DNA of 64,000 nt from an uncultured Ectothiorhodospiraceae bacterium (GTDB taxonomy: Bacteria; Pseudomonadota; Gammaproteobacteria; UBA9214), in contig CAZMAK010000006.1 of assembly GCA_964564245.1 (NCBI GenBank), forward strand, positions 1,213 to 65,212, in the 5' to 3' direction. The position numbers and the translations under genes were made by a program. Below the pieces are notes generated by a model. That model saw only the letters and a list, made by a program, of their open reading frames with translations, was not told where the DNA came from and made no database searches. Positions 1 through 64,000 of this stretch are shown here, piece by piece. Position 1 is the stretch's first letter; each line of letters opens with the position of its first letter.

Positions 1-2480
1 CCTTCCAGCGCACGCTGGAAGACTTTCATGCCAGCGGCATCGGTCCGGAACAGCTGCAGCAACTGCTGAACCAGACGCTGTACCTGCCGGTGTTCACGGC
101 CCATCCGACCGAGGCCATCCGCCGCACCGTCATGGGTTCGCTGCGCAGGATCTTCGTCACCAGCGAGAAACTCGACGACCTGCGGCTGGGACGTGAAGAA
201 CGCGAGTCGGCACAGCAGGACCTGAAGCAGCAGATCCAGGTGTTGTGGAAGACCGATGAGGTACGCCTCCACAAACCGACGGTCGAGGACGAGATCCGCA
301 ACGGTCTGTACTTTTTCCATGAAAGCCTGTTCGCGGCGGTTCCCAAGACCTACCGCTATCTGGAAAAGGCCCTGTATCACATCTACGGCGGACGCGAACA
401 GGCCGCGCCGGTCGTGGTGCCCGGCGGCCTGCTCCGGTTCGGCTCGTGGATCGGCGGTGACCGCGACGGCAACCCGTTCGTCCGGCCCGCGACCACCGCC
501 CTCGCGCTGCGCATGCACATGCGCGAAGTGCTGGGCGTGTACGTGGAAAAACTCGAGCAGCTCGGCGCCCGGCTCACCCAGTCGACCCGCCTGTGCCATT
601 TCTCGACCGCCTTCACCGAAAACCTGGCCCGCGACGAACGGCACTACAGTGACGCCTGCGGCAATTTCCCGGAGGCCTACCGCCACGAGCTCTATCGCCG
701 CAAGATCTGCATCATGCGCAACCGCCTGCGTCTGAACCTGGCCGACATCGACGCGCGCATGCAGGACCCGGCCGGGCGGATCAGCCGCAGTCCCTCGGCC
801 TATCGCAACGAGCAGGAACTGCTGGACGACCTGCAGGTGATCCGCCAGTCACTGATCGCCGGCGGCGACGGGCAGGTGGCCGGCGCGGAGCTGCAGGACC
901 TGATCCGCCTGATACAGACCTTCGGTTTCTACCTGATGCATCTCGATGTCCGGCAGGAATCGACGCGCCATACCGATGCCGTCAGTGCCGTGTTCAGGCA
1001 ACTGCCGGGGTCACCCGGCTACGCGGCACTCGACGAAACCGCCCGGCAACGCGCGCTGAGCGAAATGCTGATGGAAAGCCCGCCGGCGATCCGCCGCGAC
1101 ACGCTGGACGAGACCACGCGCGAGACACTGGAAGTATTCGATGTCATGCGCGACATGCAGGACGAGATCAGCAGCCAGGCGTTCGGCAACTACATCATCT
1201 CCATGACACACACGGCCAGCCATATCCTCGAGGTCATGTGGCTGGCGTGGCTGTGCGGGCTGGCCGGACGGCGCGACGGCGACACCTTCTGCAATATCCG
1301 CATCGCCCCGCTGTTCGAGACGATTCACGACCTCGAGCACATCGAGGTGGTATTGTCCGAACTGCTCGACAACGAAACCTACCGCAACCTGCTGAACCGC
1401 TCCGGACATTGCCAGGAAATCATGCTGGGTTACTCCGACTCCTGCAAGGACGGCGGCATCCTGGCCTCCAACTGGAGCCTGTACGAGGCACAGAAAAAGA
1501 TCATCGCCATCTGTGGCCGCCACCGCATCGATGTACGCCTGTTCCACGGCCGCGGCGGCACCATCGGCCGTGGCGGCGGCCCGACCCACGAGGCGATCCT
1601 GTCGCAGCCCCCGGGCACGGTACACGGGCAGATCAAGTTCACCGAACAGGGCGAGGTACTGCGCTACAAGTACAGCAATGTGGAAACGGCGGTATACGAG
1701 CTGTCCATGGGCATTACCGGCCTGCTCAAGGCCAGTACCGGCCTGATCCGGCCGGTCAGCGCGGACCGGCGCGACTACATGCACATCATGGACGAACTCA
1801 CCGCGATCGGCGAACACTGTTACCGCGACCTGGTCGACGCCACGCCGGGCCTGTTCGACTACTTCTACGAGATCACCCCGGTTACCGAGATCGGCCTGCT
1901 CAACATCGGCTCGCGGCCGTCGCACCGCAAGCAGCAGGACCGTTCCAAGGACTCGATCCGTGCCATTCCCTGGGTGTTCGGCTGGGCACAGTCACGCCAT
2001 ACCCTGCCCGCCTGGTACGGACTGGGCAGCGCCCTGCAGCAGTGGCGTAACAACGATCCGCAACGGCTGGCGCGCCTGCAGAGCATGTACCGTGAATGGC
2101 CGTTCTTCCGTGCCCTGCTGAGCAACATCCAGATGGCGCTGTTCAAGGGCGAAATGAACATCGCGCACGAGTACACCCGCCTGGCCGGTGACCAGACACT
2201 GGCACAGGGCATCTTCAACAAGATCCGGGACGAGTACCAGCGCACCATCGAACAGGTGCTGCACGTGATCGGCGCACACCAGCTGCTCGAGGAAAATCCC
2301 GTGCTCGGCCTGTCGCTGTACCGGCGCAACCCCTACCTGGATCCGCTCAACAACATCCAGATCACCCTGCTGGCGCGTTACCGCGACAGCAGCGAGTCCG
2401 CCGGCGCCCGGGAGCAGTGGCTGCACCCCCTGCTGCGTTCGATCAACGCCATCGCCAGCGGCATGCGAAACACCGGCTGA
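1..2480 (+). CDS. ppc: Phosphoenolpyruvate carboxylase, 5'-truncated at the window edge
   Basis: The reading frame is open from nt 3. It carries the PEPC signatures VFTAHPTE and FHGRGGTIGRGGGP and ends with the conserved NTG C-terminus. Confidence 0.9.
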   Translation, partial: FQRTLEDFHASGIGPEQLQQLLNQTLYLPVFTAHPTEAIRRTVMGSLRRIFVTSEKLDDLRLGREERESAQQDLKQQIQVLWKTDEVRLHKPTVEDEIRNGLYFFHESLFAAVPKTYRYLEKALYHIYGGREQAAPVVVPGGLLRFGSWIGGDRDGNPFVRPATTALALRMHMREVLGVYVEKLEQLGARLTQSTRLCHFSTAFTENLARDERHYSDACGNFPEAYRHELYRRKICIMRNRLRLNLADIDARMQDPAGRISRSPSAYRNEQELLDDLQVIRQSLIAGGDGQVAGAELQDLIRLIQTFGFYLMHLDVRQESTRHTDAVSAVFRQLPGSPGYAALDETARQRALSEMLMESPPAIRRDTLDETTRETLEVFDVMRDMQDEISSQAFGNYIISMTHTASHILEVMWLAWLCGLAGRRDGDTFCNIRIAPLFETIHDLEHIEVVLSELLDNETYRNLLNRSGHCQEIMLGYSDSCKDGGILASNWSLYEAQKKIIAICGRHRIDVRLFHGRGGTIGRGGGPTHEAILSQPPGTVHGQIKFTEQGEVLRYKYSNVETAVYELSMGITGLLKASTGLIRPVSADRRDYMHIMDELTAIGEHCYRDLVDATPGLFDYFYEITPVTEIGLLNIGSRPSHRKQQDRSKDSIRAIPWVFGWAQSRHTLPAWYGLGSALQQWRNNDPQRLARLQSMYREWPFFRALLSNIQMALFKGEMNIAHEYTRLAGDQTLAQGIFNKIRDEYQRTIEQVLHVIGAHQLLEENPVLGLSLYRRNPYLDPLNNIQITLLARYRDSSESAGAREQWLHPLLRSINAIASGMRNTG

Positions 2481-2599
2481 TTTGGGAGTCGCCGCCTGCC
2501 CCGCGGTGCCGGATTTCAGCCGGTAGCGCGGTTCGCGCGGGATGATGAGACAGGTTCTAGTAGACAGCCACTGCGTCTCGCGGCAGGATACTCCAGCAT

Positions 2600-3928
2600 A
2601 TGGACAAGCGGCTCGCCCTGGTGGTTGATGATTCACGCTCTGCGCGCGAGTCCCTCAAGCGCATGCTGGAACAACACAACCTGGCGGTCGACACGCTGGA
2701 TTCCGCGCCGGGCGCACTGGAATACCTCAGGCAACACACACCCGACGTCATCTTCATGGATCACATGATGCCGGGCATGGACGGCTTTCAGGCGGTCGAG
2801 GCCATCAAGGGCAACCCGGACACCGCCACCATCCCGATCATGATGTACACCTCCAGGGAAGGAGACCTGTACCTCAGCCAGGCGCGCGCCCTCGGCGCAG
2901 TGGGCATCCTGCCCAAGCAGGTGCAGCCGGCCGCGCTGTTCGAGGTGCTGAACAGACTCGGGCTGGTGCGCGAGCGCCGCACCAGGGCCACGTCGGAGAA
3001 CCACTTTGTGCTGCTCGACCCGCCCGAGGAGGTCGCGCTCTCGGCCGCGCGCGAGCAGATCACGGAAATCGCCGATGCAGCCGCCCGGTCGGTACAGGCA
3101 CAGCACAGCACGCCCGGGCAGCTGGCCGAACAGCTGGAAAAATACCACCGGGAAATGCTGGAAAACCTGCACGAACTGCGCAGCACACTGGATCGGCCCG
3201 ACCCGGAAAGACATCGTTACCACGCAACGGCACCCCTGCTGGCTATCGTAATCATGCTGATCCCGCTACTGTGGCTCTACCAGCAGGGCGCCGCGACGCG
3301 TGACGCCCTGGACCAGGCGAACCGGCAGATCGGGCAGTTACGCACGCAGCAATCGCGGGAGCCCGGCAACAAGGATCCGGTACAGGCGGTGTCACAGAAA
3401 CAGTTGCAACCCCGCGACAGTCACGGGCACGTGCGGGACGGACAGGTCTACGACAGCATCGCCTGGGCACTGAACCAGCACAGCGCCTACCCGCTGAACC
3501 AGGAGGCCTTTGGCGATGCACGTCTGGCCCTGGTCCAGGAACTGGTGGAGCGGCTGGATGCACTGGGCTTCCATGGTACCGTCCGGCTGGAATCACACCT
3601 CGGTGAATTCTGCCTGTCCGGCAAGGACAGCGATGAACCCGGGCCGGCCGCGCCGGACACTCCGGTTACGGAATGCGACCTGATCGGTCATCCGCAGCAA
3701 CAGCTGCCCGATGCCGGTGAGCGCCAGTCCATCGCATTCGCGAACTTCCTGTCGACCTCGCCGCTGCTTGCGAGCGGTCATATCCGCATCGAGATCGTAC
3801 CGTTCCTGTTCAGCCGGCCGCGTATCGCCTACCCGCCACGGCAGGGCGATGTCACCGCCCGGGACTGGAACCGGATTGCCGCGGCCAACAACCGTATCGA
3901 GGTCAGGCTGCTGCCCGACACGGAATAG
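2600..3928 (+). CDS. Response regulator receiver domain fused to an unrecognised C-terminal region with one predicted transmembrane helix
   Basis: The N-terminus is a CheY-like receiver with the LVVDD motif and a phospho-acceptor Asp in the FMDHMMPGMDG context. The following roughly 300 aa contain a hydrophobic helix (LLAIVIMLIPLLWLY) and no motif I recognise. Confidence 0.65.
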   Translation: MDKRLALVVDDSRSARESLKRMLEQHNLAVDTLDSAPGALEYLRQHTPDVIFMDHMMPGMDGFQAVEAIKGNPDTATIPIMMYTSREGDLYLSQARALGAVGILPKQVQPAALFEVLNRLGLVRERRTRATSENHFVLLDPPEEVALSAAREQITEIADAAARSVQAQHSTPGQLAEQLEKYHREMLENLHELRSTLDRPDPERHRYHATAPLLAIVIMLIPLLWLYQQGAATRDALDQANRQIGQLRTQQSREPGNKDPVQAVSQKQLQPRDSHGHVRDGQVYDSIAWALNQHSAYPLNQEAFGDARLALVQELVERLDALGFHGTVRLESHLGEFCLSGKDSDEPGPAAPDTPVTECDLIGHPQQQLPDAGERQSIAFANFLSTSPLLASGHIRIEIVPFLFSRPRIAYPPRQGDVTARDWNRIAAANNRIEVRLLPDTE

Positions 3929-3958
3929 CACGCCCCGGCCGGCAACCGCCACCGGGCC

Positions 3959-4843
3959 CTAGCCGGTATGCTTTTCCACTGCCACTGGCTGCAGGCCGGT
4001 ATTCGACCTGCACACCAGCAACGGCCGCGAGGCCTTGCGCAGGACATGTTCCACCACGGAGCCGTTGGTCAGGCGATCCAGTCCGGTACGCCCGTGGGTG
4101 CACATGGCAATGATGTCCGCGTTGGAGCTGGACACCGCATCGAGAATTTCTTCTGCCGGGTGCCCGCTGCTGGCCGACTGCAGCGAGACCGAGATACCGG
4201 CATAGCCCAGCATGGCCTTGTAGTCCTCGATCCGCTCGTCGATGTTCCTGTTGTCCAGGGTATCACCGGTTTCGGAAAAAACGCGGTAGTCGTGAAACAG
4301 GATCACCTCGGACTCATAGAAGCGCGCAAACTCGACAACCAGCGGAATAATACTGTAGCTGGATCCGGAGCCGTCGATCGGGACCAGGATGCGGTCGAAC
4401 AGGTGGTCGATATCGCGGTCCTGCGGCCTGCCGCCGGTCACCGGCGGCAACAGCATGGGCGCGTGCGCATGGCGCATGACGTGTTCCGCCACGCTGCCGG
4501 CGAGCAGGCGCTCGATGCCCTTGCGGGCATGAGTCGGCATGGCGATCAGGGCGGCGGACATGAGGGCGGCCGCCTTGACGATCTCACTGACCGGTTCACC
4601 CATGCGCACATCACAGGTGAGCGTGGCGGTGACCGCTTTCAGGTGCCGGCGAAACGCGTCCAGTGAGCGGATCGCCTGGTCGCGCTGCTCCTCGATGTAC
4701 TGCTGCTCGTAGGCCGAAAGGTCCGGCAATATGTGCAGCAGGGTAATCTGCACGTCCATGCGCTGGGCGAACCTGCGCACGTAGGGCAGCACTTCGATAT
4801 CCAGTTCGCTGCCGTCCAGCGGCACCAGTATCCGGTAAGTCAT
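3959..4843 (-). CDS. Tandem universal stress protein (two UspA domains)
   Basis: Two repeats of UspA-like sequence (ILVPLDGS..., ILVPIDGS..., GSVVEHVLRKASRPLLV). Start placed at MTYRILV. Confidence 0.8.
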   Translation of the reverse strand: MTYRILVPLDGSELDIEVLPYVRRFAQRMDVQITLLHILPDLSAYEQQYIEEQRDQAIRSLDAFRRHLKAVTATLTCDVRMGEPVSEIVKAAALMSAALIAMPTHARKGIERLLAGSVAEHVMRHAHAPMLLPPVTGGRPQDRDIDHLFDRILVPIDGSGSSYSIIPLVVEFARFYESEVILFHDYRVFSETGDTLDNRNIDERIEDYKAMLGYAGISVSLQSASSGHPAEEILDAVSSSNADIIAMCTHGRTGLDRLTNGSVVEHVLRKASRPLLVCRSNTGLQPVAVEKHTG

Positions 4844-5001
4844 CCTGTATTCCCTGTGCCGGGATCCGGGCGCGGCAGACAGTACAAGGGGCAGTCGTTG
4901 CGGGTTCTGAAGGGAATCAATATAGCACAATCACCGACGGCAACAGGGCCCGGGATGGCCGCCCCGCCCGTGCGGTGTTGCTGTTTGCCCCGGCCCTGCA
5001 T

Positions 5002-5211
5002 TTACCGGCGGAACCAGAGGTTGACCAGGATGCTGATGACGATACTGACGATGATCATCGAGGTCACGGGGATGAACAGGCTGCCATGCTCACCCTCACG
5101 ACGCAGATCGCCGGGCAGATGGCCGAACCAGCTGAACAGACCGGGCACCAGGGTCAGCAGCACCCCCAGTACCAGTAACAGCAGGCCCGCCAGGATCAGT
5201 ACGCGTGCCAC
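5002..5211 (-). CDS. Small membrane protein, DUF2905-like
   Basis: 69 aa with two hydrophobic helices separated by a GHLPGD loop; typical DUF2905 architecture. Confidence 0.5.
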   Translation of the reverse strand: MARVLILAGLLLLVLGVLLTLVPGLFSWFGHLPGDLRREGEHGSLFIPVTSMIIVSIVISILVNLWFRR

Positions 5212-5220
5212 GGCAAGCCC

Positions 5221-5622
5221 TCACCCGATGCCCTGCAGGTAGTCCCGCAGGTACAGGCGCTCGAACCAGTCCCGGTCCCACGACTGGTCGCTCAGCAGGT
5301 CATGGCATTCCGGTCGCATCACGTACGCCCAGGCCTGGCAGGGCCGTTCCATGGCATCGCTTACCACCACGCGGACACGCTGGTAGAAATCGCTCTCGAA
5401 TGCGTCCAGCCGGCCCAGCTGCAACTGGCCCAGCCCTTGGTACAGGATGCCCCTGGTGTTCGCACCGGGTTCCGGCCGGATACCGGGGTAATGCCGGTCA
5501 CGCACGGTGTAACAGACGTAATTGTCCAGCACCGCCGCCACAGCGCTGTAATGGCTGCCGCTGACCCGCTCCATTACCTCGGGAAACTGCAGGGTGCCGT
5601 AGCAGAACAGGCGCATCTTCAT
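5221..5622 (-). CDS. Gamma-glutamylcyclotransferase-like protein (AIG2/GGCT fold)
   Basis: N-terminal MKMRLFCYGTLQ matches the YGTL motif of the GGCT/AIG2 family. The start codon overlaps the tatD stop by 4 nt. Confidence 0.6.
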   Translation of the reverse strand: MKMRLFCYGTLQFPEVMERVSGSHYSAVAAVLDNYVCYTVRDRHYPGIRPEPGANTRGILYQGLGQLQLGRLDAFESDFYQRVRVVVSDAMERPCQAWAYVMRPECHDLLSDQSWDRDWFERLYLRDYLQGIG

Positions 5623-6407
5623 TGCCCCCGGCCGGCGACGAAGGCATCCATGCGCAGTACAGCACGGGCGTTGGCCGTGGTCCGCGCGGCGACGTCCGGC
5701 TCCGGCATGGCGCGCACCTGCGCCAGTGCCGCCAGGCAATACGGCAGGTATTCCGGGCTGTTGCGCTCGCCGTGGTGCTGGGCAACCGTCATGTCCGGTG
5801 CATCCGTTTCCAGCACGATGTCCTCCAGTGGCAAATCGTGCGCCAGCGCACGCAGCCGGCGGGAACGCTCATAGGTCAGCATGCCGCCGAAGCCCAGGCG
5901 GAAGCCCAGCTCGCGGTAGCGCGCGGCCTGCTGCAGGCTGCCGTTGAAGGCGTGGCAGATGCCACCGCTCACGCGAATCCGCTGCAGGGTGGCCAGCACC
6001 GTGTCGTGTGCCTTGCGCACGTGCAGGATTACCGGCAGGCCGCAGCTGCGTGCGATCTCGAGCTGCGCCTCGAACAGCGTCTGCTGGCGTGCGCGATCCA
6101 GTCCCTCGACATGGTAATCCAGCCCGATTTCGCCGATCGCCAGCAGCGGATGGGAGGCCACGCACTGCTCCAGCCGTACCACATCGGTATCACGGTGCCG
6201 GGTCAGGTACACCGGATGCAGGCCCAGTGCGGGGAACAGATTCGCGTCGCCTGCGCAGCAGGCCAGCAGTTCGTCCCAGGTCTCCGCCAGCACACCGGGG
6301 ACGACGATGCCGGTTACGCCCCGGGCACGGGCGCGCTCCAGCACTGCGTCACGGTCGGCGGCAAATTCCCCGACGTCCAGATGGCAATGGGTATCGATCA
6401 GCGCCAT
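5619..6407 (-). CDS. TatD-family metal-dependent hydrolase/DNase
   Basis: MALIDTHCHLD N-terminus, the GEIGLDYH motif and an ILHVRKAHD-like segment. Start set at MALIDTHCH. Confidence 0.85.
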   Translation of the reverse strand: MALIDTHCHLDVGEFAADRDAVLERARARGVTGIVVPGVLAETWDELLACCAGDANLFPALGLHPVYLTRHRDTDVVRLEQCVASHPLLAIGEIGLDYHVEGLDRARQQTLFEAQLEIARSCGLPVILHVRKAHDTVLATLQRIRVSGGICHAFNGSLQQAARYRELGFRLGFGGMLTYERSRRLRALAHDLPLEDIVLETDAPDMTVAQHHGERNSPEYLPYCLAALAQVRAMPEPDVAARTTANARAVLRMDAFVAGRGQ

Positions 6408-6466
6408 ACCGCCATTGTATGCAGGATGCACATTGTCGCCCAGCCGTTTTCTGGTATGTTGCCGGC

Positions 6467-7327
6467 ATGCCTGAACCGTCCACCGAGAACGCCGCACCCC
6501 GGGTCGACCTGGAACGGCGTTTTGGCGGGATTCTCCGCCTGTACGGCAGCACCGCACTGGAACGCTTTCGTGCCGCCCACGTCTGCGTACTGGGTATCGG
6601 CGGGGTCGGCTCGTGGGCCGCCGAGGCGCTGGCCCGCTCGGCGATCGGGCAGATCACGCTGGTGGACATGGACCACGTGGCGGAATCCAACATCAACCGC
6701 CAGCTGCCGGCCCTGGACGCAACACTCGGTATGGCCAAGGTGCAGGTCATGCGCGAGCGGATCCTGCAGATCAACCCGGCCTGCGTGGTGCATGCGATCG
6801 AGGACTTCGTCACGGCCGACAATCTCGCCACGCTGCTGACCGGCGATTACGACTACATCATCGACTGCATCGACGGCTTTCGCACCAAGGCGCGGCTGAT
6901 CGCGCACTGCCGGCGCAACCGCCTGCCCGTCATCACCGTGGGTGGCGCCGGCGGGCAGGTCGACCCGACCCGCATCCGCGTGGCCGACCTGAGCCGGACC
7001 GAACATGACGCGCTGCTCTCCAGGACCCGCAAGCTGTTGCGCACGGAGTACGGGTTTCCGAAGAACCCGAAACGCCGCTTCGACGTGCCCTGTGTCTACT
7101 CGCTGGAAAACCCGGTGTTCCCGGCCGCAGACGGCGGCATCAGCCCGGCCAGGCCGGAACACGCCACGGGCGGCCTGACCTGCGCCGGCGGGCTGGGATC
7201 GGCCATGCCGGTGACTGCCAGCTTCGGTCTGGCCGCCAGCGCGCATGTCCTGAAAAGGCTGGCCGTCAGGGCGGCTGAAGCGACCGGGCAGCAGGAACCC
7301 CGCGCAGTAGAACAACCGGGAGAATAG
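6467..7327 (+). CDS. tcdA: tRNA threonylcarbamoyladenosine dehydratase (ThiF/MoeB-family, CsdL/TcdA)
   Basis: Rossmann motif VLGIGGVGSW, then DMDHVAESNINRQ and a C-terminus typical of YgdL/TcdA. Divergent from tatD. Confidence 0.8.
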   Translation: MPEPSTENAAPRVDLERRFGGILRLYGSTALERFRAAHVCVLGIGGVGSWAAEALARSAIGQITLVDMDHVAESNINRQLPALDATLGMAKVQVMRERILQINPACVVHAIEDFVTADNLATLLTGDYDYIIDCIDGFRTKARLIAHCRRNRLPVITVGGAGGQVDPTRIRVADLSRTEHDALLSRTRKLLRTEYGFPKNPKRRFDVPCVYSLENPVFPAADGGISPARPEHATGGLTCAGGLGSAMPVTASFGLAASAHVLKRLAVRAAEATGQQEPRAVEQPGE

Positions 7328-7328
7328 T

Positions 7329-8153
7329 TCAGAACCGCCGGCGGACGCCCAGCGTAATTCCGGTATTGCGGGTTTTGCTGTCCGGTTCGTTGACCAACTG
7401 CGCAGGCACCACGGGTGTGCCGTTCTGCTGCAACACGACGGCCGTGCTGGCATCGAGTGGCCAGGACTCGAACCAGGTCGACAACCACACCGACAGGCCG
7501 GACGGGAGATCGTGTTCAGCCAGCAGGGACACCCGGAAGCCGTTAGCGGCACGCGGATCCAGGTTGACGTCATCATAGGGGCCCTTGAACCGCACGTGGA
7601 GCTGTGGATCGAGCGGGCGCTGCCAGCGGACATCCACTGCCAGGCGATCCCGCCGGCCGATCGGATGTTCCCCGCGTATGCCGAGTCCCCAGTACCACCA
7701 GCGGTAGTCCTCCACCTCGCCAGACAGGGTGGTGGACTGGATATCGCGCCGCCAGTCCCGGTAACCCAGGCCGGCGTAGCCATCAACACCGCGTCCAGGC
7801 ATACCGGCCAGCCGGTGACCGGCGCGCGCGCTCCAGTCGGCGATGCGCTCGTCCGTCCGGGTGGTAGCGTCCGGTGCCGTGTAATCGACCCGGCCGGTAT
7901 GCAGCCACAGTTCCGACTCGCCGAACCAGTCGCCGGTGCGCCAGCGGATCCCGCCTGTCAGCCCCGGCACCACCCCGCCCTCCCGGTCCAGGCTCGCACC
8001 GGCCGTGTTGAACTCTTCGTAGCCGAAGTCCAGTGCCGAGGCGCCCAGCCACCAGCAGGTCGTATTTGCACACGGCTGTGCGTGCGCCAGCGTACCGGAC
8101 GCCAGCCAGAGCACAAGCACACGGGTGGCGGAATTCAACCGGGGGAAATGCAT
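7329..8153 (-). CDS. Outer-membrane beta-barrel protein, function unknown
   Basis: Signal peptide MHFPRLNSATRVLVLWLASGTLAHA, alternating amphipathic strands and a C-terminal ...RRF aromatic residue typical of OMPs. Confidence 0.5.
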   Translation of the reverse strand: MHFPRLNSATRVLVLWLASGTLAHAQPCANTTCWWLGASALDFGYEEFNTAGASLDREGGVVPGLTGGIRWRTGDWFGESELWLHTGRVDYTAPDATTRTDERIADWSARAGHRLAGMPGRGVDGYAGLGYRDWRRDIQSTTLSGEVEDYRWWYWGLGIRGEHPIGRRDRLAVDVRWQRPLDPQLHVRFKGPYDDVNLDPRAANGFRVSLLAEHDLPSGLSVWLSTWFESWPLDASTAVVLQQNGTPVVPAQLVNEPDSKTRNTGITLGVRRRF

Positions 8154-8223
8154 GCAGCGGTATCCGTTGACGGCGTGCGGACCCGGTGGTCCGCACGCTG
8201 GCCGTATCACGGGACAGAAGACG

Positions 8224-9246
8224 CTATAGCGCAGCCAGATCGTCCCACGTGGTCATGATGGTGGATGGATTCCCGTCGGAGTCCACGAGATCGATCTGCA
8301 CATTGACTCCATCCGGCTGCGCCGTCACCGTGGCGCTGGAACTGTCCTTGCTGGTGGTAATCACCAGTACACCGGCCGTCGGATTGCCGTTGGATACCCC
8401 GTCGGTGCCGTCATTACCGGTAAATGGCGTGGTGGTCTGGAACGTGACCGACCCGTTCAGCTTGCTGGAGCCGACCGTCGCCGCGGCATCGTAGGTGAAG
8501 TCGCCGCTGACCGAATCGGCGCTCAGCATGTAATCATAGCCGGTCAGCACCACCGTTTCCGTCCCGTCCTTCCCGCCCAGCTGGCTACCGCTCAAATCCA
8601 CGTCAACCAGGCCGGCGCCGTCATCGCTGATCGCGATGGACATGTCGCCATTGACGAATACATTGACGATACCGTCGTTGGCGGAAAAGTTGCTCATCGT
8701 GGTATCGATCGCCAGGTCATAGGGCGCGACGGGACTGGCCGGGTCAAAGTTGGCCGAGACCGAGCTGATGGTAAAGGCAAACACGCCATCCAGCACGGTG
8801 CCGGACTCGTGGCATTGCGTGAACTGGACACTGAACGAGTCACCTGGCATCAGGTAAGTGGCACTCGGGTCGGAAAAGGTTGCCAGGTAGCTGACCGTCC
8901 CGCCGCCGATACCGGTGCAGGCCCACCCGCCGGAAACGGTGACGCCGGTCAGGGTACCGGCAGGAACCGCTTGCACAGCTATCCTTTCGAGCTGCTGCAG
9001 TGCAAAGTCCGCGAACCGGAATTGTGAGTGCCCCGCACCGCCCGTGACGCCGGTGATGAAACTGGCCCCGCCGGAAGAACCCTCTGCAATGTTCTGCGAG
9101 TCGAACACGACGGCGGTAACGTTCTGTACATTGGTGGAAGTCACGCTCATCGCGGGGTACTGGCTCAATCCGCCGCCACCCCCGCCCCCGCACGCGGACA
9201 GAAACCCGAGGCCGACCGCCGGCAATAATGTTCTGAGTCTGGTCAC
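8224..9246 (-). CDS. Gly/Ser/Thr/Asp-rich lipoprotein, function unknown
   Basis: Lipobox LSAC followed by a poly-Gly linker. Start is a GTG preceded by a GGGAGG ribosome-binding site. It lies immediately upstream of the OMP gene. Confidence 0.5.
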   Translation of the reverse strand: MTRLRTLLPAVGLGFLSACGGGGGGGLSQYPAMSVTSTNVQNVTAVVFDSQNIAEGSSGGASFITGVTGGAGHSQFRFADFALQQLERIAVQAVPAGTLTGVTVSGGWACTGIGGGTVSYLATFSDPSATYLMPGDSFSVQFTQCHESGTVLDGVFAFTISSVSANFDPASPVAPYDLAIDTTMSNFSANDGIVNVFVNGDMSIAISDDGAGLVDVDLSGSQLGGKDGTETVVLTGYDYMLSADSVSGDFTYDAAATVGSSKLNGSVTFQTTTPFTGNDGTDGVSNGNPTAGVLVITTSKDSSSATVTAQPDGVNVQIDLVDSDGNPSTIMTTWDDLAAL

Positions 9247-9584
9247 AACCTGCCTCCCTGGCTGAATGATTGGTATGGTTTTTTCAACACTACACCGTCG
9301 AACGGAACCATTTCAATCAGACATCTCCTACCGTGGCGTGCACACTTCAGGAATGCGATCCAGTTCACAGTTACAGCCACCCCGTCGAGCCGGGCCGACC
9401 GGATGACCGGAAGCCATTGTTTCTTATCGGATAAGATCCCGCCTGGAGGAAACCGGCGAGCATGCCGTGCACGACACCGCGCCGCCGGGACCCGGGATGG
9501 AGGGTAGAAGCGAACCGGGTGCCGCACGCATCGACCGGCCTGCCCGACGCGGCCGGATACGTCAGCACGGCTACGAGGTCCCGG

Positions 9585-9935
9585 TTATTGCACGCTGCCG
9601 AAGCCGTAATCGGCGCTGCCTGCCGGAACCGGCAACCCGGCCAGCTGGCAGCCCTGATGGATCGGGCCACCGGGGAACAGCCCGTACAGGTATTTCATCC
9701 CGCCACGTGCATGGAAGCGCTCTTCCAGTGCATCGTACAATTCGCGTGACCGGATCGACTCCGGACCCTCGTGACGCACAAAGAACTCCTGCAACGCACG
9801 CACGGCTTCCCAATGGGACTCACCCGGATCCAGGCCAATGCCACGGGCAAAGGCAATGGCCTCCTCCTTCGTCCACCCGTCCGGCGCATGCGGAAAATCC
9901 TGGACTACCGTGTCCATTGCAACATTCGACATCAT
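9585..9935 (-). CDS. DsrC/TusE-family protein lacking the C-terminal catalytic cysteine
   Basis: KYLYGLFPGGPIHQGCQLAGLPVP aligns to DsrC ...[28 protein letters not shown], but the protein ends AGSADYGFGSVQ. An AGGAGG ribosome-binding site sits 7 nt before the ATGATG start. Confidence 0.7.
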   Translation of the reverse strand: MMSNVAMDTVVQDFPHAPDGWTKEEAIAFARGIGLDPGESHWEAVRALQEFFVRHEGPESIRSRELYDALEERFHARGGMKYLYGLFPGGPIHQGCQLAGLPVPAGSADYGFGSVQ

Positions 9936-10086
9936 CACCCGTCCTCCTGTTCTGTTCTGCAACGACCAGATTCACAGTACCAGCGTAGACGCCTGCCCTC
10001 GAATCGGCAAGCCGGGAAGCGACGCAGGTGCGCCCGCGGGATCCCCCCTCGCCGGCTCGCCACGATAGCCTGCGTCCGACAGGCGC

Positions 10087-10548
10087 CTAGTGCAGCAGGT
10101 AACGCCCACCCGAGGCCACGGCCACCACCAGCAGCCCGAGCAGCAGGTTGATGCCGATCAGTACCCGGATCTGCGCGAGCGACTTGCCACCGGCCGGCCA
10201 GTCCGCGTTCGCTACCGCCCGCTTGAGCCGCCCGAACGGCGCAAAATAGACATGCAGGAAGATCAGGATCATGGTGTAGCCGCACCAGAGCATGACATGG
10301 ACGTGCAGCCCGACGTGATCGAAGCCCTGGTAGTAGGAAAGCACCATCCAGTAACCGGTCGCCAGCAGGGTCGCGATGGCCGCGAACACCCAGGGAAAGA
10401 AACGGCTGAACACGCCCGCCCACAATGCCAGCCGTACCGGCGGCTCCAGCTGGCTGGCTGCCACCGGCCGCAACGCCATGTACGCAAAAAACATCCCGCC
10501 GACCCAGATCACCGCGGCCAGCAGGTGCAGCAATATCGCCAAACCCAT
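10087..10548 (-). CDS. CopD-like / DUF2269-like integral membrane protein
   Basis: Four predicted helices. The N-terminal LLHLLAAVIWVGGMFF resembles CopD-family proteins. Confidence 0.45.
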   Translation of the reverse strand: MGLAILLHLLAAVIWVGGMFFAYMALRPVAASQLEPPVRLALWAGVFSRFFPWVFAAIATLLATGYWMVLSYYQGFDHVGLHVHVMLWCGYTMILIFLHVYFAPFGRLKRAVANADWPAGGKSLAQIRVLIGINLLLGLLVVAVASGGRYLLH

Positions 10549-10647
10549 GATCGATCACTCCCCGGGTTCACCCGGTGTGTACAAACGAACTTGCACGCAT
10601 TGTACAATGCCACCACGCAAAATGCCCCGCCACAGGAAACCGCGCGC

Positions 10648-11199
10648 ATGCCGACGAGTGAACAAACCCCGGTACACATCAGTCAGTCGGTCGCGATCCT
10701 GGTGGACGGCAACAACATCGAACGCAGCATCCACTCGGAAACCGGCAAGCCCAATACCATGCTCAATTTCGATACCCTGGTGCCGCGGCTGCTGGGTAAC
10801 CGGGGTCTGAACCGGCTGGTGTACTTCCGCGAAGGCCGGCAGATCTCGTCCAAACTCAGGGAACGCCTGCATGCCAACTACCACGGCTCGGTGCGGCCCT
10901 GCCGCAAGAGCGCCGACATCCCGCTGTCGATCAAGGCCACCCAGCTTGCCAACAAGGTCGACACCATCATCATCATGTCCGGCGATTCCGACTACGTTGA
11001 ACTGGTCGCGCACCTGAAGTCGGAAGGCGTGCGCGTGGAAATCGCCGCCGTGCCCTCCACCACCTCGAGGCTGCTGATCGAGGAAGCGGACTACTTTCAC
11101 GAGATCACGCAGGAAGACTGGTTCACGCTGGAACCGAAGAAGAAGGCCGTGCGCACTCCGCCGGTACGCAGGCCGGAGCCGCCCGTCGCGGACAGTTGA
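10648..11199 (+). CDS. NYN-domain (LabA/YacP-like) protein
   Basis: VAILVDGNNIERS ... IIIMSGDSDYVELV is the NYN/PIN-like signature. Confidence 0.7.
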   Translation: MPTSEQTPVHISQSVAILVDGNNIERSIHSETGKPNTMLNFDTLVPRLLGNRGLNRLVYFREGRQISSKLRERLHANYHGSVRPCRKSADIPLSIKATQLANKVDTIIIMSGDSDYVELVAHLKSEGVRVEIAAVPSTTSRLLIEEADYFHEITQEDWFTLEPKKKAVRTPPVRRPEPPVADS

Positions 11200-11210
11200 C
11201 TGGCAGCCGG

Positions 11211-12665
11211 CTACGCATCGGGCAACAGGCTGTCACCAGTCAGGGCGATATCCACGGCACGGGCGCACTGGCGCCCCTCGCGGATCGCCCACACCACCAG
11301 CGACTGACCGCGACGTGCGTCACCGCAGGCAAATACCCGGTCCAGGCTGGTACGGAAATCCGCCTCCGTTGCGTGGATATTGCCGCGCTCGTCCAGTTGC
11401 ACGCCACTGTCCCGCACCAGCCCCGCGTGGCGGACATGACTGAATCCGGTGGCAACCAGCACCAGCTGCACCGGCAGCCGGCGCACCATCCCGACCACCG
11501 GATGCCGTTTCCAGCCACCGTCCGCGCGCCGCTCCCAGCGTAGCCGCTGCAACTGCAGCTCGCTTACCCGGCCCGCCTCACCGGCCAGCGCCGTCGTGTC
11601 GAATCCCCAGATGCGGCGACAGCCCTCCTCGTCATGGTCGGTGGCATGCCATTCCGGCACCGGGCCGGGCCAGTACAGCAGATTGTCCACCCTGCGTGGC
11701 GGACAGTCGTGGTACTGGATCTGGTAGACCTCGCGGGCGCCCTGCCGCAGTGCGGTACCGACACAGTCGCCGCCGGTGTCACCGCCACCGATCACGGCCA
11801 CCGACCTGCCGTGCGCGTCGATGACGCGGTCCGGTGCAATGCCCGCACCGGCCACCCGGCGGTTCTGCTGTTCGAGAAATTCCATCGCATAGTGCACGCC
11901 CTGCAGGGTGTTGCCGGGCACGGCGAGTTCGCGCGGCTGTTCCGCGCCACAGGCCAGCACCACGGCGTGTGCCTGTCGCCGCAGCGCGGCAAGCTGATGT
12001 GCCGAGTCAATCGCTGTGCCGGTGCGGAAGTGCACACCCTCTGCCTGCAATTGCCGCAACCGGCGGTCCAGGACCCGCTTTTCCAGCCGGAAATCCGGGA
12101 TGCCGTAGCGCAACAGCCCCCCGGGGCGGTCGGCCCGGTCATACACCGTGACCCGGTACCCGGCACTGTTCAGCTGCTGTGCACAGGCCAGACCGGCCGG
12201 CCCCGAGCCCACCACGGCCACACGCTGGAAGCGGCGCATACGGATACGCGCCGGAACGATCCAGCCGGAACGCCACGCATGTTCGACAATGGCCAGCTCG
12301 ATCGAGCGAATTGTGACCGGCTGGTGGTGGATACTGAGCGTGCACGCCGCCTCGCACGGTGCACCGCAGATACGACCGGTGAATTCCGGGAAGTTGTTGG
12401 TGCTCTCGAGTTGCTGCCAGGCCTGGAACCAGTCGTCCTCACTGACCAGCAGGTTCCAGTCCGGAATCAGGTTGTGCACCGGGCAATGGCTGTGGCAGCA
12501 CGGCGTGCCGCAATCCATGCAGCGTTTCGCCTGGGTGCTGGCCTGCGATACCGGCATGGTGGATTCGTACTCGTGCCAGTGTCGCACGCGCACGCCGGCA
12601 CCCTGCCGGGTAGCCCCGGCACGCGCGTAATGCAGGAATCCACGCTCATCCATCGGGTCACTCAC
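11211..12665 (-). CDS. Glutamate synthase small-subunit-family NADPH oxidoreductase (GltD-like), no adjacent large subunit
   Basis: Cys cluster CMDCGTPCCHSHCP, FAD/NAD Rossmann motifs VAVVGSGPAGLA and VAVIGGGDTGGDC. No gltB is present on either side. Confidence 0.85.
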   Translation of the reverse strand: MSDPMDERGFLHYARAGATRQGAGVRVRHWHEYESTMPVSQASTQAKRCMDCGTPCCHSHCPVHNLIPDWNLLVSEDDWFQAWQQLESTNNFPEFTGRICGAPCEAACTLSIHHQPVTIRSIELAIVEHAWRSGWIVPARIRMRRFQRVAVVGSGPAGLACAQQLNSAGYRVTVYDRADRPGGLLRYGIPDFRLEKRVLDRRLRQLQAEGVHFRTGTAIDSAHQLAALRRQAHAVVLACGAEQPRELAVPGNTLQGVHYAMEFLEQQNRRVAGAGIAPDRVIDAHGRSVAVIGGGDTGGDCVGTALRQGAREVYQIQYHDCPPRRVDNLLYWPGPVPEWHATDHDEEGCRRIWGFDTTALAGEAGRVSELQLQRLRWERRADGGWKRHPVVGMVRRLPVQLVLVATGFSHVRHAGLVRDSGVQLDERGNIHATEADFRTSLDRVFACGDARRGQSLVVWAIREGRQCARAVDIALTGDSLLPDA

Positions 12666-12814
12666 CGGACAACCTCACTCTTCCCAGTGTAGACCAACCG
12701 CCCGGCATGCAGAACGCCTGGCAAGCCACACCGGTACCGGTCTGCCGCCGTGATGGCAGTTACCCGGGATATCGTCCGTCTGACAAGGCATGGGCCACTT
12801 ACCGGGATTCCGGT

Positions 12815-13102
12815 TCAGTCAGGGGCCATACACGATGCTGTCAACTCGGTTGCAGTTGCCGGCCGCGCCAGCAGTGCCAGCTTGGCCGCACGCGGCAGTC
12901 GCTTGATCTCCGCCTCGCGCCGGCTGGCGGTGCTGCGGGTATGGCCGGTTTCGAGGTACACCACCTGCCGCGGACGGCGTCCGCGGAAATATTTCGCACC
13001 TCGCCTGCCGCCGTGCTGCGAGAGGCGCCGCGCCAGATCGGTGGTGATCCCCGTATAGAGGGAATTATCCGTACAAAGAATAATATATACCTGCCAACCC
13101 AT
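12815..13102 (-). CDS. GIY-YIG nuclease-family protein (UPF0213/YhbQ-like)
   Basis: WQVYIILCTDNSLYTGITTDLARRLSQH is a GIY-YIG motif. The protein is 95 aa. Confidence 0.8.
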   Translation of the reverse strand: MGWQVYIILCTDNSLYTGITTDLARRLSQHGGRRGAKYFRGRRPRQVVYLETGHTRSTASRREAEIKRLPRAAKLALLARPATATELTASCMAPD

Positions 13103-13207
13103 GCCGCCGTTCCCGGAATATCCCGCCCCCCGGCACAATTCCGGGTGCGTTGTGCTAGTATCGCCGCCACATTTCCACCGCCCACGACGATTGTACAGGA
13201 GCCAGTC

Positions 13208-13693
13208 ATGCAGATTCAGACCAACCGCGTTGTCAGCCTCAGCTATACGCTGAAAGACGACAAGAACGAAATCATTGACGAATCCACCGATGGCAGCTTC
13301 TGCTACCTGCACGGTGCCAGCAACATCATCCCCGGGCTGGAAGACTCCCTGACCGGCAAGAGTGCCGGCGACGAATTGTCCGTCACCGTCGCACCCGAGC
13401 AGGCCTACGGCGTGCGCGAAGATGACCGTATCCAGGAAGTACCGCGCGAGATGTTCCCGGGTGACGTCGACATCGAGCCGGGCATGCAGTTCCATGCGCA
13501 GGGCCCGGACGGCCAGAACATCGTCGTGATGGTCGCCAGTGTGGACGAGTCAACCGTCACCGTCGACGGCAATCACCCGCTGGCCGGCGTGCAGCTCAAT
13601 TTCGACGTGAAGGTGCTGTCGGTGCGCGAGGCCACCGCGGAAGAACTGGAACACGGGCACGTGCACGGCCCGCACGGGCACCAGCACGACTGA
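13208..13693 (+). CDS. slyD: FKBP-type peptidyl-prolyl isomerase SlyD
   Basis: Collinear with E. coli SlyD, including the DGNHPLAG motif and a His-rich tail HGHVHGPHGHQHD. Confidence 0.85.
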   Translation: MQIQTNRVVSLSYTLKDDKNEIIDESTDGSFCYLHGASNIIPGLEDSLTGKSAGDELSVTVAPEQAYGVREDDRIQEVPREMFPGDVDIEPGMQFHAQGPDGQNIVVMVASVDESTVTVDGNHPLAGVQLNFDVKVLSVREATAEELEHGHVHGPHGHQHD

Positions 13694-13705
13694 GGCGGCT
13701 GGTGC

Positions 13706-14269
13706 ATGAAGGCGACCGAACTGAAGAAGGGCATGGTCATCGACGTCGATGGCCGCAACATCGTGATCCGGTCGCTGGACGTGCAGAGCCCGTCCTCGCG
13801 CAGCGGCAGCACCCTGTACAAGGTGCGCGGCTACGACATCGTCAGCAAGAGCAAGTACGAGAACCGCTTCAAGGGTGATGACAATCTCCAGCCGGTGGAA
13901 TTCGTACGGCGCCCGGTACAATACCTGTATCGCGACGACGGTGACTGCCACTTCATGGACCGGGAAAGTTTCGAGCAGTACACGCTGGGCGCCGATGTTA
14001 TCGAAGAGGAACTGATGTATCTCGGAGATGAACTGGAGGGGCTGCTGGCGATGATCGCCGACGGCGTGATCCTCGGTATCGAGCTGCCGGCCACCGTGGT
14101 GCTGAAGATCGAGGACACCGCGCCCGGCATGAAGACGGCCTCCGCCTCCTCCCGTACCAAGCCGGCCACGCTGGCGACCGGCCTGGTGGTACAGGTCCCG
14201 GAATACCTGGCCGCGGGAGAACTCATCAAGGTCAACACCGGCACCGGCGAGTACATCTCGCGGGCCTGA
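13706..14269 (+). CDS. efpL: Elongation factor P-like protein (YeiP/EfpL)
   Basis: MKATELKKGMVID ... KPATLATGLVVQVPEYL is collinear with E. coli YeiP. Confidence 0.85.
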   Translation: MKATELKKGMVIDVDGRNIVIRSLDVQSPSSRSGSTLYKVRGYDIVSKSKYENRFKGDDNLQPVEFVRRPVQYLYRDDGDCHFMDRESFEQYTLGADVIEEELMYLGDELEGLLAMIADGVILGIELPATVVLKIEDTAPGMKTASASSRTKPATLATGLVVQVPEYLAAGELIKVNTGTGEYISRA

Positions 14270-14318
14270 CCGGCGCTGTCACCGGGATACCCGTGGCACA
14301 GGGTGCGCATGGCGCACC

Positions 14319-15191
14319 CTACGACGGGCTGGCAATCTCCCCCATCCTGCCCGCCTGGTAGTCGCGGACCGCCTGTGCGATTTCCGCCTCGGTATTCATC
14401 ACGAACGGGCCGTGCTGCACCATCGGCTCGTTCAGCGGCACCCCCCCCAGCAGCAACAGCTGGGCCTCGACCGCGGCGCCGCCCGGTACGCCGATATCGA
14501 TCTCATCGCCACTGCCCAGCACGCCCATCTGTCCGTCCAGCAGGTCGGTGCCGGCCACCTGGACGGCGCCCTGGAACACGTACAGCAGACCGTTGTGATC
14601 CGCCGGCAGCGGCTGTATGACCCGGGCGCCCGGCTGCAGGATCCAGTGCTGGTAGACAAACGGGGTATGGGTGTCGATGCGGGCACTCGTGCCGAGTGCC
14701 TCGCCGGCAATCACCCTCACCCGCGCCAGGCCGTCCGCACTGCGCGCCTCCGGGATGCGTGATGCCTCGATCTCCTGGTAGCGTGGCGCCGTCATCTTCA
14801 GGCGTGCCGGCAGGTTGACCCAGATCTGGAAGCCGTGCACCACCCCGCCATCGTGCAGGATGCGCGCCGACGGCATCTCCGAGTGCACCACCCCGCGCCC
14901 GGCCGTCATCCACTGTACATCGCCCGGATTGATGCGGCCGGCGTGGCCAGCCGAGTCCCGGTGCTCGAATTCACCTTCGAGCATATAGGTGACGGTTTCG
15001 AAACCGCGATGCGGGTGATCCGGCGCACCCACCGCCTCGCCCGGGCGGTAATCGGCCGGGCCCATCTCGTCGATCAGCAGGATCGGGTCGACCTGGCGCA
15101 TGCCGGCCGCTGGCAAGGGACGACGTACCTGGAATCCACCGCCCTCCAGCTGGCGGCGGGCCGTTATGACCTGTTGAATCGCTCTTGGCAT
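14319..15191 (-). CDS. Pirin-family protein
   Basis: HPHRGFETVTYMLEG cupin motif plus a second cupin domain. A GGGAGG ribosome-binding site lies upstream. Confidence 0.85.
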   Translation of the reverse strand: MPRAIQQVITARRQLEGGGFQVRRPLPAAGMRQVDPILLIDEMGPADYRPGEAVGAPDHPHRGFETVTYMLEGEFEHRDSAGHAGRINPGDVQWMTAGRGVVHSEMPSARILHDGGVVHGFQIWVNLPARLKMTAPRYQEIEASRIPEARSADGLARVRVIAGEALGTSARIDTHTPFVYQHWILQPGARVIQPLPADHNGLLYVFQGAVQVAGTDLLDGQMGVLGSGDEIDIGVPGGAAVEAQLLLLGGVPLNEPMVQHGPFVMNTEAEIAQAVRDYQAGRMGEIASPS

Positions 15192-15252
15192 GCGTCACCT
15201 CCCGGCATCCGTACTGTAACGGGTCAGACCAGCGTGCTGGCCGACTGTTCAC

Positions 15253-17148
15253 TCACAACCCGGCTTCCAGCCGTTCCCAGCGCCCGTAGCACTGCTCCAG
15301 TTCTGCAATCACCGCATCCAGGCGTGCCAGCGTGGCACTGACCGTTTCCTGCGACTGCCGGTAAAACGCCGGTTCGTTGATCGCTTCCTGAAGTGTAGCC
15401 TGTTCCTTCTCAAGCACCTCGATGCGCGCCGGCAGGCCGTCCAGTTCGCGCTGGTCCCGGTAGGACAGCTTCCGGGTGCGTGGCGCAGTTGCCACCTGCG
15501 GGACAGACGGATTGCCGGCGGACTTCTGCGCCGGCCTGGCCGGCACGGTCCGTTCCGTGCGTTGCCGTTCCCAGTCGGCATAACCGCCCACGTATTCCCC
15601 GATCACGCCCTGGCCTTCGAACACCAGCGTACCGGTGACCACGTTATCGAGGAAGCTGCGGTCATGGCTGACCAGCAACAGGGTACCGTCGTACCCGGTC
15701 AGCAGCTCTTCCAGCAGTTCCAGTGTCTCCACGTCCAGGTCGTTGGTCGGCTCGTCCATCACCAGCAGGTTGGCCGGGCGTGCAAACAGGCGCGCCAGCA
15801 GCAGGCGGTTGCGTTCCCCGCCGGACAGGCTGCTGACCGGCGAGTGCAGGCGTTGCGGGGGGAACAGGAAATCGCGCAGGTAACCGGCCACGTGCCGGTC
15901 GCGTCCGTGGATGGTAACGGTACGGCTGCCTTCGCCGACGCTGTCGATCAGCGCCTTGTCCGGGTCGAGCTGTTCACGCTGCTGGTCGAAATAGGCCACC
16001 TGCAGGCGGGTACCCATGCGCACCCGGCCGGCTTGCGGCGCAAGCTGGCCAAGCAGCACCCGGATCAGCGTGGATTTGCCGGCACCGTTCGGGCCGATGA
16101 TGCCGACGCGGTCGCCACGCAGGATGGTCGTGGAGAAGTCCCGGATCACGGTCGCGTCGCCGTAACCGGCAGTAACATGTTCCGCCTCGACCACCAGCCG
16201 GCCGGACTGTTCGGCCTGCTCGAGCTGCAGCACGGCCGTACCGCCGCGTTCGCGGCGCTGACGCCGTTCCTCGCGCAGCGCCTTGAGTGCCCGGACCCGG
16301 CCTTCGTTGCGGGTACGCCGCGCCTTGATGCCCTGGCGAATCCATGCCTCTTCCTGTGACAGTTTCCTGTCGAACAGCGCGTCGTGACGTGCCTCCACTT
16401 CCAGTTGCTCCTGCTTGCGTCGCAGGTAGTCATCGTAGTTGCCGGGCCAGGAACTCAGCTGTCCCCGGTCCAGCTCGATGATGCGGGTCGCCAGCCGGCG
16501 CACGAAGGTGCGGTCGTGACTGATGAACAGCAGCGCGCCGGTGAATTCCGGCAGATACTGTTCCAGCCAGGTGATGGCCTCGATGTCGAGGTGGTTGGTC
16601 GGTTCGTCCAGCAACAGCAGGTCCGGCTCGCACACCAGCGCACGCGCCAGCAGCGCGCGCCGGCGCCAGCCACCGGAAAGTTCCGCAAAGCGCCGTTCTC
16701 CGTCCAGCTGCAACCGCGACAGCACGCGCTCCACGCGTTGCTCCAGCTGCCAGCCGCCGGCGGCCTCCAGCTGCTGCTGCAGTACGGCGAGACGCTGCAG
16801 TCCGGCCGCATCGTGGGACCGGGCCAGTTGTGCGGCCAGCCGGTGGTAGTCGGCCATCAGACGACCCTGCTCCTGCAGACCACCGGCCACCACGTCGAAC
16901 ACGCTGCCCCCGGCCTCCGGTTCCGCCTCCTGCGCCAGGTACGCGAGCTGCGTCGCGGGCCGCAGCCACACCGTGCCGTCATCCGGCGCCTGCATCCCGC
17001 CGATCACGCGCAACAGCGAGGACTTGCCCTCCCCGTTGCGACCGACCAGGCACACGCGCTCGCCGCGGGATACCTCGAGGTCGACGGCATCGATCAGGGG
17101 ACGGTGGCCGAAGGCAAGCGACAGCCGGTTGAGGCGAAGTATGGGCAT
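15253..17148 (-). CDS. uup: ABC-F family ATPase Uup
   Basis: Two ABC cassettes with Walker A motifs (GRNGEGKS, GPNGAGKS) and LSGG signatures, plus a C-terminal coiled-coil extension. 631 aa. Confidence 0.85.
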   Translation of the reverse strand: MPILRLNRLSLAFGHRPLIDAVDLEVSRGERVCLVGRNGEGKSSLLRVIGGMQAPDDGTVWLRPATQLAYLAQEAEPEAGGSVFDVVAGGLQEQGRLMADYHRLAAQLARSHDAAGLQRLAVLQQQLEAAGGWQLEQRVERVLSRLQLDGERRFAELSGGWRRRALLARALVCEPDLLLLDEPTNHLDIEAITWLEQYLPEFTGALLFISHDRTFVRRLATRIIELDRGQLSSWPGNYDDYLRRKQEQLEVEARHDALFDRKLSQEEAWIRQGIKARRTRNEGRVRALKALREERRQRRERGGTAVLQLEQAEQSGRLVVEAEHVTAGYGDATVIRDFSTTILRGDRVGIIGPNGAGKSTLIRVLLGQLAPQAGRVRMGTRLQVAYFDQQREQLDPDKALIDSVGEGSRTVTIHGRDRHVAGYLRDFLFPPQRLHSPVSSLSGGERNRLLLARLFARPANLLVMDEPTNDLDVETLELLEELLTGYDGTLLLVSHDRSFLDNVVTGTLVFEGQGVIGEYVGGYADWERQRTERTVPARPAQKSAGNPSVPQVATAPRTRKLSYRDQRELDGLPARIEVLEKEQATLQEAINEPAFYRQSQETVSATLARLDAVIAELEQCYGRWERLEAGL

Positions 17149-17224
17149 GGTGATACAACTGGCAGCAGTTACCGGGTCGGGACAGACCGGGCGGCGCCCG
17201 GTGTTCCGGTAGTGTTAGGATACT

Positions 17225-18328
17225 ATGGATTGCACGTGCCGTGCGTTCCCCGTCCCGCGGCAGGTGGAAGCAGCGGCCGTCTCCACCACGGTGGATACGA
17301 CGGCAAGGACGGATGCACCAGTGAAGGTGAAGACACGACCCATGCGTGCTGAATGCTATTCCCAGCGCCTGCTCAATCCCTTTCGCGGCAGCATGAACTG
17401 TATCCGCTACCGCTCGGCCGATGCCGTCACCGCCGATGGCGTACACTGGGACATCTACGTCAGCAACGAGGCCCTGCTGGAGGGATTGCCGGGGCAGCGC
17501 AAGGCCCAGGTCAGTGACATCCGCTTCGGCAGCTGGTCCAGGGCGCGCGGCCTGCGGCGTGGCCCGCTCTTCCCGTCGGATGATTTTCTGCAGCTGGAGG
17601 CGATGGGACAGCGGCTCTACGAGATCCTGCTGGAGACGCACGGGCAGGTCCCGTTTCCGTTCCGGGATGACTACGAGCTCTGGCTGCTCGATCGCGAGCT
17701 GCACCCGCTGGCCCTGCTGGAGAGCGCGTTGACGGAACAGGACATCAGCCGGGCGCCGTCGCTGCAGTGGTCGCCGGGACTGAACAGCCGCAAGACCTTC
17801 ACCTCACAGGCCGCCGCACCACTCGGCATCGACCGCACCCGACCCGGCGCGGTGGCCGACTACCTGTCGGCCTACATCAACCGCCTGGCCGGCCCGCAAC
17901 CGGTGGCACAGCTGTTCCGGCGCGAAGCCGATGGCAGCGGCCGCGGACTGGGCGGGTGCAACCTGCCCGACGCAATCGCCGGGCGACGGCTGGAGCGAAC
18001 GGTGTTTCCGGCCGACCTGATCGACCTGCAGCGGCATGACGAGCTGCATGGCCGGTTGCTGCAGGATTTCGTGTGCTGGCAGGCACCGTGGCACCTGGTG
18101 CGGCACGACCTCGACAGCACGGCGCGTGGCGAATTCGAACGGCACGCCAGCGTGCAGCCGCTGAAGGTGGCGCACCAGTACCGGCTCTACCCTGCGATCG
18201 TCGATCGCCGTATCATCGATGCGGCACGGGTCGAGGCACGCCTGCGCGAGGCCATGCCGGTAACGGTGGAGGCGGAGAAGATCATGTCGACGTTCTACAT
18301 CGAGCTGAACCCGGAAGTGGCGGACTAA
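17225..18328 (+). CDS. Hypothetical protein
   Basis: Long ORF with codon usage consistent with neighbours and AGGAT upstream of the ATG. No recognisable motif; the true start is uncertain (an alternative ATG is at 17342). Confidence 0.4.
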   Translation: MDCTCRAFPVPRQVEAAAVSTTVDTTARTDAPVKVKTRPMRAECYSQRLLNPFRGSMNCIRYRSADAVTADGVHWDIYVSNEALLEGLPGQRKAQVSDIRFGSWSRARGLRRGPLFPSDDFLQLEAMGQRLYEILLETHGQVPFPFRDDYELWLLDRELHPLALLESALTEQDISRAPSLQWSPGLNSRKTFTSQAAAPLGIDRTRPGAVADYLSAYINRLAGPQPVAQLFRREADGSGRGLGGCNLPDAIAGRRLERTVFPADLIDLQRHDELHGRLLQDFVCWQAPWHLVRHDLDSTARGEFERHASVQPLKVAHQYRLYPAIVDRRIIDAARVEARLREAMPVTVEAEKIMSTFYIELNPEVAD

Positions 18329-18512
18329 GCCGGCTTCGAACGGCCGGAACGCGGCCGGAGCGGTGCGCGGTCATCGCGGCGCCGGCCTGCCTGGAGTCCA
18401 GGCGAATTCTAGTACCTAGGTATAAGTGACATACCGGGCGCAGGCCTTTAAGGTAAGTGCATCGGTCCACTCCATGGACGGAATGGAACACTGGAATTAC
18501 AGAGGGTGCATC

Positions 18513-19169
18513 ATGGGTAAATCACGGCTGCAAGGGACGGTTTTCGCCGCCCTGTTCCTGCTATTCACCGTACCGGCCAATGCCGCGCTGGTTTCGTACC
18601 AGTTCAGCTGGGAGGTCTCGGGGGTCACCGCTTCCGCGGGCAATGTATTCACCGATGTGTCCGCTATCCACATCGGTGACAACTATACCGGGTCATTCAG
18701 CTACGAAACTGCACCGTCGGTCGCACCGCCCCCCTACAACGGCATCGGGGACATCGCATCCGTCACGGTAAACGACTTCCTGCTTGCCGGCAGTGGTTAC
18801 GAAATCTTCACCTCCGACGGTTTCCGGGCCCAGCTCAGCTACGGCATTCCGTTCAGTTATCCCGGCACTCCGGATGAAGGATTCTTCAGCCTGTATCTCG
18901 ACCTGGCGGACTCCTCCGGCGCAACGAGCTACGCATCCCTGCCCGGCAGCCTGTCACTCGCCGACGTTGACATTCGTACGGTATCCGCCATTGTGCACGG
19001 TGGACCGGCCTATCCGGACAGCAGCTTCGGGCTTTCCGGTACCATCGTCTCGCTCCAGTCCGGATACGCTGCCGCACCACAGGCGGTGCCGCTGCCCGCG
19101 CCGGTCGGCCTGCTTGCCAGCGGCCTGCTGGGACTGGCCGGACTGGGTGTGAACCGCAAAACCTCCTGA
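18513..19169 (+). CDS. PEP-CTERM sorting-domain protein
   Basis: Signal peptide, Ser/Gly/Tyr-rich body and C-terminal VPLPAPVGLLASGLLGLAGLGVNRK (PEP-like motif, transmembrane helix, basic tail). Confidence 0.6.
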   Translation: MGKSRLQGTVFAALFLLFTVPANAALVSYQFSWEVSGVTASAGNVFTDVSAIHIGDNYTGSFSYETAPSVAPPPYNGIGDIASVTVNDFLLAGSGYEIFTSDGFRAQLSYGIPFSYPGTPDEGFFSLYLDLADSSGATSYASLPGSLSLADVDIRTVSAIVHGGPAYPDSSFGLSGTIVSLQSGYAAAPQAVPLPAPVGLLASGLLGLAGLGVNRKTS

Positions 19170-19197
19170 GCACACGCCGCACCCGGCACCGTCCGTC

Positions 19198-20166
19198 TCA
19201 GGGCACCAGCCGCATGTCGTCCAGGTAGATCGTCCTGGCCCCCGGCAGTGACACCGCGAATATCACCACCCCGCGAATCCGGCGCATGTCCATGCGGCGT
19301 CCCGCGGGACTGGCCGCCACCTCGGCCAGGTCGATGGCAAGGTGATTCCAGCCCTGCCGCAGCAGGAAGCTGCGGTTGAAGCGGTCCGGGTAGGCCTCCC
19401 CGTGACTGTCGTGCAGGCGATCGTGGATCCGGCAGGTTACCTCCAGCGGTTCGGCAGCGGGATTGTACAGGCTGAATTCCAGGCGGCGCTGTGCCGACCA
19501 GTCACCCTCGAAATATTTCAGTGCAACGCCGGAATACGGACCGGTGTCCAGCATGATTTTCAGGACCCTGCCTGATGCAATGGATGGATCACTGACCACC
19601 AGGTGCGTTGCGTCCCCGCTCCAGCGGTCCACCTCGAACGGTGTTTCAAAACCGGACAGCAATGGAAACTGTCGCCACGCGATCGCCTCGTCCAGCAGGC
19701 TCCTTGCGACCGGCCACAGCTGGTCCAGCAACAGCAGCAGGACGACTGCCTGCAATCCGGTGCGCAATGCAGGCGGGTGCAGTCTTGCGGACGGCGCAGC
19801 GAAGACCAGTGCAACCAGGCCGCCGACCAGGTCACGCAGCACGTCATCGACATCCGGCGTGCGGCCGGTGTCCTTCTGCAACAACTCGATCGCCGTACCC
19901 AGCAGTACGGTGATCCCGAGGATCACGATCCACTGCACGGGCAGCGGACGGCACGCAACCACAGGCCACCGGACCAGCACGCTGCCAAGCAGGAAGAAAT
20001 AGATGATGTGGCCGATGTCCCAGCCGTGCTGGAACGACCGGGGCGAGCCGTATCCCGGACCACCCAGAAACAGCAGCACGGAGCCGGTCGCCAGCAGCAC
20101 CCCGGTGAGCCACGGACGGCGGGACAGGAAATCAGCGGGTAACGGTGTGACTGCCATGCGCGACAT
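19198..20166 (-). CDS. VanZ-like membrane protein with a C-terminal extra domain
   Basis: The N-terminal four-helix region with IELLQ...RTPDVDDVLRDLVGGLVAL matches the VanZ family. About 170 aa of unknown soluble domain follows. Confidence 0.55.
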   Translation of the reverse strand: MSRMAVTPLPADFLSRRPWLTGVLLATGSVLLFLGGPGYGSPRSFQHGWDIGHIIYFFLLGSVLVRWPVVACRPLPVQWIVILGITVLLGTAIELLQKDTGRTPDVDDVLRDLVGGLVALVFAAPSARLHPPALRTGLQAVVLLLLLDQLWPVARSLLDEAIAWRQFPLLSGFETPFEVDRWSGDATHLVVSDPSIASGRVLKIMLDTGPYSGVALKYFEGDWSAQRRLEFSLYNPAAEPLEVTCRIHDRLHDSHGEAYPDRFNRSFLLRQGWNHLAIDLAEVAASPAGRRMDMRRIRGVVIFAVSLPGARTIYLDDMRLVP

Positions 20167-20299
20167 CCGGCGTTGACTTCATGGGTGACCTTGCAAGTTG
20201 TCCTGCCGGCGCGGCGCGGGGCCGGAACGGAACTTCCGGGGCAGGATAGCAGAGAAACGCCGCGTCCTGCCCGTGAACCCTTGCAGGGGGCATGCCGTT

Positions 20300-21514
20300 A
20301 TGCGCAGGCCTCGTGCTATGCTCAACGCCAGTATGTTCCTGCTGGCAATCATGGTCATCTGGCTTGGCAGCCACGCCTGGGTCGCATGGTCACTGCTGTG
20401 GCCCTTGCAGGCAGGCAGCCGTATACGACGCACTGGCGGTCTGCTCCTGCTCGGTTCGGCCCTGATCGTCCCCGCCGTTTTCATGACCCGGCGCCTGTCC
20501 CTGCTGCACCCGCACCTCAGTGACGTCATCAGCTGGATTGCCTACATCGACATGGATATTTTCATGGTGCTGCTGCCGCTGGTGGTCGTGCGGGACGCGG
20601 CCAGGCCCGTGCTCTGGCTGTGGCGTCGCCTGCAGCAGTCCTGCGGTTGCGGCACCCCGGTCCGGCCTGACAACCCGCAGCGCAGGAGCTTCCTTGCCAA
20701 CAGCATGAACGCGGGCCTGCTCACACTGACCGGCGGCATGACTCTGGCAGGCTATCGCGATGCCCGTCGCCTGGCGCCGGTCAAGCCGGTCTCCATCCCG
20801 GCGGCCGGACTGCACCCGGACCTGCACGGCTTTCATATCGTGCAACTGAGCGATATCCATCTGGGCGCAACCATCAAGGGTGATTACCTGCAGGGCATCG
20901 TGGATCGCAGCAACGCGCTGCAGCCGGACCTGGTGGTGATCACCGGCGACCTGGTCGACGGTTATACTTCGGCATTACTCGACGACGTTGCCCCGCTGAA
21001 ACAACTGCACGCGCCCTATGGCAGCTGGTTCGTGACCGGCAACCACGAATACTACTGGGGTGCCGCGGACTGGTGTGCACTGCTGCCGACCCTGGGCGTA
21101 CGGGTGCTGACCAACGCACATCAGGTCATCCGGCACGGCAACGCACGCCTGCTGCTGGCCGGTGCCACCGATTTCTCGGCGGGCGCACACCTGCCCGCCC
21201 ACGCCTCCGACCCGGCCGGTGCCCGACGGGGCGCAGAAGGCACGGATTACTCCATCCTGCTCGCGCACCAGCCACGCAGTGTACCGGCGGCACTGGCAGC
21301 GAATTACGATCTGCAGCTCAGCGGTCATATCCACGGTGGCCAGTTCTTCCCCTGGAATTTCGTGATCGGGCTGGTCCAGCCCTATCGCACCGGCCTGCAT
21401 TTCGTGGAACGCCGCATGTGGCTGTATGTCAGTGCCGGCACCGGCTACTGGGGCCCGCCCTCCCGCCTGGGGGTACCCTCGGAAATCACCTCGATCCGCC
21501 TGCAACGCGCCTGA
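20300..21514 (+). CDS. Membrane-anchored calcineurin-like metallophosphoesterase (YkuE-like)
   Basis: N-terminal transmembrane helices, then IVQLSDIHLG, ITGDLVD, GNHE and GHIHGGQ metallophosphatase motifs. Confidence 0.75.
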   Translation: MRRPRAMLNASMFLLAIMVIWLGSHAWVAWSLLWPLQAGSRIRRTGGLLLLGSALIVPAVFMTRRLSLLHPHLSDVISWIAYIDMDIFMVLLPLVVVRDAARPVLWLWRRLQQSCGCGTPVRPDNPQRRSFLANSMNAGLLTLTGGMTLAGYRDARRLAPVKPVSIPAAGLHPDLHGFHIVQLSDIHLGATIKGDYLQGIVDRSNALQPDLVVITGDLVDGYTSALLDDVAPLKQLHAPYGSWFVTGNHEYYWGAADWCALLPTLGVRVLTNAHQVIRHGNARLLLAGATDFSAGAHLPAHASDPAGARRGAEGTDYSILLAHQPRSVPAALAANYDLQLSGHIHGGQFFPWNFVIGLVQPYRTGLHFVERRMWLYVSAGTGYWGPPSRLGVPSEITSIRLQRA

Positions 21515-21515
21515 G

Positions 21516-21644
21516 GAACCTCTGATTAATTCGTCATTGCGAGGAACGTAGTGACGAAGCAATCTCTAACTGACTGATTCCATAACAGGAGATTGCTTCG
21601 CTTCGCTCGCAATGACGGGGATTGGTGAATTAATCAGAGGTTCC
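21516..21644. repeat. Imperfect palindrome of about 130 bp (REP/MITE-like stem-loop) immediately after the phosphoesterase stop
   Basis: Perfect 18-bp terminal inverted repeat ggaacctctgattaattc / gaattaatcagaggttcc, plus inner 11-bp inverted repeats (gtcattgcgag/ctcgcaatgac; gaagcaatctc/gagattgcttc) with bulges. Confidence 0.6.
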
Positions 21645-21658
21645 CTGAGTCAATAGTG

Positions 21659-21726
21659 GACAGACCACGTTATTCTGCACGGCAGCACAAAGACAGTCCG
21701 CTTTGGCATGAAAAACGTGGTCTGTC
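21659..21726 (+). promoter_or_regulatory. Stem-loop in the typA 5' leader
   Basis: 14-bp perfect inverted repeat ggacagaccacgtt ... aacgtggtctgtcc around a 39-nt loop, about 65 nt upstream of the typA ATG. Confidence 0.4.
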
Positions 21727-21791
21727 CCCGATTGACTCTTGTATACTCGCTGCCCTTTAACCCAGCACCCGTCCCGGGCCCGGCCGTTCCC

Positions 21792-23606
<1,815 letters not shown>

Positions 23607-23884
23607 GCACGCCCTCAGCCTTCGCTCCGGAAAATCATATTTTCCATCGTCCGTGCGTCCCGCACCGGTGCCGCACACCTTTACCATATATTTTGTGAGG
23701 TAGAATAATACCTTACGTATTTTACGGATTAATACATTAATACCTTATAATACATTAACTTATAAAGTATATTCATTGACATATGTATGGTTATTAGATA
23801 CCGTACCTCCCACGGAAGCGCAGAGACAGGAATTCGCAAACATTCTGTGAATCCGGGTCAACCGGCAAATGGAGGAGAGAAACC

Positions 23885-24109
23885 ATGCACGTAACAGATA
23901 TGGTGATGCACATTGATAACACATTGGGGGCTGACAGCCGCCGCAATATCGAACAGGCACTGGCGGGGAACCGGGGCATCATCCAGGCCCAGTTCAACGA
24001 ACAAAGACCACACCTGATGCTGGTCTCCTATGACACCGACAGCACCACGTCATTCGAGATCCTGGCCCAGGTAACCAGCCAGCAGCTGTGTGCTGAACGG
24101 GTGGGTTGA
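23885..24109 (+). CDS. Small hypothetical protein (74 aa) with an HMA-like fold pattern and no metal-binding cysteines
   Basis: GGAGGAGAG ribosome-binding site 5 nt upstream and a strong downstream terminator. Sits in an AT-rich islet. Hydrophobic periodicity resembles a ferredoxin-like HMA fold, but the GMTCxxC motif is absent. Confidence 0.4.
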   Translation: MHVTDMVMHIDNTLGADSRRNIEQALAGNRGIIQAQFNEQRPHLMLVSYDTDSTTSFEILAQVTSQQLCAERVG

Positions 24110-24150
24110 AACAAGAACAATCACGATCCGTAAGCACAGGATCCGCGCTA

Positions 24151-24179
24151 ACGGTGACCTCGCGTCACCGTTTTTTTTC
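24151..24179 (+). terminator. Rho-independent terminator
   Basis: acggtgac-ctcgc-gtcaccgt hairpin followed by TTTTTTTT. Confidence 0.65.
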
Positions 24180-24603
24180 AGGCCGCAATAAAGCGGGTTC
24201 GGGCAGTCAGTGCGGCCGTCAGCTGCTCCACGAGTCCGGCGCGCTGTTCCGGGACGTACGGCAACGCCGGTACCCTGCCCCAGACCGGTGCCGGCCAGGC
24301 GGCATCGTGCCGATAGCGCACGATGTGATGGACATGCAGCTGCGGCACCACGTTGCCCAGTGCGGCCACGTTCAGCCGGTCCGGCCGGAACAGCTCCACC
24401 AGCACCCGGGACAACGCTACCGACTCCCGCATCAGCTGGTGCTGGTCAGCCTCGTTCAGCTGGTGGATTTCACTCATCCCGTCCCGATCCGGCACCAGGA
24501 TCAGCCAGGGATAACGGGCATCCAGCATCAACAGCACATGACACAGCTCGAGGCGTCCCAGCACCAGGCAGTCCTGCAGCAATCGGGGATGGATCTCCGC
24601 CAT
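24178..24603 (-). CDS. HIT-family (histidine triad) hydrolase
   Basis: NVVPQLHVHHIVR is the HxHxHxx triad. Start set at MAEIHPRL. Confidence 0.8.
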   Translation of the reverse strand: MAEIHPRLLQDCLVLGRLELCHVLLMLDARYPWLILVPDRDGMSEIHQLNEADQHQLMRESVALSRVLVELFRPDRLNVAALGNVVPQLHVHHIVRYRHDAAWPAPVWGRVPALPYVPEQRAGLVEQLTAALTARTRFIAA

Positions 24604-24610
24604 CCGGGGA

Positions 24611-25597
24611 TCAGGCCGGTTCGGCCTCCGCGGCAGGATGACTGGCCGCGACGGTCCGCGCCCTCTTCCCTGCACCCGCAGGCCGGTCCGGCAACTGCTC
24701 GCCGCCCAGCGCATCGAGCAACACCGGCAGGAACGCGGACAGCTCCAGCACCATCAGGGAAAAATCCAGGTCAAACCGGGTGACCGGATCATCATCCGCC
24801 TCTGTTTCCTCCGCGCGGACGATGTCGTCGAACCGCAGGCGCCGGATCGACAGGTCCTCGTGCAGCACGAATGACAGGCGCTCACGCCATTGCAGGGACA
24901 ACCGGACGGCCTGCTTGCCCTGGCGGATGTGGTTGCGCACCTCCGCGGCTCCCAGGTCCTGGTGCCGGCAGCTGATCACGCCCCCCTCCGGATCCGGGTG
25001 ACGCAACAGGCATTCATCCAGCACCTCGAAATCCTGCGGCGGCGCCGTACCGCCCAGCCAGCGCGTCATGGTATCGGTGACGGAATGACCCACCTGCACC
25101 GGTGTGGCCGGGAAGCGACCAAGCGTATTGCGCATCAGGCTGATCAGGGTCTCCGCCCGGGCGGGGGACGGGCTGTCGACGATCATCAGTCCGTTGCGGG
25201 CGTCCAGGTAGGCAAACAGGTGGGAAACCCGGGTCAGCGCACGCGGTAACAGATCGACTACGATCTCTTCTTTCATGCGCCGCTTTTCACGACCGTGGAT
25301 CTCGCGTGATTCGGACGACTCGACCTCCGCCACCCTGTCCTCCAGCAACTGGCGGATGACCCCGGCCGGCAGGATCTTTTCCTCCTTGCGCATGCAGACC
25401 ATCACGTACCCGTTTGCCGCATGCACGAGCTGCGTACCGGCCCGGCCCAGTGGCGGCGCCCAGCCGGTTGCCAGCAGTTCCATGCGCCCGCAACCCTGGA
25501 AGGCACCGCTCTGCAGACGCTCGTCCAGTTGTTCCGGAGTGAGATCGAAGTCCTGACCAAGACGATACAGCTGAAGATTCCTGAACCACATGTGCAA
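24611..25597 (-). CDS. rdgC: Recombination-associated protein RdgC
   Basis: MHMWFRNLQLYRL versus E. coli MLWFKNLMVYRL, collinear throughout (CMRKEEKILP etc.). Confidence 0.85.
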   Translation of the reverse strand: MHMWFRNLQLYRLGQDFDLTPEQLDERLQSGAFQGCGRMELLATGWAPPLGRAGTQLVHAANGYVMVCMRKEEKILPAGVIRQLLEDRVAEVESSESREIHGREKRRMKEEIVVDLLPRALTRVSHLFAYLDARNGLMIVDSPSPARAETLISLMRNTLGRFPATPVQVGHSVTDTMTRWLGGTAPPQDFEVLDECLLRHPDPEGGVISCRHQDLGAAEVRNHIRQGKQAVRLSLQWRERLSFVLHEDLSIRRLRFDDIVRAEETEADDDPVTRFDLDFSLMVLELSAFLPVLLDALGGEQLPDRPAGAGKRARTVAASHPAAEAEPA

Positions 25598-26181
25598 ACC
25601 ACCCCGTGAAAAAGCGCCTCATTATGGGGAAAGATCGCGCCGGTGGCTACCGTTTTCCCGACGCCGCCCGGGGCGTCCCGGCCGGAATGCACGCGACTGC
25701 ATCCGTGCACGCAGGACCTGGTACCGCACGGTTCAGATCCGGGCGGCGCCATCGGGTACACACCACACGCTCTGCGCACCGTAGCGGTGCGCCGGCAACC
25801 CGGAAGCAATCGAGTGCAAGCTGTCTTGTTATAAGTATCTGCTGAAGCACTGATGCATATACTCCGAAGTCAAATTTCCGGCTGTCATGCAGGGGCAAGC
25901 ACTCGCCCGGTGGATGTTCTCTGCCACAGCGCATCAATCGCCGCCGGGGCAGTCCCGGGTAACCGCAATCCGCGAAACAGATGGTCGATTTTTCTGCAAA
26001 CTGATGTATTATCGCCTCAATGACTGAAAACAAGGGGGGCAAGAAATCCTGCCACTTTCATTCATTAGAAACGGAATTGCACATTTCTCAGAACACCCGG
26101 ATGTTCCCGCGACAACTCCTGCATGTTTCCTGGCAAATCTGCAATTGAATACAAGTGCGACCTATTTTCATGAGGTGTTAA

Positions 26182-26385
26182 ATGGCTACAGGTACGGTGA
26201 AGTGGTTCAACGAGTCCAAGGGTTTCGGTTTTATCGCGCCAAGCGATGGCGGTGAGGATGTGTTCGTACACTTCTCTGCCATCCAGGGAGATGGCTTCAA
26301 GACCCTGGCCGAGGGACAGACAGTCAACTTCGATATCGAGCGGGGACCCAAAGGTCTGCAGGCCGTAAACGTCAGCGGCAAGTAG
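26182..26385 (+). CDS. Cold-shock protein (CspA family)
   Basis: [18 protein letters not shown]1 motif and [11 protein letters not shown]2 motif; 67 aa. Confidence 0.9.
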
Positions 26386-26410
26386 GCTGGCCCCGGCCGG
26401 GATGGATGGA

Positions 26411-26439
26411 AACCCCGCCCAGGCGGGGTTTCTTTTTTT
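26411..26439 (+). terminator. Rho-independent terminator after the csp gene
   Basis: ccccgcc-cag-gcgggg hairpin followed by TTTCTTTTTTT. Confidence 0.65.
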
Positions 26440-26467
26440 ATCCTGTGACCACCAGGAAACCGACACC

Positions 26468-26962
26468 ATGGGTCGTTACCGCGCCCCGGCCCCGAAGTCG
26501 TCGCCTTACATAACGGCACTGGGGCAGCGCCGGCTGGCGGAGGAACTGCGCTCGCTCTGGCAACGGCGGGCCGAGGTCACACGTGCCCTGACCGCGGCCG
26601 CGGCCGAAGGTGACCGCTCGGAAAACGCGGAATATATCTACCGGAAAAAGGAACTGCACGGGATCGACCGGCGCATTCGCTACCTGCAGAAACGCCTGCC
26701 GGAACTGAAGGTCGTCAACCGGGACCCCGCGGACGGCACCCGCATCTTCTTTGGCGCCAGCGTGACGCTGGAAGACATGGAGGGTAACCGGGTCTGTTAC
26801 CGGATCGTCGGTGCCGACGAGTTCGATCCCGCACTTGGCTGGATCAGCATCGATTCACCGCTGGCAAGGGCACTGCTGAAGAAGACCCTCGAAGACGAAG
26901 TGCTCGTGCTGACGCCCGGCGGACCGGCGCACTACGTGGTCATCGAAATCAGCTACGCATAG
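26468..26962 (+). CDS. greB: Transcription elongation factor GreB
   Basis: GDRSENAEYIYRKKELHGIDRRIRYL matches GreB [26 protein letters not shown]. The C-terminal FKBP-like domain carries SIDSPLARALL. Confidence 0.8.
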   Translation: MGRYRAPAPKSSPYITALGQRRLAEELRSLWQRRAEVTRALTAAAAEGDRSENAEYIYRKKELHGIDRRIRYLQKRLPELKVVNRDPADGTRIFFGASVTLEDMEGNRVCYRIVGADEFDPALGWISIDSPLARALLKKTLEDEVLVLTPGGPAHYVVIEISYA

Positions 26963-26970
26963 CGCCGGTT

Positions 26971-27390
26971 TCACTCGTCGCCGCCGACCCTGCCACGCAA
27001 CCGCTTGTGGACACCGCGCCGCACCTTGCTGTCGAGCCGGCGTTCACGCGATGCCGCCGTGGGACGGGTTGCAATGCGCTTGCGCGGCGTTGCCAGCACG
27101 CCGGCCACCAGTTCACGCAGGCGGTCCAGCGCATCGGCCCGGTTCATCTCGCGGGTACGGAACCGCTGTGCCTTGATGATCACGACCCCGTCCGCAGTGA
27201 TCCGCTGGTCGTGCAGCGCCAGCAGGCGTTGCCGGATACGCTCCGGCAGGGATGATGCCCCGATATCGAAGCGCAGGTGGATTGCCGAGGCGACCTTGTT
27301 GACGTTCTGGCCGCCGGCGCCCTGCGCGCGGATCGAGGAGAACTCGAGCTCGGATTCGGGAATGGTGATGGCGCGCGAGATCCGCAGCAT
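26971..27390 (-). CDS. arfB: Alternative ribosome-rescue factor ArfB (peptidyl-tRNA hydrolase, YaeJ)
   Basis: GGQNVNKV GGQ motif and a basic C-terminal tail (RRLDSKVRRGVHKRLRGR). Confidence 0.8.
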   Translation of the reverse strand: MLRISRAITIPESELEFSSIRAQGAGGQNVNKVASAIHLRFDIGASSLPERIRQRLLALHDQRITADGVVIIKAQRFRTREMNRADALDRLRELVAGVLATPRKRIATRPTAASRERRLDSKVRRGVHKRLRGRVGGDE

Positions 27391-27575
27391 CAGTGTGCAG
27401 TCGTCCTGACCGCTCCGCACCGGCTGCAGCGGTAATCGGTCACCAGCCTGCCCTGCTTGCTGTCAAAACGCCTGTCCTTGCTGACCACCCACTTGTGAAA
27501 TCCGCGCCGGCACAGCGTATTCCCCTGTGTGCGCTGTGCCGGCGTCGGCCGCCTGAATCGCACCACCTCACCCAT
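27390..27575 (-). CDS. Small Cys-containing hypothetical protein (possible Zn-ribbon)
   Basis: 61 aa with C..C...C..C spacing. The stop overlaps the arfB start. Low support. Confidence 0.3.
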   Translation of the reverse strand: MGEVVRFRRPTPAQRTQGNTLCRRGFHKWVVSKDRRFDSKQGRLVTDYRCSRCGAVRTTAH

Positions 27576-27600
27576 GAAACACCAGCCCCTGGATCAACGG

Positions 27601-30600
27601 TCAGTGCGGACTGACCCGGGTGCGGCGGAAGCGCGAGGTGAAGCGTTGCAGCAGGGTGGGCACCCGGTACGCCTGCAGGTTCTCGTCTTCCGGCCCGGTA
27701 ACCGTTGCGGCAGGCGCCAGGCGCGCCTTGCCCCAGTTCACCGCCGTCTGGCCGGCGTTCTTGCCGGGCAAGCCGAGCGGGTCGGCACCGAGCGTACCGA
27801 CCAGGGTGTCCAGGTATTCCGGCCGGGAAACCAGCGCCAGTTTCTCCTGTGCGGTCTGCAGGCGTCGTTCGATACCAAGCCGTCCGGCCTCGTCGGCATA
27901 CTTCGTATCTTCCAGGAAACGGCGCAGGCTGCCGGTATGCCGTGTCCACAGTGCGATGTCACGCTGCTGCTTCACCTCCAGACGTTCCCGGTACCAGGCG
28001 GATTCCAGCAGGTATTCGCGGGTGAACATGGCGCGGAAGTCCGGGTGCTGCGCATCCATCCCGTCGTACCTGCCGGTCGCCATGATCATCAGCAGGGCCC
28101 GTAACGGCGGGCAGGCTTCCTCGATGCTGCCGTCCTCCAGGTATTGCAGCGCGACCCGCTGCTGTGCCTCGACGATATTGTTGATGCCGTCGATATAGGT
28201 GTCCAGGCCCTGGGTTTCCGGACGCAGGATCTCGTCGGTGAACACCGCGCCGGGATTATCGAAGATCTTGCCGAAGAAACGGTGCACGAAGTGCTGCGTG
28301 ATACGGTAACCCAGCCGGCTTGCCAGCACCGTCCTGCCGTCATGGGCGAAATCCTCCAGCGCCTCCAGGCAACCGCTGCCGATCAGGTATTGCGGGCTGC
28401 GCTCCTGCGGCGTGAGGCGCGCCCAGATCTCCGGGATCAGCAGGCTGATATCGTGATCCACCCGCACGTCCGGACCGACGTGACCGGCCGAGCTGGAAAA
28501 CCCGCCGTGCCCGGTGAGGATGAAGGACACGAGTGCATTGTTCAGGTCGGCGGTCGCGCGCAGGGCGTTGAACGGCCCCTTGGTCAGCGCACCCTCGGAA
28601 CCGGCGCCCGTGGTGGACGGCGACTTGCCGGTCAGGCTGCACACGAGGTCCATGAACAGTTCCGGCAACTCCTGGTAGTGAATCGGGTTGTACACGGCGA
28701 GCGGTCGAATGCCGGGCTCGGGCGGATTGTTGCGGCGGCCGGCCAGCACCGCGTCAACCGGGTGACAAACCGGCGCATCCGGTGCGATCCCGCGATGCAG
28801 GCGGATACTGATCTCCGCGAGATACTTGCGCTCGGGCCGCGCCAGGTCCGGCCGCACCTGCAGGTAGCGCGGATTCTTCGACGGGGCGCCATCGACAATA
28901 CGCGGATGCGCGGAAGAAACCGTGTAGCTGCAGCCGTCCTCGTGTGCCTTGCGCAGCATGTGCTGCATGGGCAACGTGTACTGGTGGAACGTGTGCACAT
29001 CGTCCACCAGCGCCGTCAGCCGGTCGTGGCCGAACGGTTCGAAGTTGGCGAGAAAATTGTCCGGTTGCGACAGGTCCAGTTCGGCCTGCCGGTCGAAGCC
29101 GGGATGTATCGCATCGTCCGGGCGCTGGAACAGGCGGTACTCGCAGTTCTTGACCAGCTTGACACTGTTGCCGGTATTGCCGCGCGGGCCACAGGCGTCG
29201 ACACACTCGGCCGGCACCACGACGGACGCCGTGATGTCGTCCTCCATCTGGATCTTCTCGGTGGCGATGTAGTCCTGGCGCAGCTTGAAGGTGCGCCACT
29301 TGCCGTCCGTGTCGAACCCGACCCGCAGGTACGAGGCGACGATATTGCGGTCCTCGAGCTTGAGCTCATGGGCCGGCGCGCCGTCCACCTCGTCCACGGA
29401 CAGGTGGCTGCGCCAGTCGCCGCCCCACTCCGTGCGGTAGAAACGCTTGATCAGGAACGCCAGCGCCAGGATGCGCGGCGGTATCGAGTCCAGCCAGGCG
29501 TTGAACTCACCGGTATAGCTGGAGGTCGGCGTCAGCAGCCGGATCACCGAGCCAAGACTGCGCTCGGAACTGAGCGGCTTGCGGGTCGCATCGCGGTCCT
29601 CGTGTTCGCAGCCGGGCCTGAAACGCCTGGTGTAGTCGCGATCGTAGATTTCCTGCACCAGCGCCAGGTCCCTGTCCAGATCGTCGATGAACAGGGGACG
29701 GTAGATTACCGCATCGTTGAGCGACTTGGAGATTTCCGACTTGCCACCGCCGGACACCGTGCTCGGTTTGTGGCAGAAAGTACCTTCCGGCTCGGTCCCG
29801 ACCAGCCGCCAGGATGGCGCCCCCGGATGCTTTTCCATTTCGACCTTGTAACCGTTGGGCTGCATGTAGATCTTGCCCGGCTGCAGGCGGATTACCCGGG
29901 TCGCTCCGTCGCACTCCCAGCTGATGGTCTGGGCATTCAGGTCCATGCGCACCTTCTGCGGCACGTAGATGATCTGCGGCCAGGCACGGTCGATGGCATA
30001 GCCCTCCGGCTGCACGTCCATGAGTGCACCGTAGCGCTCGACCATGTCATCGAAGGAATAACCGGGCATGCTGTAGGTACGGCTGTCGACGCCGTATTCC
30101 TCGCCGTGATTGCGGCGCGGAAAGGCCAGCGCACCACCGGCGTGTTCCTCCTCCGACAGCCCGAACAGGTTCGCCGAGAAACTGATCTGGGTCTTGACCT
30201 CTTTCTTGCAGTAACCGAAATAGTTGTCCGCCAGCAGGGTTACCATGACCCCGGATGCATCGCGCGCCGTCAGCTTGAACGCCTGTCCATCGTTATAGAT
30301 TTCATCCTCCTCCGTCCAGCACATGCCGTCCTTGCGCTGTCGGGAGGTCGCGTCCTTCCGCTGCGGGAGGCCGAGCTCCCGTTTGCTCAGGCCGACCAGG
30401 TGCGGCGCGAGGATCACGCAACCGGTGGTGCCGGTCCAGTGTTCCACGTCCAGCGCCGCATCGCACTCGGCCAGGTGCGGATTGCCGCCGTTTCCGAAGA
30501 TACTCTCCACGAAATCCAGGTTGCTGACCAGGTTGCCCGGTGCGAAGAAGCGCACCTCCATGGTCTTCTCCGCTTCCTTGCCGGGAATCGCGGGACACAC

Positions 30601-31224
30601 CACGGGGCGCATCATCAGGGACACGAACATACGTGCCGGTTCGGGCAGCTGTGCGGTGAATGGAATGGTCATCAGCCCCGGCGGGGGCTGCAGGGCACGC
30701 TCCAGCATGCGCGCGAAGGTCTGCAACGGTACCGCCTTCTTGTCACCGGGAATCGGCAGGCCACCCTCAACGATATGGAACGAACCCCGGGTGGTACGGC
30801 GGTCGCTGGCCGGGTTGTGCAACACGCCCTGTGCAACGCGATAGCTGGACACGATGTCGGAGTGAAATTCATCGGCATCCATCGGCAGTGACAACTCGCG
30901 CGCCACGCCGTGACGGTCCAGCACGAAGCTCTGGGTCGGCAGCATCGCTGCGGAACCCGCACCCAGCGGTGCGACATAGCGATCGAGAAAATCCTGGATT
31001 CGCTGGTCAATCGGGCACTGGTAGGAGGACAGCAACCGGTTCTTCTCCCGGTAACTGCGCAACAGATCGCGCGAGATTCCGAAAAACCGTTCGGCACCGG
31101 TCGGGACACAGGTCGGCTGACCGGAGGAGGCCAGCTTGAGATTGATATAGAGCTGCAGCTTGGCGCGCTCCTCCTGCGGGGATTCGGGCGGCTTGTACAT
31201 CCCGAGCGCACGGGCAAAGTCCAT
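27601..31224 (-). CDS. Large cytoplasmic hypothetical protein (1207 aa) with no recognised motif
   Basis: Uninterrupted 3.6-kb ORF with host-like codon bias, no transmembrane helices, no Walker motifs and no Cys clusters. The opposite-strand ORF 28144..30891 is a GC artefact. Confidence 0.6.
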   Translation of the reverse strand: MDFARALGMYKPPESPQEERAKLQLYINLKLASSGQPTCVPTGAERFFGISRDLLRSYREKNRLLSSYQCPIDQRIQDFLDRYVAPLGAGSAAMLPTQSFVLDRHGVARELSLPMDADEFHSDIVSSYRVAQGVLHNPASDRRTTRGSFHIVEGGLPIPGDKKAVPLQTFARMLERALQPPPGLMTIPFTAQLPEPARMFVSLMMRPVVCPAIPGKEAEKTMEVRFFAPGNLVSNLDFVESIFGNGGNPHLAECDAALDVEHWTGTTGCVILAPHLVGLSKRELGLPQRKDATSRQRKDGMCWTEEDEIYNDGQAFKLTARDASGVMVTLLADNYFGYCKKEVKTQISFSANLFGLSEEEHAGGALAFPRRNHGEEYGVDSRTYSMPGYSFDDMVERYGALMDVQPEGYAIDRAWPQIIYVPQKVRMDLNAQTISWECDGATRVIRLQPGKIYMQPNGYKVEMEKHPGAPSWRLVGTEPEGTFCHKPSTVSGGGKSEISKSLNDAVIYRPLFIDDLDRDLALVQEIYDRDYTRRFRPGCEHEDRDATRKPLSSERSLGSVIRLLTPTSSYTGEFNAWLDSIPPRILALAFLIKRFYRTEWGGDWRSHLSVDEVDGAPAHELKLEDRNIVASYLRVGFDTDGKWRTFKLRQDYIATEKIQMEDDITASVVVPAECVDACGPRGNTGNSVKLVKNCEYRLFQRPDDAIHPGFDRQAELDLSQPDNFLANFEPFGHDRLTALVDDVHTFHQYTLPMQHMLRKAHEDGCSYTVSSAHPRIVDGAPSKNPRYLQVRPDLARPERKYLAEISIRLHRGIAPDAPVCHPVDAVLAGRRNNPPEPGIRPLAVYNPIHYQELPELFMDLVCSLTGKSPSTTGAGSEGALTKGPFNALRATADLNNALVSFILTGHGGFSSSAGHVGPDVRVDHDISLLIPEIWARLTPQERSPQYLIGSGCLEALEDFAHDGRTVLASRLGYRITQHFVHRFFGKIFDNPGAVFTDEILRPETQGLDTYIDGINNIVEAQQRVALQYLEDGSIEEACPPLRALLMIMATGRYDGMDAQHPDFRAMFTREYLLESAWYRERLEVKQQRDIALWTRHTGSLRRFLEDTKYADEAGRLGIERRLQTAQEKLALVSRPEYLDTLVGTLGADPLGLPGKNAGQTAVNWGKARLAPAATVTGPEDENLQAYRVPTLLQRFTSRFRRTRVSPH

Positions 31225-31465
31225 AGGATCCTCCGAGTCAGTACATGGCCCGGAACCGACATCCGGCGCGTGGCTATAGTAGCGAATTTACTGTTTGAAA
31301 ACAGCGCAGGCAGCAACCATATGCTGAGGCATAATCGTGGAAGTTATTGCAACTGTATAATAATTATTGATTTATACACCGCGCCCATCATTGCCGCGCA
31401 GGCGGGAATCCGCGATTTCCGGGCGCTGCAGGGTGTCCCGGGCGCCGGTCGGCCGGGCCGGGCCT

Positions 31466-31849
31466 TCAGTGCAGGGGATTGAAATCCACCATGACCTGCC
31501 TGCGATACTCCTGGTCGTAGACGAACTCGATCGACACCTGGCCGTCCGTCCCGTCCAGTTCCTCGATGCGTATCTGCTTGAGATCCGGCAGGCGGATCGC
31601 GAGGTAACTGCACATGGCGGCCGCCATGGCCTCGTCATTGGTGTGCAGGGCATGCACCAGGTTGCCGGCGGCAAAGCGTGCGCGTTGCTCGACATCCGGG
31701 TGACTGACGGTTTCGTCCCCGATCAGGATGCCGTCATCCATCCTGGCGTCCATGCGATCCAGGTACGCGCGCTGGTGATCCGGCAGCAGTCGTTCACGAT
31801 CGTATTCCAGCTGGGCAATGCCGTTCAGAAATACCGCCATGACGTTCAT
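31466..31849 (-). CDS. Hypothetical protein (127 aa) downstream of ybiT
   Basis: The ATG sits 3 nt after the ybiT stop. Acidic soluble protein with no motif recognised. Confidence 0.45.
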   Translation of the reverse strand: MNVMAVFLNGIAQLEYDRERLLPDHQRAYLDRMDARMDDGILIGDETVSHPDVEQRARFAAGNLVHALHTNDEAMAAAMCSYLAIRLPDLKQIRIEELDGTDGQVSIEFVYDQEYRRQVMVDFNPLH

Positions 31850-31851
31850 GT

Positions 31852-33459
<1,608 letters not shown>

Positions 33460-33608
33460 GTTGCCTGCCTGTTGCGTGCGGGGCCGGTACACCGGCCCGT
33501 GAAAAAGGCGGCATTATCCCACACTTCCTCACCCGTCACCGCATGACCACAGTATCAGGATGGTTTTTCCGGGTGCGCGCCGGGCGCTGTGATCCGCCGG
33601 GAGACAGT

Positions 33609-33845
33609 TCAGTCGCGCCGTGACTGCCTGGCCACCTGCCAGCGCGCCAGCAGCACCAGTACTACCAGCAAGAGCGGCGCCCCGTGCAGGAACAGGTCGA
33701 ACATATCGATCGGTCGGGACAGCCCGCCCGCCGCCAGCAGTTTCAGCTTTTCCCAGAGGTGCGGTTCCGGACGAAACGGTGCCAGCGCCAGCAACAGCGC
33801 CAGTGGCGCCAGCATGGCCAGCGGAATGCGTGCAAGCCGGTTCAT
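33609..33845 (-). CDS. Small hydrophobic protein (78 aa), possible membrane protein
   Basis: Two predicted helices; no other support. Confidence 0.3.
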   Translation of the reverse strand: MNRLARIPLAMLAPLALLLALAPFRPEPHLWEKLKLLAAGGLSRPIDMFDLFLHGAPLLLVVLVLLARWQVARQSRRD

Positions 33846-33869
33846 CTGTGGCCTCCGGGAAGAAACGGG

Positions 33870-34580
33870 TCAGTAGCGGATCAGCAAGGGCTGGTAGGCA
33901 AACAGCGCGTCGAGATGGTGCAGGAACGCATGCTGGCCCTGGGTCGCCCACAGGCGGTCCAGGTCCTGCTCTACCCGCTCGTAGCGGTGCACCAGGTCCG
34001 GTTCGTCGGCATGGTTCGCCGCCAGACCGCCGACCAGGTCCAGCCACATGCGGCTGGCGCCCATGATCATCGCCGGCCAGGTCTTCTGTACGATCGCCGG
34101 CCAGGCACGGTCGCTGGTGTCTTCGATATCCGGACGGGTATTGGCGGCGGGGTCATCCGACAGCACCTCCGTCACCAGCCCCCTTGCCTGCAGCTCCGCC
34201 AGCACCGGACTGGCGTGGATCTCGTCGTAGACCCGCTGCGCCGCCTGTGGCGTGCTGTAGAAGATGAAACTGAACACGTGTCCGTATGCGTCATCCGCGG
34301 CCCGGCGGTGGACTCGCCAGATGTGGATGTCCCGGAAATTGCGCTCGAACACCGGGGTAATGATTTCACCGGCGATGAGGGCGTCGATGTGCCACAGCGG
34401 TGTCTGGCCACTGGCCGTCGGAATCCGGAACCGGGCATACCACCAGCCCTCGCCTGCCGGCAGTTCGGCGCCCCTGCCCACCGCCGCCGGTTTATGCTCC
34501 ACGGCTTTATGCTGCAGTGTGGCACAGCCGGCAGGCACCACCAGCCACAGCACCAGCAGGATCCTGCTCCCGATCTTCAC
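33870..34580 (-). CDS. Lipoprotein of unknown function
   Basis: Signal peptide with lipobox VPAGC; 236 aa, no motif recognised. Confidence 0.5.
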   Translation of the reverse strand: MKIGSRILLVLWLVVPAGCATLQHKAVEHKPAAVGRGAELPAGEGWWYARFRIPTASGQTPLWHIDALIAGEIITPVFERNFRDIHIWRVHRRAADDAYGHVFSFIFYSTPQAAQRVYDEIHASPVLAELQARGLVTEVLSDDPAANTRPDIEDTSDRAWPAIVQKTWPAMIMGASRMWLDLVGGLAANHADEPDLVHRYERVEQDLDRLWATQGQHAFLHHLDALFAYQPLLIRY

Positions 34581-35001
34581 CCCTCACCTCCACCATAAAG
34601 GTTGTGCAAACCGCACCCCGGCTCGCGGTGCATCATACCGGTTATTCCGGATGGCGCCCGTCAACGCCAGCCGGACATTCCACGGGTGACGGCCTGCTCC
34701 AGGTAATTCACCACGGCAGCGAGTTGCCTGTCATCAACCATCCGCTCGTGCGGCGTACCGTGCAACTGCGCCGGCATGATACCGCTTTCCGGTTCGCCCC
34801 GCCGGACGCCGCAAATGCTGCAAGCCCATGAATCCCGCGCAGTACCGCTTGCCTGCAGCGCACCCTTTCCACCCAACCTGTCGCCACTTTACGACACCCT
34901 GCGCACACGTATGCAAGGAATTTGATGGTAGTATTGCCGCGGTTTTCCTGCATGCGGCAGCCCCTTGCCGCCTGTTCATCAACCTTAACGGAGAATGACT
35001 C

Positions 35002-35391
35002 ATGAAGAAGTTGCTTCGCCCCCTCGCCTGGCTGCTGTCGCTGGTCATGGCAATGACCCCCGTATTGACCGCACAGGCCGCCATGGTTGGCACGGATACC
35101 CTGCTCCACCGTGCACATTCCACCCAGACCCGTGCCAGTCTGCAGCATCTGCTCGACCAGCAGGCCGCACAACAGCAGCTCACGGCGATGGGTGTCGACC
35201 CGGCCTGGGCCAGGGAACGCGCCACCCGCCTGACCGACGAGGAGCTGGCACGTATCAACCAGGGCATTGACCGGCTGGATGCCGGTGGTGACGGCGTGCT
35301 GGGCGTGCTGCTGGTGATCTTTATCGTATTTGTCATCACCGATGTCATTGGCGCGACGAACATCTTCACGTTCATCCACCCGGTACACTGA
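35002..35391 (+). CDS. PA2779-family protein (signal peptide plus C-terminal transmembrane anchor)
   Basis: GGAGA ribosome-binding site, a cleavable signal peptide, a Gln-rich helix and a C-terminal GVLGVLLVIFIVFVITDVIG helix. It is the usual partner of the PA2778-family peptidase. Confidence 0.6.
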   Translation: MKKLLRPLAWLLSLVMAMTPVLTAQAAMVGTDTLLHRAHSTQTRASLQHLLDQQAAQQQLTAMGVDPAWARERATRLTDEELARINQGIDRLDAGGDGVLGVLLVIFIVFVITDVIGATNIFTFIHPVH

Positions 35392-35398
35392 TAACAGC

Positions 35399-36394
35399 AT
35401 GCATGCCGGATGCAACACCCGCCGGCAGGCGGGTGTTGCACTGTTACTGCTCTGCCTGGCAGGTTGTGCCGACGCACCGCAGACCCGTGCACTGCTGACC
35501 ACGCCCGGGACTCCGCTGCCACGCTCGGCCGAACTGGCCGGCACCCCGTTCTTCGCACAACAGCGCTACCAGTGTGGCCCGGCTGCACTGGCCACCGTCC
35601 TCGATGCGAACGGCCTGGCCGTCACACCCGGTGAGCTGGTCGCGGAAGTCTACCTGCCGGCCGTGCACGGCAGCGTGTTCGAGGAACTCGCCGCGGCGGC
35701 ACGCCGCCGGGGAATGCTGGCCTACCCGCTGGCACCGCGCCTGTCCGACCTGCTGGCCGAGGTGGCGGACGGCCACCCGGTGCTGGTCCTGCAGAACCTG
35801 GGGCTGGACTGGTTACCAAAGCGGCACTTCGCCGTGGTCATCGGTTATGACCTGGCACAGGACGTCATCCTGTTACGCTCCGGCACCCTGAAACGCCGTG
35901 TCACCCTGCTCTCCACCTTTGAACGCACCTGGCAGCGCAGCGGCTCCAGGGCGCTGGTGATCACCCCGCCCGGGGTGGTCCCGGCTACGGCGGAACCCTT
36001 GCGTTTCCTGGAGGCTGCCCGTGAACTCGACACCCGCGGCAATCACCGCGCGGCCAGCGCGGCGTGGCAGGCGGCCACCGTACGCTGGCCGGACAATCCG
36101 CTGGCCTGGATGGCGCTGGGCAATCACGCCTTTACCGACGGGGATGCAACGCTTGCATGCAGTGCCTTTACCCGGGTCACCCGGCTGACACCCACCGACC
36201 CCGCCGGCTGGAACAACCTGGCCTACAGCCTGCTGGGCGAAGGCTGCCCGCAGGCGGCACAGGCCGCCGCAGAGTGTGCCTGCCGGCTGGCGCCCGGTGA
36301 TCCCAATGCCCTGGATACACGCAATGAAATCCGTCGTGGTGCACACGCACAGGACCATGCACACTGCCCGCCGGTACACTGTCCGTCACCCTGA
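35399..36394 (+). CDS. PA2778-family C39-like cysteine peptidase with TPR repeats, lipoprotein
   Basis: Lipobox LAGC, a papain-like catalytic region (QQRYQCGPAALATVL ... HFAVVIGYD) and C-terminal TPR-like repeats (AWMALGNHAF ..., GWNNLAYSLL). Confidence 0.65.
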   Translation: MHAGCNTRRQAGVALLLLCLAGCADAPQTRALLTTPGTPLPRSAELAGTPFFAQQRYQCGPAALATVLDANGLAVTPGELVAEVYLPAVHGSVFEELAAAARRRGMLAYPLAPRLSDLLAEVADGHPVLVLQNLGLDWLPKRHFAVVIGYDLAQDVILLRSGTLKRRVTLLSTFERTWQRSGSRALVITPPGVVPATAEPLRFLEAARELDTRGNHRAASAAWQAATVRWPDNPLAWMALGNHAFTDGDATLACSAFTRVTRLTPTDPAGWNNLAYSLLGEGCPQAAQAAAECACRLAPGDPNALDTRNEIRRGAHAQDHAHCPPVHCPSP

Positions 36395-36457
36395 CGGGTT
36401 TACCGCACCCGGTCGATCTGCCATGCTTTCGGTAACGCCGGGATCGAGTCACGCCCT

Positions 36458-37414
36458 ATGAAATTCATCCTCTGTTGCCTGGTCTGCTGTCTTTTGCCGG
36501 TAGCCGCCCTGGCCGAAGACCGTGGACCACCCGTACCGGATTACCCCGCCGACCGCATTACGGACCGCATCTACGTCATTCACGGCCCGCTGGAACTGCC
36601 CGACCCCGAGAATCAGGGTTTCATGAACAATCCCGGTATCGTGCTGACCGATGCCGGTGTCGTCATCATTGACCCGGGCTCTTCGGTACAGACCGGTGAA
36701 ATGGTGCTGCGCGTCACTGCCTCTCTGTCGAACCTGCCGGTGGTGGCCGTATTCAACACGCATCTGCACGGCGATCACTGGCTGGGCAACCAGGCGATCC
36801 GTGCGGCATACCCGGATGTGCCGATCTACAGCCACCCGATCATGCTGGACATGATTGCCACCGGCGAAGGCAAGCTGTGGGTCACGATGATGGAGCAGCT
36901 GACTCACGGCAAGACGCGCGGCACCGAGGTGGTCGGACCGAACAGACCGGTCGACAACGGCGATGAAATCCGGATTGGCGATACCACGTTCCGCATCCAT
37001 CACTACGGCCCCGCCCATACCACTTCCGACCTCATGATCGAGGTAGTCGAACAGCACACCGTGTTCCTCGGTGACAACGTGACGAACGGGCGCATACCCC
37101 GTATCGACGGTGGCAGCGTGGCAGGCGCCGCGAAGTCCTGCCGGGAAATCCTGAAGACCGGCGCACAACACTATATCCCGGGACACGGCCGGTCCGGAGA
37201 CGCCAGGCTGGTCAGAACCATGCTGAGTTACTACGACACGGTATACCGCAACGTGAAGACCCTGTACGACCAGGGCCTGAGTGACTTCGAGATGAAGGCG
37301 CCGATCCGCGCACAGCTGCAGGCGTTCGCCGGCTGGAAGGACTTCGACACCCAGCTGGGCAAGCACATCAGCTATACGTACCTGCAGGTCGAGTCGGAAA
37401 AGTTCGGGTTCTAG
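36458..37414 (+). CDS. Periplasmic MBL-fold metallo-hydrolase
   Basis: Signal peptide and the HLHGDHWLGN (HxHxDH) motif, with downstream His/Asp ligands. Confidence 0.8.
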   Translation: MKFILCCLVCCLLPVAALAEDRGPPVPDYPADRITDRIYVIHGPLELPDPENQGFMNNPGIVLTDAGVVIIDPGSSVQTGEMVLRVTASLSNLPVVAVFNTHLHGDHWLGNQAIRAAYPDVPIYSHPIMLDMIATGEGKLWVTMMEQLTHGKTRGTEVVGPNRPVDNGDEIRIGDTTFRIHHYGPAHTTSDLMIEVVEQHTVFLGDNVTNGRIPRIDGGSVAGAAKSCREILKTGAQHYIPGHGRSGDARLVRTMLSYYDTVYRNVKTLYDQGLSDFEMKAPIRAQLQAFAGWKDFDTQLGKHISYTYLQVESEKFGF

Positions 37415-37623
37415 CCGGGGGCGGGTGGCCGGTCGCGCTCCGCCGCCACCGCGCGCAATGAGTGTTCCCGGGCGTGCGCCGGTCCGTTGCCCGGGGGTTG
37501 CAGCGGCCTGCCTCGTTTTCATACCGGCCCATGTCGTTGCGCCGCGGTTCGACACGGTAGCCCCGCCGGCTGCCGTTACCATCCTGTGCGACCCGGTCGG
37601 GCCGCGGCAGGCGCAGGCCGTAC

Positions 37624-37884
37624 TCAGTCACGCGGCGTTCCGCGTTCAAGGAACCGACGTGCATACCAGCAGCTGGCCTGCATCTCCAGGCCCTGCGCAC
37701 GCGCCCAGGCCACGCCGGCACGCACCAGACGCTCGGCAATACCGCGGCCGCGTAATTCCTCGGGTACAAAGGTATGCACGAAATCGACCGTACGGGTGCC
37801 CACCCGCCGGTATTCGAGTACCGATTCCAGCCCGTCTACCGCAATCACGAAACGCTGCCGGCCGGGTTGATGTTCCGCTTCCAT
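37624..37884 (-). CDS. Small GNAT-family acetyltransferase (YjdJ-like, 86 aa)
   Basis: FVPEELRGRGIAERLVRAGVAWARAQG matches the acetyl-CoA binding motif of mini-GNATs. Confidence 0.6.
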   Translation of the reverse strand: MEAEHQPGRQRFVIAVDGLESVLEYRRVGTRTVDFVHTFVPEELRGRGIAERLVRAGVAWARAQGLEMQASCWYARRFLERGTPRD

Positions 37885-37898
37885 CCGCCCTCCCCGGA

Positions 37899-38543
37899 TC
37901 AGACCGTCGCCAGCAGCTCGTCAACCAGTGCCAGCATCGGCGCACTTTCATTGTAGTCGACCGGGATGTGCCAGCGTGACAGCCCTGCCTCGAGCGCCAG
38001 CGAGGGAAAACTGCCAATCCGCAGGCGGTCACATTCCTCCATCTCGAAGGCCAGCCGCTGCACGGTCGGTTCACTGTCCAGGTCCGCGCGGAACCGGGCC
38101 ACATCCAGCCGGATTTCAGCGGCCAGTTCGATCAGCGTGTCCGTATCGGAGGGATTGCGTGCCTGCAGGTAATAGGCCGTCTGGATGGCCCGGGTCATGA
38201 CCCGGTCGAGGTGTTCGCCCTGGGCACGCGCGGCGATCACGGCCCGGCATGACGCCCAGCTGGAGCGGCGCGGCCGGCACCGGGTCCAGAAGTCGTAATT
38301 GAAGTGTGTACCCGGAATGGTTTGTTCGATGCGCTCCCAGGTCGCCCGGATTCGTACCTGCTGGTCCAGCGGCATCAGCTCCCCGGTGTCCTCGGCCAGC
38401 CCGCCCAGCAGGCGCTGCATCCGCAGCGTGGCGGGCAACCGCTCGCCAAGCTCCTGCAGTACCGGTGCGAAGCCCCAGCACCAGCTGCACATCGGGTCGT
38501 GGGCATAGTAAAGGATCGCCTGCAAACCGCATTCCTCCTGCAC
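37899..38543 (-). CDS. DsbA-family thiol:disulfide oxidoreductase (FrnE-like)
   Basis: Thioredoxin-fold CSWCW active site near the N-terminus. Confidence 0.75.
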   Translation of the reverse strand: MQEECGLQAILYYAHDPMCSWCWGFAPVLQELGERLPATLRMQRLLGGLAEDTGELMPLDQQVRIRATWERIEQTIPGTHFNYDFWTRCRPRRSSWASCRAVIAARAQGEHLDRVMTRAIQTAYYLQARNPSDTDTLIELAAEIRLDVARFRADLDSEPTVQRLAFEMEECDRLRIGSFPSLALEAGLSRWHIPVDYNESAPMLALVDELLATV

Positions 38544-38593
38544 CAGTTTGAAACAAATTTGCTATATTAGCGCCAGAATCCCAAGGAACCGGT

Positions 38594-39088
38594 ATGAACG
38601 ACACCATGCGATGCCCCTGCGACTCCGGCCTGCCCTACGCCGAGTGCTGCGAACCATATATCAGTGGCGCACACAAGGCACCCGACGCCGAGGCGCTGAT
38701 GCGCTCCCGCTACAGTGCCTATGCCCTGCAGATCATGCCATACCTCGCCAGCACACTGCACCCGAGCCAGCGTCACGACTACGATGAAGCCGGCGCCGAA
38801 CGCTGGGCGAAGGAATCCGAGTGGGAGGGACTGGAAATCCTGGCGGTGAACGACGACGCCAGCAACCCTGACCTGAGCACGGTGGAATTCCGTGCCCGCT
38901 ATCGCCGCCGTGGCGAAAGGCTGGTCCACCATGAACGCGCGGAGTTTCGCCGTTCCGGCGACAGCTGGTACTTCTACGACGGCAAGATGGCCGGAGTCAG
39001 CCAGGTACGCCGTGACGCACCCAAGGTCGGCCGTAACGACCCGTGCCCCTGCGGCAGTGGCAAAAAATACAAGAAGTGCTGCGGCTGA
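38594..39088 (+). CDS. YchJ-family protein (UPF0225) with SEC-C motifs
   Basis: N-terminal [13 protein letters not shown] and C-terminal [14 protein letters not shown]. Confidence 0.8.
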
Positions 39089-39100
39089 GCACGCCTTGCC

Positions 39101-39733
39101 ATGATTACCCGACTCACCACACTGCCGGACAGTATCGAATTGCGCCAGCGCTCCGCGCAGCTCTGCAGCGTTGGCCATGAGCTGTACCAGCGCGGCATGG
39201 TGCCGGCAACCAGCGGAAACTTCTCGGCCCGCCTGCGTGACGGTCACATCCTGATTACCGAATCCGGAGCCCACAAGGGCCACCTGCAACGCAGTGACCT
39301 GCTGATCATCGACAGTGACGGTCACTCGCTCGACGGACGCCGGCCGTCCGCCGAGACCGGGCTGCACCTGCAACTGTACCGGCGTTTTCCGCAGGTCAAT
39401 GCCGTGTTGCACCCGCACTCGGTCAATGCCACACTGCTGTCACAGCTCGTCCAGCAGGAACTGGTGGTGGAAGGCTACGAACTGCTCAAGGCATTTCCCG
39501 AGATCACCACGCACGAGACCCGGATCACCATCCCCGTGTTTGCCAATGACCAGGATATCGGTCGGCTGGCCGGCCGGGTCGATGCCTGGATGGATCGGCA
39601 TGCAAACACCGTGGCTTACCTGATCGCTGCACACGGTTACTATGCCTGGGGAAGCAGCGTCAACGAGGCCATGTGCCACATCGAGGCACTGGAATTCCTG
39701 TTTGAATGCGAATCAAGAAAGGCCACACACTGA
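39101..39733 (+). CDS. mtnB: Methylthioribulose-1-phosphate dehydratase (class II aldolase fold)
   Basis: TSGNFSAR, LHPHS and AHGYYAWG motifs. First gene of the salvage operon. Confidence 0.8.
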   Translation: MITRLTTLPDSIELRQRSAQLCSVGHELYQRGMVPATSGNFSARLRDGHILITESGAHKGHLQRSDLLIIDSDGHSLDGRRPSAETGLHLQLYRRFPQVNAVLHPHSVNATLLSQLVQQELVVEGYELLKAFPEITTHETRITIPVFANDQDIGRLAGRVDAWMDRHANTVAYLIAAHGYYAWGSSVNEAMCHIEALEFLFECESRKATH

Positions 39734-40293
39734 TGACCACGCTGACTATCACCCCGGTCCATGACCCGGCCACGGCCGAAACCTACAGTGACTTCGACAC
39801 CATTGCCGCCAGCCTGGCGGAGATCGGTGTGGATTTCGAACACTGGCGCGCCGACCGTGAACTGGCGCCCGATGCCGATCAGGACGCCGTGCTGGCAGCC
39901 TACCAGCAGTCCATCGACCGGCTCAATGAACGTTACGGATTCCGCTCCATCGACGTGGTCAGCCTGACCCCGGATCACCCGAACGCCGACATGCTGCGCA
40001 ACAAGTTTCTCGCCGAACACACCCACGCCGACTTCGAGGTACGCTTCTTCGTGGACGGCAGTGGACTGTTCTACCTGCACATCGGTGACCGGGTGTACAT
40101 GGTACTGTGCGAGCGCGGCGACCTGATCAGCGTGCCGGCCAACACCACGCACTGGTTCGACATGGGCAGCCGCCCGTTCTTCCGCTGCATCCGCTTTTTC
40201 ACCACACCGGACGGCTGGGTCGGCGACTTCACCGGTTCCGACATCGCCACGCGCTTTCCCGATTACGACAGCTTCGTCGCGCAGATGGCATGA
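39733..40293 (+). CDS. mtnD: Acireductone dioxygenase (ARD, cupin)
   Basis: [16 protein letters not shown] ... HWF cupin motifs. TGATG overlap with mtnB. Confidence 0.85.
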
Positions 40294-40976
40294 TCCGCGC
40301 CGTTCTCACGGACATCGAGGGCACCACCTCGTCGATCCGCTTTGTCCACGAGGTCCTGTTTCCCTACGCCCGTGCACACGTGGCGGATTTCGTGCGCGCG
40401 AACGCGAAAGACCCGCAGGTGGCGCCGCTGCTCGACGCCGTACGACGGGAGACCGGTGCGGATCTCAGCCTCGACGGCATCATCACACAGCTCGTCGCGT
40501 GGATCGACGCCGACCGCAAGATCACCCCGCTCAAGGCGCTGCAGGGCATGATCTGGGAGGCCGGCTACCGCAGGGGGGACTTCACCGGGCATGTCTACCC
40601 GGATGCCGCGGCACAGCTGCGCGCCTGGCATGCCGCCGGTCTGCAGCTGTATGTGTTTTCTTCCGGTTCGGTACAGGCCCAGCAATTGCTGTTCGGCTAC
40701 AGCGACGCCGGTGACCTGACCGCGCTGTTTTCGGGTTATTACGACACCCGCATCGGCAACAAGCAGGATCCGGCGGCCTACCGCGCCATTGCCGCCGCCA
40801 CCGGCCTGCCGGCACACGAGATCCTGTTCCTTTCCGATATTCACGCGGAACTGGACGCGGCGCGTACTGCCGGAATGCATACCACGATGCTGGTGCGCGA
40901 GGCGGCACCCGACGCGTCCGCCACACACCGCCAGGTTCGCGACTTCACCGCCATCGACCCGGCGACGACCGCATAG
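40290..40976 (+). CDS. mtnC: Enolase-phosphatase E1 (HAD family)
   Basis: [12 protein letters not shown] motif I. ATGA overlap with mtnD. Confidence 0.8.
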
Positions 40977-41060
40977 GGCCTGCGCCATCCGGCCCGTAGC
41001 GCTGACACTGTCACCAGACGAGGATGGTAATCTGCCCGTATTGCCGCTATCTTCCCGCCC

Positions 41061-42008
41061 ATGAAAGAAACCTGGAAAGATGCCCTCGCGCGTCAGCGCA
41101 GCGCACTGGAAACCGAGCTGAAGGCGCCCCTGCAGGACCTGGCCGCGCAATGTGCCGGAGTCTGGGGCCGGCGCGAGGAGATCGATATCGTGCTGACGGA
41201 CGGTTTTCGCCTTGTCCCGTATGGCATGTTCATGTACGCGCTGGATACCGGCGCCGTACAGATCAGCGACAACATCAGTGCCAGCGGGCTGATGCCGGAG
41301 CACTTCGGGCGCGACCGCTCCAGCCGCCCCTACATGCGCGAGGCGGTGCCGGCGCAGGGTTTCCTGCTGTCTTCCGCCTACCTGAGCCTGCGTGCCAACC
41401 GGCCATCCCTGACCGCGTTGCAGGTGGTACAAAAAGACGGGGAAACGCTTGGCTACCTGGGTGTCGACTTCGACCTGCGCGACCTGCCGGTCACGGCCCA
41501 GCACTATGAGGAATCGGATGCCTGGCGCCAGATCAAGGGCGATCCGGCCATCCGTGGCACCGTGTTCCAGCAATGCCGCGTTGAGAGCGTGATGGACCGC
41601 AACATGGAGCCGGCCATCGCCATCCTCGAGGACCTCATCACCGGGCGCGGCATGTTCCAGTGCGTGATCCACTTTTCCAGCAGCCGCGCCACGATCTGGT
41701 TCTGTGACGACCCGTTCCGCTACCGCATCCTCGACCACGAGGCACTCAGCGATCCGGATATCTGCATGCTGTATCCACGCCATGATTACCCGGCCGATGC
41801 GCAGATTCCGCAGGATCGCATCGGCCGCATCCTGCGCGGCATGCGCGAGCTGCGAACCGCGGATGAAACACTGTACCTGCGCTCGTCCTCGATCAACATC
41901 TTCAACGGCATGATCAGCCTGACCTTCTCCTGCGACGGCTCGCACTACATGTCCTGGCACGAGTTCCTTGCCAAGGACATGAGCTTCTGGGTGGGTTGCG
42001 CAGCCTGA
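41061..42008 (+). CDS. Hypothetical protein (315 aa)
   Basis: Same strand as the mtn operon and 85 nt downstream of it. No motif recognised. Confidence 0.45.
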   Translation: MKETWKDALARQRSALETELKAPLQDLAAQCAGVWGRREEIDIVLTDGFRLVPYGMFMYALDTGAVQISDNISASGLMPEHFGRDRSSRPYMREAVPAQGFLLSSAYLSLRANRPSLTALQVVQKDGETLGYLGVDFDLRDLPVTAQHYEESDAWRQIKGDPAIRGTVFQQCRVESVMDRNMEPAIAILEDLITGRGMFQCVIHFSSSRATIWFCDDPFRYRILDHEALSDPDICMLYPRHDYPADAQIPQDRIGRILRGMRELRTADETLYLRSSSINIFNGMISLTFSCDGSHYMSWHEFLAKDMSFWVGCAA

Positions 42009-42199
42009 AAATCATGACGGGCCTGCCTGGCCCATGGCCATGACGCCAGCCACAACGATCGCAGCCGGCGCTTCGCCGGCACTGGCATCTGCCCTGATGG
42101 AAAACGCAGGCGGGCGGTTCCCGGATACACAGCTGCTGACACTGCTTGCGTATTTTCGACAGCGCATGTCAAGGCATCAACCACCCCTGGTTGCAACGC

Positions 42200-44665
42200 C
42201 TATCTGCCGCCGGAATCCGGGATAATCACACGCTCGTCAGCGCCGGGCACCAGCAGGGCCGCGACGATGTACAGCAATACCGCCAGCAGTATCACCACGC
42301 CAAATCCGAAGTGAACCGCCAGCAGTGTAGCCAGCACGGCACTGACCACCGAGGCACAGCCGTTCACGCCCCACGCCCACGGAACGAGGTCCGGTGAGTG
42401 CTTCGCCAGGCGTGACAGTCCAAGCGGAAACGGCAGTCCCATGCAAAAGGCCAGCGGCGCAACCATACCCAGTGTCAGTGCAATCCGGGCCGGGAATGAC
42501 CAGCCGGTAAGCACCTGCGGCCAGTCGTGCAGCAATACCAGCCAGGCAATGGCGATCACGGCAATGCCCGCAACTGCGTACCTTACACCTCGCGCCTGGC
42601 CCTGGTGTCGTGACCAGCGCTGACTCCACAGGCTGCCAAGTCCGGCAAAGACCAGGAAACCGGTCAGCGTGGTGGCAACGGCGTACAGCGGATGATGCAG
42701 CAGCAAGGTGAAGCGCTGGATGAACGCCATCTCGATGAACAGAAATGCCAGTCCGATGGCTGTGAAGTAACCGAACACACGCCAGCGCCCGAACGGGACC
42801 GGCACCGCATCCGAACGCCCGCGCAATACCAGCAACGGCAGCAGGATCAGCACGAGACTGGCCAGCAGAGACTGTAACAGGGTGGCGACCAGCACCAGGT
42901 AACCCCATTCCAGCAACGGCATGCCACCCTGCCCGCGCAGCGCCAGGATCTCGGGTAATACCTTCCACTTGAAGAAGTGGAAAAAATACGGCCGGTCGTC
43001 GGTAGCCGGGTCCAGCGCGTACTTGTAGTCAGCGAGAAACTGCCGCCGCCCCGGCCCGGCCAGTTGCACAGCGGCCTGGTAGAAATACGGTTCGCGCAAG
43101 TGGTTACTGCGATTGGCCTCATCGGCCTGCATGCCCGGATACCAGGCCACATCAAAGCCCCAGCGGCGCACGAAACGGCGCATCCGCTCGATCTCCACGC
43201 TATTGAATGCCGTGTTCTTCACCAGCAGCGTCGCCGTCTGCCAGCTGCGGACCAGCACCAGCTGGTCGGTCGGGTGCGCTGCGCCGCCCTGCTGCAGCGC
43301 ATCCAGCGCGGTAGCGAACAGCTTGAGCATGTCGCGTGGCGGAAGGGTCACCCAGCGCGTGATCGACAGGTAGCCTTCCGGATTCAGGTGTGCGAGATAG
43401 TCGCGCAATGCCTCGACGGTGTAGAGATAGCTCTCGTTGAGTGCATACAGGCCGGCCGAGGCCGCACCGAACGCGTCCAGCAGGGCAATGTGTATCAGGT
43501 CGTAATGCGCGGTACTGCCGGCAACAAAACCACGCGCCTCCCCGACATGAACGTCGGCCTGCTGATACAGGTGCCCGGCGAAATCCGCGTAACGATTACG
43601 CACGAGATCGATGATTTGCGGATTGATCTCCACCGCCGTGACGTGCGACACGGCGTGCGACAACGCCTGCAATACGTCCATACCGGCACCGGCACCCAGT
43701 ACCAGCGCCTGGTCGATATCACGCATCCGGTAAGGTAATGCAGCGGTGGACTGACCGAGCCAGGCAAGGGCAGAGCGATCACCACGGTATTGCGTGATGG
43801 CGGTCATGCCATCACCATCGGTGAATACACCCAGTTGTGCCGGCGGTTCCTGTGTCGCCAGCAGGCTCAGTCCGGGTGCATACCGGAACGGTACCTGGCT
43901 GCTTTCCACCACGCTCAGCAGGCCCAGCGGGCTGGAGTATTCCCCGGTTACGCGGGTGCCCGGTATCTGCAACGTCTGGCTGAGCGCCTTGTAGGGCGAG
44001 AAGCGAAGTTCGCTGCCGAGAGCGCCGGCCACCAGCACGACCGCGGCCACACTGACCAGTACCGGCAGACTGCGCCAGCCGGCCAGCCCGGTTTCGCGCG
44101 CCCCGATCACAGCGGCCAGCAGTGCCAGCAGGCCGATGGCGACCAGCGCCTGCAACGGGGTAACCAGGAACAGCAGGCTGATGATGAGCAGTCCGCCCAG
44201 CCCGGCGCCCGCCAGGTCAAAGGCGTATACACGCCCGATAGACTTGTCGAAATGCATCAGGGCCAGCGCCAGCGCGGTGGCTGCACACAGGAACGGCGCC
44301 GCCAGCAGCAGGTACAGCAGCAGCAACCAGGCCGGCTGGTGCCAGTCCCACAGTACCAGCTCGGCATTGAACGGAATCTGCTGTGCCGCCAGGAAGCACA
44401 GCACCGCGCTGACCGCAAAGGCCATGATGCTGCCGGTGTAGACGGCGGCAAAATGGCGCAGCATGGGCTGTCGCAGCAGGGTGACGAGCGTGCCACTTAC
44501 CCCGTAACCCAATAGTGCCAGACTGATCACCATGTAGGCGAAATGGTGCCACTGGATGATCGAGAACAGCCGCATCAGCAGGATTTCGTAGGCCAGCACG
44601 GTCACAGACAGCAACGCCACCGAGATGACCGGCGCGCGTGGTGGTGCACCGACCTGCCGGTTCAT
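42200..44665 (-). CDS. Polytopic membrane protein with an embedded spermidine/spermine synthase-like domain
   Basis: At least 12 predicted helices flank a central SpeE-like Rossmann domain (LVLGAGAGMDVLQAL ... VTAVEINPQIIDL ... DLIHIALLDAFG). Confidence 0.65.
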   Translation of the reverse strand: MNRQVGAPPRAPVISVALLSVTVLAYEILLMRLFSIIQWHHFAYMVISLALLGYGVSGTLVTLLRQPMLRHFAAVYTGSIMAFAVSAVLCFLAAQQIPFNAELVLWDWHQPAWLLLLYLLLAAPFLCAATALALALMHFDKSIGRVYAFDLAGAGLGGLLIISLLFLVTPLQALVAIGLLALLAAVIGARETGLAGWRSLPVLVSVAAVVLVAGALGSELRFSPYKALSQTLQIPGTRVTGEYSSPLGLLSVVESSQVPFRYAPGLSLLATQEPPAQLGVFTDGDGMTAITQYRGDRSALAWLGQSTAALPYRMRDIDQALVLGAGAGMDVLQALSHAVSHVTAVEINPQIIDLVRNRYADFAGHLYQQADVHVGEARGFVAGSTAHYDLIHIALLDAFGAASAGLYALNESYLYTVEALRDYLAHLNPEGYLSITRWVTLPPRDMLKLFATALDALQQGGAAHPTDQLVLVRSWQTATLLVKNTAFNSVEIERMRRFVRRWGFDVAWYPGMQADEANRSNHLREPYFYQAAVQLAGPGRRQFLADYKYALDPATDDRPYFFHFFKWKVLPEILALRGQGGMPLLEWGYLVLVATLLQSLLASLVLILLPLLVLRGRSDAVPVPFGRWRVFGYFTAIGLAFLFIEMAFIQRFTLLLHHPLYAVATTLTGFLVFAGLGSLWSQRWSRHQGQARGVRYAVAGIAVIAIAWLVLLHDWPQVLTGWSFPARIALTLGMVAPLAFCMGLPFPLGLSRLAKHSPDLVPWAWGVNGCASVVSAVLATLLAVHFGFGVVILLAVLLYIVAALLVPGADERVIIPDSGGR

Positions 44666-44689
44666 CGATGTGTGACCGGAGCGTTCACC

Positions 44690-45424
44690 TCAGTGTCCGC
44701 CGGTCAGGGGCACGAAGGTCACCGGCAGAATCTGCCGTGTCGTCACTTCCCCGGAAGCGGATTTTTCAACCAGCAGCAGTTCCTGCACCATGAATCGCGA
44801 CCCGACCGGAATGATCATGCGGCCGCCCGGCCTGAGCTGGTGTACCAGCGGCGGTGGCACATGGCTTGCCGCCGCGGTCACGATGATCGCATCGAACGGT
44901 GCCCGCTCCTTCCAGCCGTAATAACCGTCACCGATCCTGACCTCGACGTTGTCATAACCAAGCTGCTGCAATACGCTGCGCGCCTGCTCGCCCAGTTGCG
45001 GTACGATTTCGATCGTGCTGACCTGCGCCACCAGGGCGGACAGGACCGCGGCCTGGTAACCGGAGCCGGTACCGATTTCCAGCACCGAGTCGCCGTGTCG
45101 GGTCGCCAGCAGATCGGTCATCAGTGCCACGATGTAAGGCTGGGAAATGCTTTGCCCGTAGCCGATCGGTAACGGACGGTTTTCATAGGCATGCAGCTGT
45201 TCCGCCTCCGGCACGAACCGGTGGCGCGGTACCGCGCGCATGGAATCGAGTACCGCGCGATCCAGGGTTTCCCTGCCGAGGAATTCGGCTGTTTCCCGCA
45301 CCTTCCTGCTGATGAGGTCTACCATCGCGGCGCGTTCGTCGGCGCGCCCCTGCACCGCCTGCAGTCCGTCGCTCAGGGTAATACAGACCATTCCTGCCAG
45401 CAGCGCCAGCAGACACGGGGACAT
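44690..45424 (-). CDS. pcm: Protein-L-isoaspartate O-methyltransferase with an N-terminal signal peptide
   Basis: VLEIGTGSGYQAAVLSAL SAM motif and ISQPYIVALM. The N-terminus MSPCLLALLAGMVCITLS is signal-like. Longer upstream starts are possible. Confidence 0.75.
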   Translation of the reverse strand: MSPCLLALLAGMVCITLSDGLQAVQGRADERAAMVDLISRKVRETAEFLGRETLDRAVLDSMRAVPRHRFVPEAEQLHAYENRPLPIGYGQSISQPYIVALMTDLLATRHGDSVLEIGTGSGYQAAVLSALVAQVSTIEIVPQLGEQARSVLQQLGYDNVEVRIGDGYYGWKERAPFDAIIVTAAASHVPPPLVHQLRPGGRMIIPVGSRFMVQELLLVEKSASGEVTTRQILPVTFVPLTGGH

Positions 45425-45785
45425 GCTCCCGCCACGAACGCACCGGCCGGTCACCCCGGACTCCCGGTCAACAGGTTTCCTGGCAGAAATGTCCATCGGC
45501 CGTGAGCATAACGCAACGGCCCCGCGCAGGACCTGACCCGGATCAGTTAGAACCCGTCTCATATTCCACGCGGCCGCGACCGTAGCGATTTTTGTTTCCG
45601 GCAAGGCGCGGCGCGCGTGGTGTAGCCGTGTTACATGAGCGGGCTGCTACCCGGCCAGGGGCAAAAATCGCCCGGTCCCAAAGGGTTGCGGCTGAAAGGG
45701 TATCACCGGGATACGGCTGACGGTATCGACACAGGCTAAACGACTGAACGCGGTCGCCGCCCCGCCTGGCGGCAACCGGCTGCGG

Positions 45786-47252
45786 TCACACCCCGCGCTC
45801 TTCCATGCGGCGCAGGAACTCGCCCATGATGAGGTGGTAGAGTTCGGCCCCGAGGTAGCGATCCTCGACGCCGCGGTCGATGTTCGGATTGTCATTCACC
45901 TCGATGACGTAGCCCTTGCCGTCCTTTTCCTTCACATCCACGCCGTACAGGCTGTCGCCGATCGGCTGGGTGGCGGCCAGTGCCGCACGCAACACATCGC
46001 GCGGGACCTCGAAGGTCGGCAGGGTATCGTAGCTGCCACTGGACGTGCGGGCGCCACCATGCTGGTAGATCTGCCAGTGATTCTTCACCATGTAGTAGCG
46101 GCAGGCGAACAACGGCTTGTTGTTGAAGACACCGATCCGCCAGTCGAAATCCGTGTAGAAGAATTCCTGCGCCAGCAGCAGGGCGGAATTTTTGAACAGT
46201 TCTTTCAGGCTGGCCTGCAGTTCCGTGCCGTTGCGCACCTTCACCACGCCGCGCGAAAACGATCCGTCCGGGATCTTGACCACCATCGGGTAGCCGAAGT
46301 CGGCCTCCAGTTTTTCCACCAGCCCGGGACTGCCCTTGTGCAGGATCTGGGTGCGCGGGGCCGGTACCTTGCGGGTACGGAACAGATCGGCGAGGTACAC
46401 CTTGTTGGTGCAGCGCAGGATGGAGTCCGGATCGTCGATGACCACCAGCCCCTCGGCCGCCGCCTTGCGTGCAAAGCGGTAGGTATGGTGGTCGATCGCC
46501 GTGGTCTCCCGGATGAACAGCCCGTCGAACTCGGTCAGCCGCAGGTAGTCGCGAGCCTTGATGAGCTCGACATCGATGGCAAGATCCCGGCCGGCGCGGA
46601 TGAACTGCTTGAGCGCCCCGCTGTCACTGGGCGGAAACTTTTCTTCGGGATTGATCAGGATGGCCAGGTCAAAGCGGTAACGCCTGCGCTTGCGCGCCCC
46701 GCGCCAGACCTGGCGGCTGAAACGGTCCAGCGCCTCGGCAAACGCGGTCTGGGCATCGTCATCGAGATCACGCGGGGACACCGCCTTGAGCGAGACGACT
46801 TCCCAGGCATCGCGGCAGCGCAGGTCGATCTCCAGCACCGGACACGGCAGCAACTCGAACAGCTTGCGCACCAGATCGCGGTAGGCCGGGTCCGGGTTGG
46901 ACCCGAAATAGCTCATGAGCGTCAGTTGTTCGGTCCTGTCGTGGTCCGCGAAGCTGCGCTCCAGTGCCTGTGACAGGTCATTGAGCTGCAACTGGTAGAG
47001 GGCGCGTTTGCCGAGGTCGTTGAGCACCGTCACCGAGGGAATGACGTGGTGACCGCGCGCCTCGGCCAGCAGCGAGCAGTAGTAGCCATCCGCCAGGTAG
47101 CGGTAGCTCTTGCAGAGATTGATGATCCGGATCCGCTCGGAACTGGTGAAGTGGCCTCCGTCCAGGTAGGCCTTGAAGCTCATCACCTGGTCGCTGGGAT
47201 AAAACGGCGCCCAGTCATCCAGGTCGTCGACCACGATCAGGGTTCGTGACAT
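45786..47252 (-). CDS. RimK-like ATP-grasp ligase with a roughly 170-aa N-terminal extension
   Basis: The C-terminal 300 aa is a RimK-type ATP-grasp domain (PMVVKIPDGSFSRGV ..., GVDVKE...YVIEVNDNP). The N-terminal domain is unrecognised. Start set at MSRTLIVVDD. Confidence 0.75.
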   Translation of the reverse strand: MSRTLIVVDDLDDWAPFYPSDQVMSFKAYLDGGHFTSSERIRIINLCKSYRYLADGYYCSLLAEARGHHVIPSVTVLNDLGKRALYQLQLNDLSQALERSFADHDRTEQLTLMSYFGSNPDPAYRDLVRKLFELLPCPVLEIDLRCRDAWEVVSLKAVSPRDLDDDAQTAFAEALDRFSRQVWRGARKRRRYRFDLAILINPEEKFPPSDSGALKQFIRAGRDLAIDVELIKARDYLRLTEFDGLFIRETTAIDHHTYRFARKAAAEGLVVIDDPDSILRCTNKVYLADLFRTRKVPAPRTQILHKGSPGLVEKLEADFGYPMVVKIPDGSFSRGVVKVRNGTELQASLKELFKNSALLLAQEFFYTDFDWRIGVFNNKPLFACRYYMVKNHWQIYQHGGARTSSGSYDTLPTFEVPRDVLRAALAATQPIGDSLYGVDVKEKDGKGYVIEVNDNPNIDRGVEDRYLGAELYHLIMGEFLRRMEERGV

Positions 47253-47420
47253 CGATACCGTCCATTCGGTATATCTTGCCGGTGAGCGTGTGATTCTGCG
47301 CGTTGCCGCCGTACTCCGGCAAGAGGATAACCCGGAAATTTTCGCGATCCTGGCGAGAAATATTTTTCTTGCAACCGTACGTTCCCGGATTATGCTGCGC
47401 CTTTGGTTATTGGTGATCCC

Positions 47421-48521
47421 ATGTCGCTGCTTGCAGGTGCCCGGCCGTCCGCCGTCGAAGTGTTCCCTGACCACTACCAGGCGGCGCATGACCGCTGGCA
47501 GGCGGCGCTGACCGGTCTCGCGCTGTGCACCGACCGGTGCGAATTTCCGGTCGACGGCCGCTCCCCGCAGGGTGGCGCGCTGGTGACCGACTGCGCCTGG
47601 CTGGGCCCGGACACTGCCACCCGGGTGCTGGTTGTCATCAGCGGCACACACGGTATCGAGGGGTTTGCCGGCAGCGCGGTGCTGCTGGACCTGTTGACCC
47701 GCCTGCCGGACCGGTTGCCGGACGAGCTGGCCATCCTGTGTATCCATGCCCTCAACCCGTGGGGCTACGCCTGGCACCGGCGCTGTGACGCGGAAGGCAT
47801 TGACCTGAACCGGAACTTCATCGACTTCAGCCGGCCGTTACCGGCCAACCCGGGCTATCGCGACCTGCGCGCCGCCCTGTTCGACGAAAATGCCGTCCGC
47901 CGCCAGCAGGTGCTGGATCAATACCGCCGGCAAAACGGCCAGACCGCCTACGAAATCGCCGTCAGCGGTGGCCAGTACAGTGACCCGGACGGCCCGTTCT
48001 TCGGCGGTACCCGCCCGGCACAGGGCCGCAGGACCATCGAAGACCTGATCCACCGGTACCGGCTGGCGGAACGGCGTCTGGCCGTGGTCGATGTACATAC
48101 CGGGCTGGGGGCGTACGGCGTTGGTGAAATCATCTGCGACCATGCACCGGACAGCCGCGGGGCCGCCACCGCCCGCGCATGGTACGGCGCGGAATGCACC
48201 CTGCCCGCACTGGGCACCTCCAGTTCGGTACCCAAGCTGGGCCTGCTCGACTACGCATGGCATGCCATCATGCAGGCGGACAGCTGCTTCATCACACTGG
48301 AATTCGGCACGCTGGCCACGGAAAACCTGTTTGATGTGCTGTTGCGCGATCATCGCTTCCGTGCCCTGCACGGCACACAGCCCGTCGGTCACCCGGAATT
48401 TCCGTCCCTGGTCGAGGCACTGCGCACGCACTTCTGCCCGCCGGATACGGACTGGCGCAACCGGGTACTGCACCGGGCCCGGTCGGTGATCGACCGGGCA
48501 CTGGAGGGCCTGTCATCATGA
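47421..48521 (+). CDS. M14-family zinc carboxypeptidase-like protein (AstE/AspA / DUF2817-like)
   Basis: SGTHGIEGF (HxxE zinc ligands), NPWGY...NRNF, and later DVHTGLG and ITLEFG. Divergent from the ATP-grasp gene. Confidence 0.65.
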   Translation: MSLLAGARPSAVEVFPDHYQAAHDRWQAALTGLALCTDRCEFPVDGRSPQGGALVTDCAWLGPDTATRVLVVISGTHGIEGFAGSAVLLDLLTRLPDRLPDELAILCIHALNPWGYAWHRRCDAEGIDLNRNFIDFSRPLPANPGYRDLRAALFDENAVRRQQVLDQYRRQNGQTAYEIAVSGGQYSDPDGPFFGGTRPAQGRRTIEDLIHRYRLAERRLAVVDVHTGLGAYGVGEIICDHAPDSRGAATARAWYGAECTLPALGTSSSVPKLGLLDYAWHAIMQADSCFITLEFGTLATENLFDVLLRDHRFRALHGTQPVGHPEFPSLVEALRTHFCPPDTDWRNRVLHRARSVIDRALEGLSS

Positions 48522-49624
48522 GTGATGACATCCAGCTGCGTGATGTCACGGAGGGCGACCTCGAAGCATTGCTGGCACTGGAGGAACACTCCTTCATTAC
48601 CGACCGCCTCAGCCGGCGCAGCTTCCGTCACTGGATCAGCACGGACAGCCGCGCCTTTATCGTGGCCACGGCGGGCCAGCGGCTGGTGGGGTATGTACTG
48701 GTGATCTACCACGCCGGCACCCGCCTGGCCCGGCTGTACTCGATCGCCACCGACCGGCGGTTTCGCGGACGCGGCATCGCGAGCCGGCTGATCGGGGCCG
48801 GTGAACAGGCTGCCAGCGCCAGCGGGCGTTTTTTCATGCGCCTCGAGGTCGGAATCGAGAACCGTGCGGCGATCCGGCTTTATGAATCGCTGGGCTATCT
48901 GCGCTTTGGCGTCTACGAGGACTACTACGAAGATCACGGTCATGCACTGCGCATGCAGAAACGCATCCGAAATTACCGGGTGCACGAGCAACGCGTCGAC
49001 ATCCCGTGGATTCGCCAGAACACGCCGTTCACCTGCGGTCCGGCCGCACTGATGATGGCCATGCGCGGCATCAGCAGCGACTACACGCCTTCCGAGCATG
49101 AGGAGCTGCAGATCTGGCGCGAGGCCACCACCATCTTCATGACCTCCGGGCACGGCGGCTGTCACCCGCTGGGACTGGCGCTGGCGGCCCGCCAGCGCGG
49201 TTTCCGGGCGGAGGTCTGGATGAACCAGCGCCGGCCGCTGTTCGTCGACAGCGTGCGCGACCCGAACAAGAAGCGCATCATCGAGATGGTGCACAGGGAT
49301 TACCTGCTGCAGGCCCGGCAACAGGGCATCCGCATTCACTACTCGGATATCCGCCAGGAACAGCTGGTACACGCGCTGGAGCATCACGCCATCCCGCTGG
49401 TACTGATCAGCACCTGGAGCTTCGAGCGCAAGAAATCACCGCACTGGGTCACCGTCAGCGGCCATGACAGCGAATGCCTCTACGTGCACGACCCGGATCC
49501 CGCGGAGATGAGCCAGAGCGCACTGGACTGCCAGTACCAGCCGATCGCACGTGAGGATTTCTCGCGGATATCCGTGTTCGGACAACAGCGCCTGCGCACC
49601 GCCCTGATCATATCCAGAGACTGA
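48518..49624 (+). CDS. GNAT N-acetyltransferase fused to a C39-like papain-fold cysteine peptidase domain
   Basis: N-terminal GNAT motif (RGRGIASRLIGAGEQAA). C-terminal QNTPFTCGPAALMMAM catalytic Cys context and HWVTVSGHD ... VHDPD His/Asp. ATGA overlap with the M14 gene. Confidence 0.65.
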   Translation: MSDDIQLRDVTEGDLEALLALEEHSFITDRLSRRSFRHWISTDSRAFIVATAGQRLVGYVLVIYHAGTRLARLYSIATDRRFRGRGIASRLIGAGEQAASASGRFFMRLEVGIENRAAIRLYESLGYLRFGVYEDYYEDHGHALRMQKRIRNYRVHEQRVDIPWIRQNTPFTCGPAALMMAMRGISSDYTPSEHEELQIWREATTIFMTSGHGGCHPLGLALAARQRGFRAEVWMNQRRPLFVDSVRDPNKKRIIEMVHRDYLLQARQQGIRIHYSDIRQEQLVHALEHHAIPLVLISTWSFERKKSPHWVTVSGHDSECLYVHDPDPAEMSQSALDCQYQPIAREDFSRISVFGQQRLRTALIISRD

Positions 49625-49741
49625 CCCTTTCCATGCCGCGCATTGGCGGCCGGGCTTCTTTATAATGTAACGTCAGGACCGGCAGGCAGCGCGTGCGGCG
49701 CGCCACCCTGCCGCAGCTATCAACGCTTCATGGAGACCACC

Positions 49742-51031
49742 ATGTCCGATACAGCCAGGTTGACCGTCGACGGAAAGGACTACGAACTCCCGATCGTCAC
49801 GGGTACCGAGGGAGAACGCGCCATCGACATCACCCGTCTGCGCAGCACGACGGGGCTGACCGCGCTGGATCCCGCCTTCGGCAACACCGCCAGTTGCCTG
49901 AGCAATATCACCTACATCGACGGAGACAAGGGCATCCTGCGTTACCGCGGGATCCCGCTGGAGGCCTTTGCCGCACAACCGAATTTCGTCGAGGTCGCCT
50001 GGCTGCTGATCTTCGGGCACCTGCCCACCCATACCGAGTACGAGGTATTCAGCCGCGAACTGACCGAGAACGCCAACCTCGACGAGGACATGAAACACCA
50101 CTTTGCCGGCTTCCCGCGCTCCGCGCCGCCCATGGCCATCCTGTCGGCGATGATCTCCACCCTGTCCTGCTTCCACCCGCAACTGTTCGACCTGGAAACG
50201 GAAGACCAGCTGGAAAAGGCCGCCGCGCGCCTGATCAGCAAGATCCGCACACTGGCCGCCTACACCTACCGGCGCTCGCGCGGCCTGCCCTATATCTATC
50301 CCGACCCGAAGCTGCCGTATGTCATCAACTTCCTGCACATGATGTTTTCCGAGGTATACAGTCCGTACGTGCCGGACCCGGAAGTCCGCGAGGCGCTGAA
50401 CCTGGTGCTGATCCTGCACGCCGACCACGAACAGAACTGCAGCACCTCGACCGTGCGCATGGTCGGCTCCAGCCGCGCCAACCTGTTCGCCTCGTGTGCC
50501 GCGGGCGTCTCGGCACTGTGGGGCCCCCTGCACGGCGGTGCCAACGTCAAGGTGATCGAGATGCTCGAGGCCATCCACAAGGGAAAGATGACGGCGCAGG
50601 AATACATTACCGCGGCCAAGGACAAGTCGAGCGATGTGAAGCTGATGGGATTCGGGCACCGCATCTACAAGAACTTCGATCCGCGCGCGACCATGCTGCG
50701 CGAGGTCAGCCAGAAGCTGCTTGCCAAGCTCGGCGTGTCCGACCCGCTGCTGGAGATCGCACAGAACCTTGCGGACATTGCGTTACAGGACGAATACTTC
50801 CTGGAACGCAAGCTCTACCCGAACGTGGACTTCTACAGCGGCATCATCCTGCGTGCGATCGGTATCCCGACCAACATGTTTACCGTGCTGTTCGCGATCG
50901 GCCGCCTGCCTGGCTGGATTGCGCACTGGCATGAACAGAACAGCGACCCGAACATGCGTATTGCGCGGCCGCGCCAGATCTATACCGGCAACGGCCTGTC
51001 CGGATACGTGCTGATGGAAGACCGGAAGTGA
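49742..51031 (+). CDS. gltA: Citrate synthase (type II, hexameric)
   Basis: MSDTARLTVDGKDYELPI N-terminus, GFGHRIYKNFDPRA and the HEQN active-site region. Confidence 0.9.
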   Translation: MSDTARLTVDGKDYELPIVTGTEGERAIDITRLRSTTGLTALDPAFGNTASCLSNITYIDGDKGILRYRGIPLEAFAAQPNFVEVAWLLIFGHLPTHTEYEVFSRELTENANLDEDMKHHFAGFPRSAPPMAILSAMISTLSCFHPQLFDLETEDQLEKAAARLISKIRTLAAYTYRRSRGLPYIYPDPKLPYVINFLHMMFSEVYSPYVPDPEVREALNLVLILHADHEQNCSTSTVRMVGSSRANLFASCAAGVSALWGPLHGGANVKVIEMLEAIHKGKMTAQEYITAAKDKSSDVKLMGFGHRIYKNFDPRATMLREVSQKLLAKLGVSDPLLEIAQNLADIALQDEYFLERKLYPNVDFYSGIILRAIGIPTNMFTVLFAIGRLPGWIAHWHEQNSDPNMRIARPRQIYTGNGLSGYVLMEDRK

Positions 51032-51057
51032 CCGCATGAACCAACCAGGAGCAGCCC

Positions 51058-51282
51058 ATGCCTGACACACTGATGATTCTGCCCGCCAGCGACCCGCACG
51101 CCATCCGGCTGGTGCGAGTCCCGCGTGATTACGAGGCACACGAGGCGTTTCGCCACGTTACCGGGCTGATTGCGGCGATCGAGGAAGACGACCCGGACTA
51201 CGACTGGAGCGATATCGCGGCGTCACTGGCCGACCACGGATTCGAGGTCGTCGAGTTCATCCTCGGTCCGGCGCTGGACTGA
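51058..51282 (+). CDS. Small acidic hypothetical protein (74 aa)
   Basis: AGGAGCAG ribosome-binding site 5 nt upstream, 26 nt after gltA. No motif. Confidence 0.35.
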   Translation: MPDTLMILPASDPHAIRLVRVPRDYEAHEAFRHVTGLIAAIEEDDPDYDWSDIAASLADHGFEVVEFILGPALD

Positions 51283-51306
51283 TACCCGGGCCGGGTGAAC
51301 GTCCGG

Positions 51307-51954
51307 TCAGGCGGCCGGCGACCAGCCCGCACGGCTGTCCGCGGCCAGCTCCGGCACGCCCACCGCATCCCCCTGCCAGGCCAGCGTGGTCACCGAGCGG
51401 TACGGCTGGCGTCCTGCGAGATAGCCTTCCACGGCACGCTGCGTACGCCGGTCCACCAGGTACCAGAGCGGCTGCTCCACGGTGGGCAGTTCGGCCAGTG
51501 CGGCCTTCACCCGGCTATCCCAGCCTGCGGCGAGCCGGGTGATATCACCGGGCCGGATCACCTTGCGGCACCGGCGGCAGCCGCAGTCCACCGGCATCGG
51601 CTCCCGCAGGTTGAACAGCCCGTACTCGTCGGTAATCTCTTCGCCCGCCTCGATATCGCACAGGGCGATTTCAAAACCGTAACCGGTGCTCATGGTGTTG
51701 CATTCACACCGGTGATTGACGTATTTGGCGTGGTCCCAGCTCACTACGCGCCGGCCGCGCGGATCGATATAGGAATACTTGTCGACGATCTGGCGGTGGA
51801 TTTCATCCAGCCGTTCGAACTGGCGCGGCGTCAACTCGATTTCCAGCCCGTCCCTGACATAGGTGATGGTGCCACGGGGTATGCGCCGGGTCGCGAAGAC
51901 GCCGTGACCGATGTGCACACTGACCTGCCGCAGTTCGGTGGCGGGATGAATCAT
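51307..51954 (-). CDS. SET-domain protein (putative protein-lysine methyltransferase)
   Basis: NHRCECN (NHSCxPN-type motif), EEITDEY, and a post-SET Cys cluster CGCRRCR. Confidence 0.7.
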   Translation of the reverse strand: MIHPATELRQVSVHIGHGVFATRRIPRGTITYVRDGLEIELTPRQFERLDEIHRQIVDKYSYIDPRGRRVVSWDHAKYVNHRCECNTMSTGYGFEIALCDIEAGEEITDEYGLFNLREPMPVDCGCRRCRKVIRPGDITRLAAGWDSRVKAALAELPTVEQPLWYLVDRRTQRAVEGYLAGRQPYRSVTTLAWQGDAVGVPELAADSRAGWSPAA

Positions 51955-52095
51955 GTGACCCTCCTGGCGGTCAATGTCACGGGTACGATTGAAGAATCGA
52001 CCGGCAGGCAATGCCGGGCCCGTCTCCACCCGGCTGGATGCCGGCCGGAACACTCCTCTCGCAGGTGCCTGTCACGGGTTCCGGGTGCAGGGCGG

Positions 52096-52389
52096 TCAGA
52101 GATCGAAAACGTCACTCAGCGCCTGCTGCAGCTGGCGCTCCTCGCGCAACCGCTCGATACGGCGGCGCGCCTCGGCATCGTTGCCGGCATTGGCCGCCGG
52201 CCGGGAAACCATGACCTCGAGATCCGGTATCGCCGTCAGGTCTTCCGGACCTTCATCCCATTCCGGCAGGACCGTTTCCCGGCCCTCCGGCCTGTCCGCG
52301 GCCGCCCCGGTCCCGGTTCCGGACTTGCCACGGCCGGCCCGCGCAGCCTTGCCGCCACTGCGGCCTGGACTGTGATTATTGCGCGCCAT
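52096..52389 (-). CDS. Small basic/acidic bipartite hypothetical protein
   Basis: GAGGG ribosome-binding site, Lys/Arg/Gly-rich N-terminus, acidic middle and a C-terminal helix RRRIERLREERQLQQAL. Confidence 0.35.
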   Translation of the reverse strand: MARNNHSPGRSGGKAARAGRGKSGTGTGAAADRPEGRETVLPEWDEGPEDLTAIPDLEVMVSRPAANAGNDAEARRRIERLREERQLQQALSDVFDL

Positions 52390-52693
52390 CGACGTTACCC
52401 TCGGCCCCGCTGCTGTCCGGTGCCATTGCAGCCCCGTCATCGACGGTTGCCGGTCCGGCCTCCGCGGCAGGAGCTACCGCCTCGCCCTGGTCGGCGGGAT
52501 CCGGGTAGTACCCGCCCCGCGACTCGATGCAGCCCCGCACATAGTCATTGAGCTGCTCCGGCGGCACCGCATACAGTTCCGCCTCCTGGCGACACTCCCC
52601 AGTGGGGTCTGCCGGCACCGGGGGTGCAACAACCCCAAGGCCGGCTGCAATGGCGAGGCAGACCAGTCTGCCGACGATTCTGGATTCTTTCAT
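52376..52693 (-). CDS. Small secreted hypothetical protein
   Basis: Signal peptide MKESRIVGRLVCLAIAAGLGVVA, two Cys, Pro/Ala/Asp-rich. Overlaps the downstream small gene by 14 nt. Confidence 0.35.
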   Translation of the reverse strand: MKESRIVGRLVCLAIAAGLGVVAPPVPADPTGECRQEAELYAVPPEQLNDYVRGCIESRGGYYPDPADQGEAVAPAAEAGPATVDDGAAMAPDSSGAEGNVDGAQ

Positions 52694-52817
52694 GTAGCGG
52701 TCTCCGGCAAGCTCCATAAACGGGTCGTTACGACTGGCTTATAAGGTGGCAGGAAGCACCCGGCAAACGAAATATAATTGCTTTCACGATTAACGTTGCT
52801 TATCGTCATCGCCCACC

Positions 52818-53663
52818 ATGGACATCGAACTGCTGCGCACCTTCCTCGAGGTCGTACGTACCCGCCACTTTGGCAAGGCGGCCGCGGAGCTGTGCGTCAC
52901 CCAGTCGGCCGTCAGCGCCCGTATCCGGCAACTGGAGCAGACGCTTGCCAAACCGCTGTTTGTGCGCCATCGCAACAACATCCAGCTCACGGCGGAGGGC
53001 CGGCAGTTGCGCAAGCACGCCGAGACCATCGTCCAGGTGTGGTCACGGGCACGACAGGAGACCGGGCTGGGAACGGATTACACGCGGGCACTGGCCGTCG
53101 GCGCCCTGCTGGACCTGTGGTCCACCCTGCTGGCGGGCTGGCTACCCACACTGCGGGAGCGGATGCCCGACACCGCGCTGCAGGTGGAGACCGGTACCAC
53201 CGACGCACTCATCCGCAAGCTGCAGGACAGTGTGATCGACCTGGCGATCCTGTTCGAGCCACCACAGCTACCGGCACTCGAGTTGCGGGAACTGGCAGTC
53301 ATCAATCTGGTGCTGGCCTCGACACGGCAGGGACAGACCCCGGAGCTGGCGCTTGGGCCCGGTTATGTCATGGTGGACTGGGGTACCGCCTTTGCCCAGC
53401 ATCACGCACGCCACTATCCGAACATGCCGTCCCCCGCCCTGCATATGAACCAGGGGATCCTGGTCAGGCAATACCTGCAACAGGTGCACGGGGCCGCCTA
53501 TCTGCCCGAACAGCTGCTGGCACAGGACGGCGCCGGCCGGCCGCTGTACCGCGTCGACTCGGCGGCAGTCATCGAACGGCCGGTGTACGGCGTGTTTGTT
53601 ACCGGTAATGACCGCGTCGACACCATCCGCCAGGCGCTGGACCTGGTCGCTCAACCCGCCTGA
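52818..53663 (+). CDS. LysR-family transcriptional regulator
   Basis: N-terminal HTH LRTFLEVVRTRHFGKAAAELCVTQSAVSARIRQLE and a LysR substrate-binding domain. Confidence 0.85.
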   Translation: MDIELLRTFLEVVRTRHFGKAAAELCVTQSAVSARIRQLEQTLAKPLFVRHRNNIQLTAEGRQLRKHAETIVQVWSRARQETGLGTDYTRALAVGALLDLWSTLLAGWLPTLRERMPDTALQVETGTTDALIRKLQDSVIDLAILFEPPQLPALELRELAVINLVLASTRQGQTPELALGPGYVMVDWGTAFAQHHARHYPNMPSPALHMNQGILVRQYLQQVHGAAYLPEQLLAQDGAGRPLYRVDSAAVIERPVYGVFVTGNDRVDTIRQALDLVAQPA

Positions 53664-53688
53664 CCCGCGCTGGCGGCCGGAAACGCGG

Positions 53689-54483
53689 CTACTGGCGCCG
53701 GAACAGCACGAACGAGAGATCGTCCGGCTTGTGCGGGCGTCCATCCTCCCCCGGCTGCATGCGCTCGCGACAGGCCTGTAACAGGTTCCGGCCGGCGCGG
53801 TCGAGCGGCCCCTTGCGCACCAGTTCGATGATCTCGTTGACGAACAGGTTGTCGAACAGACCGTCACTGCCCACCACCACGGTATCGTAGCGGGAAAGAT
53901 TGACGACCGGACCGATCTCGAGCCGCATGTCCGGCATGCCGACCATGTTCGAGACGATGTGACGCTCCTCGTGAAACATGGCGGCATCCGCATCGAGCAT
54001 GCCGGACGCCTCGGCATAGCCCACCGGCGAGTGCGGCACCGACTGGTACTTGAGCCTGCCGCGCTGGCCACACACCAGGATCATGGAGTCGCCCGCGTGG
54101 TAGGCACGTACCGTATCGTTGTCGATACTGACCACGGCGATGGTCGTGCCACCGCCCTGGCCACGCGCGATGACTTCCGCGTTGGCCGCCTCGATCCCGC
54201 TCAGCACGGCCTCACGCTGCGCATCACCCGACTGGCCGGTCACGCTGTCGGCAAGCTGCTGCAGGGCGAGGCCCGAGGCCAGGCTGCCGGACGGCAGGCC
54301 GCCCAGCCCGTCGGCCACGGCGACCACGGCGCTGGTCGCATCGCCCGGGATCAGCGCCGCCGCGTCCTCGTTCGGCGTTTCCCGGCCGGGGCGCGACCCG
54401 GTGTACACACAGGCCTGCCCGTCGGCCAGCGCCATGGTCAACGGCTCCGGCATGTGCATGCCCTGCAACAGCAGCACCGGCAT
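53689..54483 (-). CDS. PP2C-family Ser/Thr protein phosphatase
   Basis: GSRPGRETPNEDAAAL and VADGLGG motifs, with C-terminal DG/DN metal ligands. TGATG start/stop overlap with the upstream kinase gene. Confidence 0.75.
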   Translation of the reverse strand: MPVLLLQGMHMPEPLTMALADGQACVYTGSRPGRETPNEDAAALIPGDATSAVVAVADGLGGLPSGSLASGLALQQLADSVTGQSGDAQREAVLSGIEAANAEVIARGQGGGTTIAVVSIDNDTVRAYHAGDSMILVCGQRGRLKYQSVPHSPVGYAEASGMLDADAAMFHEERHIVSNMVGMPDMRLEIGPVVNLSRYDTVVVGSDGLFDNLFVNEIIELVRKGPLDRAGRNLLQACRERMQPGEDGRPHKPDDLSFVLFRRQ

Positions 54484-55241
54484 CAGGAATGTCCCCATTG
54501 CAGGTTTTCCAGGTACTCGCGCAGCTGCCCGGCGGTGCGGAATTTCTTCAGGATCAGGCTGCGTTTGAGGCCCATGCAGACCGCCTTGATCTCGGGCGGC
54601 TGCCGGCTGTAGTAACGCCGGCCGCCGATGGCCTCGTAGAGGATCTTCACCAGGTCCACCACGTCATCGCGGATATTCTCGGGCCTCGGCTGCCCCCAGT
54701 GAAAGAAATCCAGCAGCTTCAGGTCGAAACCCAGGCCATAGCGCTGCACCATGATGTTGTCGGTGTGCAGGTCACCGTGATATTCCTTCATCTGGTGTAT
54801 GCACTCGATCCCGGCGGCCAGCGCATGCAGCAGGTGCAGGGCCGGAAACGCGGGCAGGCGCTTGCCGGGCTGGCGGGCCAGGAACTCCGAGAGCAGCTCG
54901 CCCTCGACGAAGTCCGAAACCAGCAGGGTGATCGGCAGCTTGTGGTAGGTGATGGTTTCATGGGTGTGATACTGGATGGCAATCGGGCAATGGCGCAGTT
55001 TGTGCAGCTTGCGCGCATAGAAATTGATGGTCTTGTCACCGGGGTTGCGCTGCGGATAAAACACCTTCACGGCACGCTCGATCTGGGTCCGGTGTTCACG
55101 CACCAGGAACACCTCGCCTTCCCAGCCGCGACCCAGCAGTTTGATGACCTCGTATTTGCGCGCCAGCACGCGACCCGGCTGAATGTCGAAGCGATCGATG
55201 ACCGTAGGACGTGTCAGCTGCTTCATCATGCCGCCAAGCAT
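54483..55241 (-). CDS. Mini protein-kinase-fold protein (252 aa; Hanks/Kdo/RIO-like)
   Basis: Gly loop LGRGWEGEVFLV, catalytic Lys in AVKVF, hinge LVSDFVEGE, catalytic loop HGDLHTDNIMV and DFFHWG in place of DFG. Confidence 0.65.
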   Translation of the reverse strand: MLGGMMKQLTRPTVIDRFDIQPGRVLARKYEVIKLLGRGWEGEVFLVREHRTQIERAVKVFYPQRNPGDKTINFYARKLHKLRHCPIAIQYHTHETITYHKLPITLLVSDFVEGELLSEFLARQPGKRLPAFPALHLLHALAAGIECIHQMKEYHGDLHTDNIMVQRYGLGFDLKLLDFFHWGQPRPENIRDDVVDLVKILYEAIGGRRYYSRQPPEIKAVCMGLKRSLILKKFRTAGQLREYLENLQWGHS

Positions 55242-55297
55242 AACCCTGCCCGGTACGGGTGGCCAGCGGACATGGAAGTGTTCCGTAGCAGCGGCAA

Positions 55298-56965
55298 TCA
55301 GCCCTCGTCGTACCGGTCGGTGTTGAACCTGCTTTCCAGCAGCCGGTAGACCTCGGCAATGGTGCGCGGCTTGTTGTTGCGCTTGTGAAAGATCGTGCTG
55401 TTGCGCAGCGCCGGCCCCGGGAAAATGTCGCCGGCGATCTGGTCCGGGTTTTCGTCCAGCGCCTTCAGGAAGGAGATGGCGCCCGCGGTACCGAAGAAGT
55501 GGGTCAGGTACAGGTCCGCGCGTCCCGGTTCACGGGCCAGCGAGCTGGCCAGCCGTATGCGGCTGGTGCGCACCCGCTCCGCCGCCAGCAGGGCGGCATA
55601 GCGGGGATCGAGGCGCAGTGCCAGTACGCGCTGCAGCATTGCAGCGTCCGCCATCCGGGGCTGCGCGGTATCGCCGGCGTATTCGATGTGCACAGCCTGC
55701 TCGCCAAGCGTATAGCGGCCACCGTATCGCTTCACTGCGTCCAGCCAGGATTCCTCCTTGAACTGGTAGAGGCCGCAGGCCGTGGTGGTCTTCGCGCAGG
55801 CCTGCGGATTGAAGCTGCTCTCGATCGAGGCCAGTTCCATCAGGTAGGGAAAATCGACACCGGTACGCAGACTGGCCAGGCGGATGGCCGCCACGACACC
55901 GCTGGCGACGCTGTACCGGTGTGCGTCCTCCCGTGCAAGCACGGCAAAATCATGCAGCATCTGCCGCTGCATCTCCACCGGACTGGATTCCTGCCGGTAG
56001 AATACCAGGAATTGCCGCATGGCCTGTACGGGCCGGGTCTTGCCCGCCAGCAGGCCAAGTACCCGCAGGTCGGCGCGCATCTTCCGGTCCGGTGTTTGCG
56101 GCGGTGCTGCCGCCGCCGAAGCCACCGCGGAGGATTGCCCGCCCGGCTCGCCACGCAACAGCTTGCCGTGTGTCCCCGCCGCGGCCGGTGCCGGCTGGTC
56201 CGTCGTACCGTCGCTCCCCGGGGTCGCGGGTGTGGAAAGACCGGGAACCGGTCGATCGATCCGGGGCGGCTGTTCCAGTGCCCGGGAAAGTTTCTCCAGC
56301 AGTTCCTCGTGGGTCCGGAAGTGCGCCTGCATCAGCAGCTGCAACTTGTCGATGCCCTGGCCGATGCCGGTCAGGTCCAGCTGGCCGCCGGTGTAGTCGC
56401 GCAACACCAGCGCCGTGGTCAGCGCACCGGACAGGAACAGCAACCCGGCGATGACCGCGGCCTGCAGCAACGGGAAACGCGGGCGCACCTGCCCGCGCAG
56501 TGACTGGAGCAGCTCCTGGCTGGTCTCCAGGAAGGTGTGCGACATGTCCGACTGCAGCGATAGCAGGTTTTTCTGCTCGGCCTGCAGGTGCTGCAGTACG
56601 TCGTGTGTCAGGTACAGGTTGGATTCATGCTGGTGACGGGCATCCTCGAGCTGCGTCTCCAGCACCTGTACACGCTGATCGGTCTGCTGCTGGTGCCGGG
56701 CGGCCTGTTGCAGGGAGTCATCCAGCAACTGCGCCTGCTTGCGCGCGTGATCCCGGTCCAGCTCGATATGGCTGATCTGCAGTCGTAACCCCGCAATCTG
56801 CTCCCGGTCGCTGTCACGTGTACGCGTGTACTCCTCGCGCACCTGCGCCAGTTCCGCACCGACCCGGGCATGCTCGGCACGCACCTCGTCCAGTTCCTGC
56901 CGCAGCGCGCGCGTGCGCGGCAGGGAAAACTGTCTGATGCTTAGCAATGTGCTCTGCCAGTCCAT
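55298..56965 (-). CDS. Bitopic membrane protein with a cytoplasmic coiled coil and a periplasmic lytic transglycosylase (SLT) domain
   Basis: About 180 aa of heptad-rich, Gln/Arg/Glu-rich sequence, one transmembrane helix (LLQAAVIAGLLFLSGALTTALVL), a Pro/Ala linker, then SLT motifs ELASIESSFN and CGLYQF. Confidence 0.65.
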   Translation of the reverse strand: MDWQSTLLSIRQFSLPRTRALRQELDEVRAEHARVGAELAQVREEYTRTRDSDREQIAGLRLQISHIELDRDHARKQAQLLDDSLQQAARHQQQTDQRVQVLETQLEDARHQHESNLYLTHDVLQHLQAEQKNLLSLQSDMSHTFLETSQELLQSLRGQVRPRFPLLQAAVIAGLLFLSGALTTALVLRDYTGGQLDLTGIGQGIDKLQLLMQAHFRTHEELLEKLSRALEQPPRIDRPVPGLSTPATPGSDGTTDQPAPAAAGTHGKLLRGEPGGQSSAVASAAAAPPQTPDRKMRADLRVLGLLAGKTRPVQAMRQFLVFYRQESSPVEMQRQMLHDFAVLAREDAHRYSVASGVVAAIRLASLRTGVDFPYLMELASIESSFNPQACAKTTTACGLYQFKEESWLDAVKRYGGRYTLGEQAVHIEYAGDTAQPRMADAAMLQRVLALRLDPRYAALLAAERVRTSRIRLASSLAREPGRADLYLTHFFGTAGAISFLKALDENPDQIAGDIFPGPALRNSTIFHKRNNKPRTIAEVYRLLESRFNTDRYDEG

Positions 56966-57178
56966 GCGTTCCGGTAGCTTGCGGCGTATTGTTATTGCAC
57001 GGTGTAATGATTATGTACCGCGTCAGTATATCGCCATCGGAGCGGCGTGGTAGCTCGCCGCAAACCGCTCTGATCCCGATTTTCCCCCTATTTTCACGGA
57101 CGGGAGACAGCCGGTCTATGCGACCTAGGTCCAACAGCAGTGTTGATGGGCGTGAATCACCCAATGAATAACAATGCC

Positions 57179-57982
57179 TTACCTTCCGTTCTGAATGTTA
57201 ATTCCAAGCCAGTGGGTCCATTCCGCAAACAGCGACCGGTCGACGGCGCCCACGGCGGATCGTGGCGCCAGTGACTGGGTGAACACCGGCTCGCCATCGA
57301 GGGTACAGGCCAGCCCGCCGGCCTCCTCGAAGATCAGGTGCCCGGCCGCGTAGTCCCAGACCCTGGAGCGGCCATGCAGGTACACGTGGCTGCGTGCACA
57401 AGACAGCCAGCACCAGTCCAGTGCGACCGAGCCAAAGCTGCGCTGCGAGGCATAGGGCGTGTGTTGCACCAGCCGCGTTGCCAGTGCCGGCTGCAGGCGT
57501 TTGAGGTCGACCATTGCGGTCGCCTGGCGTAAGGGCCGCTGCACCGGTTCGAGCCGCAACGGTTCGCCGTTGAGCAATGCGCCCTGTCCGGCCACGGCAC
57601 TGAAACACTCGTCACGCAGGGGGTCATACACCAGGCCGAGCAGTACCCGGCCCGCGCTGAGCAGCGCCAGCGACACACCGAAATACGGAATGCCGACGGC
57701 AAAATTGCTGGTGCCGTCCAGCGGGTCGAGACACCAGACGGGCTGTTCGGCCGTGATGAGCCGTTGCTGCTCCGCGGCCGTCATTTCCTCACCGAGGAAT
57801 ACCGTGCCCGGCCACAGCCCGAGCAGGGCGTTTGCCACCCGCTCCTGCATGGCCAGGTCCGCCTCCGTCAGCAGGCTGCCATCGGCCTTGCGGGTATGGG
57901 TCACGCGATTGAAACGCGGCAGCAGTTCCTCACGCGCCGCGGGGACAATCACCTCCCGCAGTGCAGCCAGCTCCGGTTTCAT
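57179..57982 (-). CDS. Inositol monophosphatase-family protein (SuhB/CysQ-like)
   Basis: WCLDPLDGTSNF and WDYAAG motifs. Start set at MKPELAAL. Confidence 0.75.
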   Translation of the reverse strand: MKPELAALREVIVPAAREELLPRFNRVTHTRKADGSLLTEADLAMQERVANALLGLWPGTVFLGEEMTAAEQQRLITAEQPVWCLDPLDGTSNFAVGIPYFGVSLALLSAGRVLLGLVYDPLRDECFSAVAGQGALLNGEPLRLEPVQRPLRQATAMVDLKRLQPALATRLVQHTPYASQRSFGSVALDWCWLSCARSHVYLHGRSRVWDYAAGHLIFEEAGGLACTLDGEPVFTQSLAPRSAVGAVDRSLFAEWTHWLGINIQNGR

Positions 57983-58184
57983 CCTGCGGCCCCCGCACCC
58001 GGCCGGCCTGCCGTCCGGTGCCGAAGCAAATCTTCCATGTCCTCTCCCCTGGCGTACCGGGTCCCATGATAAGGAATCGCGCAAACCGGTTCATGTCTTC
58101 TTTTCCCGGCACCGGCAGGCAGGTGTGGTCCTGTCCACCGCACGGCCCGGTAGGCTTGCCTCCCGGGCCGTGTTATAAAGCCGC

Positions 58185-59189
58185 ATGCGCGCCATCCTGA
58201 TGACAGCCACCGGTCCTGCCCGCGAGGTCCTGCGGGAGTCCGAGGTACCCGTACCCGAGATCACCCGGCCCACGCAGATCCGCGTGCAGCTCAGGGCCGC
58301 CGGGGTGAATCCCGTCGACACCAAACTGCGCAGCCGGGGCCTGTTCTACCCGGATGCCCTCCCGGCTATCCTCGGTTGCGATGGCGCCGGCGTGGTCACC
58401 GACTGCGGCAGCGCGGTCACCCGGTTCCGCAGCGGCGATGAGGTCTGGTTCTGCCATGGCGGCCTGGGCGGGAACCCGGGCAACTATGCCGACTACACGG
58501 TGCTGGAGGAGAACGAGGCCGAACGCAAGCCGGTCTCGCTCACCTTTGCCGAGGCCGCCGCGCTGCCACTGGTACTGATCACGGCGTGGGAGGCTCTGTT
58601 CGACCGCGCCCGGCTCAGCGGCGAGCAACGCGTCCTGATCCATGGCGGCGCGGGCGGCGTCGGTCATGTCGCTATCCAGCTGGCCCGGTCGGTGGGCGCC
58701 ACGGTCGCGACCACGGTGAGCGACGAGGCCAGGGCAAAGCTGGTCCGCTCGCTGGGCGCCGAACACGTGATCGACTATACCCGGGAGGATTTTGTTGCCG
58801 CGACGCGCGACTGGAGCGGGGGCGCCGGTACGGATGTCATCCTCGATACCGTGGGCGGCCAGGTATTCCGCGACAGCATGGGCGCAGCCCGCGTGTATGG
58901 ACAGCTGGTCACCCTGCTCGATCCCGGTACCGGGGTGAACTGGAAGGAGGCCCGCGACCGCAACCTCTCCGTCAGCTTCACCCTGATGCTGACGCCGATG
59001 CTGCAGGACCTGCCGAAGGCCCGCGCACACCAGCTGGAAATCCTGCGCCAGTGCGCCATCCTGATCGACAGCGGGAAACTCCGGCCGGTGATCGCGGAAG
59101 TCCTGCCGCTGGCCGAGGCGGCCAGCGCCCACGAGCGGATCGAGGCCGGTCACCTGGCCGGCAAGCTCGTGCTGTCGACCGGCGACTGA
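58185..59189 (+). CDS. Zinc-type alcohol dehydrogenase-family NAD(P)H:quinone oxidoreductase (MDR)
   Basis: GxGxxG-like VLIHGGAGGVGHVAIQLAR and N-terminal GVNPVD. Confidence 0.8.
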   Translation: MRAILMTATGPAREVLRESEVPVPEITRPTQIRVQLRAAGVNPVDTKLRSRGLFYPDALPAILGCDGAGVVTDCGSAVTRFRSGDEVWFCHGGLGGNPGNYADYTVLEENEAERKPVSLTFAEAAALPLVLITAWEALFDRARLSGEQRVLIHGGAGGVGHVAIQLARSVGATVATTVSDEARAKLVRSLGAEHVIDYTREDFVAATRDWSGGAGTDVILDTVGGQVFRDSMGAARVYGQLVTLLDPGTGVNWKEARDRNLSVSFTLMLTPMLQDLPKARAHQLEILRQCAILIDSGKLRPVIAEVLPLAEAASAHERIEAGHLAGKLVLSTGD

Positions 59190-59206
59190 GCACCGCCCGC
59201 GCCGCG

Positions 59207-59872
59207 TCAGGCGCGGGTCCTGAACCAGCCGGTGATACTCATGCGGTGCCGCGTCGAGGGCAACACCTCGTGCAGGTAGCGTGCGCTCAGAAAGGTGACC
59301 AGCTGGCCACCCAGCGGCAGGATTTCCTCGTAATGCCGCTCGTCACGCGCATCGGTATAGAGCCGCAACTGACCGCCATCGGCTGCCTGCCAGTCCTCGT
59401 TCAGGTAGAGGATGCAGGATACGCAACGGGTACCCATGTCGCGGAACTGGTCGAGGTGCTTGCGGTAGTACGTACCCGGCGGATAGACCGCGAGGTGAGC
59501 CTCGAATTCGAACAACCCGAGGTAGAGCGTACCGTTGATGGCCAGGCGCAATTGCTCCAGCACGGCCAGGTAGTACCGATGCGCCGGGTCACACTGTGAC
59601 GGATCCAGCCAGCGCACCCGGTCGGTACGTACCGACGGCCTGAACTGCAGGCCGGCACCGCGGCCGACGCCGGCCGGTCGGAAGTCACCCCGCTGCCAGT
59701 GTGCCTGTAATTCATCGCGAGCCTGTCCGGTCAGGACGGCGGGCAGGAAGCCCGGTGTGACACACCAGCCCTGCTCGTCCAGCGTAGCGGCGATCTGCGC
59801 ACACAGGGGATCCACCGTGGCATACAGCTCGCACGGGGCGGGTTCCGAATGATGGACGGATATGGGATACAC
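59207..59872 (-). CDS. 2OG-Fe(II) oxygenase (prolyl-4-hydroxylase-like)
   Basis: YRKHLDQ ... CILYLNEDWQAADGGQLRLY carries an HxD...H triad-type P4Hc signature. The start is an inferred GTG; the ribosome-binding site is weak, so the start is uncertain. Confidence 0.55.
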   Translation of the reverse strand: MYPISVHHSEPAPCELYATVDPLCAQIAATLDEQGWCVTPGFLPAVLTGQARDELQAHWQRGDFRPAGVGRGAGLQFRPSVRTDRVRWLDPSQCDPAHRYYLAVLEQLRLAINGTLYLGLFEFEAHLAVYPPGTYYRKHLDQFRDMGTRCVSCILYLNEDWQAADGGQLRLYTDARDERHYEEILPLGGQLVTFLSARYLHEVLPSTRHRMSITGWFRTRA

Positions 59873-59989
59873 CTGTCGAAAGGCGCATGGGGCAGGCGAT
59901 TCTGCGCGCGGGATTATGCGCCGCCCGGGGCAAACACGCCATACCTGCTGGCCGGCAAGGGATTGCCTGTTCCGTGTTATGAAATTAGC

Positions 59990-60125
59990 CCCCCGCTGTA
60001 CAAACCTTGCGTCCCTTCTCCCCCCGGGAGAAGGACAGGATGAGGGGATCAAAAATCAGGCAGTTAACTGAATCTGATCCCCTCACCCCAGCCCTCTCCC
60101 GGAGGGAGAGGGCGTTTGTGGGACT
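59990..60125. repeat. Three tandem GC-rich palindromic hairpins (REP-like / terminator block)
   Basis: ccttctcccc-cc-ggggagaagg, gaggggatcaaaaatcaggcagttaactgaatctgatcccctc and ccctctcccgg-agggagaggg lie between two same-strand genes. Confidence 0.5.
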
Positions 60126-60141
60126 GTAATGAATATACCGG

Positions 60142-60753
60142 TCACATACCGTTCTTGAACTGGTCGGTGTCGGTGGCGCCGCTGGCGCGTACCTGGCGCA
60201 GCGCCAGGCCGTACTGCTTGAGGATACCCAGCGCCCAGCGCAGGCGTGCGCGGAAATACTCGTCCGCGCCGGGATCATTCTGTGCCGGATCGTCATTCAA
60301 CACCCGCTCGACGTGGCGTACGATCACGTGCTCGGGGATGTAGCACAGGCGCGAGTTCTTGTAGCTGCTCATGCGCAGTTCCGCCACCGGGTAGGCCCCG
60401 CCATCGCCGGCGGACACGGACACGATCAGGGCCGGCTTGTGGCCCAGTTCGTTGCGCCCAAACAGCAGGAAGAAGTTCTTCAGCCCGGCCGGTACCTGGC
60501 CATGCCATTCCGGCGTGACCACCACGAACGCGTCACTGGAGGACAGCTCGGCACGGATCGGATCGAGCAGCGGCGGCCACTTTTCGCCCCCCTCCCAGAC
60601 CCCCATGTCCCACAACGGCAACGGGTTGTCGGCGAGGCTGATCAGCGCGGATTCCTCGCAGATGCCGTCATCCAGCATATTCCGGATCTGGCGTGCGACC
60701 TTGAGACTTTGTGCCTGTGCACGGTGACTGCCGCAGATAACGGTGATTTTCAT
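60142..60753 (-). CDS. NADPH-dependent FMN reductase (flavodoxin-like fold, ChrR/YieF-like)
   Basis: MKITVICGSHR with a Ser/Arg phosphate-binding loop. 203 aa. Confidence 0.7.
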   Translation of the reverse strand: MKITVICGSHRAQAQSLKVARQIRNMLDDGICEESALISLADNPLPLWDMGVWEGGEKWPPLLDPIRAELSSSDAFVVVTPEWHGQVPAGLKNFFLLFGRNELGHKPALIVSVSAGDGGAYPVAELRMSSYKNSRLCYIPEHVIVRHVERVLNDDPAQNDPGADEYFRARLRWALGILKQYGLALRQVRASGATDTDQFKNGM

Positions 60754-60849
60754 GCCTTCTCCTCGGGTTTGACCATCACACCGGTCCGCCATTGTACGAC
60801 GGCCGCCAGATGCGTCCGCTAATCCGCTGCGCAGGTCCCTGCTTTCGCG

Positions 60850-61731
60850 CTAGCCTTTCTTTTCGGATTCCAGCAGCCGCCGCATCTCGTCGAAGCGGTC
60901 GCGCTCCCTGTCGCCGACCTGCGGGAAGTGCATCTCCAGCGAGTGCATGGCGCGAACCACGATGTCCGCCACGCACATGCGCATATAGGACTTGCTGTCG
61001 GCCGGGATCGCATACCAGGGTGCCCAGGGACGCGAGGTCTCCCGCAGCGCCTGCTCGTAGGCGTGCATGTAGTCGTCCCAGTAGCCGCGCTCGAGCACGT
61101 CACTGCTGGAAAACTTCCAGTTCTTCTCCGGCGTCTCCAGCCGGCTCAGAAAACGCTGGCGTTGTTCCTCCCGGGAGACATTCAGCCAGAATTTCAGCAC
61201 CACGGTGCCGTTGCGCGCAATGTGCTCCTCGTGGGCGCGAATCGACGCATAGCGGTCCGCCCAGAGGGTGTCATGGCTGGTCGCGGATGGCAGCCGCTGG
61301 TTGTCCAGGATCGCGGGATGGACCCGCACGATCAGCACCTCTTCGTAGTGACTGCGGTTGAACACGCCGATACGGCCGCGTTGCGGCAGGCGGCGGGTCG
61401 TGCGCCAGAGGAAGTCGTGGTCCAGTTCCTCGCTGCTTGGCTGCTTGAACGAATATACCTCGCAACCGGCCGGGTTGATGCCCTGCAGCACGGCGCGAAT
61501 GGTGCTGTCCTTGCCGGCCGCGTCCATACCCTGGAACACCAGCAGCATGGCATGCCGGTCATCGGCGTAAAACATGCGTTGTAGTTCATCGAGTTCACCA
61601 ATCAGTCGCTGCAGTTCCTTCTCGCGTCCGTTCTTGTCCGGCACGTTGTCCGGCCGCTTCGTCGACGCCTTGCCGACATCGAAAGATCCGTCAAACGGAA
61701 CCAGCCACTGGCTTTCCGGTGCTGCAAACAT
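60850..61731 (-). CDS. Polyphosphate kinase 2 family (polyP:nucleotide phosphotransferase)
   Basis: Walker A FQGMDAAGKDSTI, Walker B LVFNRSHYEEV and the PPK2 lid region. AGGGGGA ribosome-binding site. Confidence 0.85.
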   Translation of the reverse strand: MFAAPESQWLVPFDGSFDVGKASTKRPDNVPDKNGREKELQRLIGELDELQRMFYADDRHAMLLVFQGMDAAGKDSTIRAVLQGINPAGCEVYSFKQPSSEELDHDFLWRTTRRLPQRGRIGVFNRSHYEEVLIVRVHPAILDNQRLPSATSHDTLWADRYASIRAHEEHIARNGTVVLKFWLNVSREEQRQRFLSRLETPEKNWKFSSSDVLERGYWDDYMHAYEQALRETSRPWAPWYAIPADSKSYMRMCVADIVVRAMHSLEMHFPQVGDRERDRFDEMRRLLESEKKG

Positions 61732-61825
61732 GCACTTCCCCCTGTGTTATGCTGATCAAGGCATCCTCTGAACCCGGGATGCCTGAAGTGTAACGTGAAC
61801 CCGTCCGGATTTCCCGCCTGCCTGT

Positions 61826-63283
61826 ATGCATAACCTGTCCTCGTTGCCGTTCAGCAATTCCTTTGCCGCCCTGCCGGCTGCGTTCTACGCGCGAGTGCTG
61901 CCGACACCGCTGGAGCGCCCGGCCCGGCTGGTGCATTTCAACCCGGCGGCGGCCGCCTTGCTGGAACTCGATCCGGCCGTGTCCGCCGATCCCGCGTTCG
62001 CCGACATCTTCAGCGGCAACCGTCCCTGGCCCGGCACCGACCCGGTCGCGATGCGCTACAGCGGGCACCAGTTCGGCCACTATGTGCGCCAGCTTGGTGA
62101 CGGTCGCGCCATCGTGCTGGGCGAAACCGTCAACAGCCACGGGCAACGCTGGGAGATCCAGCTGAAGGGCAGCGGCCAGACCCCGTATTCACGTGACGGC
62201 GACGGCCGTGCAGTGCTGCGTTCCACCATACGGGAATACCTGTGCAGCGAGGCCATGCACGGACTGGGCATCCCGACCACGCGTGCGCTGTGTATCACGT
62301 CCAGCGACGACGAGGTATACCGCGAGCGCATCGAACCGGCTGCGGTGCTTACCCGGCTGGCGCCCACGCACCTGCGCTTCGGTTCGTTCGAGGTGTTGTT
62401 CTACAACAACCGGCATGAGGAGATCCGCGTGCTGGCCGACTACCTGCTGCACCATCACTTCCCGGAGGCGCTGGACGAACCGGACCCGTATGTGGCCCTG
62501 CTGAACCACGTGGTGGACCGCACCGCTCAACTGCTGGCCCGCTGGCAGGCGGTCGGATTCGCACACGGCGTGATGAACACCGACAACATGTCGGTGCTGG
62601 GACTGACGCTGGATTACGGGCCGTTCGGATTCATGGAGGCGTTCGATCCCGGCTTTATCTGCAACCATTCCGACCATTACGGCCGTTACGCCTTCGACGC
62701 GCAGCCGCAGGTGGCGCTGTTCAACCTGAGCTGTTTTGCCCAGACCCAGCTGCCGCTGCTGGAGGTCGAGGCCGCAAAGGCCGCACTGGAAGGTTTCCAG
62801 CCGGCCTGCACGCGTTACTACGACACGTTGATGGCCGGCAAGCTCGGTTTCCCGGCCGCCAGCGCGGATACCGTGACACTGGCCGGGGACCTGCTGGCAC
62901 AGATGGCGGACAGCGGGACCGATTACACCCGCCTGTTCCGGGCACTGGGCGAGATTGCGCTCGGACGCCAGGACGGCCGTGACCAGTTCGCAGACCGCGA
63001 CCGCTTTGCCCGCTGGCGGGAAGATTACCTGGCCCTGCTGCAACCGCACGTACGACTCGACGCACACTGGCTGGCACGGATGCACGGGACCAATCCGAAA
63101 TACATCCTGCGCAACTATCTCGCACAGGTCGCCATCGATGCGGCGGAACAGCAGGATTACAGCGAGGTGGACCGCCTGTTCCGCCTGCTGCAACGGCCGT
63201 TCGACGAACAGCCGGACATGGAACGCTACGCCGCCCCGCCCCCGGACTGGGCGCGCGACATCCAGGTCAGTTGTTCATCGTAG
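61826..63283 (+). CDS. selO: Protein adenylyltransferase SelO (YdiU/UPF0061)
   Basis: GHQFGHYVRQLGDGRAIVLGE, HGVMNTDNMSVLGLTLDYGPFGF and the flipped-kinase catalytic motifs. 485 aa. Confidence 0.85.
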   Translation: MHNLSSLPFSNSFAALPAAFYARVLPTPLERPARLVHFNPAAAALLELDPAVSADPAFADIFSGNRPWPGTDPVAMRYSGHQFGHYVRQLGDGRAIVLGETVNSHGQRWEIQLKGSGQTPYSRDGDGRAVLRSTIREYLCSEAMHGLGIPTTRALCITSSDDEVYRERIEPAAVLTRLAPTHLRFGSFEVLFYNNRHEEIRVLADYLLHHHFPEALDEPDPYVALLNHVVDRTAQLLARWQAVGFAHGVMNTDNMSVLGLTLDYGPFGFMEAFDPGFICNHSDHYGRYAFDAQPQVALFNLSCFAQTQLPLLEVEAAKAALEGFQPACTRYYDTLMAGKLGFPAASADTVTLAGDLLAQMADSGTDYTRLFRALGEIALGRQDGRDQFADRDRFARWREDYLALLQPHVRLDAHWLARMHGTNPKYILRNYLAQVAIDAAEQQDYSEVDRLFRLLQRPFDEQPDMERYAAPPPDWARDIQVSCSS

Positions 63284-63397
63284 AGGTACCGTATCCCGTC
63301 ATCCCGGCGCAGACCGGAATCCGGAACGTCCTGAAATGAGCAGGTCTGATTATATCGGCGGGTTCAACCGGTGAACGCATCACCTGCATGAATACAG

Positions 63398-64000
63398 TTA
63401 CGCCGGTTTCTTTCGCCTTGTTATTCCAGCCAGCCCCAGCAGACCAGCGCCGAAGAGCCAGACGGTTGCAGGCAGCGGCACATTGCTTACCGTACCTTCC
63501 AGATGCAGGTAATAGGCGACAGAGGTGAAACCGGAACTCGCAGGAAGATGGAAACTGGCATCCAGCGTGTAGCTACTGGTGTCGGAACAACCGCTGCCTG
63601 CAGTACAACTGACCGTTGCAGCGCCAGTCTGGACCAACTGAACGAAAACCCGCTCCAGGTCATTCCCCAGCCGCTCATATCCAGGGTCGGATTGTCACCC
63701 GAACCTCCATTAACGGTAATCGGTGCAGTGGTCAGATGCATCCCGGTTGCGCCAAAAAAAAGTCCACGGATAGTCAATGTTCGGGACTTCACTGCCATCG
63801 ACAGGTCCGGAATGACTGCCACTGGCAATCTGGGCATCGTGGCCAATCCTGATGCCGTGGTAACTGCCAATGGGCGTCTTTTCAGAAAACTCGATGCCGT
63901 TGCCATCGGTGTCCATGGCAAAGCAGGAACCGTAGATGTCGGTGAGTAAATGCGGGCAAAGAGGACAATCGGGATCCGTGGTGCTTCCGAGTGTGAAATT
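63398..64000 (-). pseudogene. PEP-CTERM sorting-domain protein gene, apparently split across three frames (frameshifted or error-containing), running off the window edge
   Basis: The C-terminal frame ends VPLPATVWLFGAGLLGLAGITRRKKPA. Upstream coding signal continues in two other minus-strand frames (63487..63921, 63710..63916). An A8 homopolymer sits at 63754..63761. Confidence 0.35.

Follow-up and report, generated by a model that had tools for sequence, protein, structure and literature searches.

What is the function of three enzyme genes that are placed together, in divergent orientation, in the 64,000-nucleotide stretch of DNA analysed here (the window)? The original prediction offered either a cycle that adds and removes an amino-acid tail or a pathway for an N-acyl-amino-acid metabolite, and these two are still the right pair of hypotheses. 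A ligase gene on the minus strand (45786..47252, 488 aa) lies opposite a two-gene operon on the plus strand, in which a gene encoding a DUF2817 zinc hydrolase (47421..48521, 366 aa) is followed by a gene (48518..49624, 368 aa) encoding a GNAT acetyltransferase (NAT/RimI-like, aa ~1-150) fused to a DUF3335 C39-like cysteine peptidase domain (aa 162-365). The two plus-strand genes are coupled by an ATGA stop/start overlap at 48518-48521. The three enzyme classes, the divergent layout, this coupling and the intact active sites had all been anticipated, and the open reading frames, Pfam matches and invariant residues agree with them. The N-terminus of the ligase, MSRTLIVVDD, was set from the ORFs and the N-termini of homologues; a 663-aa ORF reaching 47777 was rejected as the ligase gene, being a high-GC artefact. 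The DUF2817 gene might alternatively begin with a TTG at 47403. The 168 bp read between the divergent genes (47253..47420) presumably hold the promoters of both directions, as the layout suggests, and gave no match to the sigma-70 consensus or to Rfam. A citrate synthase gene is found immediately downstream of the cassette.

The ligase is made up of an RLAN domain (aa 1-185, nt 46698-47252, minus strand) and a RimK/LysX-type ATP-grasp domain (aa 186-488, nt 45786-46697, minus strand), and is predicted to form amide bonds. Its N-terminal domain, previously described as unrecognised, corresponds to Pfam RLAN (PF14401, 'RimK-like ATPgrasp N-terminal domain'), which matches aa 27-174 at 3e-48 with 163.6 bits against a cut-off of 25. 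The C-terminal half is matched by PF08443 (28.6 bits, cut-off 21) and, under the family cut-off, by Dala_Dala_lig_C (23.6 bits). LysX and RimK could be aligned over the motifs PMVVKIPDGS, LLAQEF, DWRIG and GVDV...IEVNDNPN, which brings the Lys, hinge and Mg motifs of the ATP-grasp fold into register; with its nucleotide and Mg motifs present, this half is predicted to be catalytically intact. By its RLAN domain, its ATP-grasp domain and its neighbourhood the protein is a member of the RLAN-containing RimK-like ATP-grasp ligases, a medium-sized family that forms 753 clusters at 50% identity; the ligase is strikingly conserved, with 67-70% identity between gammaproteobacterial orders. Canonical RimK was rejected as its identity, with scores of 18.2 against 331 for NF007764 and 66.2 against 143.4 for TIGR00768 (rimK_fam). 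The best NCBIfam match is LysX_arch (75.4 bits, cut-off 275.6) and the best solved structures are 3vpd and 3vpb. In RimK a basic loop (R211, H215, R216) holds poly-Glu (PMC10092738); the aligned loop of the present ligase reads HWQIYQHGG, closer to LysX, which counts against a tail on a protein. In the model proposed for the RLAN half, which may be new, the pre-ATP-grasp and central domains were copied and the copy has degenerated, so that it would lack the ATP-binding lysine.

The second gene product belongs to DUF2817 (PF10994, 4e-88, 296.5 bits against a cut-off of 23). Residues H77, E80, N130, R131, H226 and E294 do not vary among 58 homologues, and the nearest solved relative is MpaA, a weak match (E 1e-3, 22.9 bits) in which the HxxE and NR motifs are included. 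The Pfam match, the similarity to MpaA and these residues, which comprise the HxxE...H ligands, the catalytic Glu and an Asn-Arg carboxylate clamp, predict an M14-clan zinc carboxypeptidase or amidase. The earlier assignment to the AstE/AspA type does not hold, as no AstE_AspA match was obtained at E<=0.01, whereas a genuine AstE_AspA_cat protein (from locus L141) scored 104 bits with the same tool. The ORF list of the window contains no ast operon genes near the cassette. The absence of an astABCD operon had been noted at the outset, and the enzyme is not a canonical astE product.

The third gene product is matched by Acetyltransf_1 (4e-15, 56.5 bits against a cut-off of 20.7) and its acetyl-CoA motif R83-G84-x-G86-x-A88 is invariant in 56 homologues. 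The best structural relatives of this GNAT are protein N-alpha-acetyltransferases (4pv6 Ard1, 2e-10) and RimI; it is not a RimI equivalog (66.7 against 86.4 for TIGR01575), but its best solved relatives are still NATs. The domain fused to it had been called C39-like, with its Cys/His/Asp context intact. The papain-fold assignment stands and the label was corrected to DUF3335 (PF11814, 1e-86, 289.8 bits), as Peptidase_C39_2 is only marginal (26.4 bits, cut-off 24). C173, H309 and D325 are invariant in the 56 homologues, and the matches of the DUF3335 model include C39 leader-peptide peptidases as well as an isopeptidase; the domain is therefore best described as a predicted C39-like papain fold with a Cys-His-Asp triad. 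A strict Peptidase_C39 was rejected (PF03412, 16.5 bits against 22), with neither a transporter nor a conserved small ORF nearby.

The claim that the three genes sit together as a unit was confirmed and they co-occur across genomes, since the same divergent trio is present in 47 of 62 species-level loci with enough flanking sequence, a count dominated by Methylococcales so that the loci are not independent. The grouping is not due to chance, because these 47 loci come from different species and keep the trio while their surroundings differ. The trio was found again at 35% RLAN identity. Thirteen of the 62 loci have the ligase alone, which counts against a protein tail. Among more distant relatives the GNAT-DUF3335 gene lies directly upstream of the ligase gene (in locus L096 the two overlap), or a lone GNAT is present, or GNAT, RLAN and ligase are fused in one protein, in which case the GNAT is 46% identical to that of the window. 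Since these variants keep GNAT and ligase, these two can be regarded as the core and the two hydrolases, which come and go, as accessories, rather than the three equal partners originally envisaged. Small ORFs (20-95 aa) lying no more than 1.5 kb from the trio are conserved in one genus-level group at most, and no gene for a carrier protein, LysW-like or other, was found near it, both of which also count against a protein tail. Lysine or arginine biosynthesis genes were likewise not found near the trio, and none of the PADLOC defence models matched the ligase, DUF2817, GNAT-DUF3335 or SET proteins.

The SET protein just mentioned is a methyltransferase of 215 aa (51307..51954, minus strand; Pfam SET 4e-10) whose gene lies 1.7 kb from the cassette. 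With the SET protein of locus L087, which belongs to a distant lineage, it shares 46% identity (2e-65); there the SET gene begins 12 nt after a GNAT-RLAN-ligase fusion. Elsewhere this SET family adjoins canonical RimK, AstE-like, GNAT, C39-like, kinase and LysR genes, and in other lineages clusters such as AstE<-RimK<-retropepsin <> GNAT->SET and C39->SET->kinase operons contain the same kinds of parts as the cassette, built around canonical RimK. The SET methyltransferase is thus a possible associated component of the cassette, and its role as a hub common to the cassette and to canonical RimK clusters may be new. However, none of 80 SET loci has an RLAN ligase, and the direct link occurs in two lineages only, the window's family and L087, which counts against a protein tail. 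In the window, Pfam also identified a LysR regulator (52818-53663, plus), a PP2C phosphatase (53689-54498, minus) and a small Ser/Thr kinase (54483-55241, minus). LysR and kinase orthologues (41% and 57% identity) flank SET in independent metagenome loci, and the same gene order is found in L178, a relative with 81% identity. These genes are linked to SET, their link to the cassette being tentative.

The explanation we prefer, with slightly less than even confidence, is that the cassette is a cytoplasmic module for writing an amide-linked tail onto a peptide or protein and erasing it again. The chemistry and the order of steps that we infer are as follows. The ligase would turn a carboxylate of the substrate into an acyl-phosphate and attach an amino acid, glutamate-like by analogy with the family, with RLAN most likely being a docking or oligomerisation module. 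GNAT would acetylate the alpha-amino group of the same substrate, and the C39-like cysteine peptidase would cleave a peptide or isopeptide bond, which may free the amine for acetylation. The DUF2817 hydrolase, with its carboxylate-binding Asn-Arg motif, would shorten the tail from the free C-terminus. A peptide or protein is preferred to a small metabolite as substrate because the ATP-grasp motifs align with those of RimK and LysX, both acting on protein C-termini, because the GNAT resembles protein N-alpha-acetyltransferases most closely and because the DUF3335 model matches leader-peptide peptidases and an isopeptidase. Moreover, the catalytic residues are invariant, the trio is linked, GNAT-ligase fusions exist, and a protein-methyltransferase family (SET) adjoins both the fusion gene and canonical RimK clusters. 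A precedent for this reading is the experimentally established cycle in which a tail on ribosomal protein S6 (RpsF) is added by RimK and removed by RimB (PMC11957791, PMC7343187).

The serious rival, which we consider unlikely on present evidence, is a small-metabolite module. An amino acid in free form would be N-acetylated by GNAT and coupled by the ligase to a second one, giving an N-acetyl di- or oligopeptide comparable to N-acetylglutaminylglutamine amide in bacteria or N-acetylaspartylglutamate in mammals; its breakdown or recycling would fall to DUF2817 and the papain-like domain. The fusions and the GNAT-only partners make GNAT and ligase the minimal unit, and in the NAGGN dipeptide synthetase Ngg a GNAT is likewise fused to an ATP-grasp ligase, which speaks for a metabolite and against a protein tail. 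The same can be said of the missing gene for a substrate protein or peptide conserved near the trio, and of the fact that MpaA, the nearest characterised DUF2817 relative, cleaves a free tripeptide, while AstE relatives too act on small molecules. However, for the Ngg model TIGR03103 the score is only 17.6 bits where 569 are required, the GNAT is nearest to protein N-terminal acetyltransferases, and the SET association together with the canonical RimK links of the SET family points to proteins. The conservation of the ligase between orders also suits a macromolecular partner better, which is a weak argument.

A wider form of the protein-tail proposal is improbable, more so than a metabolite. 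In it the cassette would be one arm of an undescribed bacterial protein-modification network that marks a conserved protein of the cell with a combinatorial 'tail code' and erases it again; swappable RimK-type ligases (canonical or RLAN) would work with an M14-clan hydrolase, a protease, a NAT-like GNAT, a dedicated SET lysine methyltransferase and a small kinase/PP2C pair. The targets might be the ribosomal S6/S18 pair or the downstream citrate synthase, and RLAN would be a dead ATP-grasp copy serving for substrate docking.

Cytoplasmic recycling of cell-wall peptides is very unlikely. DUF2817 would act like MpaA on gamma-D-Glu-Dap, the papain-like domain as endo- or isopeptidase and the ligase in a Ddl-type re-ligation, in keeping with the MpaA (22.9 bits) and Dala_Dala_lig_C (23.6 bits) matches; but the supporting scores are all below family cut-offs, the murein-recycling genes ampG, ldcA, mpl and nagZ are not conserved near the trio, and GNAT is left without a role. 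Still less credible is polyamine conjugation comparable to that of glutathionylspermidine synthetase/amidase, in which the ligase would join a carboxylate to a polyamine, the papain-fold domain would hydrolyse the conjugate and GNAT would acetylate the polyamine. A spermidine-synthase-like membrane protein gene adjoins the ligase in the window's family, in L087 the fusion gene has polyamine biosynthesis genes as neighbours, and SpeG-type acetyltransferases are among the weaker GNAT matches; however, such neighbours occur in these two lineages and are absent from other loci, and the ligase falls in the RimK/LysX clade rather than in the glutathionylspermidine synthetase family. Maturation of a ribosomal peptide (graspetide or microviridin-like), with ATP-grasp ligase, GNAT and C39 peptidase acting on a precursor as in the parts list of microviridin clusters, is the most improbable of all, given the lack of a transporter and of a small ORF conserved across lineages within 1.5 kb, the housekeeping-like surroundings and the very high conservation.

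If the tail is indeed placed on a protein, the cassette would be a second bacterial RimK-like system, with acetylation and two erasers, and reversible post-translational tailing would reach beyond ribosomal protein S6. If instead a metabolite is made, methanotrophs and marine gammaproteobacteria would contain a new N-acetyl peptide that might serve as an osmolyte or chelator. In either case the enzymes lend themselves to direct testing, being soluble and having well-defined active sites; the half-copy model of RLAN and the SET hub, which may be new, would focus further work.

As regards known systems, RLAN-type neighbourhoods were reportedly catalogued by comparative genomics by Iyer, Abhiman, Burroughs & Aravind in 2009 (Mol Biosyst 5:1636). 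All three proteins match the catalogued 'RimK family protein' neighbourhoods (PF14401/PF10994/PF11814) strongly, with no difference found, and the window holds an ordinary member. The view that the cassette is not any named system therefore overstates its novelty: NCBI names the homologues 'RimK family protein' and 'GNAT family N-acetyltransferase/peptidase C39 family protein', and according to a 2023 review (PMC10318531) the GNAT-DUF3335 fusion had already been pointed out by Iyer et al. 2009. All three families are thus catalogued and uncharacterised, and no experimental study of the RLAN family or the cassette was found in the searchable literature.

Eukaryotic TTLL glutamylases and CCP (M14) deglutamylases also pair an ATP-grasp ligase with an M14-clan carboxypeptidase on a protein tail, an analogy with no sequence relationship beyond the superfamily. 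The synthetase Ngg and the mammalian NAT8L, RIMKLA-B and aspartoacylase combine GNAT, a RimK-like ATP-grasp ligase and a metallohydrolase to make and degrade an N-acetyl dipeptide, and some relatives of the cassette likewise fuse GNAT to the ligase. However, the low TIGR03103 score comes from the GNAT part only, no AsnO-type amidotransferase is found near the cassette, and its hydrolase is not of the AstE/AspA type. The LysX/ArgX-LysW ligases have the HW...GG substrate loop in common with the present ligase and their pathway likewise ends with a metallopeptidase freeing the product, but the LysX_arch score is far under its cut-off and a LysW-like carrier is missing. The S6 polyglutamylation system RimK/RimB (with RimA) resembles the cassette in placing a RimK-family ATP-grasp ligase, with the ATP, Mg and hinge motifs in common, beside a peptidase able to undo the ligation. 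Nevertheless the cassette ligase has the additional RLAN and does not keep the poly-Glu-binding basic loop, the peptidases are C39-like and M14-like instead of retropepsin-like, and GNAT is an obligatory partner in the cassette.

The ligase (488 aa) is encoded on the minus strand at 45786-47252, and its gene is separated by an intergenic gap of 168 bp from a divergent DUF2817 gene (47421-48521, plus strand, 366 aa), which is followed by a gene encoding a GNAT-DUF3335 fusion (48518-49624, plus strand, 368 aa). The ATGA overlap from which translational coupling had been proposed is present, the TGA stop of the second gene overlapping the ATG of the third. A 663-aa ORF (45786-47777, minus strand) that extends the ligase upstream was considered a high-GC artefact and not a gene, since the start motif M-S/A-x-T-L-I/L-V-V-D is common to 120 of the 120 closest database homologues. 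A 379-aa antisense ORF over the ligase gene (45834-46973, plus strand) was also regarded as spurious, as is typical of DNA of 64% GC. The GC content is uniform throughout the window (~0.60-0.68) and nothing suggests a recent insertion. No match to Rfam models was obtained in 41000-53000, nor to the sigma-70 consensus in the divergent intergenic region. The middle of the latter (47339-47359) contains an inverted repeat with 7-bp arms (TTTTCGC...GCGAGAA) and, after it, a run rich in T; this element was scored as terminator-like by the scan although its location suits an operator better.

The N-terminal domain of the ligase, described as unrecognised in the original prediction, is a named Pfam family, RLAN (RimK-like ATPgrasp N-terminal domain, PF14401; 3e-48, aa 27-174), and is followed by RimK/ATP-grasp domains. 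For the ATP-grasp half the nearest NCBIfam models were LysX, rimK_fam and MptN, all with scores far under the cut-offs, for which reason a canonical RimK identity was rejected; an Ngg identity was rejected as well. By sequence the closest solved structures are LysX, ArgX and RimK, with which the Lys, hinge and Mg motifs of the ligase align. Structure prediction of the N-terminal domain, which had been suggested from the outset, gave a confident AlphaFold2 model (46-sequence alignment, pLDDT 89.5, pTM 0.85) whose order of secondary structures fits a pre-ATP-grasp domain and then a central domain, the strand of the ATP-binding Lys of RimK corresponding to VLEIDL in RLAN. On this model RLAN is read as a degenerate and probably inactive copy of part of the ligase fold, which may function in docking or oligomerisation. 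Profile-profile comparison of RLAN with the ATP-grasp half of its own protein gave no significant similarity. Conserved positions across the family are found only in the motif N-L-x(5)-Y-x(3)-G-Y-Y-x-S-L-L-A-x-A-R, and the two cysteines are variable and therefore not catalytic.

The domain matches uphold the three predicted enzyme classes (ligase, zinc hydrolase and GNAT/C39-like fusion), but not the assignment of the hydrolase to the AstE/AspA type. This protein belongs to DUF2817 (PF10994, 4e-88) and has no match to the AstE_AspA model, whereas the same tool gives 104 bits for a genuine AstE-type protein of another locus; a role as canonical astE in arginine succinyltransferase metabolism was thus rejected. 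Its sole characterised match is MpaA, a weak one (22.9 bits; PDB 5hxd at 1e-3), in an alignment that includes both the zinc-binding HxxE motif and the carboxylate clamp formed by Asn and Arg. The third gene matches Acetyltransf_1 (4e-15) and DUF3335 (PF11814, 1e-86), the match to Peptidase_C39_2 being marginal, and among solved structures its GNAT half most resembles enzymes that acetylate protein N termini, with Ard1 first (2e-10) and Naa30, Naa20 and RimI after it. When translations from related loci were aligned (58 of DUF2817 and 56 of GNAT-DUF3335), the zinc ligands H77, E80 and H226 and the catalytic Glu E294 were found to be invariant, together with N130 and R131, as were R83, G84, G86 and A88 of the GNAT and, in DUF3335, C173, H309 and D325 as well as C215, H216 and H324. 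The zinc-ligand set and the Cys/His/Asp context are consequently intact, as predicted, and judged by their residues all three proteins look catalytically competent. The predicted structure of DUF3335 (pLDDT 82, pTM 0.85) confirms a putative papain-fold C39-like cysteine peptidase, and it speaks to the fold and not to the kind of target, be it peptide bonds, isopeptide bonds or small peptides.

The ligase belongs to a large family (at least 8000 scored candidates, all with E<=1e-10), whose members are named 'RimK family protein' by NCBI. A genome scan using one genome per species confirmed 360 loci, and the 80 best were analysed. In 62 of these the sequence upstream of the ligase extended for 3.6 kb or more, and in 47 of the 62 DUF2817 and GNAT-DUF3335 were directly upstream and divergent as in the window, so that the expected conservation of the neighbourhood is observed. 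Thirteen loci had neither gene within 10 kb and two had one. Methylococcales dominate the sample and the 47 loci are therefore not independent events. No gene family other than the trio was shared across lineages near the ligase in these best 80 of 360 loci. The flanking genes differ, being dnaX-ybaB-recR in Methylobacter, others in Hahellaceae, and citrate synthase and PCMT in the relatives of the window, and the three genes thus move together as one unit.

In four Methylomicrobium loci (L034, L038, L041 and L052) and one Methylococcaceae MAG (L031) the ligase is beside a 313-aa protein kinase, with no DUF2817 or GNAT-DUF3335 within 10 kb; a close relative (L048) has all four genes. The hydrolase/GNAT pair of those five was either lost or moved recently. 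The kinase beside the orphan ligase of L041 was rejected as a cassette partner, as this is only synteny within Methylomicrobium.

A search of 1.84 billion representative proteins with the RLAN domain only gave 753 clusters at E<=1e-3. Among the distant relatives, the full divergent trio is present in L092/L093 (RLAN 35% identical to that of the window). In L096 (32%) GNAT-DUF3335 is directly upstream of the ligase and overlaps it, with no DUF2817, while L094 (40%) has a stand-alone divergent GNAT and no peptidases, and L091 (30%) has the ligase alone. Moreover, L085-L090 (30-37%) encode single GNAT-RLAN-ATP-grasp polypeptides of 636-663 aa, one of them with a GNAT domain 46% identical to that of the window (7e-34). 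This fusion, along with the adjacency of the genes, indicates that GNAT and ligase are the functional core. From these comparisons DUF3335 usually accompanies the GNAT, and DUF2817 is the most dispensable part.

In the fusion locus L087 a SET gene begins 12 nt past the stop of the GNAT-RLAN-ligase gene, and along its whole length the encoded protein shares 46% identity (2e-65) with the SET-domain protein of the window (Pfam; 51307-51954, minus strand). When metagenomes were scanned with this family, 80 loci were obtained, none with an RLAN ligase. The recurrent neighbours of SET were LysR (10 loci), an AstE_AspA-type hydrolase (8), a small Ser/Thr kinase orthologous to that of the window (57% identity; 6), a 174-aa GNAT (6), canonical RimK with a RimB-type retropepsin-like protease (4) and a stand-alone C39-like peptidase (3). 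The order C39, SET, kinase occurs in three loci. In three others named here, L115 (592-5711), L116 (3618-7581) and L117 (4825-9805), genes for the retropepsin-like protease, canonical RimK and an AstE-like hydrolase are divergent from those for the 174-aa GNAT and SET, with or without LysR after them. No description of this layout was found in the accessible literature. Canonical RimK and the RLAN ligase are therefore each accompanied by parts of similar kinds, in sets that comprise a ligase of the RimK type, a hydrolase of the M14 clan, a protease and a GNAT, and the SET family is the neighbour common to the two sets. The order kinase-PP2C-LysR-SET-citrate synthase-GNAT/C39-DUF2817, divergent from the ligase, is found in the window and in L178 (81% identity); the direct link between SET and RLAN ligase, in two lineages only, is suggestive. 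Using hhalign with shallow alignments, DUF3335 and the cassette GNAT were weakly similar to the stand-alone C39-like genes (E 0.007) and the 174-aa GNATs (E 0.014) beside SET; orthology was rejected and these were taken as members of the same clan only.

Other genes are found around these. The SET gene of the window is in a cluster (51307-55241) with a 113-aa ORF and the genes for LysR, a PP2C phosphatase and a Ser/Thr kinase of small size. The LysR and kinase genes of this cluster have orthologues that flank SET in independent metagenome loci, and PP2C is also present in L098, the sole window-like metagenome locus. A citrate synthase gene (49643-51031, plus strand, likely true start near 49730) lies ~100 nt beyond the GNAT/C39 gene in the same orientation, and so may be co-transcribed with it. 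The arrangement is the same in the relatives L005, L007, L008, L013 and L178. In two Methylobacter loci (L044 and L060) a citrate synthase is ~6 kb from the trio, and in an unrelated metagenome locus (L167) a SET gene (78-677) and a citrate synthase gene (668-1957) overlap, both being on one strand. At 42200-45604 (minus strand) there is a pair of genes, for a protein-L-isoaspartate O-methyltransferase whose hydrophobic N-terminal extension may be a signal peptide and, directly downstream, for a polytopic membrane protein of 821 aa that has a spermidine-synthase-like domain; this pair is conserved next to the ligase in L007, L008, L013 and L178. Putative methionine-salvage-like genes, for acireductone dioxygenase and enolase-phosphatase as judged from their translations, lie at 39706-40976. 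In L087 (8001-15881), beyond the genes for the fusion and for SET, the opposite strand carries four genes (Pfam Arginase, Orn_DAP_Arg_deC, Sacchrp_dh and arginine decarboxylase) that suggest polyamine biosynthesis.

Enzymes of the RimK/LysX clade use ATP to activate a carboxylate for attack by the alpha-amine of Glu or of aminoadipate, and RimK with the co-encoded protease RimB adds and removes glutamates on ribosomal protein S6 (PMC4741518, PMC7343187, PMC11957791). From this precedent and the present evidence we favour, at somewhat under even confidence, a module that writes and erases a peptide or protein tail. The ligase would extend a carboxylate, the NAT-like GNAT would cap an alpha-amine, the C39-like domain would cut and DUF2817 would trim from a free C-terminus. 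Against this reading, no conserved substrate gene was found near the trio, and where RimK has a basic loop that binds poly-Glu, the ligase of the window has a LysX-like HW...GG loop. Dipeptide-osmolyte synthetases are likewise built from a GNAT and an ATP-grasp part. For these three reasons the production and recycling of an N-acetyl peptide as a small metabolite is a serious, though less likely, rival. The recycling of cell-wall peptides, the conjugation of polyamines and RiPP biosynthesis, the last also counted among the rejected readings, are minor alternatives, and a defence system was rejected as none of the cassette proteins matched known defence-system models.

Full-text literature searches found no functional study of the RLAN/RimK family, its DUF/Pfam partners or the trio, and no experimental work on the cassette was found in the searchable literature. 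Iyer et al. (2009) reportedly defined RLAN and discussed these neighbourhoods. A 2023 review credits the GNAT-DUF3335 fusion to the same authors (PMC10318531). In the original prediction the cassette was not recognised as any named system; all three families are in Pfam and the NCBI product names are already specific, so that, with the prior report of the fusion, it is an ordinary member of a catalogued kind whose function is predicted only. It is a well-conserved and tractable unknown that would not surprise a comparative-genomics specialist, while what may be new is the view of RLAN drawn from its predicted structure, and the network centred on SET. Within this network, the divergent clusters of L115, L116 and L117 are the canonical-RimK counterpart of the layout of the window.

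Follow-up and report, generated by a model that had tools for sequence, protein, structure and literature searches.

A shortened Hanks-type kinase and a PP2C phosphatase, probably a two-gene switch, beside a membrane lytic transglycosylase gene in an Ectothiorhodospiraceae bacterium

The window analyzed here is a stretch of 64,000 nucleotides from an uncultured Ectothiorhodospiraceae bacterium, in which open reading frame calling places three co-directional minus-strand genes between positions 53689 and 56965. A first-pass annotation had described these as tightly spaced genes for a transglycosylase, a protein with a kinase fold, and a PP2C phosphatase. This description holds: a 56-nt gap is followed by a TGATG stop/start overlap, profile matches agree with all three identities, and the motifs that had been quoted (ESSFN, GLYQF, HGDLHTDN, and DFFHWG) are found where they had been placed in the translations. 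Because many homologs were found for each of the three proteins, the three reading frames are not a chance pattern. The features of the locus are as follows.

55298 to 56965, minus strand: SLT transglycosylase gene, 555 aa (open reading frame with a Pfam SLT match)
56495 to 56920, minus strand: cytoplasmic coiled-coil helix, residues 16-157 (one long helix in the AlphaFold2 model)
56393 to 56467, minus strand: transmembrane helix, about residues 166-191 (hydrophobic stretch LLQAAVIAGLLFLSGALTTALVL; helix in the model)
55301 to 56098, minus strand: periplasmic globular domain, residues 290-555 (alignment to gp144)
55242 to 55297, minus strand: spacer between the SLT and kinase genes, 56 nt (no promoter-like or terminator-like consensus match)
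54483 to 55241, minus strand: mini-kinase gene, 252 aa (open reading frame with a Pfam Pkinase match)
53689 to 54483, minus strand: PP2C gene, 264 aa (ATG at 54483 overlapping the kinase stop codon as TGATG)

The longest reading frame for the phosphatase, 269 aa from the first ATG, runs from 53689 to 54498, and a start at 54498 would overlap the kinase gene by 16 nt. The ATG at 54483, which shares the kinase stop codon (TGA, 54485-54483), yields the 264-aa protein listed above. The gap between the SLT and kinase genes is 56-60 nt in the window and its closest relatives, and a scan of the spacer at 55242-55297 for terminator-like and promoter-like consensus sequences found none. With so few nucleotides between them and nothing terminator-like among these, the two genes are plausibly co-expressed, and in this genome the SLT gene may share one transcript with the kinase and phosphatase genes. 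Other relatives have spacers of 155-311 nt, or carry whole genes in this interval.

The SLT protein is predicted from its sequence and structural model to be a bitopic inner-membrane protein with a cytoplasmic coiled coil, a single transmembrane helix, and a periplasmic module resembling phiKZ gp144, which agrees with the topology originally assigned to it. It matches the Pfam SLT profile with 23.9 bits (cut-off 21.3) and a PHROG transglycosylase profile with 95 bits, and its ESSFN and GLYQF motifs occupy residues 382-386 and 398-402. In the AlphaFold2 model, a long helix (residues 16-157), which gives weak matches to SMC/Rad50 coiled coils, is followed by a hydrophobic helix (167-191), a disordered linker (232-288), and a globular domain (290-555). 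The residues RPRF precede the transmembrane helix and, by the positive-inside rule, suggest an N-in orientation. The cytoplasmic part would then comprise 165 aa (residues 1-165) with a conserved N-terminal motif, and it could serve as a receiver of signals.

The globular domain covers essentially the whole of gp144 (PDB 3BKH; 274 aligned columns, 26% identity, Foldseek E 2.4e-11; sequence match E 5e-24). In the alignment, E382 corresponds to the catalytic glutamate E115 of gp144, and Y486 and H489 correspond to Y197 and H200; the roles of these gp144 residues have been described (PMC5406664). All three are invariant across 26 SLT homologs, such that the protein has both the catalytic-domain homology and the residues of a gp144-type member of GH23 family 1. 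Many homologs also resemble gp144 in carrying a PG_binding_1 motif upstream (PF01471 in P0147, P0164, P0188, and P0190). In the window protein, unlike gp144, this motif is degenerate: DLRVLGLL...AMRQF is kept, the DG..G segment is gone, and there is no Pfam match for the domain. Other differences are that a threonine stands here in place of the second-site residue E178 of gp144, that the gene is chromosomal with a stable IMPase neighbor, and that the module carries, on its N-terminal side within the same polypeptide, a coiled coil in the cytoplasm and a membrane-spanning anchor. A chromosomal gene that joins an endolysin module of the gp144 type to such an anchor and to a cytoplasmic coiled coil whose length varies is of modest interest in its own right.

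On its sequence and predicted fold, the 252-aa kinase is a stand-alone, shortened Hanks-type Ser/Thr kinase. It matches Pfam Pkinase (PF00069) with 48.9 bits (cut-off 31.7), although over profile positions 1-142 of 263 only. Its AlphaFold2 model (pLDDT 94.8) has the bilobal protein-kinase fold, with Mycobacterium tuberculosis PknA, PknB, and PknI as the best Foldseek matches (E about 1e-12, TM 0.6-0.74), and its sequence matches in the PDB are likewise Hanks kinases. Recognizable features include a glycine loop at residues 37-42, K59, HGDLHTDN at 155-162, DFF at 178-180 (DFFHWG, 178-183), and D193. The catalytic loop had been called degenerate, which is contradicted by the retention of D157, N162, and D178. 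Among 251 family members, G37, G39, G42, K59, D157, N162, and D178 are at least 97% conserved (D157 98%, N162 99%, D178 100%), and one sub-clade of the family lacks both K59 and D157.

Thus, the protein has the profile match, the bilobal fold, the glycine loop and β3 lysine, and the catalytic Asp/Asn and DFG Asp of a Hanks kinase, but it lacks the αC glutamate, which in such kinases is salt-bridged to the β3 lysine, and an activation segment ending in APE (subdomain VIII). In an HMM alignment to Staphylococcus aureus PknB, the position of the glutamate is taken by K78, a lysine in 97% of the 251 members, and positions 60-91 (αC) contain no conserved acidic residue among them. A deletion has removed the activation segment along with the P+1 loop and the APE motif: the spacing from D178 to the subdomain IX aspartate D193 is 15 residues versus 40 in S. 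aureus PknB, and the modelled chain passes from a short loop (177-186) straight into a helix (187-204). The family is large, with at least 3,983 clusters (90% identity) at E <= 1e-10 and at least 74 representatives (50% identity) at E <= 1e-30. Its named members are mostly uncultured Gammaproteobacteria, and it is 69-90% identical across metagenome-assembled genomes labelled Thiogranum, Ectothiorhodospiraceae, and unclassified Gammaproteobacteria.

A resemblance to kinases of the Kdo, RIO, or APH type had also been proposed, but in profile searches Pkinase is far ahead, and the best folds are those of PknA, PknB, and PknI. The protein is like Kdo, RIO, and Bud32 kinases in being small and lacking an activation segment. 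The Pfam Kdo profile (KdkA/WaaP, PF06293) reaches 21.9 bits against 21.3 over residues 136-201 only; scores are otherwise far under the cut-offs for the KdkA equivalog of NCBIfam (13.9 versus 142) and for Bud32 (TIGR03724, 16.4 versus 125), APH scores 17.4 against 23.2, and RIO1 gives no match to the kinase at E <= 0.1. Furthermore, the neighboring genes (IMPase, LysR, QOR, and similar) provide neither an LPS-core nor a KEOPS context. Several homologs of the kinase have been named "Bud32" by JGI.

The third protein, judged by profile and motif, is an Stp1-like PPM Ser/Thr phosphatase. It scores 41.3 bits against the PP2C_2 profile (cut-off 24) and 35.5 bits against PP2C (cut-off 20.3), matches Stp1 in the PDB (2PK0) with E 6e-13, and has all of the PPM aspartate motifs (NED 38-40, DGLGG 58-62, GDS 131-133, SDG 206-208, and DD 254-255). 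The NCBIfam Stp1_PP2C score of 93.4 bits is below the cut-off of 230, and the protein is therefore not an Stp1/IreP equivalog. The substrates of PPM enzymes are phosphoserine and phosphothreonine residues.

Kinase and phosphatase genes form a conserved two-gene unit, apparently a translationally coupled operon. The PP2C gene lies directly downstream of the kinase gene in 26 of the 28 species-level loci with enough downstream sequence, and in each of the seven loci for which genes were called the two reading frames share 1-16 nt. Upstream of the pair, gene content varies: SLT is present in some loci, and others have FeoB, an HD-GYP protein, an aldo-keto reductase, or phosphoribulokinase. The more distant kinases stand alone, and among those at 60-64% identity are members with no PP2C gene beside them. 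The pair parallels the Stk1/Stp1-type (PknB-like) operons, in which a kinase and a PPM phosphatase are also adjacent and co-directional; the best matches of the kinase in fold and sequence are PknB, PknA, and Stk1, and the phosphatase is closest to Stp1. However, the kinase here is small (252 aa), lacks a transmembrane segment as well as PASTA or any further sensor domains, and is missing both the activation segment and the αC glutamate. The gene order here is kinase and then phosphatase, and both proteins fall under the NCBIfam cut-offs (PknB_PASTA_kin 38.7 versus 450, Stp1_PP2C 93 versus 230). The occurrence of both enzymes in a proteobacterium might also recall the PpkA/PppA/Fha proteins of type VI secretion, which likewise include a Hanks kinase and a PP2C phosphatase, but PpkA is large, sits in the membrane, and has a periplasmic domain, whereas the kinase here is a 252-aa soluble protein. 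No FHA or T6SS families were found among the 13 neighboring genes scanned (47403 to 63283, about ±6 kb).

The association with the SLT gene is of a different kind. An SLT gene is upstream of the kinase gene in 8 of 25 species-level loci and is absent from that place in the other 17. It has this position in one sub-clade only, in which the neighborhood recurs (L001-L008, L027, L028, L038, L039, L043, and L044). There the three genes are part of a longer collinear block with unrelated genes, which runs QOR, IMPase, SLT, kinase, PP2C, LysR, and, if the locus reaches that far, SET. Within the block the kinase has changed least (81-90% identity) and SLT most (41-62%). The neighborhood can be followed to a kinase identity of about 72% (L044), which makes it more than a very recent accident. 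Unrelated genes interrupt the adjacency in several loci (L005/L038, L044, L049, L051, L060, and L066): in L038 an FA_hydroxylase gene on the opposite strand and a TetR gene lie between SLT and kinase, in L005 the gap has the same length, and in L044 a TauE gene intervenes. When viewed from the transglycosylase, 15 metagenome loci contain a full-length coiled-coil SLT homolog and at least 2 kb of downstream sequence; the kinase gene is adjacent in four of these, 1-1.7 kb away in another four, and absent from seven. The three genes thus do not co-occur over the phylogenetic range of each component.

The explanation that we favor, and hold to be probable though well short of assured, is an autonomous switch of two genes whose substrate is encoded elsewhere, with the transglycosylase as a lineage-specific neighbor and not an obligate partner or target. 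The operon would encode a soluble cytoplasmic Ser/Thr kinase, a Hanks-type enzyme pared down to about 245 aa, together with a PP2C phosphatase. Since the glycine loop, K59, D157, N162, and D178 are kept, the kinase most likely binds Mg-ATP and transfers phosphate. Because the activation loop, P+1 loop, and APE motif are gone, the kinase would not be switched by activation-loop phosphorylation, and these losses, combined with the αC lysine, point to non-canonical recognition of substrates. The phosphatase, translated from the overlapping frame, would reverse the phosphorylation of a substrate encoded outside the locus. The SLT gene would encode a separate inner-membrane lytic transglycosylase that is probably an incidental neighbor, placed beside the pair through lineage-specific gene order.

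A first alternative, which we regard as unlikely, is that all three genes form one module in which the kinase phosphorylates the cytoplasmic coiled coil of the SLT protein and PP2C reverses this, thereby gating peptidoglycan cleavage from inside the cell. The first-pass annotation had proposed such wiring and called it unusual; the lack of synteny in related genomes, which it had named as refuting the idea, is what the comparison shows outside one sub-clade. A precedent exists in Firmicutes, where the cytoplasmic segment of MltG, a membrane lytic transglycosylase of Enterococcus faecalis, is phosphorylated by the kinase IreK (PMC12369325). In both organisms a Hanks kinase and a PP2C phosphatase coexist with a bitopic enzyme that cleaves peptidoglycan and has a segment in the cytoplasm. 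The E. faecalis enzyme belongs to the MltG family, whereas the transglycosylase here is a gp144-like GH23 enzyme, and the kinase here lacks a membrane or PASTA sensor. The co-directional genes, the 56-nt gap free of terminator-like sites, the recurrence of the neighborhood within one clade, and the 165-aa cytoplasmic domain with its conserved motif all speak for a common function. What suggests coupling here, however, is only a gene order confined to one lineage, and the comparison of loci counts against it: the adjacency sits within a larger block of unrelated genes and is repeatedly interrupted, most kinase-PP2C loci have no SLT gene, and about half of the full-length SLT loci have no kinase. 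Thr18 of the conserved N-terminal motif does not track the presence of the kinase, since it is missing from the SLT homolog P0169, whose locus (L044) has one. The coiled coil varies in length among aligned homologs by repeated blocks, which better fits a spacer than a specific docking domain. If true, this model would describe the first Gram-negative lytic transglycosylase under Ser/Thr phosphorylation control, but on the comparative evidence such control is unlikely here.

A second alternative, also improbable, takes the mini-kinase for something other than a conventional protein kinase. It might be a pseudokinase or scaffold, might work as an ATPase, or might phosphorylate small molecules with a fold that is no more than derived from Hanks kinases; PP2C would then have a different target, or would act on the kinase. 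The nearly universal αC lysine with no acidic residue conserved anywhere in αC, the deleted activation segment, the sub-clade that has also lost K59 and D157, and the kinases found without an adjacent phosphatase gene are all consistent with this view, and weak or non-canonical catalysis could result from the first two. The strong conservation of the catalytic residues and glycine loop nevertheless argues for nucleotide binding and catalysis, and the close pairing and overlap of its gene with that of a PPM phosphatase suggest that a phosphoprotein is what the kinase makes.

A broader proposal would join elements of these views. Here, an undescribed class of Hanks-derived kinases of ~245 aa, with no activation loop and an αC lysine, would, together with a dedicated PP2C, make up a minimal phospho-switch. 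The Ectothiorhodospiraceae-like lineage seen here would have put this switch in charge of a domesticated lytic transglycosylase of the phage-endolysin type, with control exerted from the cytoplasmic side through the coiled-coil tail, as a Gram-negative analog of IreK-MltG. We consider this combination doubtful, with few chances of being right as a whole. The least credible proposal, a mobile conflict module such as an anti-phage or toxin/antidote kinase system, draws on best PADLOC and NCBIfam matches to the defense kinases mad6 (62.6 bits), PD-T4-6 (56), and MADS6 (46), but these span the generic kinase core only (MADS6 46 versus a cut-off of 460; BREX PglW 24 versus 990), no partner genes of those systems are present, the kinase family is unusually well conserved in stable chromosomal contexts, and base composition is uniform across the window.

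What remains of interest under the favored two-gene reading is the kinase itself, as the representative of a large, very well conserved, and uncharacterized family of minimal Hanks-type kinases. Its members keep the catalytic residues yet do without the αC glutamate and the activation loop, two hallmarks of regulation. The family thus offers a compact way to learn how a protein kinase might work and be controlled in their absence, and also what is regulated, in these bacteria, by a kinase/PP2C pair standing on its own.

The kinase analyzed here is one of three genes that lie in the same orientation in the window:

55298-56965, minus strand, SLT, a membrane lytic transglycosylase of 555 aa
54483-55241, minus strand, kinase, a Hanks-type mini-kinase of 252 aa
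53689-54498, minus strand, PP2C, an Stp1-like phosphatase of 269 aa when counted from the first ATG

These ORF coordinates bear out the arrangement described in the first-pass annotation, namely three co-directional minus-strand genes with a 56-nt gap between SLT and kinase and a TGATG overlap between kinase and PP2C. Since the kinase stop codon TGA (54485-54483) and an ATG at 54483 have one A in common (…CCTGATGCCG…), the overlap is real and PP2C is 264 aa long. The motifs that had been quoted are present in SLT (ESSFN, residues 382-386; GLYQF, 398-402) and in the kinase (HGDLHTDN, 155-162; DFFHWG, 178-183), and Pfam matches over the cut-off were obtained for all three products (SLT, 23.9 bits; Pkinase, 48.9 bits; PP2C_2, 41.3 bits), such that the observation of these genes, motifs and domains is confirmed. 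The window is uniform in base composition (GC 0.60-0.68), and the nearest genomes are from uncultured Gammaproteobacteria labelled Ectothiorhodospiraceae or Thiogranum.

A scan of 53400-57400 revealed no promoter-like or terminator-like consensus within the 56-nt SLT-kinase spacer, and an Rfam scan of 52000-58500 gave zero matches. Thus, a single transcript for all three genes is possible. When the spacer is aligned across five relatives, conservation is confined to the start-codon region. Because the spacer in relatives either measures 155-311 nt or is occupied by whole genes, comparison of these loci suggests that the kinase-PP2C pair can be expressed alone. The spacers of two close relatives (L003 and L048) contain an inverted repeat rich in GC (CTGCCC…GGGCAG) that lacks a U-tract and is located at approximately 5945-5975 in L003; the spacer in the window has no such repeat.

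The first-pass annotation had gone further and proposed that the three genes form one module, in which the peptidoglycan-cleaving enzyme is coupled to a reversible phosphorylation switch. A Ser/Thr kinase that controls a membrane lytic transglycosylase would not be without precedent, since E. faecalis MltG is phosphorylated by IreK (PMC12369325); C. difficile PrkC with the hydrolase CwlA is another example (PMC8262956). Gene neighborhoods at 29 species-level genome loci leave the proposal largely unsupported for the genes examined here. Of the 28 loci with sufficient downstream sequence, 26 have PP2C directly after the kinase, and in all seven loci with called genes the two coding regions share 1-16 nt, whereas SLT is upstream of the kinase in 8 of 25 loci with sufficient upstream sequence. 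The SLT profile recovered 15 metagenome loci that have a full-length homologue and ≥2 kb downstream; the kinase is directly adjacent in four of these, 1-1.7 kb away in four and absent from seven. Moreover, none of the SLT homologues that match in the transglycosylase domain only has the kinase nearby. We therefore regard a coupled SLT-kinase-PP2C module as unlikely.

The SLT-positive loci also carry IMPase, along with LysR and QOR where covered and SET in two instances, and the neighborhood is a collinear block whose genes have unrelated functions; within it, the kinase is the most conserved member (81-90% identity) and SLT the least (41-62%). At L070, where the kinase is absent, IMPase is still found upstream of SLT. 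Other genes can separate SLT from the kinase, as with FA_hydroxylase (opposite strand) and TetR in L038, a gap of the same length in L005, and TauE in L044. Alternative upstream neighbors of the kinase-PP2C pair include genes for an aldo-keto reductase, an HD-GYP protein, phosphoribulokinase and FeoB. The last of these, a ferrous iron transporter, is encoded co-directionally and directly upstream of the kinase instead of SLT in four Ectothiorhodospiraceae MAGs (L015, 1509-3500; L020, 3675-5822; L021, 3773-5854; L022, 3719-5791), and a comparable ORF at this position in L019 is probably a fifth case. Clustering of the flanking ORFs of 37 loci identified no recurrent third gene beside the pair, only clade-specific neighbors (the SLT block, FeoB and LysR).

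The two exceptions to PP2C pairing, L025 (4041-7592) and L026, have a rhomboid protease gene in place of PP2C on one side of a mini-kinase of 64% identity, and a K+ channel (RCK/TrkA_N) and a cyclic-nucleotide-binding protein are encoded on the other. Kinases at 60-64% identity are solitary, with no neighboring PP2C. Overall, the distribution is nested, with a mini-kinase family that contains a clade with PP2C, which in turn contains a sub-clade with the IMPase-SLT neighborhood. The LysR regulator gene (52818-53663, plus strand) and PP2C are convergent, their stop codons lying 25 nt apart in the window. The same arrangement occurs in the SLT clade and in three Thiogranum loci (L012-L014; approximately 7970-8810, minus strand; 42-45% identity), and thus the LysR neighborhood extends further than that of SLT.

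The architecture first ascribed to SLT, a coiled coil followed by one membrane helix and a periplasmic transglycosylase, holds in an AlphaFold2 model (mean pLDDT 74.7) that has four parts:

residues 16-157, long single helix
residues 167-191, hydrophobic helix
residues 232-288, disordered Pro/Ala-rich linker
residues 290-555, globular domain (pLDDT 80-93)

Homology to the phage phiKZ endolysin gp144 (3BKH) agrees with this layout. The C-terminal 235 residues resemble gp144 in sequence (E 5e-24), and gp144 is the sole strong PDB fold match of the model (E < 0.001), aligned over 274 columns and covering essentially the entire 268-residue protein. SLT is likewise assigned by PHROGs to phage transglycosylase families. 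Residues E382, Y486 and H489 are invariant among 26 homologues and correspond to gp144 E115, Y197 and H200, whose roles have been demonstrated by mutagenesis (PMC5406664). The periplasmic part is best called a gp144-type endolysin module. In many homologues, a PG_binding_1 motif follows the membrane helix and precedes the catalytic domain; in the protein from the window, this motif is degenerate. Coiled-coil length differs among homologues through repeated blocks; in the alignment, one to several repeats of ~40-130 residues (columns 100-330) extend the coiled coil of P0143, P0144, P0147, P0150, P0151, P0159 and P0161, while conservation is maintained in the first 25 residues and in the transglycosylase domain. 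Most likely, SLT works independently in peptidoglycan remodeling.

The suggestion that the kinase resembles Kdo, RIO or APH kinases is ruled out by profile scores and fold, as Pkinase gives the best score. The Kdo profile reaches 21.9 bits across 66 residues only, and the KdkA equivalog scores 13.9 against a cut-off of 142. The Pfam APH score is under its cut-off, RIO1 has no match, and Bud32 scores 16.4 against a cut-off of 125. With a profile of 27 family members, the top PDB sequence match is S. aureus PknB (4EQM; E 9e-17), and the AlphaFold2 model (pLDDT 94.8) is matched best in Foldseek by M. tuberculosis PknA, PknB and PknI (E ~1e-12, TM 0.6-0.74). Among 251 family members, the glycine-loop residues G37, G39 and G42, as well as K59, D157, N162 and D178, are each 97-100% conserved.

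Two defining Hanks hallmarks are nevertheless missing, the αC glutamate and the activation segment. By alignment, the glutamate position is K78, a lysine in 97% of members, and no conserved acidic residue was found at positions 60-91 of the family alignment. The DFG-type D178 and subdomain IX D193 are 15 residues apart, compared with 40 in S. aureus PknB, and in the model a strand (171-176) leads through a short loop into a helix (187-204). This spacing and modeled geometry indicate that the activation loop, P+1 loop and APE motif are absent. A non-canonical or pseudokinase role might be proposed for a protein that departs from the Hanks pattern in these ways, but we consider it improbable. 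A small sub-clade also lacks K59 and D157; in P0196, P0218, P0228, P0237 and P0249, both the β3 lysine and the catalytic aspartate are replaced (HGELR, HGAIT, VGELM), and judged by these substitutions they look like pseudokinases descended from the active family.

The nearest matches for PP2C are S. agalactiae Stp1 (2PK0, E 6e-13) and S. aureus Stp1, and the motifs NED, DGLGG, GDS, SDG and DD are retained, with a score for the Stp1/IreP equivalog (93) under the cut-off of 230. With kinase catalytic residues and PPM motifs intact, overlapping coding regions and a conserved pair, we favor as reasonably probable a predicted switch in which kinase and PP2C act as a pair and SLT is independent. The kinase would bind Mg-ATP and phosphorylate Ser/Thr residues on itself or on at least one cytoplasmic protein whose gene lies elsewhere, and PP2C would undo this modification. 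Lacking an activation segment, the kinase presumably could not be regulated through loop phosphorylation, and control would probably be exerted via expression, the kinase/phosphatase ratio or partner binding. The kinase is very highly conserved over its entire length, which suggests that its contacts with other proteins are under constraint.

Operons of a Hanks kinase and PP2C of the Stk1/Stp1 type are common, and the present pair is a variant of them that differs in its unusually reduced kinase. T6SS PpkA/PppA does not apply, as the 13 neighbors scanned include no FHA or T6SS genes and the kinase does not have the right architecture. Because partner-switching modules of the RsbU/SpoIIE type use GHKL-type kinases and STAS proteins, this assignment was dismissed, and no STAS families were found among the scanned neighbor genes. 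A defense-system kinase, or a defense or toxin module generally, is very improbable given that the PADLOC and NCBIfam defense matches are limited to the generic kinase core.

Several other genes in the window were noted. Genes for a SelO protein adenylyltransferase of pseudokinase fold (61826-63283, plus strand, 437 bits) and for a PPK2 polyphosphate kinase (60850-61731, minus strand) are in divergent orientation, and an FMN reductase gene (60142-60792, minus strand) adjoins them. A DUF2817 protein gene (47403-48521, plus strand) overlaps by 4 nt the next gene (48518-49624, plus strand), whose product combines a GNAT acetyltransferase with a C39-like peptidase domain, DUF3335, in one fusion, and the two look like a coupled pair. 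Two small ORFs between LysR and the SET-domain gene have no Pfam match:

52376-52717, minus strand, 113 aa with a hydrophobic N-terminus
52096-52440, minus strand, 114 aa

L039 and L043 likewise have small genes at this position.

The mini-kinase is matched by at least 74 representatives (50% identity; E ≤ 1e-30) and at least 3,983 clusters (90% identity; E ≤ 1e-10), which their sources annotate only as 'protein kinase' or 'Bud32'. No description of this family was found in the literature searched. A preprint atlas of bacterial STKs (10.1101/2025.01.12.632604) reports activation-loop deletions in some actinobacterial pseudokinases, and the mini-kinase is not its 'DLHK' pseudokinase family because those proteins are multi-domain and lack the VAIK lysine. 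The remaining interest of this locus lies in an uncharacterized mini-kinase family and in a membrane-anchored gp144-type enzyme.
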